A stretch of 64,000 nucleotides of DNA, from positions 16,662-80,661 of the forward strand of contig DIWU01000003.1 in assembly GCA_002428525.1 (NCBI GenBank), read 5' to 3'. Source of the DNA: a bacterium UBP14_UBA6098 (GTDB lineage: Bacteria > UBP14 > UBA6098). The first letter of the stretch is position 1; each line of letters opens with the position of its first letter. Positions 1 through 64,000 of the stretch are shown here, piece by piece. Both the position numbers and the translations under genes were made by a program. The notes below the pieces were generated by a model, which did no database searches, was not told where the DNA came from, and saw nothing but the letters and a program-made list of their open reading frames with translations.

Positions 1-376
1 GCCGCGGATGGAATCGATATGGAAATAGTTATACTTTGCGCGCCTTTGCGATAAGGTCTGTGTGATGCCGTCCATCCAAGCAACATGCACACCGCCGTTG
101 ATATCGACCGCGATGTTGCGGCCCTTGGAGGAGTTATGTTGCATGTCGTAGTAGGTGTTTCCGGCGATATAGAGCGGAAGATTATGATACGGCGGGAACG
201 GAGGAATCGTATCGACCTCCATCGGCGCGAAGCTCTTGGCCATATTGACCTCGACCGGCATTCCATATACCGGAAGGTCAATACCGCCGTAGTTTTGTTT
301 GACAGCATCGGCCGAGCCAAGCGCCGCGAGTGCGACGAGGACTAACGAAACCGAAATCAGGGTTACACGTGTCATG
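1..376 (-). CDS. Secreted protein of unknown function, 5' fragment truncated by the window edge; paralog of the 2297..4492 product
   Basis: Minus-strand ATG at 376 (cat at 374-376). Translation MTRVTLISVSLVLVALAALGSADA... is a signal peptide. It is followed by ...FAPMEVDTIPPFPPYHN..YIAGNTYYDMQHNSSKGRNIAVDINGGVHVAWMD..KYNYFH.DSIRG, which aligns with the N-terminus of the 2297..4492 product. Antisense ORF 85..345 resembles antisense ORF 4139..4477, confirming paralogy. Confidence 0.6.
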
Positions 377-523
377 GAACCTCCATTGTTTGGTTAAATA
401 AATTATCGAAGGTAATATACACATTGAGTTTCTTAATGTCAACAACACTTGGCGATTTCGATTCTCAGAAGGCTATGTTAAGAATGCATTTGCGGATAAA
501 AAAAATTCTATACAATAATAAAA

Positions 524-566
524 ACTGCACCTTTCAATTTCTTGAAGGGGGCAGTTTTTTAGCAAC
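524..566 (-). terminator. Putative intrinsic terminator downstream of fhs (hairpin flanked by A-run/T-run, possibly bidirectional)
   Basis: aaaaaCTGCACCTTTCAAtttcTTGAAGGGGGCAGtttttt: an imperfect GC-rich inverted repeat followed by a T-run on the minus strand, just past the fhs stop at 591. Confidence 0.4.
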
Positions 567-590
567 CCGATGTTTTAAATCTCTTTCAGG

Positions 591-2237
591 TTAAAAAAGG
601 CCGGTGATAATTCCATTCGAGTCGATATCGATGCCCTCGGCGGCGGGTTTCGAAGGAAGGCCGGGCATGAGGAGAATATCGCCGCAAACCGCGACCAAGA
701 AACCCGCACCGGCATTGACATAAACGCTATCGACATTCAGGTTGAAGTCGCGCGGTCTGCCGCGGAGGTTTTTGTTGTCCGATAGCGAGGCCGGCGTCTT
801 CGCGATGATCACATGAAGCCTGTCAAAGCCGCAATTGCAAAGGTTCTTGTCGATATTGCCCTTAGCCTGAGCGGAATACACGACACTCTTAGCGCCATAG
901 ACCTTTTTCGCGATGGCCTCGATCTTGTCTTTAACCGGCATATCCGAAGTGTAAACCGGCCGGACTTTGCCGCCGCGTTCGACGCTCCGTGAAACGGTCT
1001 CCGCGAGGTCGATACAGCCCTCACCCCCGCCGCCGAAGGGGTCGCAAATCACGGCCTCGATACCGAGGGCCTTTGCGTGTTGGATCACGAAATCCATCTC
1101 CCCGCTCTCGTTGTCGCCGAACTTGTTGAGAGCGACAACAACCGGCACGCCGAACTGGCGCATAATCTCGATATGCGCGTCCAGATTCTCGATTCCTTTC
1201 GACAGAGCCTCCGCGTTCGGAGCGACGAGGGCTTCCTTGTCGAGGCCGCCGTGATACTTGAGCGCGCGCAGAGTGGTCACGAGGACGACAGAATCGACAT
1301 TGAATCCGCCGACCTGCGAGACGAAATCGAGGAATTTCTCCCCGCCCAAATCCGAGGCGAAGCCGGCCTCGGTGACAGTGATCTCCGAATGCGCCTGCGC
1401 AAGGCGAATCGCCTGAATCGAGTTAGTCCCGTGGGCGATATTCGCGAAAGGCCCACCGTGGATCAAGGCCGGTGTTCCCTCCGAGGTTTGAACTATATTC
1501 GGTTTGATCGCATCCTTTAAAAGCAGGGCCAAAGCGCCGACGGCCTTGAGATCGGCCGCGGTCACCGGCTTTCTGTCGGTGGTGTAGCCGACGACGATTC
1601 GCCCGAGCCGCGCCTTCATATCGTCGAAATCGTCGGAGAGACAAAGGATCGCCATAATCTCCGAGGCCACCGAGATAATGAACTTATCCTCCCGCGGAAA
1701 GCCGTTCTGCGTGCCTCCGAGGCCGACGACAATATCTCTGAGCGCCCTGTCGTTGATATCGAGCGCTCGTGTCCATGTTATCCGCCGGGGGTCTATTCCG
1801 AGAGCGTTGCCGTGGTGGATATGATTATCGAGCATCGCGGCCAGAAGGTTGTTCGTGGCGGTCACCGCGTGTATATCGCCGGTGAAATGCAGGTCGATCT
1901 CGTCCGAGGGCAACACCGATGATTTACCGCCTCCGGTGGCACCGCCCTTGATCCCGAAGACCGGCCCGAGCGAAGGCTCGCGAAGGGTGACTATCGATTT
2001 CACGCCGATCTTGTTCAGTCCCATCGACAGACCGATTGCCACTGTGGTTTTCCCCTCGCCGGCCGGAGTCGGGGTTGTCGCGGTCACGAGAACCTGTTTG
2101 CCCTTCGGCTTATTCCTCGCGGCAGAGATAACCCCCGGTTCGATCTTAGCCTTATAGGGACCGTAAAGATATAAGTCCCGTTCCTCAATGCCTATAGAAC
2201 CGGCGATCTCGACAATCGGCTTCAAACCGTCGCGCAT
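591..2237 (-). CDS. fhs: Formate--tetrahydrofolate ligase (formyltetrahydrofolate synthetase)
   Basis: 548 aa. Full-length FTHFS-family similarity, including the P-loop PTPAGEGKTT and the ...GLNVDSV.../...EAVICDPFGGGGEG... regions. Confidence 0.95.
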   Translation of the reverse strand: MRDGLKPIVEIAGSIGIEERDLYLYGPYKAKIEPGVISAARNKPKGKQVLVTATTPTPAGEGKTTVAIGLSMGLNKIGVKSIVTLREPSLGPVFGIKGGATGGGKSSVLPSDEIDLHFTGDIHAVTATNNLLAAMLDNHIHHGNALGIDPRRITWTRALDINDRALRDIVVGLGGTQNGFPREDKFIISVASEIMAILCLSDDFDDMKARLGRIVVGYTTDRKPVTAADLKAVGALALLLKDAIKPNIVQTSEGTPALIHGGPFANIAHGTNSIQAIRLAQAHSEITVTEAGFASDLGGEKFLDFVSQVGGFNVDSVVLVTTLRALKYHGGLDKEALVAPNAEALSKGIENLDAHIEIMRQFGVPVVVALNKFGDNESGEMDFVIQHAKALGIEAVICDPFGGGGEGCIDLAETVSRSVERGGKVRPVYTSDMPVKDKIEAIAKKVYGAKSVVYSAQAKGNIDKNLCNCGFDRLHVIIAKTPASLSDNKNLRGRPRDFNLNVDSVYVNAGAGFLVAVCGDILLMPGLPSKPAAEGIDIDSNGIITGLF

Positions 2238-2296
2238 TATCCCTCCTTATGATATATGACAAAAATAAGGCCGGCAAGGCCGGCCTTTAGGAATAA

Positions 2297-4492
2297 CTAT
2301 TTAAGCAATGTTATCTTTCGGTTCGCCCAATTCCCCTTGCCGTCGGTGGCGCGGACGAAGTATATTCCGCTCGGGACAAACCAGCCGTTGTCGGAGAAGC
2401 TGTCCCAAACCAAGCGGACACGGCCGGGAGCCATCTCGGAATCGAGGAGCCTCGAGACAACCCTACCGGTCATGTCGAGCACCTCGACCGTGTAATGGCC
2501 GTGTTCGTAGGCGTCGAACCAAATCGAGGTGACCGCGTTGAAGGGGTTCGGGAAGTTTCTGCCAAGGCGGAAATCCGCCGGCATATTCGGCGCGAAGTTA
2601 TCCTCATAGATATCCGAGCCGATCTGCTCGAGGGCGTAGGCCGCATGAACCAGCTCCGCGCGGGGAAGCCGGAGATAGGAGACCTCACCAAGAGAAACCT
2701 CTCCCTCGCCATCGATTGAGCCGGCGGGATAGGGCTTTAATCCGGCGTCTTTGTCGAGGATGAAGAACAGGTGAACATAGTTGTCAATCCTCTCGGCGAC
2801 AGACACCTCGATCTCGGAGTAGCACGAGCCTGTGGAACACGCCGGCGAGGCGGTGTTCGAGATATTCAGAGGATCGGACCAGAAGCCGCTGTCCGGATTA
2901 AACACCGAGCAATAGATCTCGGAATTCGGGAACCCGAGAAGCGAATTATCGACGAGAAGCGTTCCGGTTTCGCACCACCAATATTCGGCCCAGCGTTGCT
3001 CCCAGAATACAAAGATGTTGCCCTCTTCATCAACCGCGACAGAAGGCTCATGGCTCGGGCCCATTTGGGTATAGCGGAAACCGTCTTCGGGGCGGTAATC
3101 CGAGGGCGGCCTGAATAGCCAGTAGTTATCCCATGTCACCGTGTCGATTACACCGGTTGCCTCATCCCAGTGGTAGAGGCATTCGAGCTGATAGGCCCCG
3201 ACCGAACACGCGGCCGCACAGCTTGTCTCCCAGCCCTCATGAGGCGCGAGCACCAGCCCGCCCCAAACCGCATGAAGCACGCCATCGGGAGAATAGGTGA
3301 CATTAAGCTCAACCGGACGAAGATACGCCGGCCTATAAACTTCAACCGTCTCCGGCGGAGTCACCGAGGAATCAAGGGACCAGCCGACATAGATGCTCTC
3401 GGGATAATCCGAATAGACATGAACCATCGGCTCGGTCACTTGCTCGGCGGCGCTCCATGTCGCGCCCATATCGGAAGAACGGCGGATATGGATCGCCGCG
3501 GCATCGAGGATTGTCGTGTAGTAGTTCGCGGTGTCGCAATAGCAGGTATCGGCTTCGACGATCGGGTCTCTGCGGATATAGCCCATCGCGACCTTATTGT
3601 TGCCCTCGAGGCCTTTCCATGCGGTGATATCGGGCGTGATTCCGATCTGGTCGTTTTCGATCTCAACCGGAGGCTCGAAAACCAACTGCTTGATATACAT
3701 CTCATCCGGCTTAATAAAGCCGCGATAGTATAGCAAGCGGCTACCGCACTCCTCGCCGGTGAGGGGAACGATACCGCTCGAGTTCGAGCAGGTGCTGACC
3801 AAGAAAACTGTTGTGTCGATCTGGGCGATCTTCGGCCAAATAGCGATACAGTCTAAGGTCGGGTCCTCGGGAACTAAATACGGGGCGGGACCCAAAGTCG
3901 GGTTTGTGAAAGTGCAACGATACAGGCCGTCGGAGATATAATAGAAAAGATCGAAGGCCGCGTTGGTTTTTGCGTTGGCCGTGCTACTCAGCGCGTCGTG
4001 ATAAACAACAGTCGGAACGCCGGTTATATCGTCAACGGCGATATTGGAATAACCGGCTTTTAAACCGGAGTTAACCTGAACACCATCTAAGAGGCAAATC
4101 CATCCGGTTGCCGGATCGCCGCCCCGAATCGAATCGCTGTGGAAATAATTGTATTTAACATTCCTAATAGAATGCGTCGGCTGGGAGGCGTCCATCCAAG
4201 AGACATGAACACCGCCGTTGGGATCGACAGCGATATTGCGACCCTTGGTCGAGTTATGTTGCATGTCGTAGTAGGTGTCTCCGGCGATATAGCGGGTGAA
4301 ACCGTGATAGACGGGGAACGGCGGCGTGCTGTCAACCTCCATCGGGGAGAACGACCGCGAATAATCTACCGCCGGTGGCGCTCCTCCGATTGGGACATGA
4401 ACTCCCCCGAGCCGCGGCCGAAGGGCGTCGTCCGCCATAAGGACTCCGGCAAAGATCGTCGCCAGAGCGAGAACTAATAAAGCCTTCCTCAT
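2297..4492 (-). CDS. Secreted protein of unknown function with T9SS C-terminal sorting domain
   Basis: 731 aa. N-terminal signal peptide MRKALLVLALATIFAGVLMA. C-terminus ...NFPNPFNAVTSIWFDAYEHGHYTVEVLDMTGRVVSRLLD...SGIYFVRATDGKGNWANRKITLLK is a typical Por_Secre_tail (T9SS type A CTD). Confidence 0.8.
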   Translation of the reverse strand: MRKALLVLALATIFAGVLMADDALRPRLGGVHVPIGGAPPAVDYSRSFSPMEVDSTPPFPVYHGFTRYIAGDTYYDMQHNSTKGRNIAVDPNGGVHVSWMDASQPTHSIRNVKYNYFHSDSIRGGDPATGWICLLDGVQVNSGLKAGYSNIAVDDITGVPTVVYHDALSSTANAKTNAAFDLFYYISDGLYRCTFTNPTLGPAPYLVPEDPTLDCIAIWPKIAQIDTTVFLVSTCSNSSGIVPLTGEECGSRLLYYRGFIKPDEMYIKQLVFEPPVEIENDQIGITPDITAWKGLEGNNKVAMGYIRRDPIVEADTCYCDTANYYTTILDAAAIHIRRSSDMGATWSAAEQVTEPMVHVYSDYPESIYVGWSLDSSVTPPETVEVYRPAYLRPVELNVTYSPDGVLHAVWGGLVLAPHEGWETSCAAACSVGAYQLECLYHWDEATGVIDTVTWDNYWLFRPPSDYRPEDGFRYTQMGPSHEPSVAVDEEGNIFVFWEQRWAEYWWCETGTLLVDNSLLGFPNSEIYCSVFNPDSGFWSDPLNISNTASPACSTGSCYSEIEVSVAERIDNYVHLFFILDKDAGLKPYPAGSIDGEGEVSLGEVSYLRLPRAELVHAAYALEQIGSDIYEDNFAPNMPADFRLGRNFPNPFNAVTSIWFDAYEHGHYTVEVLDMTGRVVSRLLDSEMAPGRVRLVWDSFSDNGWFVPSGIYFVRATDGKGNWANRKITLLK

Positions 4493-4717
4493 CTTGCCTC
4501 CTTAGTTGTATGAATCATTTAAGTTGTTGATTTAACGAGTTTTCCCGATCGCAGTCGGGGAGTGCAGTCAAATTTAAAAATATTTTTAAATAACAATAAT
4601 ATATGAGCCAATAGCTTAAACCGGCACACGGCAAACGCATTCGTGTTAGCTTTGTCCTCCGCGACGACCCTTATGCAAAAAAACATATTTCAATATAATA
4701 TAAAATATATTCTGCGA

Positions 4718-7006
4718 TTACTCAAGTGATATTTTCCCTTCCGAACGAAGTTTTTCTATGAGCTCGATTTTCTCGGTTGCGGCGGAGAACGAGCTGTCGC
4801 GCTGAAGGGCGCGCTCGAAATCGTTGCGCGCGGCCCTGAAATCGCCCAACTGCGCGCGAACAAGGCCGAGGTTGTAATAGAGCTCAGCGCTATTCGAGCC
4901 GAGCTCAAGCGATCTCGCGAGGTATTTCAGCGCCGAATCCGGCCGACCGAGGTTTTCGTGAAGGGTTCCGAGAGCGAGATAGCTCTCGGAGAACCTTGGC
5001 GAAAGCTCAATCGCGGCCTGAAACCGCGCGAGGGCCGAATCGGTCCGCCCCCGGGCTAAACAGATCAGGCCGAGGTTGTGAAGCGCCCTTGCCCTGAGGG
5101 AGGAACTCGGTTCCGCACCGGCGGATTCTTGGGAATACCTGCCGGCGAGCTCGTATCTTACTATAGCCGGATCGGAGGAGTCCGAGGCCGCCCGCGAGAG
5201 GAATTCCTCCGCGGAATCGGCCATTCCAAGCTTCATCGCGGCCGCGCCCGCAAGCAGAAGCAGTCTAAGCTCGAGGCTATCCGCCGAAAGCCCCGCCTTT
5301 GCGACTCTAAGCGCCGAGTCCGGTTGCCCAAACTCGAGTAGAGACTGCGCAAAATTCACCCGCGGCGCAGACTCGAACGAACCGGCCTCGATCGAGCGAG
5401 CGCCGTAATCGAGCGCCGCGGCGGTGTCGGCCTCCAACCTCGCGAGCACACCAAGATTCGACAGCGCGAGCGCGCGCTTGCCGGATTTTGCCTCCCGCTC
5501 GAAGAAATCGCGCGCGGTGCGATAATCCCCCCGCCGAAATGCGACAATGCCCCTGTTTAAATTGGCGCGGTCAATCTCCGGGGAGGTTTCGAGGGCGAGC
5601 GAGTATAGAGAATCCGCGCTTTCAACCGCGCCGCCCCGAAGGTGAAGATTTCCGAGGGCAAAATAGCTCTCCGCAAGCCCCCTATCGCCGAGCCTTCCGG
5701 CGGGAAAGGCGCAACAAACCGCTATCCCCGCAATTAAAAGCGCCACCGAAGAGACTATCCGCAACCTCGATTTTACAAAAGGCTCCCCCGAGGCCGCCGC
5801 CGCTATCAAGCAAATAAGCGGAACTAAAAGCGGCAGGCGAAAACGGGCATTCACGAAAAACAGGACAACCGTCGCGGAATAGGCCAAGAAAAACAGCGCC
5901 AAGAGCGCGCGTTGTCGGTTCCACCGAATGAGCGGAGCTATAAAAAGTGCCGCCGGCAGTAGAAAGCGCCACCCAAATGGCGAACGAAGCGCCGGCGAGA
6001 AGCGCTTGAAGAACTCGGGGCTACCGTTGTTGCCGTGCTCGAGACCGGAGGCGAGAAGCAAAACCTTACGAAACATGAGGCCTGCGGCCCTTCGGGGGTC
6101 ACCCTTGAAGAAATCGAAGGCCTTTCGGCGATAATAGCGATCGAGTTTGTCGGCGTCGAGAGGCCGTCCCGCCTCGATTTCGGCGGTTCGCCAAGCCTCG
6201 TCGAGCGTCCAGTCCCCGCCGAATCCCGGAAGCACCGGTGTGATGCCGTCGGTTTCGGGGTTATTACCTAAATATAAATTTATTCCACCTTGAGTCGCGA
6301 TCAATGATCGAGAACCATAGGAAAGATTATGAATCGTCACTGGAGCGATAATGAGTATAGCGCCGCAAAGCGCGAAGGCAATCCGCTCAAACCTCACTCG
6401 ATTACCGCCCTCTGAGGCAAAGAAAAGCCACCCCAATAGAACCGGAAAAACCGCGAGGATATTGGGTCGCGTCACAGCGAAAAGCCCGGCCGAAAGGCCG
6501 AGAACAAGCGAGAATATCGGCCTCCTTCGAGCGGATTCTATAGTGAAAAGTAAAACTAATGCCGTAAATGGCACGAGGAGAAAATCCAAAAGGAGCCTCG
6601 ACTCGAACAAGGCCGGCATCGGGCTAAAAGCGAGCATCAGGCCGGCGGCGAGTGCCGAGCGCGTATTTCCGAAAACCCTTAGAGCTAAAAAATAAACCGC
6701 CCAACAACCACCAATCCCGATAAACCCTTGAACCAAGCGCACCGCCCATGGCCCCTCTCCGAAGAGCTTATAGATTAAAGCCAAGAGATAGGGGTAAAAC
6801 GGCGCGCGAAAGAAGGGAGCTTCTAAGGGAATTCCCCGAGAGATCGAGGAGGCCCAGAGATGATGAAAAAGCTCGTCGAGGCTCGGAATGGCGAAATAGA
6901 GGGTTTTCGACCAAAAAAGAAGGTGAAACGCTCGGAAGCAAAGCGCCGCTAAAGAAACAAGCGCAAGATCGGTCGCTATTTTGCGGTCGCTACCGGTCAA
7001 AATCAC
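4718..7006 (-). CDS. Polytopic GT-C-fold glycosyltransferase (PMT/ArnT-like, GT39/GT83) fused to C-terminal TPR repeats
   Basis: 762 aa. At least 10 hydrophobic TM segments in the N-terminal ~450 aa, with a DE motif in the first loop (PSLDELFHH). The C-terminal ~300 aa consists of degenerate 34-aa TPR units (...AxxYxxLGxxxxxxGxxxxAxxxxxxAL...). Confidence 0.7.
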   Translation of the reverse strand: MILTGSDRKIATDLALVSLAALCFRAFHLLFWSKTLYFAIPSLDELFHHLWASSISRGIPLEAPFFRAPFYPYLLALIYKLFGEGPWAVRLVQGFIGIGGCWAVYFLALRVFGNTRSALAAGLMLAFSPMPALFESRLLLDFLLVPFTALVLLFTIESARRRPIFSLVLGLSAGLFAVTRPNILAVFPVLLGWLFFASEGGNRVRFERIAFALCGAILIIAPVTIHNLSYGSRSLIATQGGINLYLGNNPETDGITPVLPGFGGDWTLDEAWRTAEIEAGRPLDADKLDRYYRRKAFDFFKGDPRRAAGLMFRKVLLLASGLEHGNNGSPEFFKRFSPALRSPFGWRFLLPAALFIAPLIRWNRQRALLALFFLAYSATVVLFFVNARFRLPLLVPLICLIAAAASGEPFVKSRLRIVSSVALLIAGIAVCCAFPAGRLGDRGLAESYFALGNLHLRGGAVESADSLYSLALETSPEIDRANLNRGIVAFRRGDYRTARDFFEREAKSGKRALALSNLGVLARLEADTAAALDYGARSIEAGSFESAPRVNFAQSLLEFGQPDSALRVAKAGLSADSLELRLLLLAGAAAMKLGMADSAEEFLSRAASDSSDPAIVRYELAGRYSQESAGAEPSSSLRARALHNLGLICLARGRTDSALARFQAAIELSPRFSESYLALGTLHENLGRPDSALKYLARSLELGSNSAELYYNLGLVRAQLGDFRAARNDFERALQRDSSFSAATEKIELIEKLRSEGKISLE

Positions 7007-7066
7007 CCCTAAAAGAAAGGCCGGGAGTGACCCCGGCCTCGTTTTTTCGGTCGGGCAACGCCCGAT

Positions 7067-9499
7067 TTATTTGAGCATAACCATCCGTTTGGAGATCGAC
7101 TTGTCGCCGGCCTCGAGGCGGTAAAGATATATGCCGGAGGGCATCTCGCGGCCTTTGTCGTCGCGGCCCTCCCAGATGATGCGATACGTTCCGGCTGTGA
7201 AGTTATCGTCCACGAGCGTGGTTACCTTCTCGCCGAGGACATTGTAAACCTCGAGCTTCGCCGGCTGGTCGGCGGGAATATCGAACTCGATCGCAGTTGT
7301 CGGGTTGAAGGGGTTCGGGGAGTTGCTCTTGAGGGCAAGTTCCTTCGGCAGATAGGACCCATCCTCGCCAACCCCCGTGACGCCGGTGACGACACAGCGG
7401 ATCATCAGATCGATGTTGTTCAGCGGCGCGGAGGCGCTGGCCAAATCGCTTGTGTCGATAGCGACGAGCGTTCCGAACTCGTCGAAGTAATGGATTATCG
7501 CAAATCCTTTGCGATCGACCGGAGTCGTGTTGTCGATACCGACAACCGGCATCTGGCTATCGATCGCGACACCGACGAACACGAAGAACGTCGAGTCCGG
7601 AAGACTCACGGGCGAGTCTGACAGATCGATAGTCACCCAAGAGCCGTTGGTCGGATCCGAATCGATAGTATGGTTGGCGTCGTAAAGCTCGGTTCCACCG
7701 TTGGGGATATCGAAGATGCCGTTATCCAGCACCATCACGCGCGCTGAGCCGCTGTATTTCGTGAAGAATTTGACATGAGTAAGACGAAGGGTCTGAAGAC
7801 CGGCCGTCTGGTAGAAGAAGTTCCCGATACAATCGCCGGCGACCATCGATGGGCCGAGGAAGCCATTATAGCTGAGGCCGCTGGTCGGGTCGGTGGCGAC
7901 ATCGTTCAAACCGTCGTCCCAACCGAGCTCGCGAACCTCGGCTCCGGGAACTGTGAATGTAGTTTGGAAGGTGTCGTTCGAGACATTGAGGTCGGTGCCC
8001 AAGGAGGTCCAGACCCTGATAGAGTAGTCACCCGGCTGAGTGAGTTGAAGCTGTGCAACCGCTGTGCCGAACTTCGCGGGGGCTATCGTCGGGCGCGGGA
8101 AGAAGGTCATCGTCGTGTCGTGCATATCAGGGAAGGTGATGACGCCGTTGACTTGAATCAGGCTCTCATCCGACATCCCGAGGTTCGAGACCTTAACAGT
8201 GAAACGACCGTAATCGCGGAAATTGAGCGGCCCGGTGACGACATCGGTCGGGGCGATATCGTGAAGCGGGGCATAGTTGCCCGAAATGGTGACATCGTCG
8301 ATCTTAAACCACTGGGACTCATTCGGTTGGCCGTCACCGCGAGCCATAATCATGATCTGAATGTCCTTGCCGGCGAACTCGAGAAGCGAATTCCTCATGC
8401 CGTAGGCGACATCATAGAGCACGCTCTCATCGTAGAGACGCCATGTCTCGTCGATATAGCCGGGACGGTAATAGTTATGGGACATCTGAACCATTGAGTC
8501 CGCGTCCAAATCTTTGACATAGATGACGATATAATCGTCGAGCGAGCCGTCATCGTTGGGATCGAAATCGGCGCAGTTGGTTTTGATATAGAAACTGAGT
8601 GTGCCGTTGAAGGTGTCGGCAAGGCTAATCACCGGAGAAACGAGTGTGCTATAGGTCTCCGAGCGGTTGTATGCAACCGCGCAACCGCTTCCGGTATTGG
8701 CGTCGGTGGTGGTCGCCTCCCATGTCATAAGCTCGCGGCCTTGAGAGGCCACCGAAGCGCCCGAGCCGGAATCGTAGAGAAGCGTGTCGCTGTCGCTTGT
8801 AATCACGATCTCGTCAACAATCCAGCCGAACATAGTCGAGTCGAAGGCGTCGGCGTCGCTGTGCGTCGGGCCTGTGCTGAACATCATGTCCGACGCGAAG
8901 ACAAATCTGACCTTCACTCTCCTGCCGGCGAAATCGGAAAGGGAGGCTGTGATCGTTTCGAAGGTGGTCGCGCCGTGAATGCCCGTCCATGCGGCATAGC
9001 CGGGGCCGAGGCCGCAGAAGCCGAAGCCCCAGAGGCTTGTGCAATTGTAGGCCGAACCGGCGCCGGGAGTGAGAGTCGCCCAAGTGGCGCCGTCATCGGT
9101 GGAAACCCACACCGCCGCGCCGTCCCAGCCGTCGTAACCGAAGGGCCAGCCGCTGGTTCCCGCAGGCTCGGTATTGAGTTTGTGCTTGAATGTTAATGTA
9201 GCGGTCATCGCGGTCATCGGAATAGAAACAGCCGGCATATCGAGGTATTGAAGCCAGCCGTCGTTGTAGCCGTTGTAGCCGGTCCCGCCGACATCCAAAG
9301 TCCCACACCAATAGCTCAATCCGTCATAGGAGTTGAATGTGTCCGCGTGCCAATAGGCATCTGTGTCGTCATACCAATACAAGTCGCCGACTTCCCATGT
9401 CATCGGCCCCTCGAAACCCTCATATAAAAGTGTATCGACCTGACCGAAGACGGCGCCGGCAAATATCGCTAAACACAGCGATAATAAAAGCCTCTTCAT
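7067..9499 (-). CDS. T9SS-secreted protein with MAM/jelly-roll-like domains, function unknown
   Basis: 810 aa. Signal peptide MKRLLLSLCLAIFAGAVFGQ. N-terminal LYEGFEG..W..GD.W motifs typical of MAM-like domains. C-terminal SPNPFNPTTAIEFDIPADQPAKLEVYNVLGEKV...SGIYLYRLEAGDKSISKRMVMLK is a T9SS CTD. Confidence 0.75.
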   Translation of the reverse strand: MKRLLLSLCLAIFAGAVFGQVDTLLYEGFEGPMTWEVGDLYWYDDTDAYWHADTFNSYDGLSYWCGTLDVGGTGYNGYNDGWLQYLDMPAVSIPMTAMTATLTFKHKLNTEPAGTSGWPFGYDGWDGAAVWVSTDDGATWATLTPGAGSAYNCTSLWGFGFCGLGPGYAAWTGIHGATTFETITASLSDFAGRRVKVRFVFASDMMFSTGPTHSDADAFDSTMFGWIVDEIVITSDSDTLLYDSGSGASVASQGRELMTWEATTTDANTGSGCAVAYNRSETYSTLVSPVISLADTFNGTLSFYIKTNCADFDPNDDGSLDDYIVIYVKDLDADSMVQMSHNYYRPGYIDETWRLYDESVLYDVAYGMRNSLLEFAGKDIQIMIMARGDGQPNESQWFKIDDVTISGNYAPLHDIAPTDVVTGPLNFRDYGRFTVKVSNLGMSDESLIQVNGVITFPDMHDTTMTFFPRPTIAPAKFGTAVAQLQLTQPGDYSIRVWTSLGTDLNVSNDTFQTTFTVPGAEVRELGWDDGLNDVATDPTSGLSYNGFLGPSMVAGDCIGNFFYQTAGLQTLRLTHVKFFTKYSGSARVMVLDNGIFDIPNGGTELYDANHTIDSDPTNGSWVTIDLSDSPVSLPDSTFFVFVGVAIDSQMPVVGIDNTTPVDRKGFAIIHYFDEFGTLVAIDTSDLASASAPLNNIDLMIRCVVTGVTGVGEDGSYLPKELALKSNSPNPFNPTTAIEFDIPADQPAKLEVYNVLGEKVTTLVDDNFTAGTYRIIWEGRDDKGREMPSGIYLYRLEAGDKSISKRMVMLK

Positions 9500-9621
9500 T
9501 AATCCTCCTTAGTTGGTTGAATAATTAATCGCATATATGTTTCATTATATTCGGCTTGCTCGATATGTCAAGACCGAAAAGCCAAAAAAACATATGTCAA
9601 AACTATCCATACAATATCACT

Positions 9622-9763
9622 CCGGGGCGTCGGGATAACTCCATCCTTTGGAAAGCGGGCTTTCAAAAGGATGGAGTTATCTCCGACAGGCCGGGCGGCG
9701 ATTTTTGACATGGCAAAATTTTCGCTCCGGCCTGTCGGCCCGCGCATGCGCGGCCGACGCCCC
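9622..9763 (+). repeat. Structured intergenic repeat, copy 1 (nested inverted repeats: outer GGGGCGTCGG/CCGACGCCCC, inner hairpin, CCGACAGGCCGG/CCGGCCTGTCGG, palindrome CGCGCATGCGCG), followed by TTTTT
   Basis: Direct inspection of the sequence. The same architecture recurs at 12563..12698. Confidence 0.8.
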
Positions 9764-9855
9764 TTTTTATTATGTTGAGTTTGAGAGCAAATAAATCTGC
9801 GTAAAGCTAATAAAATCTATTTGAATTTGGGAATAAAAAAGCATATAAATAGTAG

Positions 9856-10110
9856 ATGAATCGTGAAAAGGTATTAAGCGAACTCGAAGAATTAGCTTCG
9901 CGGATAGGCATTACAATCCGTTACGAGAAGATGGGGACTATCTCCGGCGGTTTGTGTCGAATTCACGACGGCGAGGTGATACTTATCAACCGGCATCTCT
10001 CGACCGCGTCGAAGATCGAGCTTTTGGCGAAGGAGCTTATGCTTGAATCGGAGAAGCTCGAGGCCGTTTTCATCCTTCCCGAGATAAGGGACATCATCGG
10101 TCTATCGTGA
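9856..10110 (+). CDS. Hypothetical small protein (84 aa), translationally coupled to comEC
   Basis: ATG start after an AT-rich promoter-like region. Its stop TGA overlaps the GTG start of comEC (GTGA at 10107-10110). No recognisable domain; it is not ComEA-like (no HhH motif). Confidence 0.45.
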   Translation: MNREKVLSELEELASRIGITIRYEKMGTISGGLCRIHDGEVILINRHLSTASKIELLAKELMLESEKLEAVFILPEIRDIIGLS

Positions 10111-12554
10111 AACGGCGCGTTTTGCTCCCGATGCCGCTTTTATGGGTTTTCCTCGCATTAATTGTCGGTATTGCTTTCGCGTCGAGCTTTGGTTTTGATT
10201 CGCGGGTGAGCTTGACGCTTTTTTTGGGGCTTGGGGTTTTGGCGTTAGTTTCGTCTTCATTTGTGAAATCCCCAAATTTCCGTTTTATTCCTTCATTACT
10301 GCTACTAAGTGCGGTGGCCTCTTTCGGGGTCTTCAGATACTCGATCGTCAGCGCGGTGAGTTCCGAAGATATTGTGCGTTTGGTAGGTCGTCAGGTGCGG
10401 CTTTTCGGCTCGGTCGGCGAGGAAATTCAGGTGGAGGGCGAAAGGCAGAGGTTCGATCTCGAGGTAGATTCGGTCTCGATCGAGGGCGGGGTTTATACAG
10501 CGCGCGGAATTGCTCGAATTTATCTTTATCGCGCACGGACAGTGGATTTCGGCGATATTTTGGCTTTGGACTGCATACTCGAACAACCGCGCCCCGCGAC
10601 GAACCCTCACGGTTTCGATTTTCGTAAATCATTGGAACTCAAAGGGATAAAAACAATCGCCTTCGTTCGCGGAGACGACAACATCGCTATAATCGGAAAG
10701 AATACCGCGGGGCTATATCGGAGGCTGACCTGCGCGATTCGAGACCATGTCGAAAAAACAATAAAGCTAATTCCGGAATACGACGAAACCGCCTTGCTTC
10801 GAGGGCTTCTTCTCGGAAAGGGCGGAGAGCTTCCAACCCCTGTGCGAAGGGCCTTCGAGGACTCGGGAACCGTGCATATTCTCGCGGTGAGCGGCTTGCA
10901 TGTCGGCATCATCGCGGGGATTCTATGGCTTCTTTTCGGCAAGATAGTCAAGATGCCTAAGCCCTTGGCCGTTTGTTTGTGTATTCTCGGGCTTGCGCTT
11001 TATGCCGGTGTCGTCGGTGGAAGGCCCTCGGTTCTTCGCGCGGCGCTGATGTTCTCGATCATTCTTTTCGGCTCTGCCCTGAAGCGCCCCTCGAACCCGA
11101 TGAACTCGATCGGAGCGGCCGGCGCGACTCTGCTCGTCATCGAGCCGTTATGGCTTTTCGATATCGGCTTTCAGCTCAGCTTCGCGGCGACGCTCGGGAT
11201 TATATATCTTTTGCCCTACTTTGAGGAATGGCTTCCCGCGAGGCATGTTAAATCGGGGTTTTTACGGAAGTTCGTCCTCGGAGCGTTGGCCGTCTCGATA
11301 GCGGCGAATATCGGCACCGCGCCGTTTGTAGCGTTTGTTTTTCATAGACTTCAAACAATTTCCCCGCTGGCGAATATCTTCGTAGTGCCCTTCGTAGGCT
11401 CGATCATCGGTTACGGCATACTCGCATCGGTGTTATCGCTCTTTTGGGAAAACGGCGCGATATGGGTGCTTCAGTTCGACCGCCTGATCCTGCGGGTGAT
11501 TCTCGAAGCGGCATCGTTTTTCGCCACGACGAGGTTTTCGTATCTCCCCTTTCCAAGGCCGGCGATCGCCGCTTTCGGTTTGTATTATTTGTTTATTATC
11601 GCCCTTCCACCGATCCTATCGCGCCGAACAAAAGGCATCCTCGCAATCGGGATTTTCCTCACTGCGGCCGCCGCCTCGACATGGGCGATGTTCGAGATGT
11701 CCAGACAGAGGCTCGACTGCGACCTCCGAGTGACCTTCTTCGATATCGGCCAAGGGGACTGCGCGCTGATTGAATTCAAGGACGGCCGCAAAGCGATTAT
11801 CGACGGCGGCCCGCCGGATAACGCCGCCTTCGCTGTCCTCCCCTATCTCGAATCGAACTCGATCGCGAAAATCGACCTCGCAATCCTTTCACACCCGGAC
11901 GCCGACCACCTCGGCGGAATCGTAGATATCTTCGACGAGGTGCCCTACGATGCCCTCGCAGTCCCGCACAGAATAAGAACCAACGACCTTTACGGGCGCT
12001 TTCTCGATCGGCTCGATTCCCTCGAAGTTCCGATTACAATATATACAGCGGGGGACACAATCCCCGGCTTCCCAGAGCTGATCGCTATATGGCCGGATTC
12101 AACAGCCGTTTCACCCGCCGGCTCCCTGCTCGTCAATGTCAACGAGGCCTCGCTTGTAATACTGCTCGAGCTGGGCGAGGTGGAATTCTTGTTCTGCGGA
12201 GATATAGGCTTCCCCTCAGAGGCATATATCGAGGGCATCGAAGAGGAGATCGATATCCTCAAAGTCCCCCATCACGGCGGTAAATTCAGCTGTAGCCAAG
12301 GCCTCATCGAGACCGCGACACCCCTCGCATCGATAGTCTCGGTCGGAGCGAAAAACCGTTTCGGACACCCCTCCCCTCAAGTCTTAGATCGCTTGAATAA
12401 GTCCGGCTCGGAAACCTTCCGAACAGATATATCGGGTGCAATCACAATCGAGGTTCTCGGCGATTCGATATTCATCGAGACCTTCGACGGCAATACCCTC
12501 CGCTTCTCAGGCCTCGACCAACCCCTTCCGCGCCGAGATAGCCCGCAAATTTAA
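10107..12554 (+). CDS. comEC: DNA internalization-related competence protein ComEC/Rec2
   Basis: 815 aa. N-terminal DUF4131-like region, polytopic competence domain, and a C-terminal metallo-beta-lactamase fold with LSHPDADHLGG. Confidence 0.9.
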   Translation: MKRRVLLPMPLLWVFLALIVGIAFASSFGFDSRVSLTLFLGLGVLALVSSSFVKSPNFRFIPSLLLLSAVASFGVFRYSIVSAVSSEDIVRLVGRQVRLFGSVGEEIQVEGERQRFDLEVDSVSIEGGVYTARGIARIYLYRARTVDFGDILALDCILEQPRPATNPHGFDFRKSLELKGIKTIAFVRGDDNIAIIGKNTAGLYRRLTCAIRDHVEKTIKLIPEYDETALLRGLLLGKGGELPTPVRRAFEDSGTVHILAVSGLHVGIIAGILWLLFGKIVKMPKPLAVCLCILGLALYAGVVGGRPSVLRAALMFSIILFGSALKRPSNPMNSIGAAGATLLVIEPLWLFDIGFQLSFAATLGIIYLLPYFEEWLPARHVKSGFLRKFVLGALAVSIAANIGTAPFVAFVFHRLQTISPLANIFVVPFVGSIIGYGILASVLSLFWENGAIWVLQFDRLILRVILEAASFFATTRFSYLPFPRPAIAAFGLYYLFIIALPPILSRRTKGILAIGIFLTAAAASTWAMFEMSRQRLDCDLRVTFFDIGQGDCALIEFKDGRKAIIDGGPPDNAAFAVLPYLESNSIAKIDLAILSHPDADHLGGIVDIFDEVPYDALAVPHRIRTNDLYGRFLDRLDSLEVPITIYTAGDTIPGFPELIAIWPDSTAVSPAGSLLVNVNEASLVILLELGEVEFLFCGDIGFPSEAYIEGIEEEIDILKVPHHGGKFSCSQGLIETATPLASIVSVGAKNRFGHPSPQVLDRLNKSGSETFRTDISGAITIEVLGDSIFIETFDGNTLRFSGLDQPLPRRDSPQI

Positions 12555-12562
12555 CCCCGCCT

Positions 12563-12698
12563 CCGGGGCGTCGGGATATGCACCTCGGAAAAGCAGGCTT
12601 TTCCGAGGTGCATATCTCCGATAGGCCGGGCAAAGACTATCAATATTTATCGATTGTTCCTCCGGCCTATCGGCCCGCGCATGCGCGGCCGACGCCCC
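12563..12698 (+). repeat. Structured intergenic repeat, copy 2, same orientation as copy 1 and immediately after the comEC stop
   Basis: Shares CCGGGGCGTCGGGA...TCTCCGA(C/T)AGGCCGGGC...CTCCGGCCT(G/A)TCGGCCCGCGCATGCGCGGCCGACGCCCC with copy 1. The inner hairpin has a different sequence but remains self-complementary. Confidence 0.8.
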
Positions 12699-12782
12699 GG
12701 GGGCTTATGCTATTGACAAGTCCTATATCGAGAGATAAATTATAGGCTTACTAAACTCAATGGATAGGCTTAAAGGGGCGAC

Positions 12783-14066
12783 TTGGAGAAGGATATTAAG
12801 AAGACTGTTCTCTCGAATGGCATACGGGTATTGTCTTTGCCGCTGGCATCGAGGCGCGGCGCGGCTGTTGGTGTATGGATCGATGCGGGTAGCCGCGACG
12901 ATCCCGCAGGAAAGGCGGGCTTGAGCCATTTGGCCGAGCACATGTCTTTCAAGGGAACACCGACGCGTAGCGCTTTGGATATAGCCCGCGAGCTCGAGAG
13001 TATAAGCGCTTCGGAGGACGGCTACACCTCGCAGGAGGAGACTTGTTATTACTTGTATCTCCCGGGCGAGGAGATCGGCAGGGGGATGGAGATTTTGGGC
13101 GATATGGTCTCTCACGCCGCGATCGACGCGAAACTTTTCGAGCGCGAACTTTCGGTTGTTGCGAGCGAGATGAGCGATGTCGAGGACACCCCCTCGGAGA
13201 TCGCCCGCGACTATTTCGCGACGGCGATCTTCGGCGACCATTCGCTCGGCAAACCGATCTTGGGCTACCCCTCGACCTTGAAGGCCATATGTCGCGACGA
13301 TGTCGCCTCTTTTGTGAAGGGGCATTATGTCGCTCCGCGGATCATTCTCGCCGCAGTCGGAAATATCGACCACGAGGAGTTCTGCGACCTTACAACCCGC
13401 TTTTTCGATGTCAGCGGTGAAGGTTTACCGAAGGATCGTATCGCGCCTGCTCCAACGCCGACCGGAAAGCTTCACCTGATCGAGAAAAAAACCTCGCAAC
13501 TTTCGATCTATCTCGGTGGCAGGGCCTATCGCTTCGATGACCCGCGCAGATACAGCCTCGCCGTGTTCGACACAATACTCGGTCGAGGCGCTTCGAGCCT
13601 GCTCTTCAACCGCCTTCGCGAGGAGGAGGGAATCGGCTATCGAATCTTCTCCTTCGAGGAATACTTCGGAGACTGCGGACTTTGGGGCATCTACGCCAAT
13701 CTCGACCCCACGGATTTCGAGCGGTTTTTCGGGATAGTCGATTCGATTTTCGACGATATCGTCGAGGGAAGGGCCGTAAACGAGCGTTTCGAGGAGACGA
13801 TTCGCGGCTTGACAGGCATGGCCAAACTCGAAGGCGATTCAATAAGCCAGTTGTTGACCCGCTTGGTCGAGACCGAGCTTTACTGCGGCAGATATATCTC
13901 GCCGGAGGAAACCCTCTTCAAACTGGCCTCGATCAGGCCGGCCGATGTCATCGAGACCGCGCGGGAACTGCTCGATCGCCGCAAGATTACAGGCGTTTAC
14001 TACGGCAAATCAAAATCGCGAACCTTCCCCGAATGGCTCGCTCCGGTGAAGGGCGAATTGGCATGA
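12783..14066 (+). CDS. Zinc peptidase, M16 (insulinase/pitrilysin) family
   Basis: 427 aa. Inverted zinc-binding motif HLAEH (HxxEH) near the N-terminus. Two-lobed M16 architecture. TTG start. Confidence 0.85.
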   Translation: MEKDIKKTVLSNGIRVLSLPLASRRGAAVGVWIDAGSRDDPAGKAGLSHLAEHMSFKGTPTRSALDIARELESISASEDGYTSQEETCYYLYLPGEEIGRGMEILGDMVSHAAIDAKLFERELSVVASEMSDVEDTPSEIARDYFATAIFGDHSLGKPILGYPSTLKAICRDDVASFVKGHYVAPRIILAAVGNIDHEEFCDLTTRFFDVSGEGLPKDRIAPAPTPTGKLHLIEKKTSQLSIYLGGRAYRFDDPRRYSLAVFDTILGRGASSLLFNRLREEEGIGYRIFSFEEYFGDCGLWGIYANLDPTDFERFFGIVDSIFDDIVEGRAVNERFEETIRGLTGMAKLEGDSISQLLTRLVETELYCGRYISPEETLFKLASIRPADVIETARELLDRRKITGVYYGKSKSRTFPEWLAPVKGELA

Positions 14067-14509
14067 ATACTGCGCCAAAGGTTGAATATATAGTTGTCCG
14101 CGCGAATGCCGCCGAGCCTCGCTATATGAGCGCCGGCAGTGCGGGCGCCGATCTTTTCGCCTGCCTCGACGAGGCGATTATATTAGAACCGAAGGCCTTC
14201 GCGACAATTCCAACCGGAATCGCGATGGCTATCCCCGTGGGTTGGGAGGGCGAGGTCAGACCGAGAAGCGGTCTCGCGTCGCGCTTCGGAGTGACTGTTC
14301 TCAACGCCCCGGGGACGATCGACTCGGACTACCGCGGCGAGGTCAAGGTCATTTTGATAAATCACGGCCGAGTGCCATTAACGATAAACTCCGGCGACCG
14401 AATCGCGCAGATTCTTATAAAACCGGCGATTCGCGCAAATTACGTTGTTTCGAGCGAGCTGGACAAATCCGAACGCGGCGAGGGCGGCTTCGGCTCGACC
14501 GGCAAATAG
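14063..14509 (+). CDS. dut: dUTP diphosphatase (dUTPase)
   Basis: 148 aa beginning MNTAPKVEYIV... Motifs AGADL, RSGLA, GTIDSDYRGE and the C-terminal GGFGSTG are diagnostic. The ATG overlaps the M16 stop (ATGA). Confidence 0.9.
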   Translation: MNTAPKVEYIVVRANAAEPRYMSAGSAGADLFACLDEAIILEPKAFATIPTGIAMAIPVGWEGEVRPRSGLASRFGVTVLNAPGTIDSDYRGEVKVILINHGRVPLTINSGDRIAQILIKPAIRANYVVSSELDKSERGEGGFGSTGK

Positions 14510-14527
14510 CGCAAGTAGATAGGCAAA

Positions 14528-15742
14528 ATGCTCAACACACTTAAAAAAATCGCTTTCGAGCGCGTCGGTGGAACCGAGGAGGAACGCCGCGTTTTCGATA
14601 TCTTGGCCGAAGAGGTGCGCGCGCGCGGGATCGAGCCGACTCTCGAGGCCTTCGAGGTCGAGACCTTCCGCCGTGGCACCGGCGAAGTGACACTTCTAAA
14701 AGACACGCCGGTTCGCTTCAATGTCAATCCCATCGGCCTTTCCGGCTCGGCCGATCTCGATGCGGAATTCCGCTATATCGAGCCCTCGAACCTCCCCTTC
14801 GCCGAACCCTGCCCGGGACAAATCGTCATCCTGCCCGAGCGCGTCTCCTTCAAGCATTACGAGCAACTCGCGCGCATCGGGGCCGCGGGATTCATCGTCG
14901 TCAACCCCCCGGGACATAAGCCCGGATATCATTCGCTGAAAAAGAACTTCGCCTCCCGCTTCGGGAAGATTCCCGGCGCGGTCATCGGCTATGAGGCCGG
15001 CCTGAAACTCATCTCCAATGCTAAACATATGTTACATATGTCTTTACAGCAAGATGAGTTCGTCGGGGAAAGCCATAATCTGATCGCCACGATCGAAGGC
15101 GAAAGACCCGAAGGCGAGATCTTCGTCTGCGCCCATGCCGACAGTGTCGCCGGCTCCCCCGGCGCGGTGGACAACGGCGCCGGTTGCGTCGAGATGCTCG
15201 GCTTGATCGGCCACTTCGCCAAGAATCCCCCTCGCCGGACTATGCACTTTTGCTTCTTCGGAAGCGAGGAACTCGGCCTTTTGGGGAGTTACGCCTTCGT
15301 CGAACGCCACAAGGCCGAGCTCGACAAGATCGCGGTGGTCTTCAACCTCGATGTCGGCGGCGATATCTTCGGCGACAACAAGGCCCTCATCACCGGCGAT
15401 CAGGATTTAGCGAACTTCGTCGATAGCCATAACAAACTGCGCGGCATGGGTTTACACGTCACGCGCTCGATCTATTCGAGCGACAATATGCATTTCGCGC
15501 GCTACGGCATCCCCTCGATAAACTTCGCGCGTTCGGGCCTCGGCGCCTCGCTCGGCCATTCTATCGACGACGACCTGCGCAATGTCGATGAGCGCTCGCT
15601 TCGCTCCCTCGCCGAGATTGCCCTCGAGTTCGCAATAGTCACCGCAAACGCAATAGCCATGCCCTTCGAACGCAAAATCCCCAAAGATATTTCAGATGAG
15701 GTGACGAAATACTTCGGCGAAAGGTTCGGCATTGAGACGTAA
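14528..15742 (+). CDS. Zn-dependent aminopeptidase, M28 family
   Basis: 404 aa. M28 metal-binding region HADSVAGSPGAVDNGAGCVEML and downstream FGSEELGLLGS. Confidence 0.85.
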   Translation: MLNTLKKIAFERVGGTEEERRVFDILAEEVRARGIEPTLEAFEVETFRRGTGEVTLLKDTPVRFNVNPIGLSGSADLDAEFRYIEPSNLPFAEPCPGQIVILPERVSFKHYEQLARIGAAGFIVVNPPGHKPGYHSLKKNFASRFGKIPGAVIGYEAGLKLISNAKHMLHMSLQQDEFVGESHNLIATIEGERPEGEIFVCAHADSVAGSPGAVDNGAGCVEMLGLIGHFAKNPPRRTMHFCFFGSEELGLLGSYAFVERHKAELDKIAVVFNLDVGGDIFGDNKALITGDQDLANFVDSHNKLRGMGLHVTRSIYSSDNMHFARYGIPSINFARSGLGASLGHSIDDDLRNVDERSLRSLAEIALEFAIVTANAIAMPFERKIPKDISDEVTKYFGERFGIET

Positions 15743-17324
15743 GTTATTATCATTATTTATGTTATCCCTTTTCGTCGCCTCCGGTGTCGCGGTTGAAAAG
15801 TGCGGCCTGCCCGAGCTTATTATGTCGAAAGCACCGTTGACCCTTTCCCGGCCTATTCGCGAATGCTCTTACGACTCAGGGCATTTCCGCGTTTGGTTCG
15901 ACACGACCGGCGTCCATGCTATCCCCCTTCGCGACAGTCTCCCCGCCGACGGCGTGCCCGATTGGGCGCAATGGGCTACTGAATACCTTGAACGCGCCCG
16001 CGCCCTATTGGTAGATACTCTCGGCTACCGCCATCCGATCGCGGATTCGAGCACCTTTTCCGGCAGAACCGATGTCGGCGGCGATGACCGCACCGATATC
16101 TACTTCACCGATATGGAGTTCTACGGAATGACCTATCTCGATACGATGCTCGCCGGCGGTGTCGGGCCAGCATTCTTGACTATCGAGAACGATTATGAGG
16201 AAGCGAGTTTTCCAAATTACATCGGTCGCGAGGAACAAGCACTTGCTGTCACCTGCGCGCACGAGTTTTTCCATGCCATTCATTATGCCTATGGCAGTAA
16301 CAGTTCTTGGACATGGTGGATGGAGGCGACTGCAGTTTGGGCGGAGGAGCGGGTGTTTCCACATGTTAATGATTATTTAGCTTATCTTACTGCTTTTCAG
16401 GCCTCTCCTGAGGCCGGTTTAAATAACAATACGCCTTCCGGCAGGTTTTACGGCTCCTGTCTTTTTCCTATGTTCCTATCGGCAAACTACGGCGATTCGG
16501 CTATTTTCGAGATTTGGTCGAACATTCCGTCGAACAATGTATATCCTGCTATTTCATTATGGGCAAATGATTTAGGTATTAATCTAAAATCTCTTTACGG
16601 CAATTTCGCATTATGGAATCTTCTGGTTGATGATAATTACCGAGAATATGGTTACATCGATGCGCCTCTAATGCCTAAACCAAAGCTCACTCATCGCGAT
16701 TCACTGCCGGATAATCTCACCGCCGCGGGCGGTGCAGTCTATATTTCTCTACCAAAATATATTGATGGCGGCCTTTGGGCGGAATACTCGCCCGCAGATT
16801 CTATCTCGGCATTATTACATAGTATTTCATATACAGGTAATGATTTTTCAGATACTACTCTTAATATTTTTAATCGCCCCGACACAATCCCCGGAACATG
16901 GCGTTTCGATGGGGTTTACACTGTATTGGCCAATCTCGGAACTACACCGTCATCTTCGGCGAGGCTCGGGCAAATCCTTACAGGCCCTGCACCATCTGCT
17001 CGAGTCCCAATCCCCGACGATGTCCTCGATCGAACGCCTTATCCAAACCCATTCATTTACAGCGAAGCGGAAACGCTTTACATACCCTACACTTCTTCCG
17101 GTGAGTTCCCGATCCGCTTTTCCGTTTGGAATGTCGCAGGAGAGCTTATTTACGAGCGAGTCGATATGACTACATTTGGTTATCATCTAACAAAACGAGG
17201 AGCTCTCCCGTGGGTGCCGCAAAATTATACCGGCAAATCGCTTGCGAGTGGAGTTTATGTTTACATTTTGAGTATAGAAAATAATTCCTTTACAGGACGA
17301 TTCGCAATTATCAATGATAATTAA
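15732..17324 (+). CDS. Secreted zinc metalloprotease (HExxH) with T9SS C-terminal sorting domain
   Basis: 530 aa from a TTG start (alternative ATG at 15759). Signal peptide present. Motif TCAHEFFHAIHY (HExxH). C-terminus YPNPFIYSEAETLYIPYTSSGEFPIRFSVWNVAGELIYERVD...SGVYVYILSIENNSFTGRFAIIND is a T9SS CTD. The 3' half is anomalously low in GC. Confidence 0.75.
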   Translation: MRRKLLSLFMLSLFVASGVAVEKCGLPELIMSKAPLTLSRPIRECSYDSGHFRVWFDTTGVHAIPLRDSLPADGVPDWAQWATEYLERARALLVDTLGYRHPIADSSTFSGRTDVGGDDRTDIYFTDMEFYGMTYLDTMLAGGVGPAFLTIENDYEEASFPNYIGREEQALAVTCAHEFFHAIHYAYGSNSSWTWWMEATAVWAEERVFPHVNDYLAYLTAFQASPEAGLNNNTPSGRFYGSCLFPMFLSANYGDSAIFEIWSNIPSNNVYPAISLWANDLGINLKSLYGNFALWNLLVDDNYREYGYIDAPLMPKPKLTHRDSLPDNLTAAGGAVYISLPKYIDGGLWAEYSPADSISALLHSISYTGNDFSDTTLNIFNRPDTIPGTWRFDGVYTVLANLGTTPSSSARLGQILTGPAPSARVPIPDDVLDRTPYPNPFIYSEAETLYIPYTSSGEFPIRFSVWNVAGELIYERVDMTTFGYHLTKRGALPWVPQNYTGKSLASGVYVYILSIENNSFTGRFAIINDN

Positions 17325-17364
17325 TTGTTATCTTTTTGTAACAAGTGTTATCTTTTTATAACAC
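17325..17364 (+). promoter_or_regulatory. Two tandem palindromic operator-like sites upstream of the M42 peptidase gene
   Basis: TTGTTAtctttttgTAACAA (17325-17344) is immediately followed by GTGTTATctttttATAACAC (17345-17364) and then ATAACATAACG. These are near-identical 20-mers with 6-7-bp inverted arms, lying 60-100 bp upstream of the ATG at 17423. Confidence 0.35.
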
Positions 17365-17422
17365 ATAACATAACGCAATTTGAATTATATCTAATAAACT
17401 ACACTTAAAGAATGGAGTTATT

Positions 17423-18466
17423 ATGAATTGGCCGCTACTCATCGAGCTTTGCGATACACCCGGAGCGCCCGGGCATGAAGAAAGTATCGCGAAAATCGCT
17501 CACAGAGAGTTTTCAAAGTTCACGGATGATGTCACAATAGATTCTGTTGGAAATGTTATAGCGCACATCCACGGCGATGGCCTTAAAGTCGCTCTCGATG
17601 CGCATTCTGACGAAGTTGCCTTCATCGTCTCACATGTTGACAAAGAGGGTTTCATACGAGTTATTCCCTTGGGCGGAATCGACCCAAGAGTTTTCACTGC
17701 ACAACGAGTAGTCGTTCACGGCAAAACCTTACTACGCGGCGTTGTTGGCTCCATTCCGCCTCATCTAACCAAGGGCAAAGAGGCAGAACGCGACCGTTCG
17801 GTGCCGATCGAAGATTCCTTCATCGACACGGGACTTCCGGCCGCAAAAGTCCATGAATTGGTCAAAATCGGCGACATCGTGACATTCGACAGCCCGACCA
17901 CCGATATCGGCGAAGCCTTTATAGGCAAGGCTTTCGACGATCGCGCCGGTCTTTTCGCGATGATCGAGGCGGTTCGCTCCGCAAAAAGGATAGCCTGCGA
18001 CCTATTCCTCGTCGCGGCGGTGCAGGAGGAGCGCGGCCTTAGAGGCGCAGAGTGCGCGGCCTTTTCCGTCGCGCCTGATGTCGCGATCGCAATCGAAGGA
18101 ACCTTCGCCAACGATGTTCCCGGAACACCTACATACCAAAGGCTTGCCTGCCACGACCGCGGTCCGGAGCTTCGTATCGTCGATGGTCGCGTCATCGCAG
18201 ATCGCGGCCTCGTCGCATTCTTGGACGAGTTAGCCGCCGAACGCGAGATCCCTCACCAGCTCATCGTGAAATCGGCCGGAACGACTAACGCCACAGCGAT
18301 TCAGACCTCCCGCGGAGGGGTTCGCGTCGCGGCTGTCTCGATGCCGGTTCGATATATCCACAGCCCTACGGGCATAATAAAGAAAGGCGACATCGAGCAG
18401 TCTGTTAAGCTCATCGCCGCCTTCCTCGAAAACGCGGATAGGTTGCCGCCGAAGTCTATTTCCTGA
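17423..18466 (+). CDS. M42 family metallopeptidase (glutamyl aminopeptidase/FrvX-like)
   Basis: 347 aa. Similar across its length to M42 (cellulase-M/deblocking aminopeptidase) family members: ...GNVIAHIHGDG..., ...FDDRAG..., ...VQEERGLRGA... Confidence 0.9.
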   Translation: MNWPLLIELCDTPGAPGHEESIAKIAHREFSKFTDDVTIDSVGNVIAHIHGDGLKVALDAHSDEVAFIVSHVDKEGFIRVIPLGGIDPRVFTAQRVVVHGKTLLRGVVGSIPPHLTKGKEAERDRSVPIEDSFIDTGLPAAKVHELVKIGDIVTFDSPTTDIGEAFIGKAFDDRAGLFAMIEAVRSAKRIACDLFLVAAVQEERGLRGAECAAFSVAPDVAIAIEGTFANDVPGTPTYQRLACHDRGPELRIVDGRVIADRGLVAFLDELAAEREIPHQLIVKSAGTTNATAIQTSRGGVRVAAVSMPVRYIHSPTGIIKKGDIEQSVKLIAAFLENADRLPPKSIS

Positions 18467-19097
18467 GGCCGATCGGCATGAAATAGCGCGGCACCCCCGG
18501 AACCGCAAATAGCTCGGAAACCGCGTCATCATTGAATGCGCCGATTGCGACTGTGGATAGGCCGAGTCCTTCGGCGGTCAGATAGATATTCTGGCCGATA
18601 TGGCCGATCTCCATGTCAACATAGCGCTCAGCGCGGTCGCCGTAGCGTCCGGAGGTTCTATTCACCACCGCGAAAAGGCAAATCACACAGGCCGCGGTTC
18701 GTAGCGAGCCCTGTCCGAGGGCGGCCCCGGCGAGGGCCTCCGCAAAATACCCCTCGCGAAGCAGTGAGAGCGAATGGCCGGCTTCGTTGTATTTGTAGAT
18801 GCCGGGCGCAAGGCCCTCGACGCGTTCGACCAAGAGATAAGTGTCTATCGGATAGGTAGCCCCTGCACTCGGGGCCGCCCGATGCCCCGAGGCGGCATCG
18901 GTGATCCCCGCCGACGACCAAAGCAGTTCTGCGGCTTGATCCAAAGAGATAGCTCCCTCGGCGAAAACTCGCCTGCTTCGGCGGTTTTCAATCGCGCTGT
19001 GGAGGTCGATATCGTTGCCGGGCGGAGGCGGAAGCTTTACTATTTGGCTCATCGCTGATAACCCCATGAATGCTAATATGTAAATCGCTAACTTCAC
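18456..19097 (-). CDS. Nitroreductase-family (SagB-like) oxidoreductase
   Basis: 213 aa. RRSRRVF motif and nitroreductase-fold similarity (...GATYPIDTYLLV...PGIYKYN...). No adjacent YcaO gene. Confidence 0.65.
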   Translation of the reverse strand: MKLAIYILAFMGLSAMSQIVKLPPPPGNDIDLHSAIENRRSRRVFAEGAISLDQAAELLWSSAGITDAASGHRAAPSAGATYPIDTYLLVERVEGLAPGIYKYNEAGHSLSLLREGYFAEALAGAALGQGSLRTAACVICLFAVVNRTSGRYGDRAERYVDMEIGHIGQNIYLTAEGLGLSTVAIGAFNDDAVSELFAVPGVPRYFMPIGLRK

Positions 19098-19101
19098 CGC
19101 T

Positions 19102-19710
19102 CTATTTCTTGACTATTTCAGCCTTTTGAATATAGACTTTATTTGCAGGTTTACCCATACGAGGATCGGCCATCTGGACTTCGGCTATCTTATCAACGAC
19201 CTCGATGCCCTCCTTGACAGCACCGAAGACAGTGTAGCCGCCGTCGAGATGCGGTGCGGCCTGATGGCAGATGAAGAACTGGCTTCCGCTCGAGGCCTTC
19301 TCCGGGTTGACCTGATCACCCAAACGGGCTGTGGCCAAGGCTCCGCGGACATGCTTGAGATCGGTGATCTCCGCGGGGATTGTGTAGCCCGGGCCGCCGG
19401 TGCCGTCACCGGTAGGGTCTCCGCCCTGAATCATGAAGCCCTTGATGATCCGGTGGAAGGTCAATGAATCGTAGAACCCCTCCTGCGTGAGTTTGAGGAA
19501 ATTCTCGACGGTCTTTGGGGCTTTGTCCGGGCGAAGTTCGACGAGGATGTCGCCAAAATCAGTCTTTAAGCGGACTAAAGGCCTTTCGGTTGCTTCTTGA
19601 TTCGGTTGCGTCATTTGTTGATCTCCTTTCATCGCTGACATCTCGGCCTCTTTACATCCGGTCATAAAAACCGCTACGCAAAAAACCGCGAGCAGAATGG
19701 CTTTCTTCAT
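19102..19710 (-). CDS. Peptidyl-prolyl cis-trans isomerase, cyclophilin type, predicted lipoprotein
   Basis: 202 aa. Lipoprotein signal MKKAILLAVFCVAVFMTGC. Cyclophilin core ...FHRIIKGFMIQGGDPTGDGTGGPGY... Confidence 0.9.
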   Translation of the reverse strand: MKKAILLAVFCVAVFMTGCKEAEMSAMKGDQQMTQPNQEATERPLVRLKTDFGDILVELRPDKAPKTVENFLKLTQEGFYDSLTFHRIIKGFMIQGGDPTGDGTGGPGYTIPAEITDLKHVRGALATARLGDQVNPEKASSGSQFFICHQAAPHLDGGYTVFGAVKEGIEVVDKIAEVQMADPRMGKPANKVYIQKAEIVKK

Positions 19711-19724
19711 TTCGTTCCTCCGTT

Positions 19725-22418
19725 CTATTTTTGGTTTGTCGAATTTGTTGGGGTGATGTTGTATTTTTTTAATTTACTTCGCGCCATTGCGACGAGAGAA
19801 TCGTTTTCCGAGACCTGAATCAGCCATTCCCAAACACGCTTAGCATCGGAGAGAGAGCTTCGCGATTCGAGTGAAATCGCGAGGTCGTAGAGCAGGCTCT
19901 GATCCACGGTGGCGGGGCATTTGGAGGTCGAGACAACAGGGTTCGGGACTAACCTCTCAACCGCGAGATCGACCCATCCGAGGCGGAGGGCGTGTTTGCC
20001 CATCTGCACTCCAAGCTCGCACTTGAGGCTATCCTGAGGCAGTGTATCGAAAACCGCCCTCGCGAGGTCGAAGCCGTGCTCGAAATCGGCCATGGAATAC
20101 ATGACGCGCACAAGGCCGATAAGCGCTTGAAGCCTGAATTGAGTAAGGGCGCGCTCGTTTTCGTAAATATTCTTAAAAAGTATCTCCGCTTCGGGGAACT
20201 TGCCGAGACGCTCATAGCTGGCCGCGAGTTTCAGTTCGGCGAGGGCGATCTGCTCTTCGTTTTTGGCAAACTCGAGAACTCGGTTGTAGGTGGCGGTGGC
20301 CGATTCGAACTCACCTATAGAGTGGAGATAATCGCCGAGCGCAATAACTCCGCGTGCCGCGGTCGCCGAGGTGTCGAACTCGCCTAAAAGTTGCCCGAAG
20401 ATCTCGCCCGCGGCGGTCGTGTCGCCCATGCCAAGATAGCAGAGGCCCATGCGATAGCTGGCCTCGATCCAAAGCGAGTCGGGGATATTTCGGTGGCGCA
20501 GGCGGTCGAAGGCGATAGCGCCCTTTTCGTAGTCGCCGACATTGCAAAGATAACTTCCGATATCGAGGAGAATCTCGCCTATCAATGGCGAATCGGGGTA
20601 TTTTTGAAGGAATTTCTCGGAGACCTCGAGCGGATTTGAGTAAATTCCGGCTTGGAATCGCGCCCTTTCGCCGAGGATTCTGACCCGGTCGGCCTTTTCG
20701 CGGGAGATCGAATAGATATCGACTTGATCCGAGAGCGGTATCAGCTTTGTGAAGTCGCGGCGGCTGAAGAGGATATCGGCATACTGCGAGACTATCTCCT
20801 CCGCGAAGGGGCTTCTGCGGAATTTCGCCATGAACTCCTGCGAGGTGACGATTATTCGGTCGGTATCGCCGGTGGCCTTGTAGGCCTTTATCAGGTCGAA
20901 GAGGATATCATCGACGAGGTCGTCGTGTGCGAGGGGCAAGAAATCGTTAAGTTCGGCGATCGCCCGCTTCGGCCTGCCCTCGAGCAGGAAGGTTCTCGCA
21001 TAGGCGTGTCTGGCGGACTGGGAGAAATCGTCTTCGAAGCCGGAGAAGACCGAGGATAGGTGGATTCTCGAGTCGTCGTAGTTTCGGAGCTTCAGGTATG
21101 ACCATCCGAGGCCCCAGCTGGCCTCTCTGAAACGGTTGTTGCAACAGCTTTGAGTGATCTTGTAAAAATCTACCGCCTCCGAATACTGCTTGCGGTTGTA
21201 TGCGCATTCGCCGGCGAAGAGGAAACATTCGCCGGTGAGGGTTTTATCCTCGGCGGTCTCCGCGGCTTGCAGGAATCTTTCTTGGGCTGTGACAAACTCG
21301 CCGTCCTCCATGAAGAGGTAGGCGATTCTCATAAGGACATCGGCGTAGAGGTCCGGGGAAAGGGCCTCGAGCAAGGCGCTGTCGCGGGCGGCGTCTGTGG
21401 CGCGCGTCTCGATTTCGCTGATAATCGAGAGATAGGGCAATCGGCCGATATACGGCGATTCGGGGAAGGAGTATTCGAGCTTCTGAAAGCGCCGGACCGC
21501 AACGATATGGCGCCCCTCCATAAAATCGACGGCTCCGAGCATGAATTGCGCCTCGTCCGACCACCAATGGGCGGATTTTCTTTGGGAGAGGTCGTAGAAC
21601 TCGAGGGCTTCGGTGAGGTAGTTTCGGCAGGAGGCCCAGTCCTCGCGGGCGAAGGCTATCGACGCGAGGCGATATTTGATCTCGCCGCTCAGGAGGCTAC
21701 GTGGAAATTTTTCGAGCAGTTCCTCGAAGGCCGCGGTAGCGAACTCCGTCTGCCCGAGTCGGCTGTAGGACAGGCCGAGAAAGTAGCCGGATATCAGTCT
21801 GAGTATATTCTGGCTGGAACCGTCTCGAGAGATGGGTATGAAGACCGTGATCGCGGAGTCGTATTCGCCGCCGGAGAAAAGCCATGCGCCGAGCCAGAAC
21901 CTGCCCCACGGCGGACTTCGGGTGCTGAACACCTCGCGGACGACGGATTTATCGCCGGCCTCTTGGGCCATCTCGCCGATCCAGAAAGCGGCCCAGTCGG
22001 CGAGGGGCGAGCCGTTGGGAATCGAGGCGATCTCCTGATAGTTACGGAGCGCGCGGTCGTTCCATCCGGCGCTTTGGAAGCTATAGGCCCGAAGGAGAAT
22101 ATCGCGGGTGTCGGTGCTTGCGAGTGTCCTGCGCGGGACGAAGAAATGCACAGCCTGCGGTTCTTTATCGAGAAGGCCCCTTGCCCAATAGCCTGAGAAG
22201 GGGCTTTGATCCGGTCGAGAGGAAATAATCGACGTGGCGAAAACGAGGCACAGCAGGAAGGGCCTAAGGCCTTTCGATAGCTTGATCCTCCTCGATCTCG
22301 TTTCTATTCGGGCTATATACTTGTGAGAGTCCGACGCCAATCGATGTCTCGCTTTTTCCCCAATAACTTGTCTCCAACGATAGAACATAACCTTTGCCGA
22401 GGTCGATGTCAAGCCCAA
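19725..22418 (-). CDS. Large tetratricopeptide-repeat protein, probably secreted
   Basis: Up to 897 aa, with many degenerate TPR units throughout. The annotated 5' end overlaps the upstream beta-barrel gene by ~155 nt, so the real start is probably near 22283, just before the hydrophobic segment LRPFLLCLVFATSIISS (signal-like). Confidence 0.65.
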   Translation of the reverse strand: MGLTSTSAKVMFYRWRQVIGEKARHRLASDSHKYIARIETRSRRIKLSKGLRPFLLCLVFATSIISSRPDQSPFSGYWARGLLDKEPQAVHFFVPRRTLASTDTRDILLRAYSFQSAGWNDRALRNYQEIASIPNGSPLADWAAFWIGEMAQEAGDKSVVREVFSTRSPPWGRFWLGAWLFSGGEYDSAITVFIPISRDGSSQNILRLISGYFLGLSYSRLGQTEFATAAFEELLEKFPRSLLSGEIKYRLASIAFAREDWASCRNYLTEALEFYDLSQRKSAHWWSDEAQFMLGAVDFMEGRHIVAVRRFQKLEYSFPESPYIGRLPYLSIISEIETRATDAARDSALLEALSPDLYADVLMRIAYLFMEDGEFVTAQERFLQAAETAEDKTLTGECFLFAGECAYNRKQYSEAVDFYKITQSCCNNRFREASWGLGWSYLKLRNYDDSRIHLSSVFSGFEDDFSQSARHAYARTFLLEGRPKRAIAELNDFLPLAHDDLVDDILFDLIKAYKATGDTDRIIVTSQEFMAKFRRSPFAEEIVSQYADILFSRRDFTKLIPLSDQVDIYSISREKADRVRILGERARFQAGIYSNPLEVSEKFLQKYPDSPLIGEILLDIGSYLCNVGDYEKGAIAFDRLRHRNIPDSLWIEASYRMGLCYLGMGDTTAAGEIFGQLLGEFDTSATAARGVIALGDYLHSIGEFESATATYNRVLEFAKNEEQIALAELKLAASYERLGKFPEAEILFKNIYENERALTQFRLQALIGLVRVMYSMADFEHGFDLARAVFDTLPQDSLKCELGVQMGKHALRLGWVDLAVERLVPNPVVSTSKCPATVDQSLLYDLAISLESRSSLSDAKRVWEWLIQVSENDSLVAMARSKLKKYNITPTNSTNQK

Positions 22419-23088
22419 CTAACGGTTTTGGATACTGTTGGGGGTCGTTGTAGAGGCCGGTGAGTTTGGCGTATGGCTCGCTCGAGTTCTGCGAGTATGC
22501 TTTGCGATATCTTCTGCCGGTGAGGTAGGTCCATTTGACGCCGAGGTAGGGAATCGTTCTGCCGAACTGCCAACTGCCGTAAAGCCCGATATCGACATGC
22601 TGAAATCGGTAGGAGTCAACATAGTGAAGAACGCCTCCGCCGAAGAACACCTCGTCGTTGCTGACTGTAGTGAGCCAGTTCGTGACGGCGTAAAGCCGGA
22701 CCGGCTGTTTCGAGATTCTGCGGCAGTTGAAGGCCGGATACCATACGGCGAAATGGGTTTTCATCCCGAGGCCGAAGGCGAGCTCTTGGCTTCCGTTGAA
22801 GTTGGAGTAGGCCCTCGAGACAGCGGGGAAATTGAGGTCGGCCATGCCGAGAAGGCCATAGGCCTCAGTCCAACGGAAGATCCCGAGCGAGGGCTTGACG
22901 ATCAACCTTTGGGAGTTGAGGTTGTAATTTGGGCCGACCTCGTAGCGAATAAGCCATTTTTCGTAGTCGAACTCCATGGATAGCGAGAACTTTTCGTAGG
23001 GCGTCTCCTTCGTCGGGTTTCCGATGAGAAGGGCCATCGTCGGGCCGGCGAGGGCGAGCATTAGGTTTAGAAGTAGTATCCGCTTCAT
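22264..23088 (-). CDS. Putative outer-membrane beta-barrel protein (~275 aa), encoded 22 nt after the giant lipoprotein gene
   Basis: GGAGG RBS followed by an ATG at 23088. Signal peptide MKRILLLNLMLALAGPTMA. Alternating aromatic/hydrophobic strand-like segments rich in Y/W/G (FAVWYPAF, VRLYAVTNWLTTV, VDIGLYGSWQFG, LGVKWTYLTG, YVLSLETSYWG). Its size fits a 10-14-strand barrel. Confidence 0.5.
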   Translation of the reverse strand: MKRILLLNLMLALAGPTMALLIGNPTKETPYEKFSLSMEFDYEKWLIRYEVGPNYNLNSQRLIVKPSLGIFRWTEAYGLLGMADLNFPAVSRAYSNFNGSQELAFGLGMKTHFAVWYPAFNCRRISKQPVRLYAVTNWLTTVSNDEVFFGGGVLHYVDSYRFQHVDIGLYGSWQFGRTIPYLGVKWTYLTGRRYRKAYSQNSSEPYAKLTGLYNDPQQYPKPLVGLDIDLGKGYVLSLETSYWGKSETSIGVGLSQVYSPNRNEIEEDQAIERP

Positions 23089-23110
23089 TGTTTTCCTCCG
23101 GCCTTTCGCA

Positions 23111-26100
23111 TTAGTCTCTTCTGCCGAGATAAGCCTCTGCGGGGACAATAGCAGTCTGAGGCGGAACCTCGGCCGGGATTTCGAATTCAGAGGGCGGCGA
23201 CGGGCGGCGTCTCGAGGAGTATGTCACGGGGACATTGATTGTTCCGCCGGTGCTGTTGATCCTCGCGATGATGACGCCCGAGCTTGGGTAGTTAGTATCC
23301 GGCGCGGCCGCTACCGTGAAAGAGATCTCTCCTGTCGGGCCGGTGACGCCCGATGTCGGGGGCAAGACGGTTGCGTTTGCGCCGAACAGCTCGACCAGCT
23401 CGCCGCAGATCGGGTTCTTCCATTGATCGACGATACGGACGCTGACGGGGAAGTCATAGCCGTAGGGCACGCTTTCCGGTGCGGTGATCTTGGATTCCTC
23501 GGAGTTGGGCGTGTCGTGTTTGAGGAAGATTGTGTCCGACTGACTTATTCCACCGACCGTGCCGGTGACCCTTGCGAGGCCGCCGGTGTCCGAGGCGCAA
23601 TAGTTGTCGATATAGACATTGCGGGCGGTGTATCGCCCGATGGCGTAGCTGGCGTAGCACTCGTTAGTTGTGTAGATCGGCGAGATCACACTCCCCCAGT
23701 CTGTGACGAGCTGAACAGTCGTGCTGTCGGTGACTGGATTCTCGTTGACATCCCAAACATCGACGCGGACATCGGAGAAGCCTGTCGAGTCGGCATAGGT
23801 GAGGCCCGGCAGGACGCTGATATCGATTCGGTTCGGCCTTCCGCTGGCATAGAATGAAACCGAGCCTTGGCGGATTCCGCTTGTATCTCTTGTTTCCGCG
23901 GTGACTTCGACGACGCCGTCTGTGCGCGGACTCGAGGAGAACCATGTCGCGAAGGCGAAGCCGGAGTCGTTGGTTGTGGCGGAGGTTGTGATCGCGCCCT
24001 CGTCGGAGGTGAACCACACAGCGGTTCCCGGGGCGACCGGGTTGAGGAACTCGTCGGTGATGATTGCGAGGATCTGGTTGGGAACGCCGTCAACATCCCA
24101 GCCGCGGACATTGCATTCGTATGCCGAGACGGAGACATTGCGGGGAAGCCCGCTTCCGACCGTGATTCTCGGCGCACGCGTGACGAAGGTTCCGCCGCCG
24201 GGGAGGTAGGCTGTAGCCTCGACGACGATTGAGCCGGATCTGTCGCCGGCGCGGAGTGTCGCGCTGGCTCTGCCGTTGATTGTATAGACCGTGTCGCTAA
24301 TAAGGGTGCCACCGGGGATAAGCTCGGGATCGAGAGAACCTCCGGTTGGATATGCGACGATTCGGAAGACGACAATACTGCTGTCGCGGACGGGGTTGTC
24401 GTATTGGTCGTAGATGACTGCGCTGATGACCGATTGATCGACCTCGCCGACACCGCGGATATAGATGAAGTCCCGGCTGACAGCAATGTCAGTTGTATGC
24501 GGCGGGCCGGCGTAGAGGAGGAAGTCCTTTCTCGCAGTGAGAGAGCCGACGCGGGCAACGATTCCAGTAAGTCCGGCTTTTAGGCCGGGGGCATAGTTTG
24601 TTCGGTAATTACCGCTGTCGTCGGTGGCGACGACAGGGTCTGCGATACTTCCCATACCGGTGCTATCGACTGAGATATAGACATAGGTTCCGCGCGCGAC
24701 CGGGTTTCCGGCGGCGTCCGTGACCATGCCTGTGACTGCGCTGAGTGTGCTACTTCCGACAGTCGCGGTATCGGGTGTGACGAAGATGGTGATTGCATCG
24801 GCCGGGCCGGCGTCATAGATGACCTCGACGGCGATTGTTTCGGTTTGGCAGGAGGCCCAAACTGTATCGACGCTCGGCCTGTCGGCGGAGACGAGAATCG
24901 CGGTCGCGACGCCGCTTTCGAGGGAATCGAGCGGCGCGATCAAGCCGTATTTAGCGGTGAATCTAACGATAACGCCGTCGGAAACCGGGTTGCCGAGGCT
25001 GTCGGTGACGATAGCTCGGACATTAGCGGTGGAGGTTCCGTCTGCGGGAAGGCCGCGCGGGGTCACAGAAAGGGCGATATTCGCAGTCTTGGTCGGGATG
25101 AACTCCACCGGCAGATAGCCTGTGACGCCGCCGGTCGAGGCCTGAAGATAGGTGTTGCCTATTCGGTTCGGCGCGGTGATTCTGAAGGGCAGTCTGCCAT
25201 CGGAGCCGGTGACGCCGATCGGAGGAACGACGGTTCCGGTGGCGAGCGTGAGGTTGAGCGTCGCGCCCGGAATTCCGTTTCCGAAGGCGTCCTCGACGCT
25301 TATCGAGGCCTTGATCGTGTCCTCGCCGTCGGCCTTAAGTTGGACATAGTTGATTTGCTCGTAGTCAAGTGCTCCGAGCGTGTCGAAGCGAATTGTCGAG
25401 ACATTGCCCGGCTGGAAACTGACCTCGAGCGTTTCGACCGAGGCGATCGTGTCGAAGCCGCCGAGGCCGTCCGGAAGGATGCAGTAGGCGTAAATGGATG
25501 TGCTTCCGACGAAGGTCGGGGCTATGAGGTTTATTCGGGCGAAGCCGTCGGAGGTTGTGACGAAGCTTGGGTTGAGCAGGGCGGGCTGGCTTCCGGGGGT
25601 GACGATTTGGCCGAAGCGGACGCCTGTTCCGTCGGCGATCTCCATGCCGGAGGAATCGGTGACGAAGGCGGAGACTTGGGTGGAGCTGACGCCGTCGGCG
25701 GGCATAAAGCGGTCTGCGACGGAGACATGTATCTCGTTGACATTTGTCGGCTGAAGCTCGACCTGCGTGATTCCGTCGGCGCCCTCGCACTCGGCGCGGA
25801 TGATCGCCACACCGGCGTATCTTCCGGCCCTGAAGGGGACATCGACGAGGCCGTCCTCGTCGGTGACATCGGCGGCCCAGATTGTGCCGTAGCCTGCGGG
25901 TTCAACGGAGAAATTAACCACATGGCCGATTCCGACCGGGTTGCTGGCCTGATCGAAGACCTGTCCGAAGATTCGGGTTGTATCGGTCTCGTTGGCTGTG
26001 AGAATTAGGTCGGCGGAGCTGAGCAGGATATAGTCCGGCGGGCCGGAGATGAAGCTGATCGTGTCCCACACTTCTATAAGGCCGCTTCGGGCGTAGAGAG

Positions 26101-29100
26101 TATCGAGGCCGGTGGAGGTATAGGAGCTGATAGTTGCGCGGGCGATACCGCCGGTAGTCGTGGCGAAGATCGGCGTGATGCTTCCGAGGTTGAGGCCGTA
26201 GAAGCGGACTGTGGTGCCGTCGGAGATCGGCGAGCCGAGGGAGTCGAGCACGACCACCGAGACCTCGGCGGTGCTTGAGCCGTTCGCGATGAGGGTCGGC
26301 GGGATGATAGTAAGCGTGACATCGCTGACCTGAGTCGAGATGAACTCGATCAGTATATTGCCCGTTGCGGAGCCGGAGGTGATTGTCACATTGGAGAAGC
26401 CGCTTGTGTTTCCGGCGATGAGCCTGACTGTGACATAACCGGCGGTGTCGGTGTAGGAGGTTGGGATTATCGTTCCGAGGGTGGCCGAGAAATTCACCGC
26501 GACGCCTGAGGCGACGGGATTGCCGTATTGATCGAGAACTCGGACGGTAATCATCGATGAATCGACGCCGTTTGCCTCGATAATCTCGCGATCGGCGGTC
26601 ACTTCGATGACTGCCGGCGGCCCGGGAATAAACTGGACGAACTGTGTATCGACGGCCGCTCCGCCGGCGCTGGCGGCCACTGCTACCGAGTCGAAGGGGC
26701 TGGTTCCGGCCTTGAGAGTGCTAAGGGCGATTCCGCCCGAGGTATAGGCGACTGCGGGATTGATTATACCGTGCGTTGTGCTGAAGCGGACAATCGTCCC
26801 GTCGGAGACGGGCAGGCCGGCCGAGTCGAAGACGACCGCGGTGAGACTTGCGGTCGAGGAGCCGTTCGAGATGAGAAGCGGCGGATCCACAACTAAGACT
26901 AAGGAATCCGCGGTGAGCGGGATAAATTGGATCGTCGCGTAGTTAGTCGCGCTTCCGCAGGTGGCCGAAAGGCTTGCGACGCCGTAATCGGTGCCGGAAA
27001 CGACGACCGCTTGGGCGTAACCGACGCTATCGCCGGGCCAAACTCCACCGGTGGCGCTGATTGGAGTGACATAGCCTTTGTTGATGCTGAAGTTGACCGC
27101 GAGGCCGTTAGCGACGGGGTTTCCGAAGGCGTCGCGAACTCGGACGATAACGGTTTGCGTGTCTGCGCCGTCGGCGATCATAGTCGGGTTGATCTGGTGG
27201 AAATCGAGAATCGATGGCGCTCCCGCGACGAACTCGACCGCGACGGTATCCTTCAACGTCTCAGTGACTGTCGCGACGACTTGATTATCACCGACGATAA
27301 CACCGGAGGTAAGCGTCGCAGTGGCTTGGCCGCCGCTTGTATAGACAGTGCGCGGGTTGACGACACCGGTTCCGATCACTTCGAGGAAGACGGGAGTCCT
27401 ATCGGAGACCGGGCGGGAGCCGTCGATGCTCGAGGTGTCCAGCACTGTGACGGTTATATTGCTTGTCGAGGTGCCGTTTGCGATGATACGAACCGGATTC
27501 GCGACTAAATCGACGAAGTTCGCCTCGATGGCGAGGTATTGGATTACCCTGCTTCCGACCGCGGAACCGCTACGGGCGGTAAGCAGTGCGGGGCCGGTTT
27601 CGGTGCTCGAAATATAGGTTCTCGCCCTTCCGGTGGCGTCCTCGACGACTGTCGGCGTGATGACCGTGCCGCGGGTGGTTTCAAAGGAGACGCTCGTGCC
27701 TATCCTGACCGGATTTCGGAATTCGTCGAGGACATAAACGGCCTGTTCCATTCCGCTACCGTCGGCCGGAAGCGAATCCGAGAAGGCCGGATCGAACTCG
27801 ATAACCGCGGGGTCTCCCGGCTCATAGACAACCGAGACGACATCCTCGACGGTGGCGCCAACCGTTGCGCTGATACTATCTGTTCCGACGGCCAGCGGCG
27901 CTGTGAGCGTCGCCGTTGCGATTCCGCCGGAGGTGAAGGCGATGCGCGGGTTGATTATTCCGTTGGGCGCGGCGTTAATATGCTGGAAGGACACGCGCGT
28001 TCCGTCGGAGACCGGCAGGCCGACCGAGTCGAAGACATAGGCGGTCACTTCGGCGGTGCTGATACCATCGCCGGGGAGCCTTGCGGGAACTATATTCAGG
28101 ACGATTTCGGCGGCGAGTAGCGAATCGAAGCGAACTTGAACGAAATCGATGGCGTCGCCGCTTCGTATCGTCACGAGGGCGTCACCGGGGACTGTGCCGG
28201 AGGTGAGGCGTGTCGTCGCGAAGCCGCTGGTGTTTGTGAAGGCGGTCGCGCCGATCGACCCGAGTGTTGTTGTGAAGGAGACGGCGGTTCCGGGGGTGAC
28301 GGGGTTGGAATATCTATCGAAGACGGTGCAGGAAACCGCGACATTGGAGGAGCCGTCGGCGAAGATAGAATCGAGTTCGGCGTAGGCATCGAGGCGGTTG
28401 GCCGGCCCCGGAAGAAGTCTGAGTGTCATGTTAGCCGTATCGGATTCGGCTGTAGCCCAAACGCCGATCTGGCCGGCCAGAGTGTCCGAGCGGAGGTAGA
28501 TCGTCGCGATGCCGGAATCGGTGAAGGCGATCGCGGGTTCGGGGTGCGCCCATCCGACCGAATCCACCCAGAAGGTGACTTGCGTGCCGTTGGAGATGAG
28601 GTGTCCGCCGTCGGAGTAAACATGGGCATAAACCTTGGTTCGGCTTGTGCCGTTGGCCCTCATCTCGGTCGAGTCGGCGAAGAGGACGATATTATCGACA
28701 TCGGTCGGGTGCATATAGACCTGATGGTATCCGGCGGCGTCGTCGCAACGTGCCTGAATGATCGCATCGCCGGGCTGAATATCGGCGGTAAGTAGCGCGC
28801 GGGCGACGCCCATCGTGTCGGTGATTGCCGAGCTGACGATTGTTCCGCGGTTGGTTTGGAAGCTGACTGTTTTGCCGGCGAGCATACGGTTGCCGTATTG
28901 GTCTAAGACCCGGGCGTAAATGGTTATATCGTCGAAGCCGTCGGCCCAGATCGTGTCTCTGCCGGGGTAGTCGAGGTCGAGGGTGTCGGCCCAGACCTCG
29001 ATTGTCGCGGCGGGGCCGGGGATGAGGAGGATTCGAATGCTGTCGCTAATCTCCACCGCGGGGATGACGGTTGTGTCGGTGACGGAACCGATGACCCACG

Positions 29101-32100
29101 CGGAGCGGGTTCCGACATCGGTGCTTGCGGTGAAGGTCGTCACGCAACTTCCGCCGAGGGTTTGTTTCGGTGAGACGACGATGCCCATTGTGTCCGGATC
29201 GACGCGGAACCTCACGACTGTGCCGTCGGAGACGGGACTGCCGTCGGTGTCGAAGACTTGGCAGGTGATTATCGATTGGGACATGCCGTCGGCTACGAGC
29301 TGAACCGGGTTGGCGGTCAGAAGCAGTGTTCCGACCATACTTTCGCGAAGGATAACCTCTGTGAGCTCGAAAACACCGGCGCTTTGCGCCCAAACGCGGG
29401 CGATTCCGGGGTCGGTGCCGGCCCTTAATATAGTATAGGCGTCGCCGGCCGAGTTGGTGAATGTGTTCGAGGGTGCGATAGATCCGAGGTCGGTGCCGAA
29501 TTGGACGGAGTTGCCGGAGAGCAGTCTGTTTCCGAAATCATCCAGCAAGGTGGCAACGACACGGGTTTCGTCGCGGCCGTTCGCGGCGATGCTTGCGGAA
29601 TCCGGATTAAGAACGATCGATGCGCATGATCCGGGGATGATCTCGACGAAGCCTTGATCGCCTCTCCCCAAGCCATCGCTGGCGGAGATCCAAGCCCTGC
29701 CGCGCTTTGTGCCGACGCGGAAGCGTGTTGTGGCGATTCCGGTCGAGGTATATGCGATTTGCGGGATCAGCGCGCCGAGGGTGTCGGCCGAGGTGAGGAG
29801 CGTATCGCCGATTGTGTCCGGCCAAGTCGCGAAGAATATCGGAGTGCCGTCGGAGACGGGGTTGCCGAAGGTATCGAGGACAGTCGCGCGACACTCGGTT
29901 TCAGTGTAGCCGTCCGCGGGGATAATACGGTCGGTGATTGTCAGCGAGATAGTGATAATATCGGTTTGGACAAAGTGAACATCGGTCTCGCCGCGTGCGG
30001 TCCCAGCGCGGGCGACGATTCGCGCAGTGCCGGTTGTGAAATCGCTACGGAGTGTCGTGATAACGATACCGCTGGAATTGGTCTCGTCGGAGAGCGGGAA
30101 GATTTCGCCTCTGGAGGTCGATAGATCAACCGTCACGCCACCGCGGACCGGGTTTCTGTAGCGATCGAAAACCGCGACGCTACATATCGCCGTGGAGAAG
30201 CTGTCCGCAGGCAGTGTGTCGGGCGTCGCCCAAACCGCTATGCTGTCCGGTTCGCCGGGGACAAGATCGCAACGGGTTGTGTCCGAGATGAAGCTTGCTG
30301 TGGTGTCGCCGATATATGCAACGATATTGCACGAGCCGGCGCGCGTGGAGGCGGTGAAGGTTGCGTTGATTTTGCCGCTGTCCGTGTAAACAATTGTCGG
30401 TGAGACGAAGCCGAGAAGCCCGAGCGAATCGGGGAGTGTGTAAAGCCTAACCGGTGTGCCGTCTGAGATCGGGTTGCCGGCCGAGTTACGAACCATACCG
30501 CTGACAGTGGCCGAAGCGAGGCCGTCCGCGACGAGCGAGTTGGGATCGACTGCAACCACGATGCTCGCGTCGGCGAGGCTATCGGGGAGGAAATCCACTC
30601 TGCCGATTCCGACCGCGGAGCCGGAGGTGGCCATCACGAGGGCTGTTCCGGGGGTGATCCCCGAGCGAAGCTGTGTAATCGCGATGCCGTTTGTATCGTC
30701 CACTGTTCCGGTGACGGCGAGAGAATCTATTGTTCCCAATGTGGTTGTATAGTTCACGAGATAACCGCCGTCAACGCGGTTTCCAACAGCATCGTAAACA
30801 TAGGTGCGAATCTGCGAACGCTGTTCGCCGTCGGCGGCAATGGCCTCGGGATCGGGGATAATATCTATCGATTGCGGCGGGCCGGAAACGAAGCGGACTA
30901 AGACCGTGTCGTCGATATATCCGCTATCGCCGGCCGATCCGACATAAGCGATAACAGTCGCGGTGTCCAACTCGGTGGAACTGCGAAGGCTCGAGGTCGC
31001 CACGCCGGCGATCGTGTAGGCCACTCCCGGATAGGCGAAGCCGACATCGGTTCTGAAGAATATCGGAGTGGAATCGGAGACCGCCATGCCCATCGAGTCG
31101 AGGGCAATCGCGCGAAGGCCGCAACTCGACACGCCATTGGCGATCAGCGACATGCTGTCGGCGAACAGATCGATCGAGGCGACATTGAGCGGAACCAGCC
31201 GCAGAATCTTCGTTCCGACCGGCCCCGCGGAGGTCGTCGCAGTGATGACTGCTGTTCCGGCCGAGGTTCCGGCGAGGAATCGGAAGGTGGTGGGTGCATC
31301 GAGGATCGTAAATCCGAAGGAGGGAACGATCGATCCGAGCGAGGCGACCGGCGAGATCGTCATTTCAATGCGGTTGCCGGATTCGACGGGATTTCCGAAG
31401 CGGTCGTAAACGAAAACGCGAATAGTGGAGGAATCGCGGCCGTCGGCGAAGATAATATCGCGCGGGGTTGTATCGGTTTCGGAAACCACCGATTGGACTA
31501 TGACCTCGAATGGGTCGCCGGGGACGAATTGCACTTGAACTGAGTCGTAGAGATAGGTCGAAGCATCGACCGAGACGGAGCAAATCACCGTGGCGGTTCC
31601 GGTTCTCGTCTCGGAGAACAGCTCGACAGAGGCCTCTCCCCCGACCGTCGTAGCGACGCCCTCGATCGAGCCGAAGTCGTCGCCGGCCGAATCGATGGAG
31701 CGGAAATCGATGCGGGTGCCGTCGCGAACCGGCTGGCCGAGGACATTTTGAATCCTCGCGGTGATAGTCGAATAGCTCTCGCCATCGGCGACAATTCGCC
31801 TCGGGTCGGCGCGGAGGCTGAGGTATTCCGGCGGCGCGGCCTCGAATCGGACTTGGCCGATTCCGACTCGTCCGCCGGCGGTGACATCGATTCGGGCGAT
31901 CGAAGGAACTGTGCCCGAGGTGAGTATAGCCTGCGCACTGCCGGAGCCGTCGGTGAAGGTATTCGCCGGTTGAATCGATCCGGCGGAGGTTACGAACTGG
32001 ACAGTGATTCCGGAGCCGAGGGGGTTGCCATAGCGGTCGAAGAACTGGGCATGCACGACGGTATAAGCCTCGCCGTCGGCGGGAAGCAGGGTATCTTCGG

Positions 32101-35100
32101 CCCAAACCCAAATGCTATCGACATCTCCGGGGACGAGGTCGAGGAAGGCATTATCGCAAATCGAGGTGATTGTGTCAACTGTGCAACATGCCTTGATCCA
32201 TACCCTTCCCGCGCTATCTCTGCTGAAGACCTGCACCGAGGCCTCTCCGGCCACAGTGAAAGCCAAGGTCGGCGAGAGCGAGGCGAGGGTGGTGTCGGTC
32301 GGCAGGCCGGGGGGCATTGTGTCGATTGAGAAATAGACCGGTGTGCCGTCGGTAGCGGGGCTTCCGAGGCTGTCGGTGACCATCGCGCGGGCGAAGGTCG
32401 AGGATCTGCCGTCGGCGACAAGCTCGGGGTCGTCGAGTGTGAGGTTGACGAAGCGAACCTCGGCGTTTGTAAGCGTGATATAGGTTTCGCCCCAAGCTGT
32501 GCCGGAGGTGGCTCGGATTCGCGCCTCGCCGGGGGTTCTTCCCGAGGTGAAATCGGCGACGACCAAGCCCGAGGGATTTGTAATATCGCTCGTGGGATCG
32601 ATAGTCCCGCGCGTTGCGGTGAATAAAACCGAATACCCCGCACCGACCGGATGATCGAAGCGGTCGAAAACAAGCACGGAACATCTGCTTGTGGAGAAGC
32701 TGTCCGCGGGAATCGAGGTCGGGGATGCCCAAACCGAGCAACTCGCCGCCGAGCCGGGAACGAGGTCGATGAGGACGCTGTCGATTACAGTGGCGCCGGC
32801 GCGGGCGACTATATAGGCCGGGCCGATGATAGTGCGCGAGTTGAAGACAGTCGCGAAATCGCCGCTATCGGTGGTGGCGATATTCGGCGTAATGAAGCCC
32901 ATACTATCGGGGTTGACGCTGAATGTAACCGGTGAGCCGTCTGACACGGGCATTCCCACCGCGTCGAGAACCCTGCCGGTCACGGAGGCGGTGCTACGGC
33001 CGTCGGCGACGACATCGCGCGGATCGACATAGAGGACGATGTTCCGGGCAAAGGTGCTGTAGAAGCTGACAGTCACCTGAGAGAGCGCATCGCCGGAATT
33101 CGCCCAAACGACTGCGGTTCCGGGGGTTGTGCCCGCATAGAGGAAGACCGAGGCCGCGCCGGTCATGTCGGTGAAGGTCATCGAGTCGATTGTTCCGAGT
33201 GTTGTTGTGAAACTGACGCGAACCCCCGCGCGGACGGGGTTGTTGTATTGGTCATAAACGAGGACGCGCACTTCGGTGAAGGTGTCGCCGTCGGCCGGGA
33301 TGTCGTAGGGCGGCGGCGTGAACTCGATAATCGCCGGCGGGCCGGGGATGAACTCCACGGTTGTCGAGCCGGTGACGCTGTCGCCGGCGTCGCCTGTGAT
33401 CGTGGCGAAGCCCACTGTTGTCGAGGCGCGGAGGGTTGTCGTGGCCTCGCCGGAACTGGTATAAGCAACTCCGGGGAATACAAAACCGGAGTCTGTGCTG
33501 AATCGCACCGGTGTGTTATCCGGCACGCCTACGCCCATGGAGTCGAGAACGATCGCGCGGATCGTCGTCGTGCTGACGCCGTCTGCGACGAGGCGGACAT
33601 CGTCGGCGGAGAGGAAAATCTCGCTTGCGACAATCGGGGAGAAGAAAAGCTCGTCGTAGCCGGTAAAACCGCCGGCGGTGGCCATGACGGTAGTATTGCC
33701 GGAAACATTGGAGAATATCTGCACGGAGACGGTGCCGGTGCTGTCGGTATAGCCGCGGTCGAAGACGTATGTTCCAATCGGCGAGGCCGAGAAGATGACC
33801 AATTGGCCGATAATCGGGTTGCCGTATTCATCGAAGACATAGGCCCAGATTGTCCCTCTCGATTCGCCGTCGGCGAAGACGACTGTGTCGGAGGAATCGA
33901 CCCAGACCGTGATTCCGGCCGCCGCGCCGGAGATGAAGTCCACGATTGCGCTGTCTTCGAGGCCGAAGACACTTCCGTGAACCCATGCCTTTGCGGTATA
34001 GTTCGGTGAGCGCCAAGAGATTGTCGCGTCGCCGCCGGAGGTGGCCGCAAAGGGCGGCATTGTGCCGACCGGAGCGGTTCCTCCGAAGATATTATTTGAA
34101 AAATCGACGACTATTCCATCGGAGACCGGCAACGCGGAGGCGTCGAGGACTCTCGCGACGACAATCGCGGAGTCAACGCCGTTGGCGGTGACGCGGTTCG
34201 GTGTGGCCGTCACCGAGATGAAGGCCGCTGTGGTCTCGATCTGCTCGATATAAATCCATGCATTGGCGAGGTCCAAGCTCGCGCCGATGCGGACGAGGCC
34301 GACGAAATCGCTGGCCGAGTATTCAGTTGTGGCGATTCCGGAGGCGTTCGTCACAACCGGCGAGATGATCGAGCCTTGATCGCTTGTGAAGACGACCTGC
34401 TGGCCGGCGCCGAGGAGGTTGCCGTATTCGTCGGTGCAGATTGCGGTAATCGTAGTCCTCGCTCTCGGATCGGCCAGCAGGATAGTATCTGCGGCTTCGA
34501 TCGAGATATAGTTCGCCGCACCCGACTCATAGCGAATAAACAGTGTATCGGCTATGGTATCTGTCGTTGTTATCGTCGAGGCGACGACTGTGTCTATTCC
34601 GGCGTCGGAACCGGTAATAAGCGTCGTATTGACGAAGCCGCCGACTGTGAACTCGTAAATGCTGGAAAAACCGCCGAGGACGCTGGAAAAATCTATGCGA
34701 GTGCCGTCGGAGACCGGACGCCCGATACCATCTACACAGTAAGCGGTGAGGCCGAGGCCCGAGCCGTCGATGGAAATATGAGTGCTGTCAGCTGTGAGAA
34801 TCAGAGTATGTGCCTCCGAGCCGATCAGCTCGATGTTCGTCATGGCCGTCGGCGCACTGCCGGCGTTCGCTTGAATCCTTGCGGTGCCGATTGTAACACC
34901 GGCGGTGAATGTAGTCGTCGCGATGCCGTTCGTGTCCGTGACTGAGGGCGAGATTATCGAGCCGAGATCGGTGGTGAAGCTGACCGAAACGCCCGCCTCC
35001 GCGGGGTTGCCGTAGACATCGGTGCAGGTCGCCGTGACAGTAGAGGTGCTGACGCCGTCGGCGGAGAGGATTGGCGGAAAGGCGGTAAGGGCGATGCTCG

Positions 35101-38100
35101 TCACCTCGCCGGGGAGGATCTGCACTGTTTTCGTGTCGGCGATTGCACCGACAGTTGCGATGACAATGCAAGAATCGGCTGTGGTGTTCGGCCTGAACTC
35201 GGCAGTGGCAATCCCTCCGCTTGTTACAGGGCTGGAAGGAACTATAGTTGCCAAGGTGTCCGGCAAGACCGTAAATGTAACATGCGTGCCGTCGGTGATC
35301 GGGTCGCCGATGCTGTCATAGACATTCGCAGTAACATTCATCACACTGCCAATGTGAATGCGCGCGCTGTCGGTCGAGAGGACGACCTCGCCTGCGGAGG
35401 AACCGGTGAGCCATATTCGGACATTCTCGCTCACCGATGGGAAAAGCGACAGTTTCGCGTTGAGGACTGCCTCGCCGGCGGTGTAGAAGCTCCTGAAGGT
35501 TGTATGCGCCTGACTGCTATCACTGTCGTCGGTCCAGTCGGTCAGTGTCACCGGTGCGCCGAAGATCTCGCTTCCGGCGGCCATCTCGAATTCAACGAGG
35601 AAACCGGGGCCGACGCGATTACCGTGGGCGTCGAACACCGAGGCTGTAATCGCGCTTGTGCTCGAGCTGTCGGCGAGAATAGTGTCAGGCTCGGCGGTGA
35701 GGTGAATCCTCGAGGGGGCGTCGGGGACGAAGAAAACCGTCATTGTGTCCTCGGCCCAAGTGCTGTCGCTGGTCGCGACGCTGACATAAACGAAGGTGCT
35801 ATCGATCGTTGTCGGGGAGATCAGGTTTATTCGTGCGATGCCCGCGGGAAAAGACCCGCCGGTTAAAACTGTGAAGCTGTCGGCCATCGGCGCAAATGTC
35901 GAGATTCCCTCGAATGACTCGCGGATAGGATCGTTTCGCTCGGCCCTCATGCGCGGCGCGGAGGTTCTTGCGATCTCCTCTTTTTTCCGCTGAATATCGA
36001 GCTTTGCGCTTGAGAGCGCGGCGGCGCGTGACGCGGCGGGAAGGAAGGTTCCTCTTTCCGTGCGGAATATGACCGGCGTGCCGTCCGAGCAAGGCCTGTC
36101 CTCATCGTCGGTAACATAAGCCGTAATAAGGACGCTGTCCGCGCCGTTTGCAACCGCCGAATCGACATCCATAAGAAGACGGATCTCGTCAGGTAGAATC
36201 GGGTAGAAATATATATCCCCGCTTCCGGGAGTAGCTCCAGAGGCCGTCGCATAGACCGTATGCCAACCCACGGAGCGCGAGCTTGTAAGCTTGGTTTCCG
36301 CGCGCCCCGAAGCATCGGTATTGCTGGAAACAGGGTTAACCGTGCCTTCATCCGGGTCGAAAGTGATCAAGTGTCCGGCGAGAACGGGGTTGTGATAGGG
36401 GTCGGAGACAAAAGCGGAGACCTGACATGTGTCCTCGCCATCGGCGAGGATGCTGTCTCTGCTGAATGTAACGCTGTCCACCTGGCTTGGATCTCCCGGC
36501 AGGAACGGTAACATCAAAGTATCTGTCGCGGTGATGACCGTATCGCCTAAAATAGTATCGTAAATCGCGAACCATGCCGCGACGATGCAGGTATCCGCGA
36601 GGGTTCCGCTGGTGAGTGTGACGCTGGCGAAGCCTCCCGAGGTGACGGCTTGGCGGAGGTCCATCGATTCGAAGACGAATTTGCCTCTGCCTCGCATTGC
36701 CTTCGCGCCGGAGAGTGTCCCGAGGCTGGAGGAGAAATTGATACGGACGCCGTCGGAAACGGGGTTGAACAATGAGTCGAGCACCTCGGCGGTGATCGTC
36801 GAGGAGCTTGTGCCGTCGGCGACGAGCTGGTTCGGTTGGGCGTTAAGCTGTATGTATCGTGGAATCGAGCTTGAAAGGAGCACCTCGGTGAATCCGGACA
36901 CGCCTTCGCAGGTCGCGATAACGCGTGCGTAGCCCGAGATCACTCCGCTCGTAAGGACTGAGCTCGCGCTTCCGGTGGTGTCGGTGTTCGCGGAGGGCGG
37001 GAAAATCGTGCCCTTGTCCGTTTCAAACGTCACCGACCATCCGGAGGAAGCAATGTTACCGTATTGGTCGTAAACGGTAGCTGTGATGCGTGTTGTGTCG
37101 TGACCGTCGGCGAGGATCGGGCTTCGTGCGGCTTCGACGGTGATACTCATCGGGTCTCCGGCGGTGAAGCGAACCTCAATCGAGTCCTCGATAGTGCCGC
37201 CGGTGCCGACCGAGGCCGAGGCGGTGCAAAGCACCCTGCGCGCAGTAGTGCTACTGCGGAGCTTGACATAGGCATAGCCGCCCTCGGTTTGCGCGACGCG
37301 CGTGCTTGTCGGGCGACCGCGGAGATTCATAGGCTTGGTGTTTTTAAGGCCGGCGACATTGGCCTTTTTCGGGTTATCGGCCTTGAGATCGGCTATTGGC
37401 AGAAGGGTTCCATCCTCGGAAGAGAAGGTTATTTGCGTGCCGTTCGGCGCGGGGGTGCCGGTCGCGCCGACTGTGACATAGGCCGAAAGTATAAGCTCGG
37501 AAATCCCATCCGCCGGAATAGACGAAGGCTCGGCATGAAGGTCGATAAAATCGACATCCGGTATATCGAGCACCCAAACTGTATCGCGCGCGGAGACTGT
37601 ATCGCCGATGCCGAAAACTGTGGCGTCGATGATAATCCTCCGGCTGTCGCTGGGGACTGTGAAATGCGCCGTTGCGATCCCGTTGCTGTTTGTCAGTGCG
37701 AAACTGTCAACGATCATAACGAGGTCGCCGGGGTTGCCCTCGATGAAGTTGAACCGGACCTGATGGCCGGCGAGTGGCGAATAGGTCTCGCCGAGGACGC
37801 GCGCCTCGAGGTTCACCCGGCTGACACCGTCGGCGAAGACAGTGTCGGGAATGGCGTTGAGGAAGACATAGTGGGGATCGATGAAGTTGATCGGCAATAT
37901 ATCGATGGTCATTCGTTTTGTTCTGATCTGCTCGGCGGAGACCTTTGCGGTGATCGTCGCGGAGCGGCGCGTCGAGTCGGGGAAGGTGATGAAGGTCGTG
38001 GTCGCTATGCCGTTCTCGTCGGTGATAATACTTCTATTCTCGATCGTGTCGATGTTGGTCGAGAACTCGACATTGACCTCTTTGAGTGGCTTTCGCGAGT

Positions 38101-38308
38101 TCGCGCCGATAATGAGCGCGTGGATCTCGGTTTGGCCTCCCGAGACGATTATTGGATAGTCGGCCCATAGGCTGTCGATGAGGTAGTCGGTTTCGACATC
38201 CCAGCCGAAATTGCCGCTTCTTCCGCATCCGGTGTTAAAAATCAGAATAATCGATAAAAGGAAGAGAGTGAACCAGAGGCTGGTTCTAAGTATTTTTACC
38301 CCGGTCAT
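23111..38308 (-). CDS. Giant (5,065-aa) surface lipoprotein composed of ~47 tandem bacterial Ig-like (Big_1/invasin-type) domains
   Basis: Single 15.2-kb ORF. N-terminal signal with a Cys after the hydrophobic core (MTGVKILRTSLWFTLFLLSIILIFNTGCG). About 47 repeats of ~95-100 aa with a recurrent ..ADG.S....T..V.D..GNPV..G..V.F.T..G.I.......TD..G.A..T..A.. signature, in two alternating subtypes. No T9SS CTD at the C-terminus. Confidence 0.85.
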   Translation of the reverse strand: MTGVKILRTSLWFTLFLLSIILIFNTGCGRSGNFGWDVETDYLIDSLWADYPIIVSGGQTEIHALIIGANSRKPLKEVNVEFSTNIDTIENRSIITDENGIATTTFITFPDSTRRSATITAKVSAEQIRTKRMTIDILPINFIDPHYVFLNAIPDTVFADGVSRVNLEARVLGETYSPLAGHQVRFNFIEGNPGDLVMIVDSFALTNSNGIATAHFTVPSDSRRIIIDATVFGIGDTVSARDTVWVLDIPDVDFIDLHAEPSSIPADGISELILSAYVTVGATGTPAPNGTQITFSSEDGTLLPIADLKADNPKKANVAGLKNTKPMNLRGRPTSTRVAQTEGGYAYVKLRSSTTARRVLCTASASVGTGGTIEDSIEVRFTAGDPMSITVEAARSPILADGHDTTRITATVYDQYGNIASSGWSVTFETDKGTIFPPSANTDTTGSASSVLTSGVISGYARVIATCEGVSGFTEVLLSSSIPRYIQLNAQPNQLVADGTSSSTITAEVLDSLFNPVSDGVRINFSSSLGTLSGAKAMRGRGKFVFESMDLRQAVTSGGFASVTLTSGTLADTCIVAAWFAIYDTILGDTVITATDTLMLPFLPGDPSQVDSVTFSRDSILADGEDTCQVSAFVSDPYHNPVLAGHLITFDPDEGTVNPVSSNTDASGRAETKLTSSRSVGWHTVYATASGATPGSGDIYFYPILPDEIRLLMDVDSAVANGADSVLITAYVTDDEDRPCSDGTPVIFRTERGTFLPAASRAAALSSAKLDIQRKKEEIARTSAPRMRAERNDPIRESFEGISTFAPMADSFTVLTGGSFPAGIARINLISPTTIDSTFVYVSVATSDSTWAEDTMTVFFVPDAPSRIHLTAEPDTILADSSSTSAITASVFDAHGNRVGPGFLVEFEMAAGSEIFGAPVTLTDWTDDSDSSQAHTTFRSFYTAGEAVLNAKLSLFPSVSENVRIWLTGSSAGEVVLSTDSARIHIGSVMNVTANVYDSIGDPITDGTHVTFTVLPDTLATIVPSSPVTSGGIATAEFRPNTTADSCIVIATVGAIADTKTVQILPGEVTSIALTAFPPILSADGVSTSTVTATCTDVYGNPAEAGVSVSFTTDLGSIISPSVTDTNGIATTTFTAGVTIGTARIQANAGSAPTAMTNIELIGSEAHTLILTADSTHISIDGSGLGLTAYCVDGIGRPVSDGTRIDFSSVLGGFSSIYEFTVGGFVNTTLITGSDAGIDTVVASTITTTDTIADTLFIRYESGAANYISIEAADTILLADPRARTTITAICTDEYGNLLGAGQQVVFTSDQGSIISPVVTNASGIATTEYSASDFVGLVRIGASLDLANAWIYIEQIETTAAFISVTATPNRVTANGVDSAIVVARVLDASALPVSDGIVVDFSNNIFGGTAPVGTMPPFAATSGGDATISWRSPNYTAKAWVHGSVFGLEDSAIVDFISGAAAGITVWVDSSDTVVFADGESRGTIWAYVFDEYGNPIIGQLVIFSASPIGTYVFDRGYTDSTGTVSVQIFSNVSGNTTVMATAGGFTGYDELFFSPIVASEIFLSADDVRLVADGVSTTTIRAIVLDSMGVGVPDNTPVRFSTDSGFVFPGVAYTSSGEATTTLRASTTVGFATITGDAGDSVTGSTTVEFIPGPPAIIEFTPPPYDIPADGDTFTEVRVLVYDQYNNPVRAGVRVSFTTTLGTIDSMTFTDMTGAASVFLYAGTTPGTAVVWANSGDALSQVTVSFYSTFARNIVLYVDPRDVVADGRSTASVTGRVLDAVGMPVSDGSPVTFSVNPDSMGFITPNIATTDSGDFATVFNSRTIIGPAYIVARAGATVIDSVLIDLVPGSAASCSVWASPTSIPADSFSTSRCSVLVFDRFDHPVGAGYSVLFTATRGTIDPTSDITNPSGLVVADFTSGRTPGEARIRATSGTAWGETYITLTNAEVRFVNLTLDDPELVADGRSSTFARAMVTDSLGSPATDGTPVYFSIDTMPPGLPTDTTLASLSPTLAFTVAGEASVQVFSRDSAGRVWIKACCTVDTITSICDNAFLDLVPGDVDSIWVWAEDTLLPADGEAYTVVHAQFFDRYGNPLGSGITVQFVTSAGSIQPANTFTDGSGSAQAILTSGTVPSIARIDVTAGGRVGIGQVRFEAAPPEYLSLRADPRRIVADGESYSTITARIQNVLGQPVRDGTRIDFRSIDSAGDDFGSIEGVATTVGGEASVELFSETRTGTATVICSVSVDASTYLYDSVQVQFVPGDPFEVIVQSVVSETDTTPRDIIFADGRDSSTIRVFVYDRFGNPVESGNRIEMTISPVASLGSIVPSFGFTILDAPTTFRFLAGTSAGTAVITATTSAGPVGTKILRLVPLNVASIDLFADSMSLIANGVSSCGLRAIALDSMGMAVSDSTPIFFRTDVGFAYPGVAYTIAGVATSSLRSSTELDTATVIAYVGSAGDSGYIDDTVLVRFVSGPPQSIDIIPDPEAIAADGEQRSQIRTYVYDAVGNRVDGGYLVNYTTTLGTIDSLAVTGTVDDTNGIAITQLRSGITPGTALVMATSGSAVGIGRVDFLPDSLADASIVVAVDPNSLVADGLASATVSGMVRNSAGNPISDGTPVRLYTLPDSLGLLGFVSPTIVYTDSGKINATFTASTRAGSCNIVAYIGDTTASFISDTTRCDLVPGEPDSIAVWATPDTLPADSFSTAICSVAVFDRYRNPVRGGVTVDLSTSRGEIFPLSDETNSSGIVITTLRSDFTTGTARIVARAGTARGETDVHFVQTDIITISLTITDRIIPADGYTETECRATVLDTFGNPVSDGTPIFFATWPDTIGDTLLTSADTLGALIPQIAYTSTGIATTRFRVGTKRGRAWISASDGLGRGDQGFVEIIPGSCASIVLNPDSASIAANGRDETRVVATLLDDFGNRLLSGNSVQFGTDLGSIAPSNTFTNSAGDAYTILRAGTDPGIARVWAQSAGVFELTEVILRESMVGTLLLTANPVQLVADGMSQSIITCQVFDTDGSPVSDGTVVRFRVDPDTMGIVVSPKQTLGGSCVTTFTASTDVGTRSAWVIGSVTDTTVIPAVEISDSIRILLIPGPAATIEVWADTLDLDYPGRDTIWADGFDDITIYARVLDQYGNRMLAGKTVSFQTNRGTIVSSAITDTMGVARALLTADIQPGDAIIQARCDDAAGYHQVYMHPTDVDNIVLFADSTEMRANGTSRTKVYAHVYSDGGHLISNGTQVTFWVDSVGWAHPEPAIAFTDSGIATIYLRSDTLAGQIGVWATAESDTANMTLRLLPGPANRLDAYAELDSIFADGSSNVAVSCTVFDRYSNPVTPGTAVSFTTTLGSIGATAFTNTSGFATTRLTSGTVPGDALVTIRSGDAIDFVQVRFDSLLAAEIVLNIVPARLPGDGISTAEVTAYVFDSVGLPVSDGTRVSFQHINAAPNGIINPRIAFTSGGIATATLTAPLAVGTDSISATVGATVEDVVSVVYEPGDPAVIEFDPAFSDSLPADGSGMEQAVYVLDEFRNPVRIGTSVSFETTRGTVITPTVVEDATGRARTYISSTETGPALLTARSGSAVGSRVIQYLAIEANFVDLVANPVRIIANGTSTSNITVTVLDTSSIDGSRPVSDRTPVFLEVIGTGVVNPRTVYTSGGQATATLTSGVIVGDNQVVATVTETLKDTVAVEFVAGAPSILDFHQINPTMIADGADTQTVIVRVRDAFGNPVANGLAVNFSINKGYVTPISATGGVWPGDSVGYAQAVVVSGTDYGVASLSATCGSATNYATIQFIPLTADSLVLVVDPPLLISNGSSTASLTAVVFDSAGLPVSDGTIVRFSTTHGIINPAVAYTSGGIALSTLKAGTSPFDSVAVAASAGGAAVDTQFVQFIPGPPAVIEVTADREIIEANGVDSSMITVRVLDQYGNPVASGVAVNFSATLGTIIPTSYTDTAGYVTVRLIAGNTSGFSNVTITSGSATGNILIEFISTQVSDVTLTIIPPTLIANGSSTAEVSVVVLDSLGSPISDGTTVRFYGLNLGSITPIFATTTGGIARATISSYTSTGLDTLYARSGLIEVWDTISFISGPPDYILLSSADLILTANETDTTRIFGQVFDQASNPVGIGHVVNFSVEPAGYGTIWAADVTDEDGLVDVPFRAGRYAGVAIIRAECEGADGITQVELQPTNVNEIHVSVADRFMPADGVSSTQVSAFVTDSSGMEIADGTGVRFGQIVTPGSQPALLNPSFVTTSDGFARINLIAPTFVGSTSIYAYCILPDGLGGFDTIASVETLEVSFQPGNVSTIRFDTLGALDYEQINYVQLKADGEDTIKASISVEDAFGNGIPGATLNLTLATGTVVPPIGVTGSDGRLPFRITAPNRIGNTYLQASTGGVTGYLPVEFIPTKTANIALSVTPRGLPADGTSTANVRAIVTDSLGNPVSDGVIVRFTAKYGLIAPLDSLESGVATAILVSADRPSVDTVWASCQTETIAVEVIYDAGPADAITIFVTPDTATVGSSTLSAVTGMVTDAAGNPVARGTYVYISVDSTGMGSIADPVVATDDSGNYRTNYAPGLKAGLTGIVARVGSLTARKDFLLYAGPPHTTDIAVSRDFIYIRGVGEVDQSVISAVIYDQYDNPVRDSSIVVFRIVAYPTGGSLDPELIPGGTLISDTVYTINGRASATLRAGDRSGSIVVEATAYLPGGGTFVTRAPRITVGSGLPRNVSVSAYECNVRGWDVDGVPNQILAIITDEFLNPVAPGTAVWFTSDEGAITTSATTNDSGFAFATWFSSSPRTDGVVEVTAETRDTSGIRQGSVSFYASGRPNRIDISVLPGLTYADSTGFSDVRVDVWDVNENPVTDSTTVQLVTDWGSVISPIYTTNECYASYAIGRYTARNVYIDNYCASDTGGLARVTGTVGGISQSDTIFLKHDTPNSEESKITAPESVPYGYDFPVSVRIVDQWKNPICGELVELFGANATVLPPTSGVTGPTGEISFTVAAAPDTNYPSSGVIIARINSTGGTINVPVTYSSRRRPSPPSEFEIPAEVPPQTAIVPAEAYLGRRD

Positions 38309-38557
38309 GTTAGCTCCTCGGGTTGATATTAAAATCGAAACTATCTAACTATGTTTCATGTAATTATATTAAATCCGTTGAAGTGATTTGTCAAGCCTAA
38401 ATTCTTTCTTCATGTCATTTAACAAAATGAGCATGAGACCGAAAAAGTGATTCCGGTCTTTCAAAATCGGTATTATATTTTATCAATTATAGGCGAAAGC
38501 GAAGATATAGCAACTTCTTCATTGCCCTCGAGATGCCGTTAAATACCTTATCTGCGG

Positions 38558-39520
38558 CTAAAAGACGAGGCGAAGCGTATCGCGGAAGATGCCCTTCGCT
38601 CCGAAGCCCTCTTTGAAATGCGCGAGGCCGAAATTCGGCTCCATATTGAGGGTATAGGTTCCGAAGTCGAACCATTCGAAGCCGCGGGCGATGCACCAGC
38701 GGAAGATCTCCCAGAACAGGAGGTTCAGGGGGCGGAATTTCTGCGCAGACTCGCGATGGCTGATATAGAAGGCGATGACTGCGCGCTCGTTGACCTCCCA
38801 GAGGTTGACACCGGCGACGGGCTCGCCCTCGGCGAGGGCGGTCATTTGGTGGATTTTTTCGGGGAAGCGGCGCTTGAGGTCGAGAAGCTCCTCGAGGGTG
38901 TGCGTGGGTTTGACATTGTGGCGCGCGCCGAGGTTGGCCTCGAGAATCGAATAGAATGGCGGGATTTCGGCATCGAGATCGATTATGACACCGAGCTTGG
39001 CGGCCTTGCGGGTTGAGGTTCGCGCCTCTGGGGTGAAACGCGCGAAGGTGGCCTCGTCGGTTGGGCCGAGGCGGAGAACCGCGGTCAGTTCGCGCTTGAC
39101 GAAGAAGGCGCCCCTTCGCATGAGAGCGAAATCGACATGCTCCTCGGGCATCGCGTGGTAGATCGTCGGGACGCGTGTGAACTCGATGCCCTCGTAGCCG
39201 CTTCGTTTTGCCCAATCGATCCAAAGCTCGACCATGCGGTGCGCGCCCTCGACGCCGACCTCCGGATCGAGGGCGATTCCGCCGAAGCTCGCGCCCGGGT
39301 GGCTGACATGAACTATCTTGCCGTCGCGGTTGCGGGTTGCCCCGGGAAGGATTCCGAGCATCTTGCCGCGGTGCTCGAAGAAAAGGTGGCGCGCGTCGAA
39401 GCGCCCGGCCGGGTGGTAATCGAGGAAGTTCTGTGTGTGGAACATCGTGCCGTTATTGGCCTTGGAGGCGAAGGCCTCCCATTTTTCGCGATGCTCGGGG
39501 GTGTATTCGACGATCTTCAT
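38558..39520 (-). CDS. GNAT-fold acyltransferase (FemAB/BioF2-like family), function unknown
   Basis: 320 aa MKIVEYTPEHREKWEAF... The length and overall pattern resemble FemAB-like/GNAT proteins. Assignment is by general family resemblance only. Confidence 0.45.
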   Translation of the reverse strand: MKIVEYTPEHREKWEAFASKANNGTMFHTQNFLDYHPAGRFDARHLFFEHRGKMLGILPGATRNRDGKIVHVSHPGASFGGIALDPEVGVEGAHRMVELWIDWAKRSGYEGIEFTRVPTIYHAMPEEHVDFALMRRGAFFVKRELTAVLRLGPTDEATFARFTPEARTSTRKAAKLGVIIDLDAEIPPFYSILEANLGARHNVKPTHTLEELLDLKRRFPEKIHQMTALAEGEPVAGVNLWEVNERAVIAFYISHRESAQKFRPLNLLFWEIFRWCIARGFEWFDFGTYTLNMEPNFGLAHFKEGFGAKGIFRDTLRLVF

Positions 39521-41775
39521 AGGTCATTCCTAATGAGTGCTATTTTTCCGCGGGCGATGCCCCTTGAAGAGGGGGCGATGAGGATATAAACCCCGCTCGC
39601 GACGGGTTTGCCGGCTGTGTTGCGGCCGTCCCATTCGACAGCGGCGGTGGGGCCTTTTTCGGCGCTGGTGATTGTGCGAACGAGTCCGCCGTCGGCGGAG
39701 AAGATGTTCAGATCGGCGTCGGCGGGGACACCGGAAATAATCACGCTCGTAGTAGCCCAGCCGTCCCATATGAAAGGATTCGGTGCGGAAATTAGGTCGG
39801 AGAGCTTATCCCCCTCGCTACCGAAGCCCGTCGTTAGGACACCGATCGCGCCCTCGCCCATAAACCAAACCTCGCCGTTGGCGGGATTGACTTTAACCGA
39901 ATAGAGATAATCGACCGGCAGGTCGGTCATCTCGTGGGAATCGGCGTTTGTGCTGAGGCGGGATTTGATTGCATGCCATGTCGTGTCGGAGCTTCGGAAC
40001 ATAGCCGCGCCGTCGTCGGTGGCAATCCAGACATTGTCCCACTCGTCGATCGCGACATCGGCAACACCGAGGGAAATATGGTCGGGGATAGTTCTTTGTA
40101 GGACAATTCCGAGGCTCGGCTCGATCGTCGCGACACCGCCGTCCGCGGCAATCCAAGCCCGTCCCTCGCTGTCCGAGGCGATTTGGAAGACCGAGGAACT
40201 GGGCAAGGCGTCTCGGTAGGCGTAGATTCGGTCGTCGGAGGTTTCGGCGATATTCGACCCGAGGGCGATTTCGACGACACCCTCGTCCTTGATGACAAGC
40301 CAAACTCTCGATTCGTCGACGGCGATGCCGTGAATATTATTCGAGGTGATGCCGGTGGAGCCGCTGTAGTATGAAACAACCGGCGAATCGAGACCGCCGT
40401 AGGGGCTGAAGGCCGCGACCGCCAGCGCCGAGGTAGCGTAAAAGTTCGTCACCCAGATTAGATCGCGGAAGGGATCGTAGGCCAAGGCGCGGCAAACGAC
40501 CACCGAGGGCGCGCCGGTGATTCCACGGAGAACGCTGTTCGTCTCGTTGAAGACTTGCCATTCGCCGTCAGAGGCGCGGCGGAAGACGCCATAGCCGTTC
40601 GTCCCTACCCAGAGGGCGCCGGTCGCGTCGATATCGATGCTGTAGGCTGTGAAAATTCCCCGCTCAACTATCGCCATAAGCGAATCGGAGGTTGAGATTG
40701 TCCAATCGGAGAAGGCCTCCCATCGGTCGTTTTCGAGGCGCATCACACCGAGATTCCGTGCGATGAGCCATACAGCGCCGTCCGGGGCGAAGGCTACATC
40801 GGAGAAGCCGGTGCCGGAGGGGGTATTCGGGGAAATCACGCGGACAGTGTCTTCGCGAAGGACGCCGAAGCCGACCTCCATACCGACGAAAAGCTCGCCG
40901 TCGTGGGAGGTTCCGCCGTGAACCGCCCAGTGTTCGCTGAGGCGGACTGGAGCGAAGGTGCCGTTCGGCCTGTGTTTGAAAAGGCCTGAGCCTCCGGCGG
41001 CATAGAATTCGTTATTGAAGTAGAAGAAATCGTCGATTATTCGATTGAACATGTATGAATCGGTTAGTGTATCGACGATTGTGCCATCGGTCCAGAAGAT
41101 CGAGGGCTGTCCCGAGATGGGTTCGAGGGCGAACCATACACCGCCGGAATCGGCGAAGACTCCGTTGACCGGCCGCGAGGTACTCATGTTGCGCCATCCG
41201 CCGGGGACAAAGAGGTTATCCGATAGCCGGGCGAAGGCGAGGCCGGAGGCGGTGGCGGCCCATATGAGGCTGTCGTCGGCGGAGATCGCTGTGACGGCGA
41301 TGTTGCGGTCGAAGCTCCCGAGCTTGGTGTAGTTCTCGGCGATCTCGATGGGGTCTGTGCCCGAGAAGATATTCAGTTTGGATATGCCGACCGAGGTCGC
41401 GACGAAGAGGTTCTCGCCCGAGGCGATGAGGTCGTTCGCAGAGATATTCGACCGAACAAGGTCTGAATTCGTCCGAAAGCGATTGCCCTCGAGGCGGCCT
41501 ATCGAGCCGTTAGAGGCGCAGTAGAAAAGCTTGTCCCCTAAAACCGCTAAGCCTGTGATATCAAGGCCGCCGAGGCCGTCGAGGTTGGTCATGACCGTCG
41601 AGCGCTCGAGGGCGGGGTTATAGCGGATTAATCCGCCTTTGGTTCCGACGAAGACCTCGTCGCCGAACGAGGCGATCGCGTTTGTGTAATGCGCGTCGGC
41701 GTAGGTTCTCCACGACCCGGCCAGCTGACCGAAGACCGAGGATAAAAGAATAATAAGAATTAAAAAATGCTTCAT
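39517..41775 (-). CDS. T9SS-secreted beta-propeller protein (two-component-regulator-propeller-like repeats) with C-terminal sorting domain
   Basis: Start taken at MKHFLILIILLSSVFGQ (ATG at 41775, overlapping the lnt stop in ATGA); the longer Arg-rich upstream extension is implausible. Repeated ~45-aa propeller-blade-like units (..G.W.GT..GL...D). C-terminal NPFIWDGWATTSVIISGVPADADLNIFSADGGLVRTI...SGVYILIAPSSRGIARGKIALIRNDL is a T9SS CTD. Confidence 0.7.
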   Translation of the reverse strand: MKHFLILIILLSSVFGQLAGSWRTYADAHYTNAIASFGDEVFVGTKGGLIRYNPALERSTVMTNLDGLGGLDITGLAVLGDKLFYCASNGSIGRLEGNRFRTNSDLVRSNISANDLIASGENLFVATSVGISKLNIFSGTDPIEIAENYTKLGSFDRNIAVTAISADDSLIWAATASGLAFARLSDNLFVPGGWRNMSTSRPVNGVFADSGGVWFALEPISGQPSIFWTDGTIVDTLTDSYMFNRIIDDFFYFNNEFYAAGGSGLFKHRPNGTFAPVRLSEHWAVHGGTSHDGELFVGMEVGFGVLREDTVRVISPNTPSGTGFSDVAFAPDGAVWLIARNLGVMRLENDRWEAFSDWTISTSDSLMAIVERGIFTAYSIDIDATGALWVGTNGYGVFRRASDGEWQVFNETNSVLRGITGAPSVVVCRALAYDPFRDLIWVTNFYATSALAVAAFSPYGGLDSPVVSYYSGSTGITSNNIHGIAVDESRVWLVIKDEGVVEIALGSNIAETSDDRIYAYRDALPSSSVFQIASDSEGRAWIAADGGVATIEPSLGIVLQRTIPDHISLGVADVAIDEWDNVWIATDDGAAMFRSSDTTWHAIKSRLSTNADSHEMTDLPVDYLYSVKVNPANGEVWFMGEGAIGVLTTGFGSEGDKLSDLISAPNPFIWDGWATTSVIISGVPADADLNIFSADGGLVRTITSAEKGPTAAVEWDGRNTAGKPVASGVYILIAPSSRGIARGKIALIRNDL

Positions 41776-43259
41776 TGAGTCTTCAATAATAATACCGCTA
41801 AAACGAGCAGAAAAGGAGTAGCAAAAAGACTGCCATAGCCGAGCCATTCGCCGGATCGGGTGAAGAATGTTCCGCCGGAGGAAACCGGGATACTGCCTAC
41901 GAGCGTGGCTTTGACGCCGAGGGGTAGCGACGAGATGAGCCTCCCCTTTGTGTCGATGAATAGCGAGATCCCGGTCTGAGCGCAACGCGCGACCGCGAGG
42001 CGCGTTTCGACGGCGCGGAATCGGCTGAAGTTGGCGTGTTGGTAGGGGCCGGGGGTCATGCCGAACCAGTCGTCGTTGGTCAGGTTCACGAGGAATTGGG
42101 CGCCCATGCGGGCAAAGCCTAAGGCCGAGCGGCTGAAGACCGATTCGAAGCATATCGGCGTGCCAAATTTGCCCTTTTCGACCTCGAAGACGAGAAAGTT
42201 CTCGCCGCGGGCGAAATGACTTCCTCCGACATCGAGATTCCGGAGGCCGGGAATGAACTCTTGGAAGGGGATCTGCTCGCTCATCGGCACGAGTTCCATC
42301 TTGTGGTAGGACTCGCTAATACGCATCGGCTCGATGAGCACGGAGGCGTTGTAGTAGTGGGTCGAGCGGCGTTCGGGGTCGAAGTCGAGCGTGCCGGTTA
42401 TAATCGGCGCGCCGGCGCGGTCGGAGGCCTGCTGAAGAATACCTATCAGTGCGGGATAGCTACGGTGGTAATGCGCGGTGGCCGTCTCGGGCAGGACGAT
42501 AAGATCGACCGGTTCATCGAGCGAGTCGATCATTGCGCTGTAGATATGGATATTTTGCCTGCGAAACGGGCCTTCCCATTTCTGCTCGGCGGGGATATTG
42601 CCCTGTATGAGGGCGATCTTGATCGACTCCGACGGCTCGGGGCGTTTAAGGCAATATAGGCCATAAATGATTGGTAGGACGAAGGTTAGAATCAACGCGA
42701 TTATCAGGATCAGCCGCCTTTTTCCGATGAAAAACAGCGCAAAGATGAGGGCGTTGATCGCGACAATCCAAAGGCTGATGCCGAGGTGTCCGGTGATATC
42801 GGCCATCTGAATAAAGACTGTGTAGTTGCCCTGAGTGTAGGCCAAATCGAGCCACGGAAAACCGAGGCGGCCATAACCACGGGCGAACTCCATCGCGACC
42901 CAAAGCACCGGCGAGGCCGCCAGCGCTAGCGCTTCGCTTCGCCGCTCGAGGAATGAGTAAAGCAAGGCGAAAAGTGCGCTATAAAGTGAAAGAAGAGTGA
43001 CGGCGCCGATCATGCCCGCAAATGTCGGCAGGGCGATCCAGTAAAGCGAAAGCAGGTTCGAGGTGAAGCCCCAAAGATAGCCTAATGCGAAGGCCGAGCG
43101 GCCGGACTTTCCTCGAAGAGCGGCGAAAAGCGGGACAAGGCAGAAAAAGGCGAGAAATGCCGGAAAAAGCGGCGGTTGCGCCGCGGAGAGAAGGACACCA
43201 CCGGAGACGGCATAGATCAGATCGCGACTCGAGGCCTTATCTCGAGGTTTGATGCTCAA
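41772..43259 (-). CDS. lnt: Apolipoprotein N-acyltransferase
   Basis: N-terminal polytopic membrane region followed by a CN-hydrolase (nitrilase-superfamily) domain. The start is probably a TTG at 43259 overlapping the purM stop (TTGA); the longer ORF to 43487 would overlap purM. Confidence 0.8.
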   Translation of the reverse strand: MSIKPRDKASSRDLIYAVSGGVLLSAAQPPLFPAFLAFFCLVPLFAALRGKSGRSAFALGYLWGFTSNLLSLYWIALPTFAGMIGAVTLLSLYSALFALLYSFLERRSEALALAASPVLWVAMEFARGYGRLGFPWLDLAYTQGNYTVFIQMADITGHLGISLWIVAINALIFALFFIGKRRLILIIALILTFVLPIIYGLYCLKRPEPSESIKIALIQGNIPAEQKWEGPFRRQNIHIYSAMIDSLDEPVDLIVLPETATAHYHRSYPALIGILQQASDRAGAPIITGTLDFDPERRSTHYYNASVLIEPMRISESYHKMELVPMSEQIPFQEFIPGLRNLDVGGSHFARGENFLVFEVEKGKFGTPICFESVFSRSALGFARMGAQFLVNLTNDDWFGMTPGPYQHANFSRFRAVETRLAVARCAQTGISLFIDTKGRLISSLPLGVKATLVGSIPVSSGGTFFTRSGEWLGYGSLFATPFLLVLAVLLLKTQ

Positions 43260-44281
43260 CGCAAGCCGCCGATCTCGACCGAGCGCTCGCCGGAGACTAT
43301 CTCGCCGCAGGGGATTGCGGCCAATTCGAAAGCCATCGGGAGATCGTTCGGCCGAAGGGCAAGTATGAAGCCGGCGCCCATGTTGAAGACCTCGAACATC
43401 TCGCCCCGAGGGATATCGCCGGTCGAGCGGATCAGCTCGAATATCGGCGGGATGGGGATTTGCGAAACCTCGACGAGTGCGCGACAACCCTTCGGAAGGA
43501 CGCGGATCAGGTTTCCGGCTATGCCTCCGCCGGTGATATGCGCCATGCCGGAGATTTCTATGTTGTTCTGTAATAGCGATTTAACCCTACCGAGGAAACT
43601 CGGGTGAACCGCGAGCAGGGCCTCCCCCACCGACTGGCCGCCGAGAAGCTCCGGTCTGTCGTCGGGGGCGAATCTGCCCGAATCGAGCAAAACCCTGCGC
43701 GCGAGGGAATAGCCGTTTGTCATGAGGCCGTTGCTGGGGAGCGCGACGAGGCGGTCGCCGGGGCGGATGGCACCGCCGTCGATGTAGGTTTCGTCGGTGG
43801 CGGTGCCGACTATGAAGCCCGCGAGGTCGAAATCGCCGGGCGAGTAAATCCCGGGGAGTTGAGCGGTCTCACCGCCGATGAGCGCGAGGCCGTTCTCGAC
43901 GCATGAGGTCGAAAGCCCCTCGACAAGCTCGGCGATCCTCTCGGCGGTCATATCGGAATGGCCGATATAGTCGAGGAAGAAAAGCGGGGCGGCGTTCAGG
44001 GTTAACAGGTCGTTGACGCAGTGGTTGACGAGGTCGCGGCCGACCGTGTTGAAGACGCCCATCGCCGAGGCGACCTTCAGCTTAGTCCCGACGCCGTCCG
44101 CGGAGGCGAGAAGCAGATTTCGCGAGCCTTCGGGAAAACGAAAGACCCCTCCGAAAGCGCCGATATCCGAGACCACTCCCGAAGTGAAGGTTTTCTTTGC
44201 CAGCGCGGCAATTCTGCGCTTGGCCTCATCGCCGGCGGAGATATCGACTCCGGCGGCTCTATAGGATTCACTACTTTTCAC
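43256..44281 (-). CDS. purM: Phosphoribosylformylglycinamidine cyclo-ligase (AIR synthetase)
   Basis: 341 aa. Full-length PurM similarity (...AAGVDISAGDEAKRRIA..., ...GIGGETAQLPGIY...). Confidence 0.95.
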   Translation of the reverse strand: MKSSESYRAAGVDISAGDEAKRRIAALAKKTFTSGVVSDIGAFGGVFRFPEGSRNLLLASADGVGTKLKVASAMGVFNTVGRDLVNHCVNDLLTLNAAPLFFLDYIGHSDMTAERIAELVEGLSTSCVENGLALIGGETAQLPGIYSPGDFDLAGFIVGTATDETYIDGGAIRPGDRLVALPSNGLMTNGYSLARRVLLDSGRFAPDDRPELLGGQSVGEALLAVHPSFLGRVKSLLQNNIEISGMAHITGGGIAGNLIRVLPKGCRALVEVSQIPIPPIFELIRSTGDIPRGEMFEVFNMGAGFILALRPNDLPMAFELAAIPCGEIVSGERSVEIGGLR

Positions 44282-44943
44282 GCTAATTTCACTCCATTGA
44301 TTATAAGCTCGAAGTCCGCGCCGAGGTATTCGGCGGCGACCTTGCTTGAATGCATTCTTTGAAGGAAGATCTCGAAATACTCCATAACAGAGGCCACCTT
44401 GGGCGCGATCAGAATCTCGATGCCTATCGTTTTGCCCTCGTTTTTTATGAAGATATCGCTACTGACCGCGGCGAAATTGACGCGGTCGTGGATATCGCCG
44501 ACGACATCGCCCGAGGCGCGGACGCGCGAGGAGTGGACATCGGATTTGTCGGCGATAATCAGCGCGGCGGAGATGTTCGAGACCGGCTCGCCCTCGCCCT
44601 CGTGGTGGTTGCCGATTGCTGCGATGATTTTATTGGCTTCGTCGAAGTCCATGCCGAGGCGAAGGAGAATCGGCCGCGCCAAAACCGCGCCGAAAAGTGC
44701 GTGTTGCCTTCGGTTGACGACATTGCCGATGTCGTGCATATGCCCTGCGATTGCGGCAAGCTCGGCCTCGCGCTCGGAATGGCCGAGGCCGAGGATTATC
44801 CTGCGCGCGCGCTCGGCGACAACTCCGAGGTGGCGCGGGCCGTGCTCCGTGTAGCCTATTTCCTCGAGGTTATGGTCGGCCGAGGCGATAAGGCTTTGGA
44901 CCTCGGGATCGCTGATTATCGTATTCAGTGTTATTTCGCTCAT
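44278..44943 (-). CDS. HD-domain phosphohydrolase
   Basis: 221 aa. H..HD motif (HMHDIGNVVNR...). Its stop overlaps the purM start (ATGA), suggesting an operon. Confidence 0.75.
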   Translation of the reverse strand: MSEITLNTIISDPEVQSLIASADHNLEEIGYTEHGPRHLGVVAERARRIILGLGHSEREAELAAIAGHMHDIGNVVNRRQHALFGAVLARPILLRLGMDFDEANKIIAAIGNHHEGEGEPVSNISAALIIADKSDVHSSRVRASGDVVGDIHDRVNFAAVSSDIFIKNEGKTIGIEILIAPKVASVMEYFEIFLQRMHSSKVAAEYLGADFELIINGVKLA

Positions 44944-45175
44944 AGACTTTATTTCTCCGCGTATCGAACTACAGATTTATTAAAATATAAAACAATCCGA
45001 TTCATGTCAAGGAAATATGAAGAATGGGAATCGCCGGGATGAGGCGATGTAAATTGCATGTTGACGCTTTTTGCTTTGCATTTTCGATAAAAATTCATAT
45101 ATTTATAAATCTTGATATTAATCGGAATGATGGAATCTATACCTTGTTAACACAAAGCAAGACGAAAGGACACCA

Positions 45176-46690
45176 ATGAAGCAAATCCTCGAAAAATTCG
45201 GCCTCACCGGAGACCTTTACGGCGGTTTCGACGGTGAATGGTTCGGACACGGCAGTATTCTCGAATCCTACAGCCCGATCGACGGCAGTCTTTTGGCCAA
45301 GATTCATCAGGTCGACAGTAGCGACTACGAACGCATCGCTAAATCGGCCGAAAGGGCCTTCGAGGTTTGGCGCGATGTTCCCGCCCCGAAGCGCGGCCTT
45401 TTGGTTCGCGCGTTCGCGGACAAGCTTCGCGAGCACAAGGACGATCTCGGCGCGTTGGTCTCCATCGAGATGGGTAAAATCCATATGGAGGGCAAGGGCG
45501 AGGTTCAAGAGATGATCGATGTCTGCGACTTCGCAGTCGGTCTCTCGCGCCAGCTTTACGGCCTGACGATGAAGTCCGAGCGCGAAGAGCATTTCATGAT
45601 GGAGCAATGGCATCCGTTGGGGATAGTCGGCATCATTACCGCCTTCAATTTCCCGGTTGCGGTTTGGTCTTGGAACATCGCGCTTTCGCTGGTTTGCGGC
45701 GATTCGAATATCTGGAAGCCCTCGAGCAAAACCCCGCTTATCGCTCTCGCCTGCACGAAGCTCGCCGAGGGCGTCTGCCGCGAGCAGGGCGTCGATCCGG
45801 CGGTGCTTTCGCTGGTAATCGGCAAGGGTAGCGATGTCGGGGAGAAAATTCTACTCGACGACAGGGTGAAGCTGATTTCCTGCACCGGTAGCACCTCAGT
45901 CGGGCGCCGTGTCGGCAGGATTGTCGGCGAGAGGCTCGGACGGACTATTTTAGAACTCGGCGGAAACAACGCGATCATCGTCACGCCGGATGCCGATATG
46001 GAGATGGCGCTGAGGGCGATCCTCTTCGGCGCGGTCGGAACCACGGGCCAGCGTTGCACCTCGACGCGCAGGATCATCGTCCATAAGTCGATCAAGGAGA
46101 CGCTCGTCAACCGACTGATCAACGCCTACAAACAGGTCAAGATAGGTAATCCGCTCGACCCCGAGACGATTATGGGGCCGATGGTCGATACCGGCGCGGT
46201 TAAGGAGATGATGAACGCGATCGGTCTTATCAAGGAGCAGGGCGGGAAGATACTTTACGGCGGCGAGCAACTCGATCTGCCGGGAGGGTGCTATGTGACC
46301 CCGTGCATCGCGGAGGCCAAGAACGAGATGGAGATCGTGCAGAACGAGACCTTCGCGCCGATTCTCTATATCATCGAATACAGCGATTTCGAGGAGGCTT
46401 TGAGGCTTCACAACGGCGTGCCGCAAGGGCTGTCCTCGGCGATCTTCACGAACAACTTCCGCGAGGCGCAGAGTTTCCTCTCGGCGGCGGGTTCGGATTG
46501 CGGAATCGCTAATGTCAATCTCGGCACCTCGGGCGCCGAGATCGGCGGGGCGTTCGGCGGCGAGAAGGAGACCGGCGGCGGTAGGGAGTCCGGCTCGGAC
46601 AGCTGGAAGACCTATATGCGCCGTCAGACGAACACATTGAATTACTCGAAGAACCTGATTCTCGCGCAGGGGATAAAGTTCGGGGAATAG
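45176..46690 (+). CDS. Aldehyde dehydrogenase, ALDH7/antiquitin-like (alpha-aminoadipic/piperideine-6-carboxylate semialdehyde dehydrogenase family)
   Basis: 504 aa. N-terminus LTGDLYGGFDGEWFGHGS...SPIDGSLLAKIHQVD is characteristic of the ALDH7 subfamily. Catalytic Cys region ...GQRCTS... and ...EKETGGGRESGSD.. near the C-terminus. Confidence 0.9.
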   Translation: MKQILEKFGLTGDLYGGFDGEWFGHGSILESYSPIDGSLLAKIHQVDSSDYERIAKSAERAFEVWRDVPAPKRGLLVRAFADKLREHKDDLGALVSIEMGKIHMEGKGEVQEMIDVCDFAVGLSRQLYGLTMKSEREEHFMMEQWHPLGIVGIITAFNFPVAVWSWNIALSLVCGDSNIWKPSSKTPLIALACTKLAEGVCREQGVDPAVLSLVIGKGSDVGEKILLDDRVKLISCTGSTSVGRRVGRIVGERLGRTILELGGNNAIIVTPDADMEMALRAILFGAVGTTGQRCTSTRRIIVHKSIKETLVNRLINAYKQVKIGNPLDPETIMGPMVDTGAVKEMMNAIGLIKEQGGKILYGGEQLDLPGGCYVTPCIAEAKNEMEIVQNETFAPILYIIEYSDFEEALRLHNGVPQGLSSAIFTNNFREAQSFLSAAGSDCGIANVNLGTSGAEIGGAFGGEKETGGGRESGSDSWKTYMRRQTNTLNYSKNLILAQGIKFGE

Positions 46691-46710
46691 AACTTTAGTT
46701 GACTTGGGGG

Positions 46711-46738
46711 GGGCGAACGCCCCCCCATTTTGTTGAAT
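46711..46738 (+). terminator. Rho-independent terminator after the aldehyde dehydrogenase gene
   Basis: GGGGGGGCGaaCGCCCCCCC hairpin followed by ATTTTGTTG. Confidence 0.7.
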
Positions 46739-46756
46739 GGAAAAAATGGAGAGAGA

Positions 46757-46984
46757 ATGAAACAAAAAGGTGTAGAAACGAAGCATGGTCGTTTCACTGC
46801 GATAATCGAACGAGACGAGGACGGCTATTTCGTCGGCACTGTTCCGACTTTGAAAAGCTGTTATACGCAGGCAAAAACTATAGACGAATTAGTAAATAGG
46901 CTCAAAGAGGTTATCCTTCTTTGCCTTGAGGAACAAGAAGCTACCGAACTCGAATTCGTAGGTATCCAGACTATTGAGGCTTAA
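46757..46984 (+). CDS. hicB: Type II toxin-antitoxin system antitoxin, HicB family
   Basis: 75 aa MKQKGVETKHGRFTAIIERDEDGYFVGTVPTLKSCYTQAKTIDELVNRLKEVILLCLEE..., with the UPF0150/HicB fold signature. GGAGAGAG RBS precedes the ATG. Confidence 0.8.
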   Translation: MKQKGVETKHGRFTAIIERDEDGYFVGTVPTLKSCYTQAKTIDELVNRLKEVILLCLEEQEATELEFVGIQTIEA

Positions 46985-46986
46985 AG

Positions 46987-47217
46987 ATGAGCCGTCTTCC
47001 GACTATCAACGCAAAAGTTATGATCTCATTTGTTGAGTCTAAAGGATTTGTTCTCTCAAGGCAAAAAGGAAGTCATAAAATATTTCGTCATCCTGACGGT
47101 CGAACGGCAACAATCCCATGCCATAAAGGCGAAGATCTGGGAAGAGGGATTGTCGTAAAAATATTAAACGATGTCGATTCGAATATTAGAGATTTTGAAG
47201 TATGGTTGAATAAATGA
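46987..47217 (+). CDS. hicA: Type II toxin-antitoxin system toxin, HicA family (mRNA interferase)
   Basis: 76 aa MSRLPTINAKVMISFVESKGFVLSRQKGSHKIFRHPDGRTATIPCHKGEDLGRGIVVKILNDV, showing the YcfA/HicA signature. Starts 3 nt after the hicB stop. Confidence 0.85.
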   Translation: MSRLPTINAKVMISFVESKGFVLSRQKGSHKIFRHPDGRTATIPCHKGEDLGRGIVVKILNDVDSNIRDFEVWLNK

Positions 47218-47255
47218 GTTATAAAACGGCTTGAAACCTCTCTTTTGGAGTCAAT

Positions 47256-47840
47256 ATGGCACTTTCGCCGCTTGAGATTAGAAATCAGGATTTTCCAAAG
47301 TCGCCGATGGGGTATAAGCGCGACGATGTCAAGTTCTTCCTCGCGCAGGTTGCCGAGTCGGTCGCGGAACTTCACAAGGAACGCGATCACCTTTCGCGCC
47401 GCCTCGAGACAATGACCAAGCGTATAAGCGAACTCGAGGCGCAGTCCGGCGCTATCGGCCATGCCCTCGATCTCGCGAAGAAAGAGGGTCAGGAGATAAT
47501 CAACCGCGCGCAGGAAGAGGCGCGGCATATACGCGAGGGCGCCGACGACGAGGCGCAGAAGGTCATGTCGCGATACACTCAGCAGATCAACGAGACCAAG
47601 CAGGAGCTTTACGAACTTACTACAATAAAAGACGCATATTTTCGCAAGCTTATGCGGGTTTTGGAGCTTCAGGACAAGGCGCTGAAACAGTTCGACGAGG
47701 AATACGAGGCCAGAAGGATTCGCGCCTCGATCGAGACGCTGGCCGCGGGTTTTCGCATCGAATTCCCCCTGTCGGACGAGTCGGTTTTCGGCAATTCAAC
47801 ACACAGGAGAAGGCGCTCGTCGCTCTTCCCGATGGATTAA
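47256..47840 (+). CDS. divIVA: DivIVA-domain cell-division protein
   Basis: 194 aa. N-terminal MALSPLEIRNQDFPKSPMGYKRDDVKFFLAQV is the canonical DivIVA start, followed by a coiled-coil. Confidence 0.8.
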   Translation: MALSPLEIRNQDFPKSPMGYKRDDVKFFLAQVAESVAELHKERDHLSRRLETMTKRISELEAQSGAIGHALDLAKKEGQEIINRAQEEARHIREGADDEAQKVMSRYTQQINETKQELYELTTIKDAYFRKLMRVLELQDKALKQFDEEYEARRIRASIETLAAGFRIEFPLSDESVFGNSTHRRRRSSLFPMD

Positions 47841-47849
47841 GGATATTTT

Positions 47850-48683
47850 ATGATCGAGATTAGAAAACAACTCGCCGACTCGGTGCCGTTTGTGCGGGCG
47901 AGGGCAAAGACCAATCCGAAGATTGGGATCATCCTCGGCACAGGCATGGGCGGATTGGCCGGAATGATAGAGACCGAGGCGGTTATACCCTATGAGGATA
48001 TCCCCCATTTTGTAGCCGGCGAAACGCCCGGACACGACGGCAATCTTATTTTCGGCAAGTTCTCCGGAATCCCGATAGTCGCGATGCAGGGGCGAGTCCA
48101 TTTTTATGAAGGGTTTTCGCTGAAAGAGGTGACCTATCCGGTTCGGTTGATGCGGGCCTTGGGGGTCGAAACACTGGTCGTTTCGAACGCCGCCGGCGCG
48201 CTGAATCCGCTGTTTCGCAAGGGCGATGTGATGCTCATCACCGACCAAATCAACCTCATGGGCGATAACCCGTTGAGGGGGCCAAACGACGACGCCCTCG
48301 GAGTGCGTTTCCCCGATATGAGCCGCGCCTATACGCCCGAGCTCAGGCGAGTATTCGAGGCGACGGCGCTGGAGAACGGAATCCGCCTCGTCGAGGGGGT
48401 TTTCGTCGCGCTGATGGGGCCGTGCTACGAGACCGCCGCGGAATACAGATTCCTGCGGACTATCGGTGCGGACGCGGTCGGAATGAGCACGGTGCCGGAG
48501 GTCATAGTTGCGGTTCACGGCGGGATGAAGGTGGTCGGTTTCTCTATGATAACCGATATGTGCCTGCCGGATTCCTTGGTTCCGGCCGATCATAACGAAA
48601 TTATTCAGGTTGTCAAAGAGGCCGGCGACAAGCTCGAGAGCCTGCTCGAGATCGCCTTGCCGCGTATAACAGATTCGATTTAA
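47850..48683 (+). CDS. Purine nucleoside phosphorylase (PNP family I, trimeric PunA/XapA type)
   Basis: 277 aa, ...IGIILGTGMGGLAG...VAGETPGHDGNLIFGKFSGIPIVAMQGRVHFYEG...VSNAAGALNP... Confidence 0.9.
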   Translation: MIEIRKQLADSVPFVRARAKTNPKIGIILGTGMGGLAGMIETEAVIPYEDIPHFVAGETPGHDGNLIFGKFSGIPIVAMQGRVHFYEGFSLKEVTYPVRLMRALGVETLVVSNAAGALNPLFRKGDVMLITDQINLMGDNPLRGPNDDALGVRFPDMSRAYTPELRRVFEATALENGIRLVEGVFVALMGPCYETAAEYRFLRTIGADAVGMSTVPEVIVAVHGGMKVVGFSMITDMCLPDSLVPADHNEIIQVVKEAGDKLESLLEIALPRITDSI

Positions 48684-48703
48684 CTTTTTTCTACGGTGGA
48701 ATT

Positions 48704-49141
48704 ATGGGTGATGCACTTCGAGCAAAGAGCCGTTCTTTCGAAGAGGAGATTCGCGGGCTGTATTCCGAGTTCTCGCAGATGAAGAACGGTGTTATGTTGA
48801 ACGCACTCAATGTCTGGCATCCGCCGACCGATGTTTGCGAGACCGAGGACGAGTTTGTGATTACCTGCGAGCTTGCTGGGATTCGCAAGGAGGATATTCG
48901 GATTCAGCTCTTGGACGATGTCGTTCAAATCTCCGGCACGCGCATCGAGAAACGGCCGATCGCCCGCGCGATCTTTCACAACCTCGAGATAAACTACGGC
49001 CCCTTCGAGAGGAATATCCGCTTTCCGAAGAGGTTTCTCGGCGCGGAACCTCGCGCGAGTTTCAATGAGGGAGTGCTCTGCGTCAAGATTCCCGCAAGCC
49101 CTCCGCATCCGAAGGGGAAAGTCGAGATCGAGGTAGAATGA
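48704..49141 (+). CDS. Small heat-shock protein, Hsp20/alpha-crystallin family
   Basis: 145 aa. Alpha-crystallin domain (...WHPPTDVCETEDEFVITCELAGIRKEDIRIQ...LCVKIPA...). Confidence 0.9.
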   Translation: MGDALRAKSRSFEEEIRGLYSEFSQMKNGVMLNALNVWHPPTDVCETEDEFVITCELAGIRKEDIRIQLLDDVVQISGTRIEKRPIARAIFHNLEINYGPFERNIRFPKRFLGAEPRASFNEGVLCVKIPASPPHPKGKVEIEVE

Positions 49142-51480
49142 GGTTCGACGAGATGGATATCGATAAGGACAACGAAAAGACCGAGGTTCTCGGGATACTT
49201 CCATTGATCCAGAATGTCGCCTTTCCGGGACAGATCGTTCCGCTTGTGATTCAGGATGAGCGGCATATAAAGCTAATCGACGATATTGTCGGCGAAGACA
49301 AGATTATGGCTATGGTCCCCGCGCTCCCCGGCCGCGAAGTGGCGGATAGCTTCGAGAGCCTCTTCGAGTTTGGAGTGCGCGCCTCTGTGATGAAGCTCCT
49401 GCGCTTTCCCGACGGGAGTTTGAGGGTTTTGGTCAGATGCCTCGAGCGGCTAAGGTTAATTGACCGAATCAAAGAAAAGCCATATATGGTCGCGCGTTTC
49501 GCGCAGGTCGAGGAGTCGAGGGTTCAGGGCGACGAAGAAACCGCGCTAATTCGGACGATTTTAGAACAATTCAAAGAGGTGGCGAAACTCGCGCCCTATC
49601 TTCCCGACGAGATTCCGGTCGAGGCCTTCGATATCGAGGACCCCGGCCGTTTCGCCGATTCGATTGCGGCCTATCTTGCTATCGATCCGAGAAAGAAACA
49701 AGCGCTTCTTGCCGAAACGGATATTTTAAAGAGGCTCAAAGACTTGCGCGAGTTTGTCACCTACGAACTGACCGTGCTTCGCCTCAGTAGCGAGATACAG
49801 ACCGAGGCCAACGAATCGATCCGCAAAGGCCAGCGTGAATTCTTGCTTCGCGAGCAGATGAAGGCGATTCGCAAAGAACTCGGCGACGACGAGCACCCGG
49901 AGATCTCGCAGTTTCGCGATAGGCTCGAACAGAAGGCCATGCCCGAAGAGGCGAAGAAGGCCGCGGAGACCGAGATAGACCGCCTCGAGCGGATGAACCC
50001 CGCCAGCGCCGAGTATTCGGTTTCAATCACATATCTCGATTGGCTTTTAAAGTTACCGTGGCTCGAATCGACCGAGGACAGGATCGATATCGCCACCGCG
50101 CAGGCGGTTTTGGACGAGGATCATTACGGCCTCGAGAAAATAAAGGAGCGAATCGTCGAGTTTTTGGCCGTGCGCAAGCTCAAGCCCAACGCGAAATCGC
50201 CGATTCTACTTTTCATCGGGCCGCCGGGAGTTGGAAAAACAAGCCTCGGAATGAGCATCGCGCGATCGATGGGGCGCGAGTTCTATCGTATGAGCCTCGG
50301 CGGAATGCGCGACGAGGCGGAGATCCGCGGACACCGGAGAACCTATGTCGGCGCGCTTCCGGGGCGAATCCTTCAGGGGATCTCGCGTTGCGGCTCGAAC
50401 AATCCGGTCTTCATGCTCGACGAGATCGACAAGATCGGGCAGGACTTTCGCGGCGACCCCTCCTCGGCGCTTTTAGAGGTGCTCGATCCCGAGCAAAACC
50501 GCGCCTTCGTCGATAACTACCTCGAGGTGCCGTTCGACCTATCGAAGGTATTCTTCATCGCGACCGCGAATTATATAGACCCGATTCCGAGTGTGCTTTT
50601 GGACAGGATGGAGATGCTCCGGCTTCCGGGCTATACGAATCGGGAAAAACTCAATATCGCGAGGCAGTTTCTCGTCCCGCGGCAGATCGAGGCGCACGGC
50701 CTCGACAAGGCGAAGATATCCTTCTCGGAGGAGGCGCTCGCGGATATCATCGATAATTACACGCGCGAGGCCGGAGTGCGGAACCTCGAGCGAACGATAG
50801 CGGATATCTGCCGAAAGGTCGCCCGCGAGATTGCAAGCGGAAAACGAAGGCGCGCGGTAATCACCGAAGGACGTGTGCGAGAGTATCTCGGGCCGGACAG
50901 GTTCGCGGATGCGGCGCTTCCCTCGAAGATCGGCCCCGGCATGGCCTTCGGGCTGGCATGGACGCCGACCGGCGGCGAGGTGCTCACGATCGAGGCGACG
51001 GCGATGCCCGGCAAGGGTAGCCTTATTCTGACCGGCCATCTCGGCGATGTCATGAAGGAATCCGCGCAGACGGCCCTCAGCTGGCTGAGGTCTGAGGCCT
51101 CGGAGCTTGGGGTCGAGCGCGATTTCAACCAAGCGGATATTCATCTGCATGTCCCCGCCGGCGCTATCCCGAAGGATGGCCCCTCGGCCGGAATCGCAAT
51201 GGCCACATGCCTGACCTCGCTTTTCACCGGCCGATCGCCGATCCCGAAAACGGCGATGACCGGCGAGATTACGCTTCGCGGCGAGGTTCTGCCGATCGGC
51301 GGTCTGAAGGAGAAGATACTCGGAGCTAAGCGCGCGGGGATCGAGAGGATAATCGTCCCGCGGCGAAACGAGGTCGAACTTGAAGACCTCCCGAAAGAGA
51401 TTAGGAAATCGGTGAAATTTATTTTAGTCGATAATATGGGGGATGTGATAGAGGCCGCGCTGGTAAAAACCTGTCTTTAG
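49138..51480 (+). CDS. lon: ATP-dependent Lon protease
   Basis: 780 aa. LON N-terminal domain, AAA+ Walker [10 protein letters not shown], and the protease domain with [15 protein letters not shown] (catalytic Ser). Its start overlaps the hsp20 stop (ATGA). Confidence 0.95.
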
Positions 51481-51489
51481 GAGAATCTG

Positions 51490-53844
51490 ATGTCGAGGAT
51501 TTATTTGCTCTTAGTGCTTTTAACGGCGATGGTTTGCGCTTTTGCGAACGACGCCGAGATATACAGCCTTGTTCGTGTGCCTTGGGGCTTCGAGGGCAAG
51601 GTTCCCTCGGAGATCACCTCGGCGAGGCCGGGGGTTTGGGCGGAATTCGCGATTCCGGAGGGTGACCTCGCCCTGCTTCGCGCGCGGGCGGTGCCCTTCG
51701 AGGTGAGGATTCCCGATATGGCCGGCTTCTACGCCTCGCGCCTCGACGACAGGCTCGATATGGGCGGCTGGCGCACCTACGAGATGATCTATGCCGCTCT
51801 CGATTCGCTTCACGCGGAGTTCCCCGAGTTCGTTTCGGAGCCGGAGTCCATCGGTGCCGGCTGGAACGGCTATATCATCAAGGCCGTCAAGATCTCGGAT
51901 AATGTCTCTGTCGATGAGGGCGAGCCGGAGGTGCTTATCAACGGGGGAATCCACTCTCGCGAGGTGATAGCCCCCGAGATCGTGCTGACCTTCGCCCGCT
52001 GGCTTCTGGACTCGATGGCAACAAGCGAGGTCGCGCGGCATATCGTCGAGAAGCGCGAGACATGGATAGCACCGCTTCTGAACCCCGACGGCTATATGCA
52101 GAATCAAACCACGAACCCCACCGGCGGCGGGATGTGGCGCAAGAACCGCAGAAACAACGGCGACGGGACTTGGGGCGTCGATCTGAACAGAAATTTCCCC
52201 TATATGTGGGGCAACGACGATATCGGTAGTTCGCCTTCGACTAATCAAGAGACCTATCGCGGGCCCTTCGAGGGAAGCGAGCCGGAGACTCAGGCGATTA
52301 TGGAGTTTTACAATTCTCGCGAGTTCCGCTCTTCATTGAGTTTCCACAGCTATAGCAACTACTATCTTTTCCCGTGGGGATGGACCTACGACCTGCCCGA
52401 GCATAACGAGTGGTTCCTTCGCGTCGGTTTCCGATACACCCGCGGAAACGGCTATCTTTACGGCCCCAGCGCGACAACTATTTATATCACAAACGGCGAC
52501 GCCGACGATTGGGTTTACGGCGCAACCGACGAGCATCCGTGGGTCTTTGTCTGCACGCCTGAGGTCGGTGGGGATTCCGACGGCTTTTGGCCGCCGATAT
52601 CGCGAAAAGCGCAACTTGTCTCGGAGAATATGCCCTCGTGTAAGGTCTGTTGTCAAATCGCAGGGGCGGCGCCCTTTATGACCGCGGCTTGGATTGACCC
52701 ATTTTTCGGCGATTCGAGCGGTTACGCCGATCCCGGAGAGAGGTCGAGGATTCTGGTCGAGGTCGAGAATTTAGGCCGGGATCCTTCATGGTTTTACGCT
52801 AAGGCGATCGGCGCATCAGCTGGTGTGAGCTTCGTCAACGATTCAGCTTGGGGCGGAGAGATGGCCTCTGAGGGCTATGATACCTTGGCCTTCGTGTTCG
52901 AGATCGACGAAGCGGTTGTTTTCCCCGGCGATAATATCAAGATAGTGTTCGAGATTCGCGACACCAGCGGCTATGTCGCCCTCGACTCGACGAGTTTCAC
53001 GTGCGGAACACCGATGGTGCTTTCGGAATGGGACTTCGAGACCTCGACCGCGGGGTTCACCGGGAGCGGCGATTGGGAATGGGGCATCCCGACCGGCGGA
53101 CCGGACCGCGCCTTCTCGGGCTTCAAGCTCTGGGCGACTAAGCTCGGGGCGAATTATACAGACGACCGCCTCTCAGAGCTTCTTTTGCCCGCGGTCTCGA
53201 TACCCGACAGCACGCATCGGCCGCGGCTTCAATTCGCGCATTGGTTCAGCTTCGAGCCGCCGAGCGGAGGGGATATCTACGACGGCGGGACGGTTATGCT
53301 TTCGAGCGACGGCGGTGTTAATTGGCGAGTTATTAGCCCGCTCGGCGGATACGATGGCGTCGCATACTCCTATAACGACTATGTCGGCGGCGATAGCGTA
53401 TTCACCGGTTCGAGCGGCGGATGGCGCACCGAGACCTTCGAGCTGGAGCCATATTCGGGGACGAATGTGCTCGTGAAGCTGGTTTTCGGGAGCGACCCCT
53501 ATGTCAGCGCCGCGGGGTGGTTTGTCGATGATATCCGCTTCGTTTATTACCTCGAGCCGGGGATGGCCGCGGGTTCGATACCCACGCCCTCCAGCATGAG
53601 ATACAGTATTTTCCCGAACCCTTTCAATTCGGCCTGCCGTATCGAATTCGATTGCGATTTGCCGCGCGACGCGAGAATAGACATCTTCGATATTTCGGGG
53701 AAACTTGTGCGCGGCTTCGAGGGGAAGTCGGCGCTTTGGGACGGCAAGGACAACGAGGGCGACGATATTCCGACGGGTGTATATCTGGCGCGTTTTACCT
53801 CCGGAAACCGCGTCGGGCACGCTAAAGTGTCGATTATAAAATGA
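51490..53844 (+). CDS. M14 family zinc carboxypeptidase with MAM-like domain and T9SS C-terminal sorting domain
   Basis: 784 aa. Signal peptide. M14 motifs (...INGGIHSREV..., ...SFHSYSNYYLFPWG...). WDFETSTAGFTGSGDWEWG is MAM-like. C-terminus FPNPFNSACRIEFDCDLPRDARIDIFDISGKLV...GVYLARFTSGNRVGHAKVSIIK is a T9SS CTD. Confidence 0.85.
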   Translation: MSRIYLLLVLLTAMVCAFANDAEIYSLVRVPWGFEGKVPSEITSARPGVWAEFAIPEGDLALLRARAVPFEVRIPDMAGFYASRLDDRLDMGGWRTYEMIYAALDSLHAEFPEFVSEPESIGAGWNGYIIKAVKISDNVSVDEGEPEVLINGGIHSREVIAPEIVLTFARWLLDSMATSEVARHIVEKRETWIAPLLNPDGYMQNQTTNPTGGGMWRKNRRNNGDGTWGVDLNRNFPYMWGNDDIGSSPSTNQETYRGPFEGSEPETQAIMEFYNSREFRSSLSFHSYSNYYLFPWGWTYDLPEHNEWFLRVGFRYTRGNGYLYGPSATTIYITNGDADDWVYGATDEHPWVFVCTPEVGGDSDGFWPPISRKAQLVSENMPSCKVCCQIAGAAPFMTAAWIDPFFGDSSGYADPGERSRILVEVENLGRDPSWFYAKAIGASAGVSFVNDSAWGGEMASEGYDTLAFVFEIDEAVVFPGDNIKIVFEIRDTSGYVALDSTSFTCGTPMVLSEWDFETSTAGFTGSGDWEWGIPTGGPDRAFSGFKLWATKLGANYTDDRLSELLLPAVSIPDSTHRPRLQFAHWFSFEPPSGGDIYDGGTVMLSSDGGVNWRVISPLGGYDGVAYSYNDYVGGDSVFTGSSGGWRTETFELEPYSGTNVLVKLVFGSDPYVSAAGWFVDDIRFVYYLEPGMAAGSIPTPSSMRYSIFPNPFNSACRIEFDCDLPRDARIDIFDISGKLVRGFEGKSALWDGKDNEGDDIPTGVYLARFTSGNRVGHAKVSIIK

Positions 53845-54143
53845 GCGGGCTTTCGAGAGACGATGTTGACCGGCTCGCGGGGATTCTCCGAGTTCTCGGG
53901 CATCCGGACAGGCTTCGAATACTTGCCTGTTTGCTCAACGAGGGGTGCTTCGTGAAGGATTTGGCCTCGCGGCTCGAGCTTCCGCAATCGACTGTCTCGC
54001 AACACCTTAGGGTGATGACCGACAGGGGGATTTTAATCAGTGTGCGCGAAGGAGTCAAGGTTTGCTACTACCCGGAGGACTCCTTCGCGAAGGATATCGC
54101 AAGGCTCGTGTTGCCGCTTTGTGCCAATGGTCGCGGCAATTAG
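53841..54143 (+). CDS. ArsR/SmtB-family transcriptional regulator
   Basis: 100 aa. HTH region HPDRLRILACLL.EGCFVKDLASRLELPQSTVSQHLRVMTDRGIL. Its start overlaps the M14 stop (ATGA). Confidence 0.85.
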   Translation: MSGLSRDDVDRLAGILRVLGHPDRLRILACLLNEGCFVKDLASRLELPQSTVSQHLRVMTDRGILISVREGVKVCYYPEDSFAKDIARLVLPLCANGRGN

Positions 54144-54231
54144 AAAAAAGTGTTGCTTTCGGTCGAACGAATTTATATTTTTGAATATTAATCGGTCGAT
54201 ATATAGTTTAAGTTTTCGGTGAAGATTTAAC

Positions 54232-56496
54232 TTGGATAATCAGCCCTCCGACAACGACGATAACCGACACGAATCGCGTGCTCGAATGAGCGGCCGCGCG
54301 ATTCGGCTCCACGATTTTTACCTTTCGCATCGGGTCTATATCCTTTTAGCGATAACCGCGCTTTTCACGGTGCCGTTCTTCATTCCCTTCGGCGGAGTCG
54401 AATCGGACATCCCCGCCGTCGGCGATATTAGCACTAAAGAGGTTATCGCGCCCTTCAACTTCCCGATTATAAAAACCGACGACGAGTTCGAGCGCGAGCG
54501 GCAAGTCGCGCGGCAGAATGTGCCATTCGTTTTGGACTACGTTGACGGTGTGGCCTCGGGCGCGAGGTCGGAGTTCGAGGCGACATGGAATGCCGTGATA
54601 AAGCTCAGCGAGAACCGCGGGCTTTCAGCCACCGCGAAGGTCGATTCGATAAAGGGGCGTTTTCCGGGAATCTCGGTCGAATCGGCGCGAACCCTCGCAG
54701 AATTGAGGCGGCCCTCCGATGTCCGAACGGCGGTTAATGAACTTCTGCAAGAGGCATACGTAGAGGGGATTTTCAGCTGGAAAAGCCTCGCGAAGGGGGA
54801 CACCGCCCAGCTTTTCAGTATTCGCAAGAAACAAACCGAACAGATAGTCCCCTCCGAGAGAGTGCCGACGGTCGAAACCGCGATTAAACAGCTCGAAGAA
54901 AAGGCCTTGGCGAGATACACAAGCTACCCGAATAAGGGGCGGCTCGTGTTCGAGCTTGCAAGCTCTTTTCTGAGGCCGAACCTTATCCCCGACACAGAAC
55001 TCACGGAGCGCAACCGGCAGAAGGCCCTCGACGGAGTCAAGCGCGAGCGGGGCATTGTTCTCAAGGATCAGCGCATCGTTGACGCACACGAGCGAGTTTC
55101 CGAGGAGATACACCAGAAACTTGTTTCTCTGGCTATAGCCAAATCCGGGAAATACTCGAGCAGGCCGGCGGTTTTCAGCGCTTTGACAGTCTTGGCGCGT
55201 TTTCTACTCGCGCTTTTAGTGCTTTGGATTTTCGCGAAGTATCTCCAAATTCGCTCCAAGGCTATATGGCAGAATCCGCAAAGGCTTGGGATCGTCCTTT
55301 TTGCAATATGGCTACCGTGTCTTTTCGCCTTTATTATAAGGGCGGTAGGTTGGCCTGATTTCCTGACACCCATTGCCTTCTCGGCCTCGCTGATAGCGGT
55401 TTTATTTGGCCTCGAACCGGCGATCGCGGTTGTTTTCGCCTGTTCCGCAATTGTCTCGTTGACGAGTATGAATCCCCATAATCTGCTGATCACGCTTTTA
55501 GTCGAGGGGATAATCTGCGCGTTGTTCTTCGCCCGGGTTCAGATCCGCCGCGAGAGTATCACTGCAATAGCTTATACCTCCGCCGCGGCGCTTATTACGG
55601 TTTTTGTGCTCGATTTCATCTCCTTGACCGAATATGGAACTCTCGGGCTTCGCGCGCTCACCGTCCTTGCGGCGAGTGTTTTCGGGCCGCTTTTGGCACT
55701 GGGGCTTTTGCCCTTTTTCGAGAAGCTTTCGAAGATCGTCACCGATTTCACGCTCGTCGATTACGCCAACACGAACGCGCAAATCCTACAACAGCTTGCT
55801 ATCGAGGCACCGGGGACATTCCACCACAGCATTGTTGTTAGCAATATGGCCGAAACCGCCGCGGAGGCGATCGGCGCGGACACTCTTTTATCCAAGGCCG
55901 GCGCGCTTTACCACGATATAGGAAAGCTCTCGCAACCGTATTATTTCTCGGAGAATCTCACCGAGGACAACCCCCATGAACGACTCAGCCCGAGAGTGAG
56001 TTTCACCGTGCTTTCCGGCCATGTGCAAGAGGGCATTAGGATGGCCGAAAAGAACGGTATTCCGAAACCGGTGGTCGATATTATTCAACAGCACCACGGC
56101 GACGGAGTGATGAAGTTCTTCTACGAGAAGGCCTTAGATGCCAAAGAGCCGGTGACCGAGGAGGACTTCCGGTATCCCGGGCCGAAGCCTCGATCGAAGG
56201 AAGCGGCTATTGTGATGCTGGCGGACACTGTCGAGGCAACGGTCAGGTCGATGGGCGAGCTTGAAAAGAAGGAGCTTTACCCGATAATCAAGAGCACTAT
56301 CGAGGATAAGTTCACCTCGGGTCAGCTTTCCGATTGCGATTTAACAACGAGGGATTTAAGCCTCATCACCGAGGCCTTCGTCAAGATATTAGAGGGCGTA
56401 TTACACCGAAGGCCGAGGCTCAAGCTTAAGGAAGGCGCTTCACCCTCACAGAAAGACAGCGTGGAGGGACTTCACCCCCCGCAAAACACGAACTAA
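54232..56496 (+). CDS. pgpH: 7TM-receptor HD-domain membrane phosphohydrolase (PgpH-like, HDIG)
   Basis: 754 aa from a TTG start. N-terminal extracytoplasmic domain, 7 TM helices, and a C-terminal HD domain (...HHSIVVSNMAETAA...LYHDIGKL...). Confidence 0.85.
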   Translation: MDNQPSDNDDNRHESRARMSGRAIRLHDFYLSHRVYILLAITALFTVPFFIPFGGVESDIPAVGDISTKEVIAPFNFPIIKTDDEFERERQVARQNVPFVLDYVDGVASGARSEFEATWNAVIKLSENRGLSATAKVDSIKGRFPGISVESARTLAELRRPSDVRTAVNELLQEAYVEGIFSWKSLAKGDTAQLFSIRKKQTEQIVPSERVPTVETAIKQLEEKALARYTSYPNKGRLVFELASSFLRPNLIPDTELTERNRQKALDGVKRERGIVLKDQRIVDAHERVSEEIHQKLVSLAIAKSGKYSSRPAVFSALTVLARFLLALLVLWIFAKYLQIRSKAIWQNPQRLGIVLFAIWLPCLFAFIIRAVGWPDFLTPIAFSASLIAVLFGLEPAIAVVFACSAIVSLTSMNPHNLLITLLVEGIICALFFARVQIRRESITAIAYTSAAALITVFVLDFISLTEYGTLGLRALTVLAASVFGPLLALGLLPFFEKLSKIVTDFTLVDYANTNAQILQQLAIEAPGTFHHSIVVSNMAETAAEAIGADTLLSKAGALYHDIGKLSQPYYFSENLTEDNPHERLSPRVSFTVLSGHVQEGIRMAEKNGIPKPVVDIIQQHHGDGVMKFFYEKALDAKEPVTEEDFRYPGPKPRSKEAAIVMLADTVEATVRSMGELEKKELYPIIKSTIEDKFTSGQLSDCDLTTRDLSLITEAFVKILEGVLHRRPRLKLKEGASPSQKDSVEGLHPPQNTN

Positions 56497-56517
56497 GGAG
56501 GATTTCCCCCTCAAGGG

Positions 56518-57777
56518 ATGCCGATGATAGCTATATTGTTATTGTTATTGGCTTGGGGTTTGATCATTGTGTTTATATATGCTGTTTCAACGGCCGAGAA
56601 CGCCGCCTTTTCTCTGTCCGCGGACGATATTCGTTCGCTCGCGACCAAGGACGAGTCCGGTGCGAGATGGCTTTCGGAGCACCTCAAGAAACCTCGGGAA
56701 TTTATACAGTTTTTCGTGATACTCAAGACCTTTCTTGCGGCATGCCTTTTCACCTCGGGAGTTTTCTTTTATATACTAACCCCGAATTGGTTAACCGTAG
56801 CGGTTTGCGGGGTTTTGGTTTGGATAGTTCTGATTATGTTCGCAAACGCATTCCCCGGCAAGGCGATCCGCGGCGATCGGATAAGAAAGGCCCTGCAGTG
56901 GTTGCCGTTTGTGCAGTTCTTGGGATTCATCCTGACGCCTTTGGTTTTGCTTTGGAGGTCTTTGCTCCGTGTTCTGGTTCCGGAGGGCGGGATCGGCGGG
57001 CCGTTGGCCATCGAGCGCGTGCTCGACGAGCTTATGCCCGAGGGAGAGGTTTTTTCCTCTTTGGAAACCGACGAGAAGGAGATGATCCGCCATGTCGTCG
57101 AGTTCAAGAACACGACGGTGCGTGAGATTATGGTCCCGCGGATCGATATGGTCTGTATTCCGGCCGATGCGACACCGCGCGAGGCCGTGAAGGTTATCAC
57201 CGACGCCGGCCATACGAGAGTCCCGATCTATGAGACCCGCATCGACAATGTCGTCGGAGTGCTATACGCGAAGGACCTCCTGCTCGCGATCAGCTCGGAC
57301 AAAGAGGTGAAGAGCCTTGTCGATATCGCCCGCGAACCGCATTTTGTCCCCGAATCCAAGCTCGTGAACGACCTGCTTCGCGAGCTGAAACGCACGAGAA
57401 TCCATATGGCGATCATCGTCGATGAATACGGTGGCACTGCGGGGCTTGTGACGCTCGAGGATTTGATCGAGGAGATCATCGGCGAGATTCAGGATGAGTA
57501 TGATTTCGAGGAGGTTTCGATAAGAAAGCTCTCGGATAATGTATATAATGTCGAGGCTAAGGTGCCGATCGACGAGGTCAACGAGCAACTTGGAATCGAG
57601 CTTCCCGAGGACGAATCGGAGACGCTGGGAGGCTTCATTTATAGTCTCGCGGGCGCGATCCCTAACGCCGGAGACCGCTTCGAGTTCGAGAATCTGTTGT
57701 TTGTTGTCGAGTCGGTTTCCGGCCAGAGACTTAAAAATGTGAAAATAATCATCAGGAAAAACAATGAAGAGAATTAG
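56518..57777 (+). CDS. corC: HlyC/CorC-family transporter (DUF21-CBS pair-CorC_HlyC)
   Basis: 419 aa. Four N-terminal TM helices (DUF21), tandem CBS domains (...VREIMVPRIDMV...), and a C-terminal transporter-associated domain. Confidence 0.9.
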   Translation: MPMIAILLLLLAWGLIIVFIYAVSTAENAAFSLSADDIRSLATKDESGARWLSEHLKKPREFIQFFVILKTFLAACLFTSGVFFYILTPNWLTVAVCGVLVWIVLIMFANAFPGKAIRGDRIRKALQWLPFVQFLGFILTPLVLLWRSLLRVLVPEGGIGGPLAIERVLDELMPEGEVFSSLETDEKEMIRHVVEFKNTTVREIMVPRIDMVCIPADATPREAVKVITDAGHTRVPIYETRIDNVVGVLYAKDLLLAISSDKEVKSLVDIAREPHFVPESKLVNDLLRELKRTRIHMAIIVDEYGGTAGLVTLEDLIEEIIGEIQDEYDFEEVSIRKLSDNVYNVEAKVPIDEVNEQLGIELPEDESETLGGFIYSLAGAIPNAGDRFEFENLLFVVESVSGQRLKNVKIIIRKNNEEN

Positions 57778-60700
57778 TTGTTTTCGGTGTAATTGCTTGG
57801 GGCTATTGATGTTATCGTTAGCCGTCGTCGAGTTCACAGCCGCGGAACTTAGACCGATCGAGGTCACCGCCGGAGGGTTTTCGGCTATCTACTCCTCCGA
57901 TGGCTTCACTATCGATGAACTCGGTGAATACTCGACAATCGGGATCGAGAGCGCCGGTCTTCTGTCCCGGCCGGGGGATCCGGAACTGCCGCTTTTCAGC
58001 GAGTATATATTGCTCTCGGGCGGAAGGCCCTCTATCGAATGGGAGATCAGCTCCGCTGAAACTATTTTTTCGCCTCCGCCGGCTCCGGCGCAATATCCGC
58101 TTTTCGAGAGCGGTGCGGCGGGAGGCCCTCAGGTTGGCGAATCGGGTGTTTACCGCTCGGGCGCTATTTGGCCTGCGGGTTTTGCGGGAATCGAGGCCCT
58201 CGGAAGCGCTCGCGGTGTGCCCTTAGGACAGATGACTATTTTCCCTGTGCGCTACGATTTTTCACTGAGCGCTTATATTATTGTCAAAAGGGCGAGGATA
58301 TCCGTCGATTTGGGCGGCGCGGTCGAGCTTCCCGAGGAGCGGCTTCAGAGCGCGCCCTTCATGGCGATGCTCTCCGAGATCGCCTTCAACGGAAACGCAC
58401 TGCCGACGCCGCTCGCGGGCGATCCGGGTGAGTATCTCGTTATCTGCCCGGACAACTGCTGGAGCGCGGTGGGCGATTTCGCCGCGCATAAGGAATCGCG
58501 CGGGCACAAGGTAGTTTCGGTGCGCCTTTCCTCTCTCGGTGTGCCGGCGTCTGTATCGGCTATTAAAAATTTCATCAAAACACAATACGATACGCTCAAT
58601 CCCGCGCCGACCTTCGTCGTTTTGGTGGGCGATATCGAGATGGACGACGGCACTGTCGTCCCGCAACACGGTTACACCTTCTACAACTCCGACCATAGCT
58701 ACTCCCTCACCGACGGCGACGACTTCTTCAGCGATGTTTTCTTGGGGCGGATTTCAGTCGAAAACCTCTCGGAGTTCCGCGTGACGATAGAGAAAATTAA
58801 GCGCTTCGAGAATAGCCCCACGGCCTCGGGAGCAGATTGGATGCAGAGGGCGATGGTCGTTTCGACCTACGACCATGCTGTCACGCCGGTCTGGAATGTG
58901 CTTTGGATAAGGGAACTCCTTATGGCGCATGGATTTACACAGGTCGATACCTTCTTCGAGCGGGGAAGCTCGATCCCTCCGGCCTCGGATATCTCCGCGA
59001 AGATCAATGCAGGCCTTTCCTATATTGACTATCGCGGATGGGCGGGTTCGGACGGCTGGTGGGAGCCGGCCTATACACGCTACGATGTGCTTGCCCTCAC
59101 AAATTCGACCTATCCGGTAGTGACGAGTATAGTCTGCGGCACCGGCGACTTCGGCTCGACCTTCACCGATCCCTGCTTCGGCGAGGCATGGATCCGCGCA
59201 GGCAGTGTGACAAACCCGCGCGGCGGCGTCGGTTTCTTCGGGACATCGGATCATGCCAGCCATACCCGCTACAACAACCCGATCAACAGCGGCTTCTATA
59301 TCGCGCTTTTTGACCTCGATCTTCCGCATTTTGGGCAATGCGTTTGGGTTGGGGAGTCCGAATGTCTCCGCCTGCATCCCTTCGAGCTGACGCAGGTCGA
59401 GCAGTATTTCATGACCTACGAGATTTTAGGCGATCCGGGCTTGATGATGTATCACGGCGGCACGCCGGAGCTGGTTGTGAACCACGGCGCAGTGGGGCTC
59501 GGCGCTTCGGTCGAGGTGGAGGTCACCTCGGACGGCGCGGCCTATCCGGGAGCGCTGGTTTGTCTGTATCGCGCCGGCACCGGCGAAAAGACGTTGGCCT
59601 ACACCGATTTCACCGGAAATGCGGAGCTTATCGTCCCCGGCGGCGGCTCGGGAACTGTGCGCTTGACCGTGGTTTCGCCGTTTCATATCACCTACACCGA
59701 GGACTTCACGCTTTCCGGCGCGCCTAATTTCGCAATTGCGAGCGTGAGCTTCGACGATGCTTCCGGCGACGGCGACGGCAGAATCGACCCGGGCGAATCG
59801 GGGCGTCTGGAGATCGAGCTTCGCAACAACGGCCCACTTGCGACGCATGTTGAAACATATCTCTGGTGCGAACACGAGGGCGTCTCGGTCGAGGCGAATT
59901 TCGACTCGCTCTGGCGGGTTTGGGGCGGCGAGGTCAGGACTGTCGCGTTCGATATCTCGGCGAGCGGTCTCGCCTCCGGCGGCGGCCCGGCGCGAATGAA
60001 CCTCCTTTGCGACACCCGCGACGGCTCGATCCTCCTCCCCTTCGCGCTGGAGCTTGAAACCTCGAGCTTTTACTTGGATTCGATCATCTTCGACGATTTG
60101 GCCTCCGGCGACGGCGACGGCCTCTTGGAGCCGGGGGAAACCGCGTCGGCGCGGCTCGTCGTTCGGCACAGCGGTTCGGTCGATCCCTCGCCGCTGGAAT
60201 TCGCGGTGTATTCCTCCTCCGGTTGGGTCGATGTCCTCGCTGAATCGGTGGTTGTAAGTGCCATTGCAGGTGGAGTGGGGCAATCGGCCCCCTTCACAAT
60301 CTCCGCCTCCGCGGACGCCTTCGAGGGGATGCCGATTATTCTCCATGTCTTCAGGCGCACCGCCTTAGATGAAGTCAAATTCGGCGAATACTCCTTGAAT
60401 TTAGGCCTCGCGACAAGCTCCGACCCTACAGGCCCCGATGGTTGGGGCTATTTCGCCTATGACAACACGGACATAACCTCCGGTCATGCACCGACCTCGA
60501 GCTTCGAGGATATCTCGACAACCGGAACGGCCTATCCGATCGGCGACGACGAGACCTTCGAGATCGCCCTGCCCTTCGATTTCGTCTTTTATGGCAGGCA
60601 TTACGACACTTTGACGGTCTGCTCGAACGGCTGGGCGGCCCCGGGAAAACAACCATACTTTATGCTCGATTTCTATAACACGCCGATCCCCGGCCCGAAC

Positions 60701-61882
60701 GGCCCGTGGGGAACACTCGCGCCATTTTGGGACGATCTTCAGCCGATTGTCGGCCCGGGCGGTGTTTTTTACCAATATTTTCCGGCTCAGGGGAAATATA
60801 TCGTTCAATGGCAGAATATGGAGCATGCGGGAATTACGGGCATGGACAACACCTTCCAGCTTGCGATCTTCGACCCGGCGGTGAATCCCTCGCGCACCGG
60901 CGATTCGCCTATCGAGTTCAGATATTCGGGCGGAATCGAGGATGTTGATAATGAGGAGGAGTATTCGACGGTTGGAATCGAGTCGCCGGATCATGTTTTC
61001 GGGCTTGAGTATCAGTTCGGCCTGCGTTCCGACCCGGGAGCGGCCTTTTTGACCGACGGCAGAGTGATTCGCTTCACTACCGACTGCGGCGCGGCCTTGA
61101 TTGAAGGCTTTGTGAGGCTCGAACGAGGCCATCCGCAAGGCGCGAGGATCACCTCGGCCGGCGGCCACCTCACCGAGCCCGATATTTCGGGCTATTACCG
61201 CTTCACAGAGATCGAGCCGGGGGTGAATGTTTTCACCTGCTCGGCTCCGGGGCATTTCGCGCAGGTTGAGACTGTCACAGTGGTTTCGGACGAGCTGGTC
61301 GCTATCGACTTCTACCTTCCGCAAGCGCCGATCCCGACAATTACCTACGCGAGCAAGGCGGACAGCGCAGGCAATATCGCTGTGATATGGACCTCCGCGG
61401 GGATGCCCTCCGGATATCGATTGTATAAATATCTCTCCCCCGGCTCTTCACCGGAGGTTTTCGAGACGACCGACACAGTCTTTTTGGATTCCGATGTCTC
61501 GGTCGGGCGGAAGTTTTGGTATCGGGTTTCGGCGGTGTTCTCGACCTGCGAGAGCTTTTTGTCCGACCCGGATTCCGGTTGGATAGAGCTTTTAACCGGA
61601 ATCGACGAGGTTGAGAAACCGGAGATGATCGAGCTTTCGGTCTCGCCGAACCCCTTCAACTCCTCGCTCAGGATTCGCTCCGACCTTCCGGGGAACAAGG
61701 AGGTTGCAATCTTCGATATGCTCGGAAGGCGCATAAACACAATCCCGATGGCCGCGGGCGAGTCTGTCGCTTTTTGGGACGGAAAAGGCACCGCAATTGC
61801 CGAGGTTCCCTCGGGGATATACTTCATCGAACTGCGTTCAGAAACGCGCAGAATACTAAAGAGAGCAGTTTTAATCAAATAA
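57764..61882 (+). CDS. Gingipain-like cysteine peptidase (family C25) with T9SS C-terminal sorting domain
   Basis: 1372 aa. Signal peptide MKRISCFRCNCLGLLMLSLAVVEFTAAE. C25 catalytic-domain-like region (...YLVICPD...FVVLVGD...DGTVVPQHGY.., ...TSIVCGTGDF... with a catalytic-Cys context). C-terminus SPNPFNSSLRIRSDLPGNKEVAIFDMLGRRI...SGIYFIELRSETRRILKRAVLIK is a T9SS CTD. Its start overlaps the corC stop. Confidence 0.8.
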   Translation: MKRISCFRCNCLGLLMLSLAVVEFTAAELRPIEVTAGGFSAIYSSDGFTIDELGEYSTIGIESAGLLSRPGDPELPLFSEYILLSGGRPSIEWEISSAETIFSPPPAPAQYPLFESGAAGGPQVGESGVYRSGAIWPAGFAGIEALGSARGVPLGQMTIFPVRYDFSLSAYIIVKRARISVDLGGAVELPEERLQSAPFMAMLSEIAFNGNALPTPLAGDPGEYLVICPDNCWSAVGDFAAHKESRGHKVVSVRLSSLGVPASVSAIKNFIKTQYDTLNPAPTFVVLVGDIEMDDGTVVPQHGYTFYNSDHSYSLTDGDDFFSDVFLGRISVENLSEFRVTIEKIKRFENSPTASGADWMQRAMVVSTYDHAVTPVWNVLWIRELLMAHGFTQVDTFFERGSSIPPASDISAKINAGLSYIDYRGWAGSDGWWEPAYTRYDVLALTNSTYPVVTSIVCGTGDFGSTFTDPCFGEAWIRAGSVTNPRGGVGFFGTSDHASHTRYNNPINSGFYIALFDLDLPHFGQCVWVGESECLRLHPFELTQVEQYFMTYEILGDPGLMMYHGGTPELVVNHGAVGLGASVEVEVTSDGAAYPGALVCLYRAGTGEKTLAYTDFTGNAELIVPGGGSGTVRLTVVSPFHITYTEDFTLSGAPNFAIASVSFDDASGDGDGRIDPGESGRLEIELRNNGPLATHVETYLWCEHEGVSVEANFDSLWRVWGGEVRTVAFDISASGLASGGGPARMNLLCDTRDGSILLPFALELETSSFYLDSIIFDDLASGDGDGLLEPGETASARLVVRHSGSVDPSPLEFAVYSSSGWVDVLAESVVVSAIAGGVGQSAPFTISASADAFEGMPIILHVFRRTALDEVKFGEYSLNLGLATSSDPTGPDGWGYFAYDNTDITSGHAPTSSFEDISTTGTAYPIGDDETFEIALPFDFVFYGRHYDTLTVCSNGWAAPGKQPYFMLDFYNTPIPGPNGPWGTLAPFWDDLQPIVGPGGVFYQYFPAQGKYIVQWQNMEHAGITGMDNTFQLAIFDPAVNPSRTGDSPIEFRYSGGIEDVDNEEEYSTVGIESPDHVFGLEYQFGLRSDPGAAFLTDGRVIRFTTDCGAALIEGFVRLERGHPQGARITSAGGHLTEPDISGYYRFTEIEPGVNVFTCSAPGHFAQVETVTVVSDELVAIDFYLPQAPIPTITYASKADSAGNIAVIWTSAGMPSGYRLYKYLSPGSSPEVFETTDTVFLDSDVSVGRKFWYRVSAVFSTCESFLSDPDSGWIELLTGIDEVEKPEMIELSVSPNPFNSSLRIRSDLPGNKEVAIFDMLGRRINTIPMAAGESVAFWDGKGTAIAEVPSGIYFIELRSETRRILKRAVLIK

Positions 61883-63207
<1,325 letters not shown>

Positions 63208-63208
<1 letters not shown>

Positions 63209-63576
63209 TGCCTAAAACGAGGATACAGCCCGAGATCGACAAGTCCAACCGCTTCTTGCGCTTGGATGAGAAAGCCCGAGCCAAGATGTGGAGCGGGGCC
63301 AAGAAGACAATCTTCGTGTTGGTCTTATTGATAATGGCGCTACTTCTTTTCGGGGGGGATTTCGGGCTTATTTCTTTATTTAGATACCGACGCTTCGAGC
63401 GGCACCTCGAGTCTCAGATCGAGTTCGAGAAAGCGCGGCAGGATTCACTCAAAGAGGTGCTGATGCGCCTCAACACCGACGACGAGTTTAAGGAGAGGCT
63501 CGCGCGGGAGAAGCTTCGCATGGTCCGAGACGGCGAGGTTATCTATCGCTTCGAAGAACAAAAAGCAGGTGAATAA
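63208..63576 (+). CDS. ftsB: Septum formation initiator (FtsB/DivIC family)
   Basis: 122 aa. Single N-terminal TM helix (IFVLVLLIMALLLFGG) followed by a coiled-coil. The conserved eno-ftsB adjacency holds here, with a start/stop overlap. Confidence 0.75.
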
Positions 63577-63582
63577 AAGAAA

Positions 63583-63612
63583 GCCGCCCATAAAGGGCGG
63601 CTTTTTTCTCGC
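63583..63612. terminator. Bidirectional rho-independent terminator between convergent ftsB and glnA
   Basis: AAAGCCGCCCataaaGGGCGGCTTTTTTCT: a GC-rich hairpin with T-runs on both strands. Confidence 0.75.
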
Positions 63613-63625
63613 TATTAGAGGCCGA

Positions 63626-64000
63626 CTATATATCGAAATAAAGCTCGACCTCGCGCGGGACGGGATGTTTCGCGACATCGCGAATACTCCGTTCGGCGAA
63701 TTCGGCATGTCTTTCGAGAAGCGAGTCAGTGAAAACTTCATCCTTGGTTAAATAATCTTTGTCCTTCTTCAGGGCATCGAGGGCGGACTCGAGTTTCGAG
63801 GGGATATCCTTGAGGCGCCTTCTCTTAGCCTCCGGCCATTTATCGACATTCTCGTCGAAGGGGCCATAACCGAGGGCCGTCGGATCGAGCTTGCGTTCGA
63901 TTCCATCGAGACCGGCAAGCATCTGTGCCGCGATCGCGAGATGAGGATTGCATGTCGCGTCCGGGGGACGGAACTCGAAGCGCTTGAGTGCCGGAGCGTC
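63626..64000 (-). CDS. glnA: Glutamine synthetase type I, 3' (C-terminal) fragment; the gene continues beyond the window end
   Basis: C-terminal ...MLAGLDGIERKLDP...HPVPREVELYFDI matches the GSI C-terminus (the ...HPVEFELYYSV-type ending). Reading frame stays open to the window edge. Confidence 0.8.
   Translation of the reverse strand, partial: DAPALKRFEFRPPDATCNPHLAIAAQMLAGLDGIERKLDPTALGYGPFDENVDKWPEAKRRRLKDIPSKLESALDALKKDKDYLTKDEVFTDSLLERHAEFAERSIRDVAKHPVPREVELYFDI

Follow-up and report, generated by a model that had tools for sequence, protein, structure and literature searches.

Two direct copies of a GC-rich repeat of ~140 bases bracket the ORF84-comEC operon of an uncultured, Zixibacteria-like bacterium, and they look like a new family of the already known REP/REPIN-type palindromic repeats, not an RNA gene or a comEC switch. 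The stretch of DNA that was analysed (the window) comprises 64,000 nucleotides, and with its flanks ~96 kb of the source contig were covered. We consider it probable that the copies represent a lineage-restricted family of non-coding nested-palindrome repeats, of either the REP-doublet (REPIN/BIME) or the MITE kind. Among the candidates put forward in the original prediction, which was made from the letters of the window, a REP-like or MITE-like element fits best, while the evidence speaks against a cis-regulatory or terminator RNA specific to comEC, and a recombination site found no support.

The two copies share one architecture around the small open reading frame and comEC, as had been predicted, with starts that the prediction had placed 2 nt inside a conserved CTCC tag. 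The tag is followed by an outer stem of 10 bp, correctly recognised as GGGGCGTCGG/CCGACGCCCC, which encloses three internal hairpins joined by linkers of 0-1 nt (Table 1). This stem provides a perfect 10-bp terminal inverted repeat in both copies, extending in copy 2 to 16 nt at 94%. The long hairpin 1 is present, but not with the 19 and 14 bp first assigned to it: its arms are 23 nt with one G.A mismatch in copy 1 and 20 nt, perfectly paired, in copy 2. The base of hairpin 2 reads CCGACAGGCCGG/CCGGCCTGTCGG in copy 1 and CCGATAGGCCGG/CCGGCCTATCGG in copy 2, a compensatory double change that had been rightly noticed, and hairpin 3 is a real perfect palindrome, in fact of 14 nt (CCGCGCATGCGCGG).

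Table 1. Positions in the window of the two repeat copies, their parts, and the neighbouring genes and promoters.
Feature	Position	Strand	Remarks
Copy 1	9620..9763	+	171 bits with the covariance model built from the two copies
Copy 1, CTCC tag	9620-9623	+	
Copy 1, outer stem	9624-9633 (5' arm); 9754-9763 (3' arm)	+	
Copy 1, hairpin 1	9634-9681	+	followed by T linker 9682
Copy 1, hairpin-2 base	9683-9694; 9727-9738	+	AT-rich 32-nt spacer 9695-9726 between
Copy 1, hairpin 3 palindrome	9740-9753	+	preceded by C linker 9739
Copy 2	12561..12698	+	162 bits with the covariance model built from the two copies
Copy 2, CTCC tag	12561-12564	+	
Copy 2, outer stem	12565-12574; 12689-12698	+	extendable to 12559-12574 and 12689-12704
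Copy 2, hairpin 1	12575-12616	+	followed by T 12617
Copy 2, hairpin-2 base	12618-12629; 12662-12673	+	32-nt spacer 12630-12661 between
Copy 2, hairpin 3	12675-12688	+	preceded by C linker 12674
ORF84	9856..10110	+	small ORF; weak IrrE/M78-like match; overlaps comEC start
comEC/rec2	10107..12554	+	DUF4131, Competence and metallo-beta-lactamase domains; between the two copies
Sigma-70 promoter, consensus	9544..9571	-	TTGACA-16-TATAAT, 12/12 matches; divergent 810-aa T9SS-type gene
Promoter-like site	12713..12741	+	TTGACA-17-TAAATT; M16 peptidase gene; begins 15 nt after copy 2

The element can be reduced to a 22-nt interrupted inverted repeat, GGGGCGTCGG^CCGAYAGGCCGG ... CCGGCCTRTCGG^CCGACGCCCC, flanking the AT-rich spacer. 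Inside each 22-nt arm lies a small palindrome, GTCGG-CCGAC, which another hairpin interrupts at the centre (^): on the left this is hairpin 1, the long one, and on the right CCGCGCATGCGCGG. Both copies are located in AT-rich intergenic spacers, flanked by ATATCA and TTTTTA (copy 1) or CCCCGC and GGGGGC (copy 2). The longest stretch common to the two is 29 nt, and a conserved 24-mer of the element occurs twice in the window where no occurrence is expected. A DNA-uptake sequence was rejected on these only two occurrences in 64 kb, and a CRISPR on the flanks of the 32-nt spacer, which are inverted, not direct, and form no array. The same element sequence is present in two JGI assemblies and many Logan assemblies, and an assembly artefact was rejected on this ground.

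Both copies fold very stably (-95.9 and -106 kcal/mol, z = -10.2 and -11.4, with none of 200 shuffles as good). As a single strand the element adopts a cloverleaf or four-way junction, or separate extended hairpins that are ~10-15 kcal/mol weaker, and both folds are stable; the minus strand folds as well as the + strand, and G-U pairs favour neither. Divergence between the copies is very uneven, in a REPIN-like pattern: the ends are fixed, every junction is identical, hairpin 1 is changed on both sides of its stem, and the spacer has kept its length at only ~44% identity. The hairpin 1 stems had been described as entirely different, but they prove to be homologous, and when they are aligned with mirrored gaps 17 of the 22 pairs are identical and four are changed on both sides, with three mirrored indel columns. 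Over the whole structure 43 of 49 pairs are invariant, five carry double-sided changes (four in hairpin 1, one in hairpin 2), none is changed on one side, and one cell is a mismatch.

The mirrored changes on which the original prediction had built are real, but they justify only in part the conclusion that an RNA or cruciform fold is under selection, because the copies number just two, neither strand folds better than the other, and the mirrored indels fit another process. Two sequences yield no meaningful covariation statistic, and mirrored changes without one-sided intermediates are also expected from DNA-level, hairpin-templated 'quasipalindrome correction' (PMC7202029). 'Compensatory' changes between copies of a DNA palindrome should not be counted as evidence for a structured RNA.

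It is unlikely that the copies belong to a structured noncoding or cis-regulatory RNA family, that is, a + strand four-way-junction RNA whose stems are kept by selection on the RNA fold, with copy 2 serving as a comEC 3' UTR element and copy 1 as an independent small RNA. Such an RNA would be in keeping with the fold stability and with five double-sided pair changes beside the G.A as the sole broken pair. The sequence directly 3' of copy 1 is TTTTT, the T-run that had been pointed out, and a TACAAT box ends 5 nt before the first base of this copy; copy 2, whose conserved part begins 6 nt after the comEC stop codon (12552-12554) and which had been placed beside it, is certainly reachable by comEC transcription. 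However, the equal folding of the minus strand gives the RNA no strand of its own, the perfect stems are without the internal loops and bulges usually kept in functional RNAs, mirrored indels are hard to obtain through independent compensation at the RNA level, and the promoter scan lists no + strand promoter for copy 1. Rfam offers no counterpart: a scan at gathering thresholds over 64 kb returned nothing, and at E<=10 positions 9400-13000 gave only miRNA-hairpin noise. The scan for tRNA and tmRNA was likewise empty.

Comparison with relatives also argues against an RNA tied to this operon. In the nearest relative, whose comEC is 57% identical, the ORF84-comEC operon is present but the element is not; the same spacers there hold an unrelated repeat of its own, of ~150-170 nt. 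A search of ~270 kb of related Zixibacteria-like loci with the two-copy covariance model gave no homologue. Since ORF84 and comEC are kept as a pair in the nearest relative, ORF84 belongs to the operon itself and not to the repeat. By the promoter scan, copy 1 lies upstream of both divergent promoters, outside the transcript of the T9SS-type gene, and for this reason it is probably in neither flanking mRNA. What counts against a cis-regulatory or terminator RNA specific to comEC is that the operon of the relative is without the element, that copy 1 is upstream of both promoters, and that there is no Rfam match.

The same surroundings bear on a punctuation element kept for a role in the host rather than as a selfish sequence, such as a terminator or insulator, a protector of mRNA 3' ends, or a site for a nucleoid protein or gyrase. 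Copy 2 takes up all the room that separates the comEC stop from the next promoter, where there is no other terminator, copy 1 stands between two divergent promoters, and such roles are documented for REP/BIME elements (PMC3733652). We nevertheless regard this explanation as unlikely. Neither copy is listed by the intrinsic terminator scan; copy 2, which follows comEC, is without a T-run, and copy 1 has one but no gene reads into it. The promoter geometry is also unlike between the copies, with a -35 box 49 nt from the 5' end of copy 1 versus 15 nt from the 3' end of copy 2, and the operon of the relative does without the element.

Among known repeats, ERIC and Correia elements are MITE-type palindromic sequences of ~100-150 bp with terminal inverted repeats, which are intergenic, fold when co-transcribed and form lineage-specific families. 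They occur in many copies within a genome and show clear target-site duplications, TA in the case of Correia. The element described here is similar in size, terminal inverted repeats and intergenic location, but has two readable copies in ~96 kb and no convincing target-site duplication at either, the best candidate being a 2-bp GC at copy 2. Tagged REP dimers, for which the E. coli BIME/RIP elements are a further comparison, resemble it as inverted hetero-dimers of different palindromic units, including tail-to-tail dimers with variable spacers, as sequences commonly found just downstream of coding regions, and in a CGTC/TGTC motif beside the palindromes (GGGG-CGTC-GG and CC-TGTC-GG in the element). 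REP hetero-dimers with variable spacers of 20-100 bp have been described (Di Nocera et al. 2013, PMC3733652). The CGTC REPs of that study have stems of 8-9 bp starting with A/T pairs, loops of 4-5 nt, an unpaired tag and a CCA tail, whereas the stems here are 20-23 bp and 5-6 bp, the CGTC is base-paired in the outer stem, and there is no CCA tail. The element falls outside the four defined CGTC families, and membership in the CGTC- or GTAG-tagged families was rejected. An IHF-site RIP element was rejected as well, with no WATCAANNNNTTR match found by eye in either spacer.

The closest parallel is with REPINs, REP doublets forming hairpins in Pseudomonas fluorescens SBW25 (Bertels & Rainey 2011, PMC3116915), whose ends are conserved, whose spacer is restricted in its length and pairing, in which 'compensatory changes ... 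are common', and which fold alternatively as a hairpin or a 'clover'. Our element shares with them inverted palindromic units with well-conserved ends around a less conserved spacer of kept length and pairing, compensatory changes across the hairpin, the alternation between long-hairpin and clover folds, and an extragenic location. It differs in that its two palindromic cores are unrelated (48/42 nt versus 14 nt), making it a hetero-dimer where classical REPINs are homodimers, in that the clover is the most stable fold, and in the lack of a GTAG tag. No RAYT (REP-associated tyrosine transposase) was found in ~96 kb, and the host is Zixibacteria-like, not a proteobacterium.

Direct repeats around exactly one operon could also act in recombination, as the boundaries of a mobile or excisable cassette made up of ORF84 and comEC, whether as attC-like sites, as another structure-specific site, or as the substrate of a competence on/off deletion. 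The neighbours of the operon do differ between this genome and the relative, and the 5-bp homologous arms GTCGG/CCGAC, which occur in both the outer stem and hairpin 2, could let a four-way junction branch-migrate. Integron attC sites are likewise structured, imperfectly conserved palindromes that bracket cassettes as direct repeats and have a variable central region that can branch. But attC was rejected: copy 2 has neither the R'' (RYYYAAC) nor the R' (GTTRRRY) core site, no extrahelical bases interrupt the perfect stems, no integrase was found, and what the repeats enclose is a native operon of 2.7 kb that has a promoter of its own. The comEC gene itself is vertically related to its Zixibacteria homologues, has its own promoter region and shows no compositional anomaly. 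Among the checked genes of the window and its flanks (~96 kb) there is no transposase, RAYT, integrase, recombinase or reverse transcriptase; a retron ncRNA was rejected on the last of these. The contigs found with neighbouring genes keep the same arrangement or break at the element, none being a deletion variant, and the breaks point to further copies elsewhere. Taken with these results, a cassette bounded by recombination sites is very unlikely. More specifically, a protein-recognised four-way-junction module of DNA or RNA, with branch-migratable arms for a structure-specific recombinase or HUH enzyme that would excise ORF84-comEC reversibly, is highly improbable; if true, natural transformation in a candidate phylum would be governed by a structural switch.

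REP/REPIN elements mobilised by a RAYT number tens to hundreds in the extragenic space of a single genome, and the gene for the RAYT, a Y1 HUH transposase, typically has the repeats on its flanks. The REP/REPIN or MITE reading would lead one to expect copies beyond the two, and none was read in the ~96 kb, in the ~270 kb of related loci or in the searched collections, by sequence or by covariance model; the search covered the rest of the ~87-91-kb contig and the loci examined from relatives. A 21-mer gave seven chance matches in high-GC genomes among the searched GTDB contigs, none with other parts of the element, and a 23-mer gave none in the searched JGI metagenome contigs. The gapped pattern of hairpin 2 gave 19 matches, all unrelated palindromes, while an IMG/VR scan for the element and blastn against plasmids and phages produced none. 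A concatenated six-frame pseudo-protein query made from the spurious ORFs of the element retrieved nothing, and the exact ORFs are also absent from that collection; a 55-aa ORF searched against a representative library of 1.84 billion proteins returned its own locus and one unrelated, weak 986-aa protein (E = 4e-5).

Assembly breaks nevertheless point to more copies. Logan contigs, which are assembled at k=31 (PMC12424806), end at window position 9749 in five samples and at 9761 in one, and the ORF84-comEC contig, identical in six samples, spans exactly 9732-12700. The two copies cannot have caused these breaks, because they have only 29 nt in common and the window holds no repeated 30-mer at the element. 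A 42-nt node (9720-9761) common to a third locus would explain the ends at 9749 and 9732, and a further locus sharing 12671 onward would explain that at 12700. Judged indirectly, from the topology of the assembly graph, identical k=31 breaks in 5-6 samples imply at least two further loci sharing 31-42 nt, and more copies probably exist, since independent assemblies break at identical positions inside the element. Two copies less than 3 kb apart within 96 kb are mildly unexpected under random placement (~6%).

As a REPIN- or MITE-like repeat, the element would spread or persist as DNA, probably via a single-stranded hairpin intermediate, with a transposase gene at another place in the genome supplying the enzyme. 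Protein would recognise the invariant ends and junctions, the middle of hairpin 1 would need only pairing, and the spacer only length; the mirrored changes would then reflect selection for the hairpin, correction templated by the hairpin as the DNA replicates, or the two together. Its location around comEC is most likely incidental. Copy 2, in the putative comEC 3' UTR, may stabilise the 3' end of the message, serve as a terminator or impede translation termination, and such effects were reportedly described for E. coli REPs by Liang, Rudd & Deutscher in 2015.

With this finding no long-standing open question becomes directly testable. The element does explain the breaks at this locus in assemblies made from short reads of this organism. 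If confirmed genome-wide, it would widen the range of nested palindromic repeats of the REPIN/BIME kind to include a Zixibacteria-like lineage and add to them an unusual, hetero-dimeric cloverleaf design.

The two direct copies of a structured repeat that the original prediction had placed around the small ORF (ORF84) and comEC proved to be present, with corrections in detail, and the conserved 24-mer and 18-mer of the element each occur exactly twice. From a conserved CTCC at the 5' end, either copy runs through a 10-nt outer arm (GGGGCGTCGG), hairpin 1 (48 nt long in copy 1 and 42 in copy 2), a single T, hairpin 2, whose 12-bp base (CCGAYAGGCCGG/CCGGCCTRTCGG) encloses exactly 32 AT-rich nt, a single C, and a 14-nt palindrome (CCGCGCATGCGCGG; hairpin 3) to the 3' outer arm CCGACGCCCC. 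Both can fold as a cloverleaf with linkers of 0-1 nt, at -95.9 (copy 1; z = -10.2) and -106 kcal/mol (copy 2; z = -11.4); no shuffled sequence folds as well as either, and the hairpins are by a wide margin the strongest local inverted repeats of the 64 kb.

Without its inner hairpins, the element is a perfect 22-nt inverted repeat enclosing the spacer, GGGGCGTCGG^CCGACAGGCCGG ... CCGGCCTGTCGG^CCGACGCCCC. Each 22-nt arm carries a small palindrome (GTCGG/CCGAC) with a hairpin inserted exactly at its centre, so that 5 bp beside the four-way junction are common to the outer stem and hairpin 2 (4 bp in copy 2, owing to a covarying pair). The junction could for this reason undergo branch migration or give way to two extended hairpins; this alternative fold, which also has a spacer hairpin, is weaker than the cloverleaf by 12-15 kcal/mol with RNA parameters and 10-13 kcal/mol with DNA parameters.

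Positions of the element and other features in the window and, where stated, in locus L010 of the nearest relative
Feature	Position	Strand	Remarks
Copy 1	9620-9763	+	
Copy 2	12561-12698	+	
GTCGG/CCGAC, outer stem	9629-9633/9754-9758		flanks four-way junction
GTCGG/CCGAC, hairpin 2	9683-9687/9734-9738		flanks four-way junction
Consensus promoter	9571-9544	-	12/12 matches; serves 810-aa gene
TATAAA box to ORF84 ATG	9844-9858		box 6 nt before ATG
Contig from 810-aa gene, end	9749		5 independent samples
Contig from 810-aa gene, end	9761		one further sample
ORF84-comEC contig	9732-12700		identical in 6 samples
Putative 42-nt node	9720-9761		common to third locus; would predict 9749 (9720+29) and 9732 (9761-29)
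Putative node, start	12671		would predict 12700
Direct repeat, 163 nt	69-231, 4189-4351		80% identity
Inverted repeat, 18 nt	520-559		AAAAACTGCACCTTTCAA/TTGAAGGGGGCAGTTTTT
Giant ORF	23111-38308	-	5065 aa
Relative's repeat	L010 12436-12610	+	
Relative's repeat	L010 16367-16545	+	
Relative's repeat	L010 9530-9695	-	

Divergence between the copies is extremely uneven, with invariant ends and junctions against a 32-nt spacer of equal length but only ~44% identity. When pairs were counted from an arm-to-arm alignment, then padded with mirrored gaps, of these two copies only, 43 of 49 were invariant, five changed on both sides and none on one side. All 10 pairs of the outer stem and all 5 of hairpin 3 are unchanged, neither having a double-sided change, and the hairpin-2 base has one double-sided change and 11 invariant pairs out of 12. 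The stems of hairpin 1, once described as entirely different, are homologous: 17 of their 22 pairs are invariant and 4 double-sided, beside one G.A cell and three mirrored indel columns (two events). Their arms, formerly taken as 19 and 14 bp, measure 23 nt in copy 1, where a single G.A mismatch interrupts the pairing, and 20 nt, perfectly paired, in copy 2. As read from the two sequences, the constraint on the middle of hairpin 1 is pairing alone and that on the spacer length alone, the ends and junctions being invariant.

The compensatory changes are real, but by themselves such mirrored changes are no evidence for a functional, structured RNA, a reading to which we give minority weight. Selection on a single-stranded hairpin intermediate could yield the mirrored substitutions and indels, and they could equally arise through hairpin-templated template switching, which turns quasipalindromes into perfect ones (PMC7202029). 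Nothing in the fold of either copy marks one strand as transcribed: energies are -94.5 (minus) versus -93.1 kcal/mol (plus) for copy 1 and -88.8 versus -92.5 kcal/mol for copy 2, with 0-2 G-U pairs on either strand.

REPINs, as described, combine ends that are conserved with a spacer under constraint for both length and ability to pair; they show frequent compensatory changes and can fold either as a hairpin or as a clover (PMC3116915). The element matches this pattern, as it does that of REP hetero-dimers with variable spacers (PMC3733652). It falls outside the tagged CGTC or GTAG REP families, its stem lengths being different and the tag paired, and it lacks MITE-type target-site duplications. 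A recombination cassette is a minority alternative; attC core sites are missing from the element, and the genes checked in the window and its flanks include no transposase, integrase or reverse transcriptase. Among the candidates put forward originally, a REP- or MITE-like mobile element is in our judgement the best supported, and is somewhat favoured. We file the element as a new lineage-restricted family, REPIN/BIME-like in its working.

Sequence searches recovered no further copy from the GTDB genome contigs (7 chance matches) and JGI metagenome contigs that were searched, from IMG/VR, plasmids and phages, or, with translated element sequence as query, from protein databases, nor did a covariance model of the two copies match in ~270 kb of related loci; no Rfam family matches, and the accessible ~96 kb of the source contig hold these two copies alone. 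The uncultured, Zixibacteria-like organism (a paralogue match carries the name Zixibacteria) comes from hydrocarbon-degrading enrichment metagenomes and is present in JGI 3300001567 and 3300002498 and Logan SRR943309-15, SRR942927 and SRR5323185. Logan assemblies use k=31, with all 31-mers distinct within one accession (PMC12424806). Contigs of several samples break at or beside the copies (table), the far ends of those from the divergent 810-aa gene being scattered. Since the copies share just 29 identical nt, with no repeated 30-mer at the element in the window, such breaks need other loci; the graph topology implies repeat nodes common to loci outside the window, which is indirect evidence for further copies.

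Copy 1 lies between two divergent promoters. That of ORF84, read by eye, is a putative TTGAAT-17-TATAAA immediately before the ATG; no Shine-Dalgarno sequence is found there, which suggests a leaderless ORF84-comEC mRNA. Copy 1 is probably outside both divergent mRNAs. Copy 2 starts 6 nt past the stop codon of comEC, and a promoter-like TTGACA-17-TAAATT site for an M16 peptidase gene follows 15 nt after its end. We hold a dedicated terminator or insulator to be another minority explanation. By analogy with the REPs of E. coli, a secondary effect of copy 2 on comEC expression is plausible, because the onset of a highly stable structure falls within 15 nt of the stop codon.

Elsewhere in the window, the 163-nt direct repeat belongs to two paralogous T9SS-type surface-protein genes (720 and 731 aa; proteins 64% identical) and is not non-coding, and the giant ORF has many internal repeats ~300-600 nt apart (families D1-D9). 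The 18-nt inverted repeat, with A- and T-runs on its sides, looks like a bidirectional intrinsic terminator 3' of the FTHFS (formate-tetrahydrofolate ligase) gene.

The nearest relative available keeps the ORF84-comEC pair (comEC 57% identical), with no element on either flank, and its 810-aa gene cluster and comEC operon are not adjacent. Together with the covariance-model result, this makes a conserved regulatory RNA specific to comEC unlikely. The relative has an unrelated intergenic repeat of its own, ~150-170 nt long (core GCGCTGTCACGRTTTTTGC ... TGTCACGRAATTTGC-N6-GCAAATT); each of the three spacers that border ORF84-comEC and a C25 peptidase gene contains it. These genomes seem prone to carry lineage-specific intergenic repeats.

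Follow-up and report, generated by a model that had tools for sequence, protein, structure and literature searches.

The locus and its genes

The window, by which we mean the whole 64-kb stretch of DNA that was analysed, contains a conserved cluster with the order M16-dUTPase-M28-HExxH-M42-nitroreductase-PPIase, and a patch of unusually low GC content covers parts of two adjacent peptidase genes within it, together with the spacer between them. The features discussed below are as follows.

15759..17324, + strand: MXAN_6640-family HExxH metalloprotease gene, 521 aa (NCBIfam NF045524)
16157..16358, + strand: left junction interval of the patch (change point in GC at third codon positions, GC3; 2-log-likelihood support)
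16193..17767, + strand: low-GC patch as delimited by third codon positions, with a total-GC core at 16356..17665 (42.9% GC)
16260..16274, + strand: HEFFH zinc-binding motif (H168-E169-x-x-H172), invariant in the orthologue alignment and within the left junction interval
17325..17422, + strand: intergenic spacer, 98 nt, 22% GC, wholly within the patch
17326..17363, + strand: two tandem TGTTAY-N6-RTAACA palindromes, 20 nt apart, directly after the protease stop codon
17423..18466, + strand: M42-family aminopeptidase gene, 347 aa (Pfam PF05343)
17710..17866, + strand: right junction interval of the patch (GC3 change point, 2-log-likelihood support)

Some 4 kb upstream is a ComEC gene. Both peptidase reading frames and the family-invariant residues are intact, and both products align end to end with their orthologues. 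The protease matches NF045524, a model related to Pfam DUF6055, over aa 45-314 with 192.4 bits against a cutoff of 140, and all 12 orthologues match the same model, which places them in the MXAN_6640 family. At 521 aa it falls within the 501-534 aa of its orthologues, is colinear with 11 of them, and retains every invariant residue. In the structure model the HEFFH motif sits on helix 158-178, with the invariant E189, E196 and E197 on the next helix, and a fold search returned weak matches to M9 collagenase peptidase domains (TM 0.28-0.36). Sub-threshold matches and the model suggest that the C-terminal region is likely a T9SS sorting domain. The type A sorting domain (TIGR04183 / PF18962) matches aa 428-516 with 16.7 bits against a cutoff of 23; sub-threshold TIGR04183 matches are found in 4 of the 12 orthologues, with the PorU model at 8 of 12 and the PorZ model at 6 of 12; and the structure model has a C-terminal beta-sandwich at aa 440-517, a domain with a weak fold match to PorZ 5m11 (94 columns, rmsd 4.0, 22% identity). 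The M42 product matches PF05343 over aa 43-330, covering profile positions 1-292 of 292, with 268.1 bits against a gathering score of 23.2, and its 347 aa compare with 341-347 aa in most relatives.

The spacer, which ranges from 10 to 279 nt among relatives, carries a GGAG ribosome-binding site at 17414-17417. Its two palindromes, also detected as a tandem repeat, are the sole matches to TGTTAY-N6-RTAACA in the 64 kb at up to one mismatch, where 0.05 would be expected. Among the fetched loci the pair is found only in this organism's copies and, at the same position, in L007 and in L006, a relative of 46% GC whose pair folds as a 23-bp hairpin (-30.2 kcal/mol, z = -9.9). From its sequence we regard the pair as a candidate protein-binding site or hairpin remnant; a promoter or operator role for the spacer, such as the new promoter that the earlier note envisaged for the downstream gene, would be hypothetical. 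A metagenome scan for the paired palindrome returned at least 120 unrelated palindromes, none of which, among the matches listed, lay beside protease or M42 homologues, and a similar tandem motif in L111 was rejected as belonging to an unrelated AT-rich contig. In a promoter and terminator scan of the region, promoter-like matches occurred at chance level and nothing delimited the patch.

Extent, composition and junctions of the low-GC patch

The earlier note had drawn attention to a low-GC island at 16360-17580, and the AT-rich runs that it cited are present in the sequence. The island is real: GC content in this segment is 42.8% against 56.6% for the window (which the note had put at ~60%), giving z = -4.1 relative to all 1221-nt windows (mean 0.567, sd 0.034). 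The lowest-GC window of this length begins at 16351, while the runner-up, at 9171..10391, has 47.2% GC. Maximal-segment scoring picks out 16356..17665 (1310 nt, 42.9% GC) as the low-GC segment, with a score of 52.4 against 33.5 for the second best, making the patch the strongest compositional anomaly within the 64-kb window. The window's other low-GC segments are mostly 100-850 nt long and are largely intergenic or at gene ends; one of them, at 46727-47299, holds a hicBA toxin-antitoxin cassette.

Third codon positions give a similar picture. A two-change-point fit to GC3 places breaks at 16193 and 17767 (log-likelihood ratio 60.9), with 2-log-likelihood intervals of 16157-16358 and 17710-17866, so that each junction is resolved to 150-200 nt. 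GC3 falls from 0.70 outside these breaks to 0.41 within them (493 codons). The 672 windows of 100 codons that lie outside the patch have a GC3 of 0.709 +/- 0.063, with a minimum of 0.46, and the ten lowest of all 693 such windows (0.33-0.45) are all inside it. By gene, GC3 is 0.475 for the protease and 0.598 for M42, compared to 0.63-0.80 for the other 25 genes. Within the protease gene the 5' third is host-like (0.64-0.68) and the 3' two-thirds are low (0.28-0.50), while in M42 the first ~80-115 codons are low (0.44-0.48) and the remainder is host-like (0.62-0.72). The patch is therefore larger than first described: it begins at codon ~146-200 of 521 in the protease gene and covers two-thirds of that gene at the 3' end, where the earlier note had assigned it the 3' half, and it reaches ~240-345 nt into the M42 gene instead of ~150 bp. 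In all it spans about 1.3-1.6 kb (1310 nt by total GC, ~1575 nt by GC3), of which ~93% is coding. The shift crosses the gene boundary and touches all three codon positions. GC1 moves from the host's 0.595, the value of a high-GC relative, to 0.532, that of a low-GC relative, and amino-acid usage likewise takes low-GC-relative values, the FYMINK fraction rising from 0.236 to 0.271 and the GARP fraction falling from 0.307 to 0.271.

Both edges of the patch fall mid-reading-frame, one in each gene, and both junctions adjoin blocks in the top 5% for conservation. The left junction interval falls on the blocks 16224-16298 and 16314-16358 (the latter coding WWMEATAVWAEE), which are the most strongly conserved coding stretches in the five-gene region and have identity among relatives at the 96th-99th percentile for nucleotides and the 97th-100th for amino acids. 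Within the protein, this junction maps to the MXAN_6640 catalytic domain (aa 45-314), either in the HExxH/EATAVWxEE block or immediately past it; the structure model puts it at the helices of the zinc site (aa 158-178 and 182-199). The right junction is directly 3' of a conserved M42 block at 17588-17722 (95th-97th percentile for nucleotides, 92nd-99th for amino acids), and total-GC recovery on this side begins at 17665 already. Because the left junction is within the catalytic domain, the patch is not a domain-module swap, and the swapped C-terminal substrate-binding/CTD module that had been proposed is not supported; the affected part is colinear with its orthologues throughout. This points to replacement by an orthologous allele, rather than domain shuffling.

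Comparison with relatives and the search for a donor

Ten relatives cover one or both genes (L006, L008, L010, L011, L012, L013, L014, L172, L173 and L174), and seven of them, some low-GC members included, have both genes in the same order. The GC step is absent from all ten: GC3 is uniform in each at its own level, with locus GC ranging from 44 to 60%. Since the step is found only in the lineage studied here (0 of 10 relatives), it is neither a lineage-wide feature nor domain codon bias.

The composition of the patch resembles that of one relative in particular. When seven codon-usage tables are compared, that of L006 fits the patch best and that of the host fits it worst, the difference being about 83 log units for the protease part (374 codons) and 12 for the M42 part (115 codons), whereas the host table fits best in control segments. 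GC at the first and second codon positions likewise fits L006 far better than the host genome. The GC-normalised dinucleotide distance delta* between patch and host is 123, a value that places the patch among the most divergent 3.7% of host segments of equal length. Between patch and L006 it is only 43, or 51 after the orthologous L006 region is removed, compared to 144 +/- 33 (minimum 70) for the other 294 host segments against L006 and 74 +/- 22 for segments of L006 against the rest of its own genome. The orthologous segments of the relatives match their own genomes (delta* 55-81), and L014, equal in GC to L006, has a delta* of 129 to the patch. A recombined or horizontally acquired segment, which the earlier note had preferred over domain codon bias, is thus favoured by a compositional step that is lineage-specific, crosses a gene boundary and carries the codon and dinucleotide usage of a lower-GC relative.

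Searches for a donor among 5.8 billion proteins gave a best non-self protease match of 65% identity; no match fell between 65% and 100% for the protease, M42 had none in the 78-100% range, and no M42 homologue was closer in the first 115 residues than in the remainder. A query of these 115 residues alone returned 4 candidates with the self match missing, and is hence uninformative. A scan of GTDB species representatives did not find a closer relative.

Phylogenetic signal within the locus is limited by the star-like radiation. Protein distances to relatives are star-like in the patch as in the flanks, with no added branch length. Informative sites grouping the window with L006, L008 and L010 number 25, 28 and 16 in the flanks and 11, 5 and 9 in the patch, and neighbour-joining bootstraps group the window with L008 in the flanks (85%) and with L006 in the patch (50%), a shift that does not hold up under Dayhoff recoding or once composition-sensitive columns are removed. 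Sliding protein identity, quartet counts and the bootstraps all show a star of the four closest lineages, without a robust change of topology. Synonymous sites are saturated against all relatives, and synonymous-codon identity at conserved residues is not raised towards any of the low-GC relatives; the patch does lose a small residual synonymous excess to L008 and L010 that is present in both flanks.

Origin and significance of the patch

We think it probable that the patch is an orthologous tract from an unsampled lower-GC member of this Zixibacteria-related clade, recombined into the locus. A tract of ~1.4-1.6 kb (roughly 16200-17770) would have been exchanged for the corresponding tract of a relative whose genome was roughly 44-46% GC and similar in composition to L006, presumably through recombination between diverged orthologous loci following DNA uptake. 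The crossovers would fall in the two locally best-conserved stretches, the HExxH...EATAVWxEE-coding block and the block at M42 codons ~55-100. The resulting protease would be a hybrid that keeps a resident N-terminal lobe, to which the zinc-site helices at the junction likely belong, and that has imported a C-terminal helical sub-domain, the middle beta-sandwich and the C-terminal sorting-type domain; the spacer with its paired palindromes would likewise be imported, and the M42 aminopeptidase would also be a hybrid. In favour of recombination we count the size and sharpness of the step, its lineage-specificity, the L006-like codon and dinucleotide usage, the shared spacer motif, the conserved-block junctions, the identical assemblies, and the lack of tRNA, Rfam matches or flanking repeats. 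Against it we count the absence of a donor, the lack of robust discordance between patch and flanks, and the saturated synonymous sites.

Alternatively, the patch may have shifted in place, through a long-lasting local bias of mutation or selection towards AT, possibly because a regulatory or nucleoid-protein-bound region surrounds the M42 promoter or because a recombination cold spot escapes GC-biased conversion. Such a shift is in keeping with a donor that is not found among sampled proteins, a patch without robust phylogenetic incongruence or long branch, and a GC minimum centred on the spacer (22%). However, not even a partial dip is seen in the ten relatives, the tract differs from the window's other low-GC segments in its 1.3-1.6 kb length and ~93% coding content, its edges are mid-frame in two genes, and its codon and dinucleotide usage match one relative and not generic AT drift, as the large delta* of the equally AT-rich L014 attests. 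Moreover, a recent drift of 0.3 in GC3, with a shift in GC1, should add unique amino-acid changes, whereas the window has 24 in the patch and the relatives 23, 23 and 24. We know of no mechanism for an in-place AT shift of this kind, and regard it as unlikely. A further point against recombination concerns the distance of the donor: if it were as diverged as the sampled relatives (~36% at the protein level in this tract), RecA-type homologous exchange ought to be very inefficient. It is quite unlikely, in our estimation, that the donor was as distant as this, with ~36% protein divergence and >10 points of genomic GC, or that a novel local compositional regime acts in place. With so distant a donor, members of this uncultivated clade would be trading parts of genes from a conserved peptidase cluster at a level of divergence commonly held to prevent homologous recombination, possibly recurrently at the protease/aminopeptidase locus and its palindrome spacer.

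The remaining alternatives are less likely still. One is a chimera of assembly or binning. The source is a metagenome assembly, and conserved blocks such as those at the junctions are places where a graph assembler may jump between genomes, so the contig might pass into a low-GC relative present in the same community and return, at conserved k-mers common to both. Against this, the locus is 100% identical across both junctions in five independent assemblies, one from JGI and four Logan assemblies of separate runs, and a chimera would need two identical switches in every one of them. Furthermore, neither a high-GC version of the tract nor a second organism's flanking genes are found among the 5.8 billion proteins, which include these samples, and the conserved blocks are only ~80-84% identical in DNA among relatives, too low for long shared k-mers. 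A chimera is therefore very unlikely. AT-rich gene starts and low-GC 3' ends beside AT-rich spacers are common, and slow codons in a secreted C-terminal domain, combined with an AT-rich M42 5' end for initiation, could in principle give a dip here. But the orthologues of ten relatives have no such bias, the shift starts within the catalytic domain instead of at a domain border, its reach of 80-115 codons into M42 goes far past initiation effects, and GC1 and amino-acid usage change too, leaving codon bias of this sort a highly improbable cause. We also rejected, as extremely improbable, the idea that a mobile element or genomic islet has brought new sequence into the locus. Islands are typically low in GC, as is the hicBA-bearing segment of this window, yet the tract is colinear and orthologous in both proteins, adds neither genes nor length, and is bordered by neither an integrase nor a tRNA gene nor repeats, whether direct or inverted. 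No tRNA was found in the 64 kb, and scans of the region gave no Rfam family and no flanking repeats.

Recombination of an orthologous tract, our preferred reading, would be an instance of a well-known process, the formation of mosaic genes and the transfer of gene fragments, and nothing in it amounts to a new type of system. Classic mosaic genes are the penicillin-binding-protein genes of Streptococcus and Neisseria, which arose by interspecies homologous recombination. As in those genes, orthologous blocks would have been replaced here at breakpoints within the reading frame, with the frame kept and without the hallmarks of mobile elements. By contrast, the tract also covers a spacer and part of a second gene, its donor is outside the sampled genomes, it is not tied to any known selective agent, and divergence may far exceed the classic ~5-25%; the gap of >10 points between donor and recipient genomic GC makes it visible from composition alone. 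In the "mosaic operons" that Omelchenko et al. 2003 reportedly described, genes are displaced in situ within conserved operons. There too orthologous or xenologous sequence replaces the resident copy and the gene order of the cluster is kept, although here the displacement is sub-genic (two partial genes and a spacer) and not of whole genes. With genomic islands and integrative elements the patch shares a lower GC and a dinucleotide signature atypical of the host, but it is orthologous and colinear, with no added genes, integrase, tRNA target or flanking repeats. Closer in scale is fragmentary lateral genetic transfer, in which the unit is likewise sub-genic and breakpoints disregard gene borders; intragenic breakpoints were found in 19.6% of 1,462 prokaryote orthologue sets (Chan, Beiko, Darling and Ragan 2009, PMC2817436). 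Those events were found by phylogenetic discordance, whereas ours comes from composition and comparison within a star-like radiation.

What the locus offers is a clear, quantified case of probable sub-genic orthologous replacement in a Zixibacteria-related lineage of the FCB group that has not been cultivated. Composition alone reveals it, since GC within the clade ranges from 44 to 60%. It also flags a candidate regulatory palindrome pair 5' of an M42 aminopeptidase gene. More broadly, two lineages can contribute to one gene in such genomes, with a junction inside a catalytic domain, and hybrids of this kind matter for single-gene phylogenies, for composition-based binning and for the annotation of "islands".

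Extent of the low-GC tract and the proteins it encodes

A two-change-point model fitted to third codon positions delimits a tract of low GC from 16193 to 17767 (log-likelihood ratio 60.9), across most of the protease gene, the spacer and the start of the M42 gene listed here, with GC at third codon positions (GC3) of 0.41 inside and 0.70 outside.

15759..17324 (+): HExxH metalloprotease gene, 521 aa, MXAN_6640 family match
16157-16358: left junction interval, from GC3 change-point support
16224-16298: conserved block at the left junction, including HEFFH at 16260-16274
16314-16358: conserved block at the left junction, coding WWMEATAVWAEE
protease-M42 spacer: 98 nt, 22% GC, opening with two tandem TGTTAY-N6-RTAACA copies
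17423..18466 (+): M42 aminopeptidase gene
17710-17866: right junction interval, from GC3 change-point support
46727-47299: second-strongest low-GC segment, 39.6% GC, hicB-like antitoxin / HicA toxin pair
46757-46984 (+) and 46987-47217 (+): ORFs of the hicBA pair

The earlier note had put the window at ~60% GC, where we measure 56.6%. The low-GC island that it described at 16360..17580 is present, at 42.8% GC and 4.1 sd under the mean of all same-length windows, and the AT-rich runs it quoted are found in the sequence; its extent was understated, the signal lying mainly in third codon positions and being larger than claimed. The lowest-GC stretch of the same length starts at 16351, and in a log-odds segmentation the highest-scoring low-GC segment is 16356..17665 (1310 nt, 42.9% GC), with 52.4 against 33.5 for the next best. 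The protease gene starts with GC3 of 0.64-0.70 and has 0.26-0.50 over its remainder; the M42 gene has 0.44-0.48 in its first ~115 codons and 0.62-0.72 afterwards. All 10 of the lowest-GC3 100-codon windows in the whole 64 kb fall in the tract; the 672 windows outside it have GC3 of 0.709 +/- 0.063 (minimum 0.46).

The remaining low-GC segments are shorter than the tract and largely intergenic or at gene ends. The hicBA pair (HicA_toxin, 56 bits; HicB_lk_antitox, 25.8 bits, slightly below cutoff) looks like a separately acquired cassette. Outside the tract, GC3 gets down to 0.46 in one coding stretch only, 6182-6556 (-) within ORF 4718-7006, where the surrounding region has a strong AT skew (0.27); this stretch may encode a protein segment that is repeat-rich or of low complexity.

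The protease scores 192 bits against the MXAN_6640 family (cutoff 140) over aa 45-314; its T9SS sorting-domain match is sub-threshold only. In a structure model (mean pLDDT 69) the left junction falls at the zinc-site helices 158-178 and 182-199, so that the tract encodes the parts C-terminal of them, a helical sub-domain and two beta-sandwiches:

aa 206-294: C-terminal helical sub-domain of the catalytic domain
aa 326-411: middle beta-sandwich
aa 440-517: C-terminal beta-sandwich, weakly matching the PorZ C-terminal domain

Because the tract begins inside the catalytic domain, the model argues against the swapped C-terminal or CTD module proposed earlier: a swap would not be modular by domain. 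The tract is colinear with its orthologues over its full length, and all family-invariant residues are retained.

Relatives and genomic signature

The gene order common to relatives is M16 - dUTPase - M28 - HExxH - M42 - nitroreductase - PPIase - TPR - giant Big_1 protein, the closest named relative being a Candidatus Zixiibacteriota genome bin; low-GC clade members with the same order include loci L006 (46% GC) and L011 (44%). In all 10 relatives examined (locus GC 44% to 60%), protease and M42 GC3 is uniform, each at its own genomic level, and none has a GC3 step across the two genes. The step is not the lineage-wide feature that the earlier note had raised against its own proposal, which favours a lineage-specific event.

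Four peptidase genes (M16, M28, HExxH, M42) form a conserved cluster at 12783-22418 and in L006, L010, L011 and L013, together with the dUTPase, a SagB-type nitroreductase, the PPIase and a long TPR protein. The giant ORF at 23111-38308 (-; 5065 aa, Big_1 / Invasin_D3 repeats) keeps its place in most relatives, at lengths of 3549-5751 aa. The block 3' of M42 is relocated upstream in L012 and substituted by other genes in L008. M42 orthologues at L172 1713-2756 and L173 2343-3497 (76-77% identical) differ strongly in gene context and lack an upstream protease gene: one adjoins a mechanosensitive channel gene and the other AbiEii. This marks the region upstream of M42 as a rearrangement point in the clade.

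The host flanks resemble high-GC relatives (GC at first codon positions 0.595, FYMINK 0.236, GARP 0.307) and the tract low-GC relatives (0.532, 0.271 and 0.271, with GC3 0.399). Given the amino acids, the L006 codon table fits the tract best of the seven compared and the host's own worst, by ~83 log units in the protease part and 12 in the M42 part; control segments on either side are fitted best by the host table. The GC-normalised dinucleotide distance (delta*) of the tract is 123 to the host, in the top 3.7% of host segments, and 43 to L006 (51 once the orthologous L006 region is removed); the other 294 host segments lie 144 +/- 33 from L006 (minimum 70), and L006 segments 74 +/- 22 from the remaining L006. 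Since the relatives' orthologous tracts match their own genomes (delta* 55-81), gene content is not the cause of this signature. By these measures the tract resembles DNA from the genome of a low-GC relative.

Junctions and spacer

No coding blocks in the five-gene region are better conserved than those in the left junction interval, which rank at the 96th-99th percentile of nucleotide identity when relatives are compared; a conserved M42 block at 17588-17722 (95th-97th percentile) directly precedes the right junction. Such blocks are the expected crossover sites between diverged sequences, which is supportive rather than decisive, because intervals of 150-200 nt fairly often touch them by chance. 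Searches for a tRNA, an Rfam family or a flanking repeat found none marking either end.

The spacer motif TGTTAY-N6-RTAACA has no further matches in 64 kb (0.05 expected) and among all fetched loci recurs only in L006 and L007, paired, directly after the protease stop codon. There (L006 11597-11653) the copies pair with each other in a perfect 23-bp hairpin (-30.2 kcal/mol, z = -9.9), whereas in the window they are direct, 20 nt apart. Terminator, operator pair and small repeat element are candidate roles for the paired motif.

Origin of the tract

We think it probable that an unsampled relative of ~44-46% GC, with an L006-like genome signature, was the source of an orthologous tract that replaced ~16200-17770. 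The host would presumably have taken up DNA, and crossovers in the conserved blocks at both ends would have exchanged the resident tract for the donor's. A ComEC/Rec2-type gene at 10107-12554 (+), 4 kb upstream, with DUF4131, Competence and Lactamase_B domains, is compatible with natural DNA uptake; such genes are widespread. The searches turned up no donor: the best non-self protease in a protein collection search is 65% identical, no M42 homologue was found to be closer over the first 115 residues than elsewhere, and a metagenome motif scan gave no donor among the matches listed. Protein-level relationships among the window, L006, L008 and L010 are star-like, and synonymous sites are saturated. 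Neighbour-joining bootstrap joins the window to L008 in the flanks (85%) and to L006 in the tract (50%), both results being altered by recoding and by removal of composition-sensitive columns.

A compositional regime that acts locally, in place, would leave the L006 codon and dinucleotide match unaccounted for. It also predicts additional lineage-specific substitutions, whereas against L006, L008 and L010 we found no excess of unique substitutions in the window's tract, and its distances to these relatives are no larger there than theirs among themselves; we know of no mechanism for such a regime and judge it unlikely. An assembly chimera, to which we give very little credence, is contradicted by five independent assemblies of the locus, one from a JGI sample and four from SRA runs, each of which matches the window at 100% identity over both junctions, and by the protein collection covering these samples, which holds neither an alternative tract version nor flanking genes of a second organism. 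We do not take the tract for an assembly artefact. Codon bias tied to a domain or a gene is likewise contradicted by the present data and highly improbable, and the insertion of a mobile element, against which the same data speak, is barely credible.

The JGI assembly (L001) differs from the window by one gap in 21 kb (99.995% identity). Its TPR gene (L001 12303-14730; window 19725-22418) is read as two ORFs (404 + 414 aa) and in Logan assemblies as one of 808 aa, probably through a one-base indel in one of the assemblies.

Replacement by a relative's DNA would make the tract a case of the familiar phenomenon of mosaic genes and gene-fragment transfer, and also an instance of in situ displacement, on a sub-genic scale, in a cluster of conserved gene order. 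A survey of 1,462 orthologue sets from prokaryotes found intragenic breakpoints in 19.6% of them (PMC2817436). The tract would be unusual only in its clear exposure by composition and, possibly, in a large divergence between donor and recipient.
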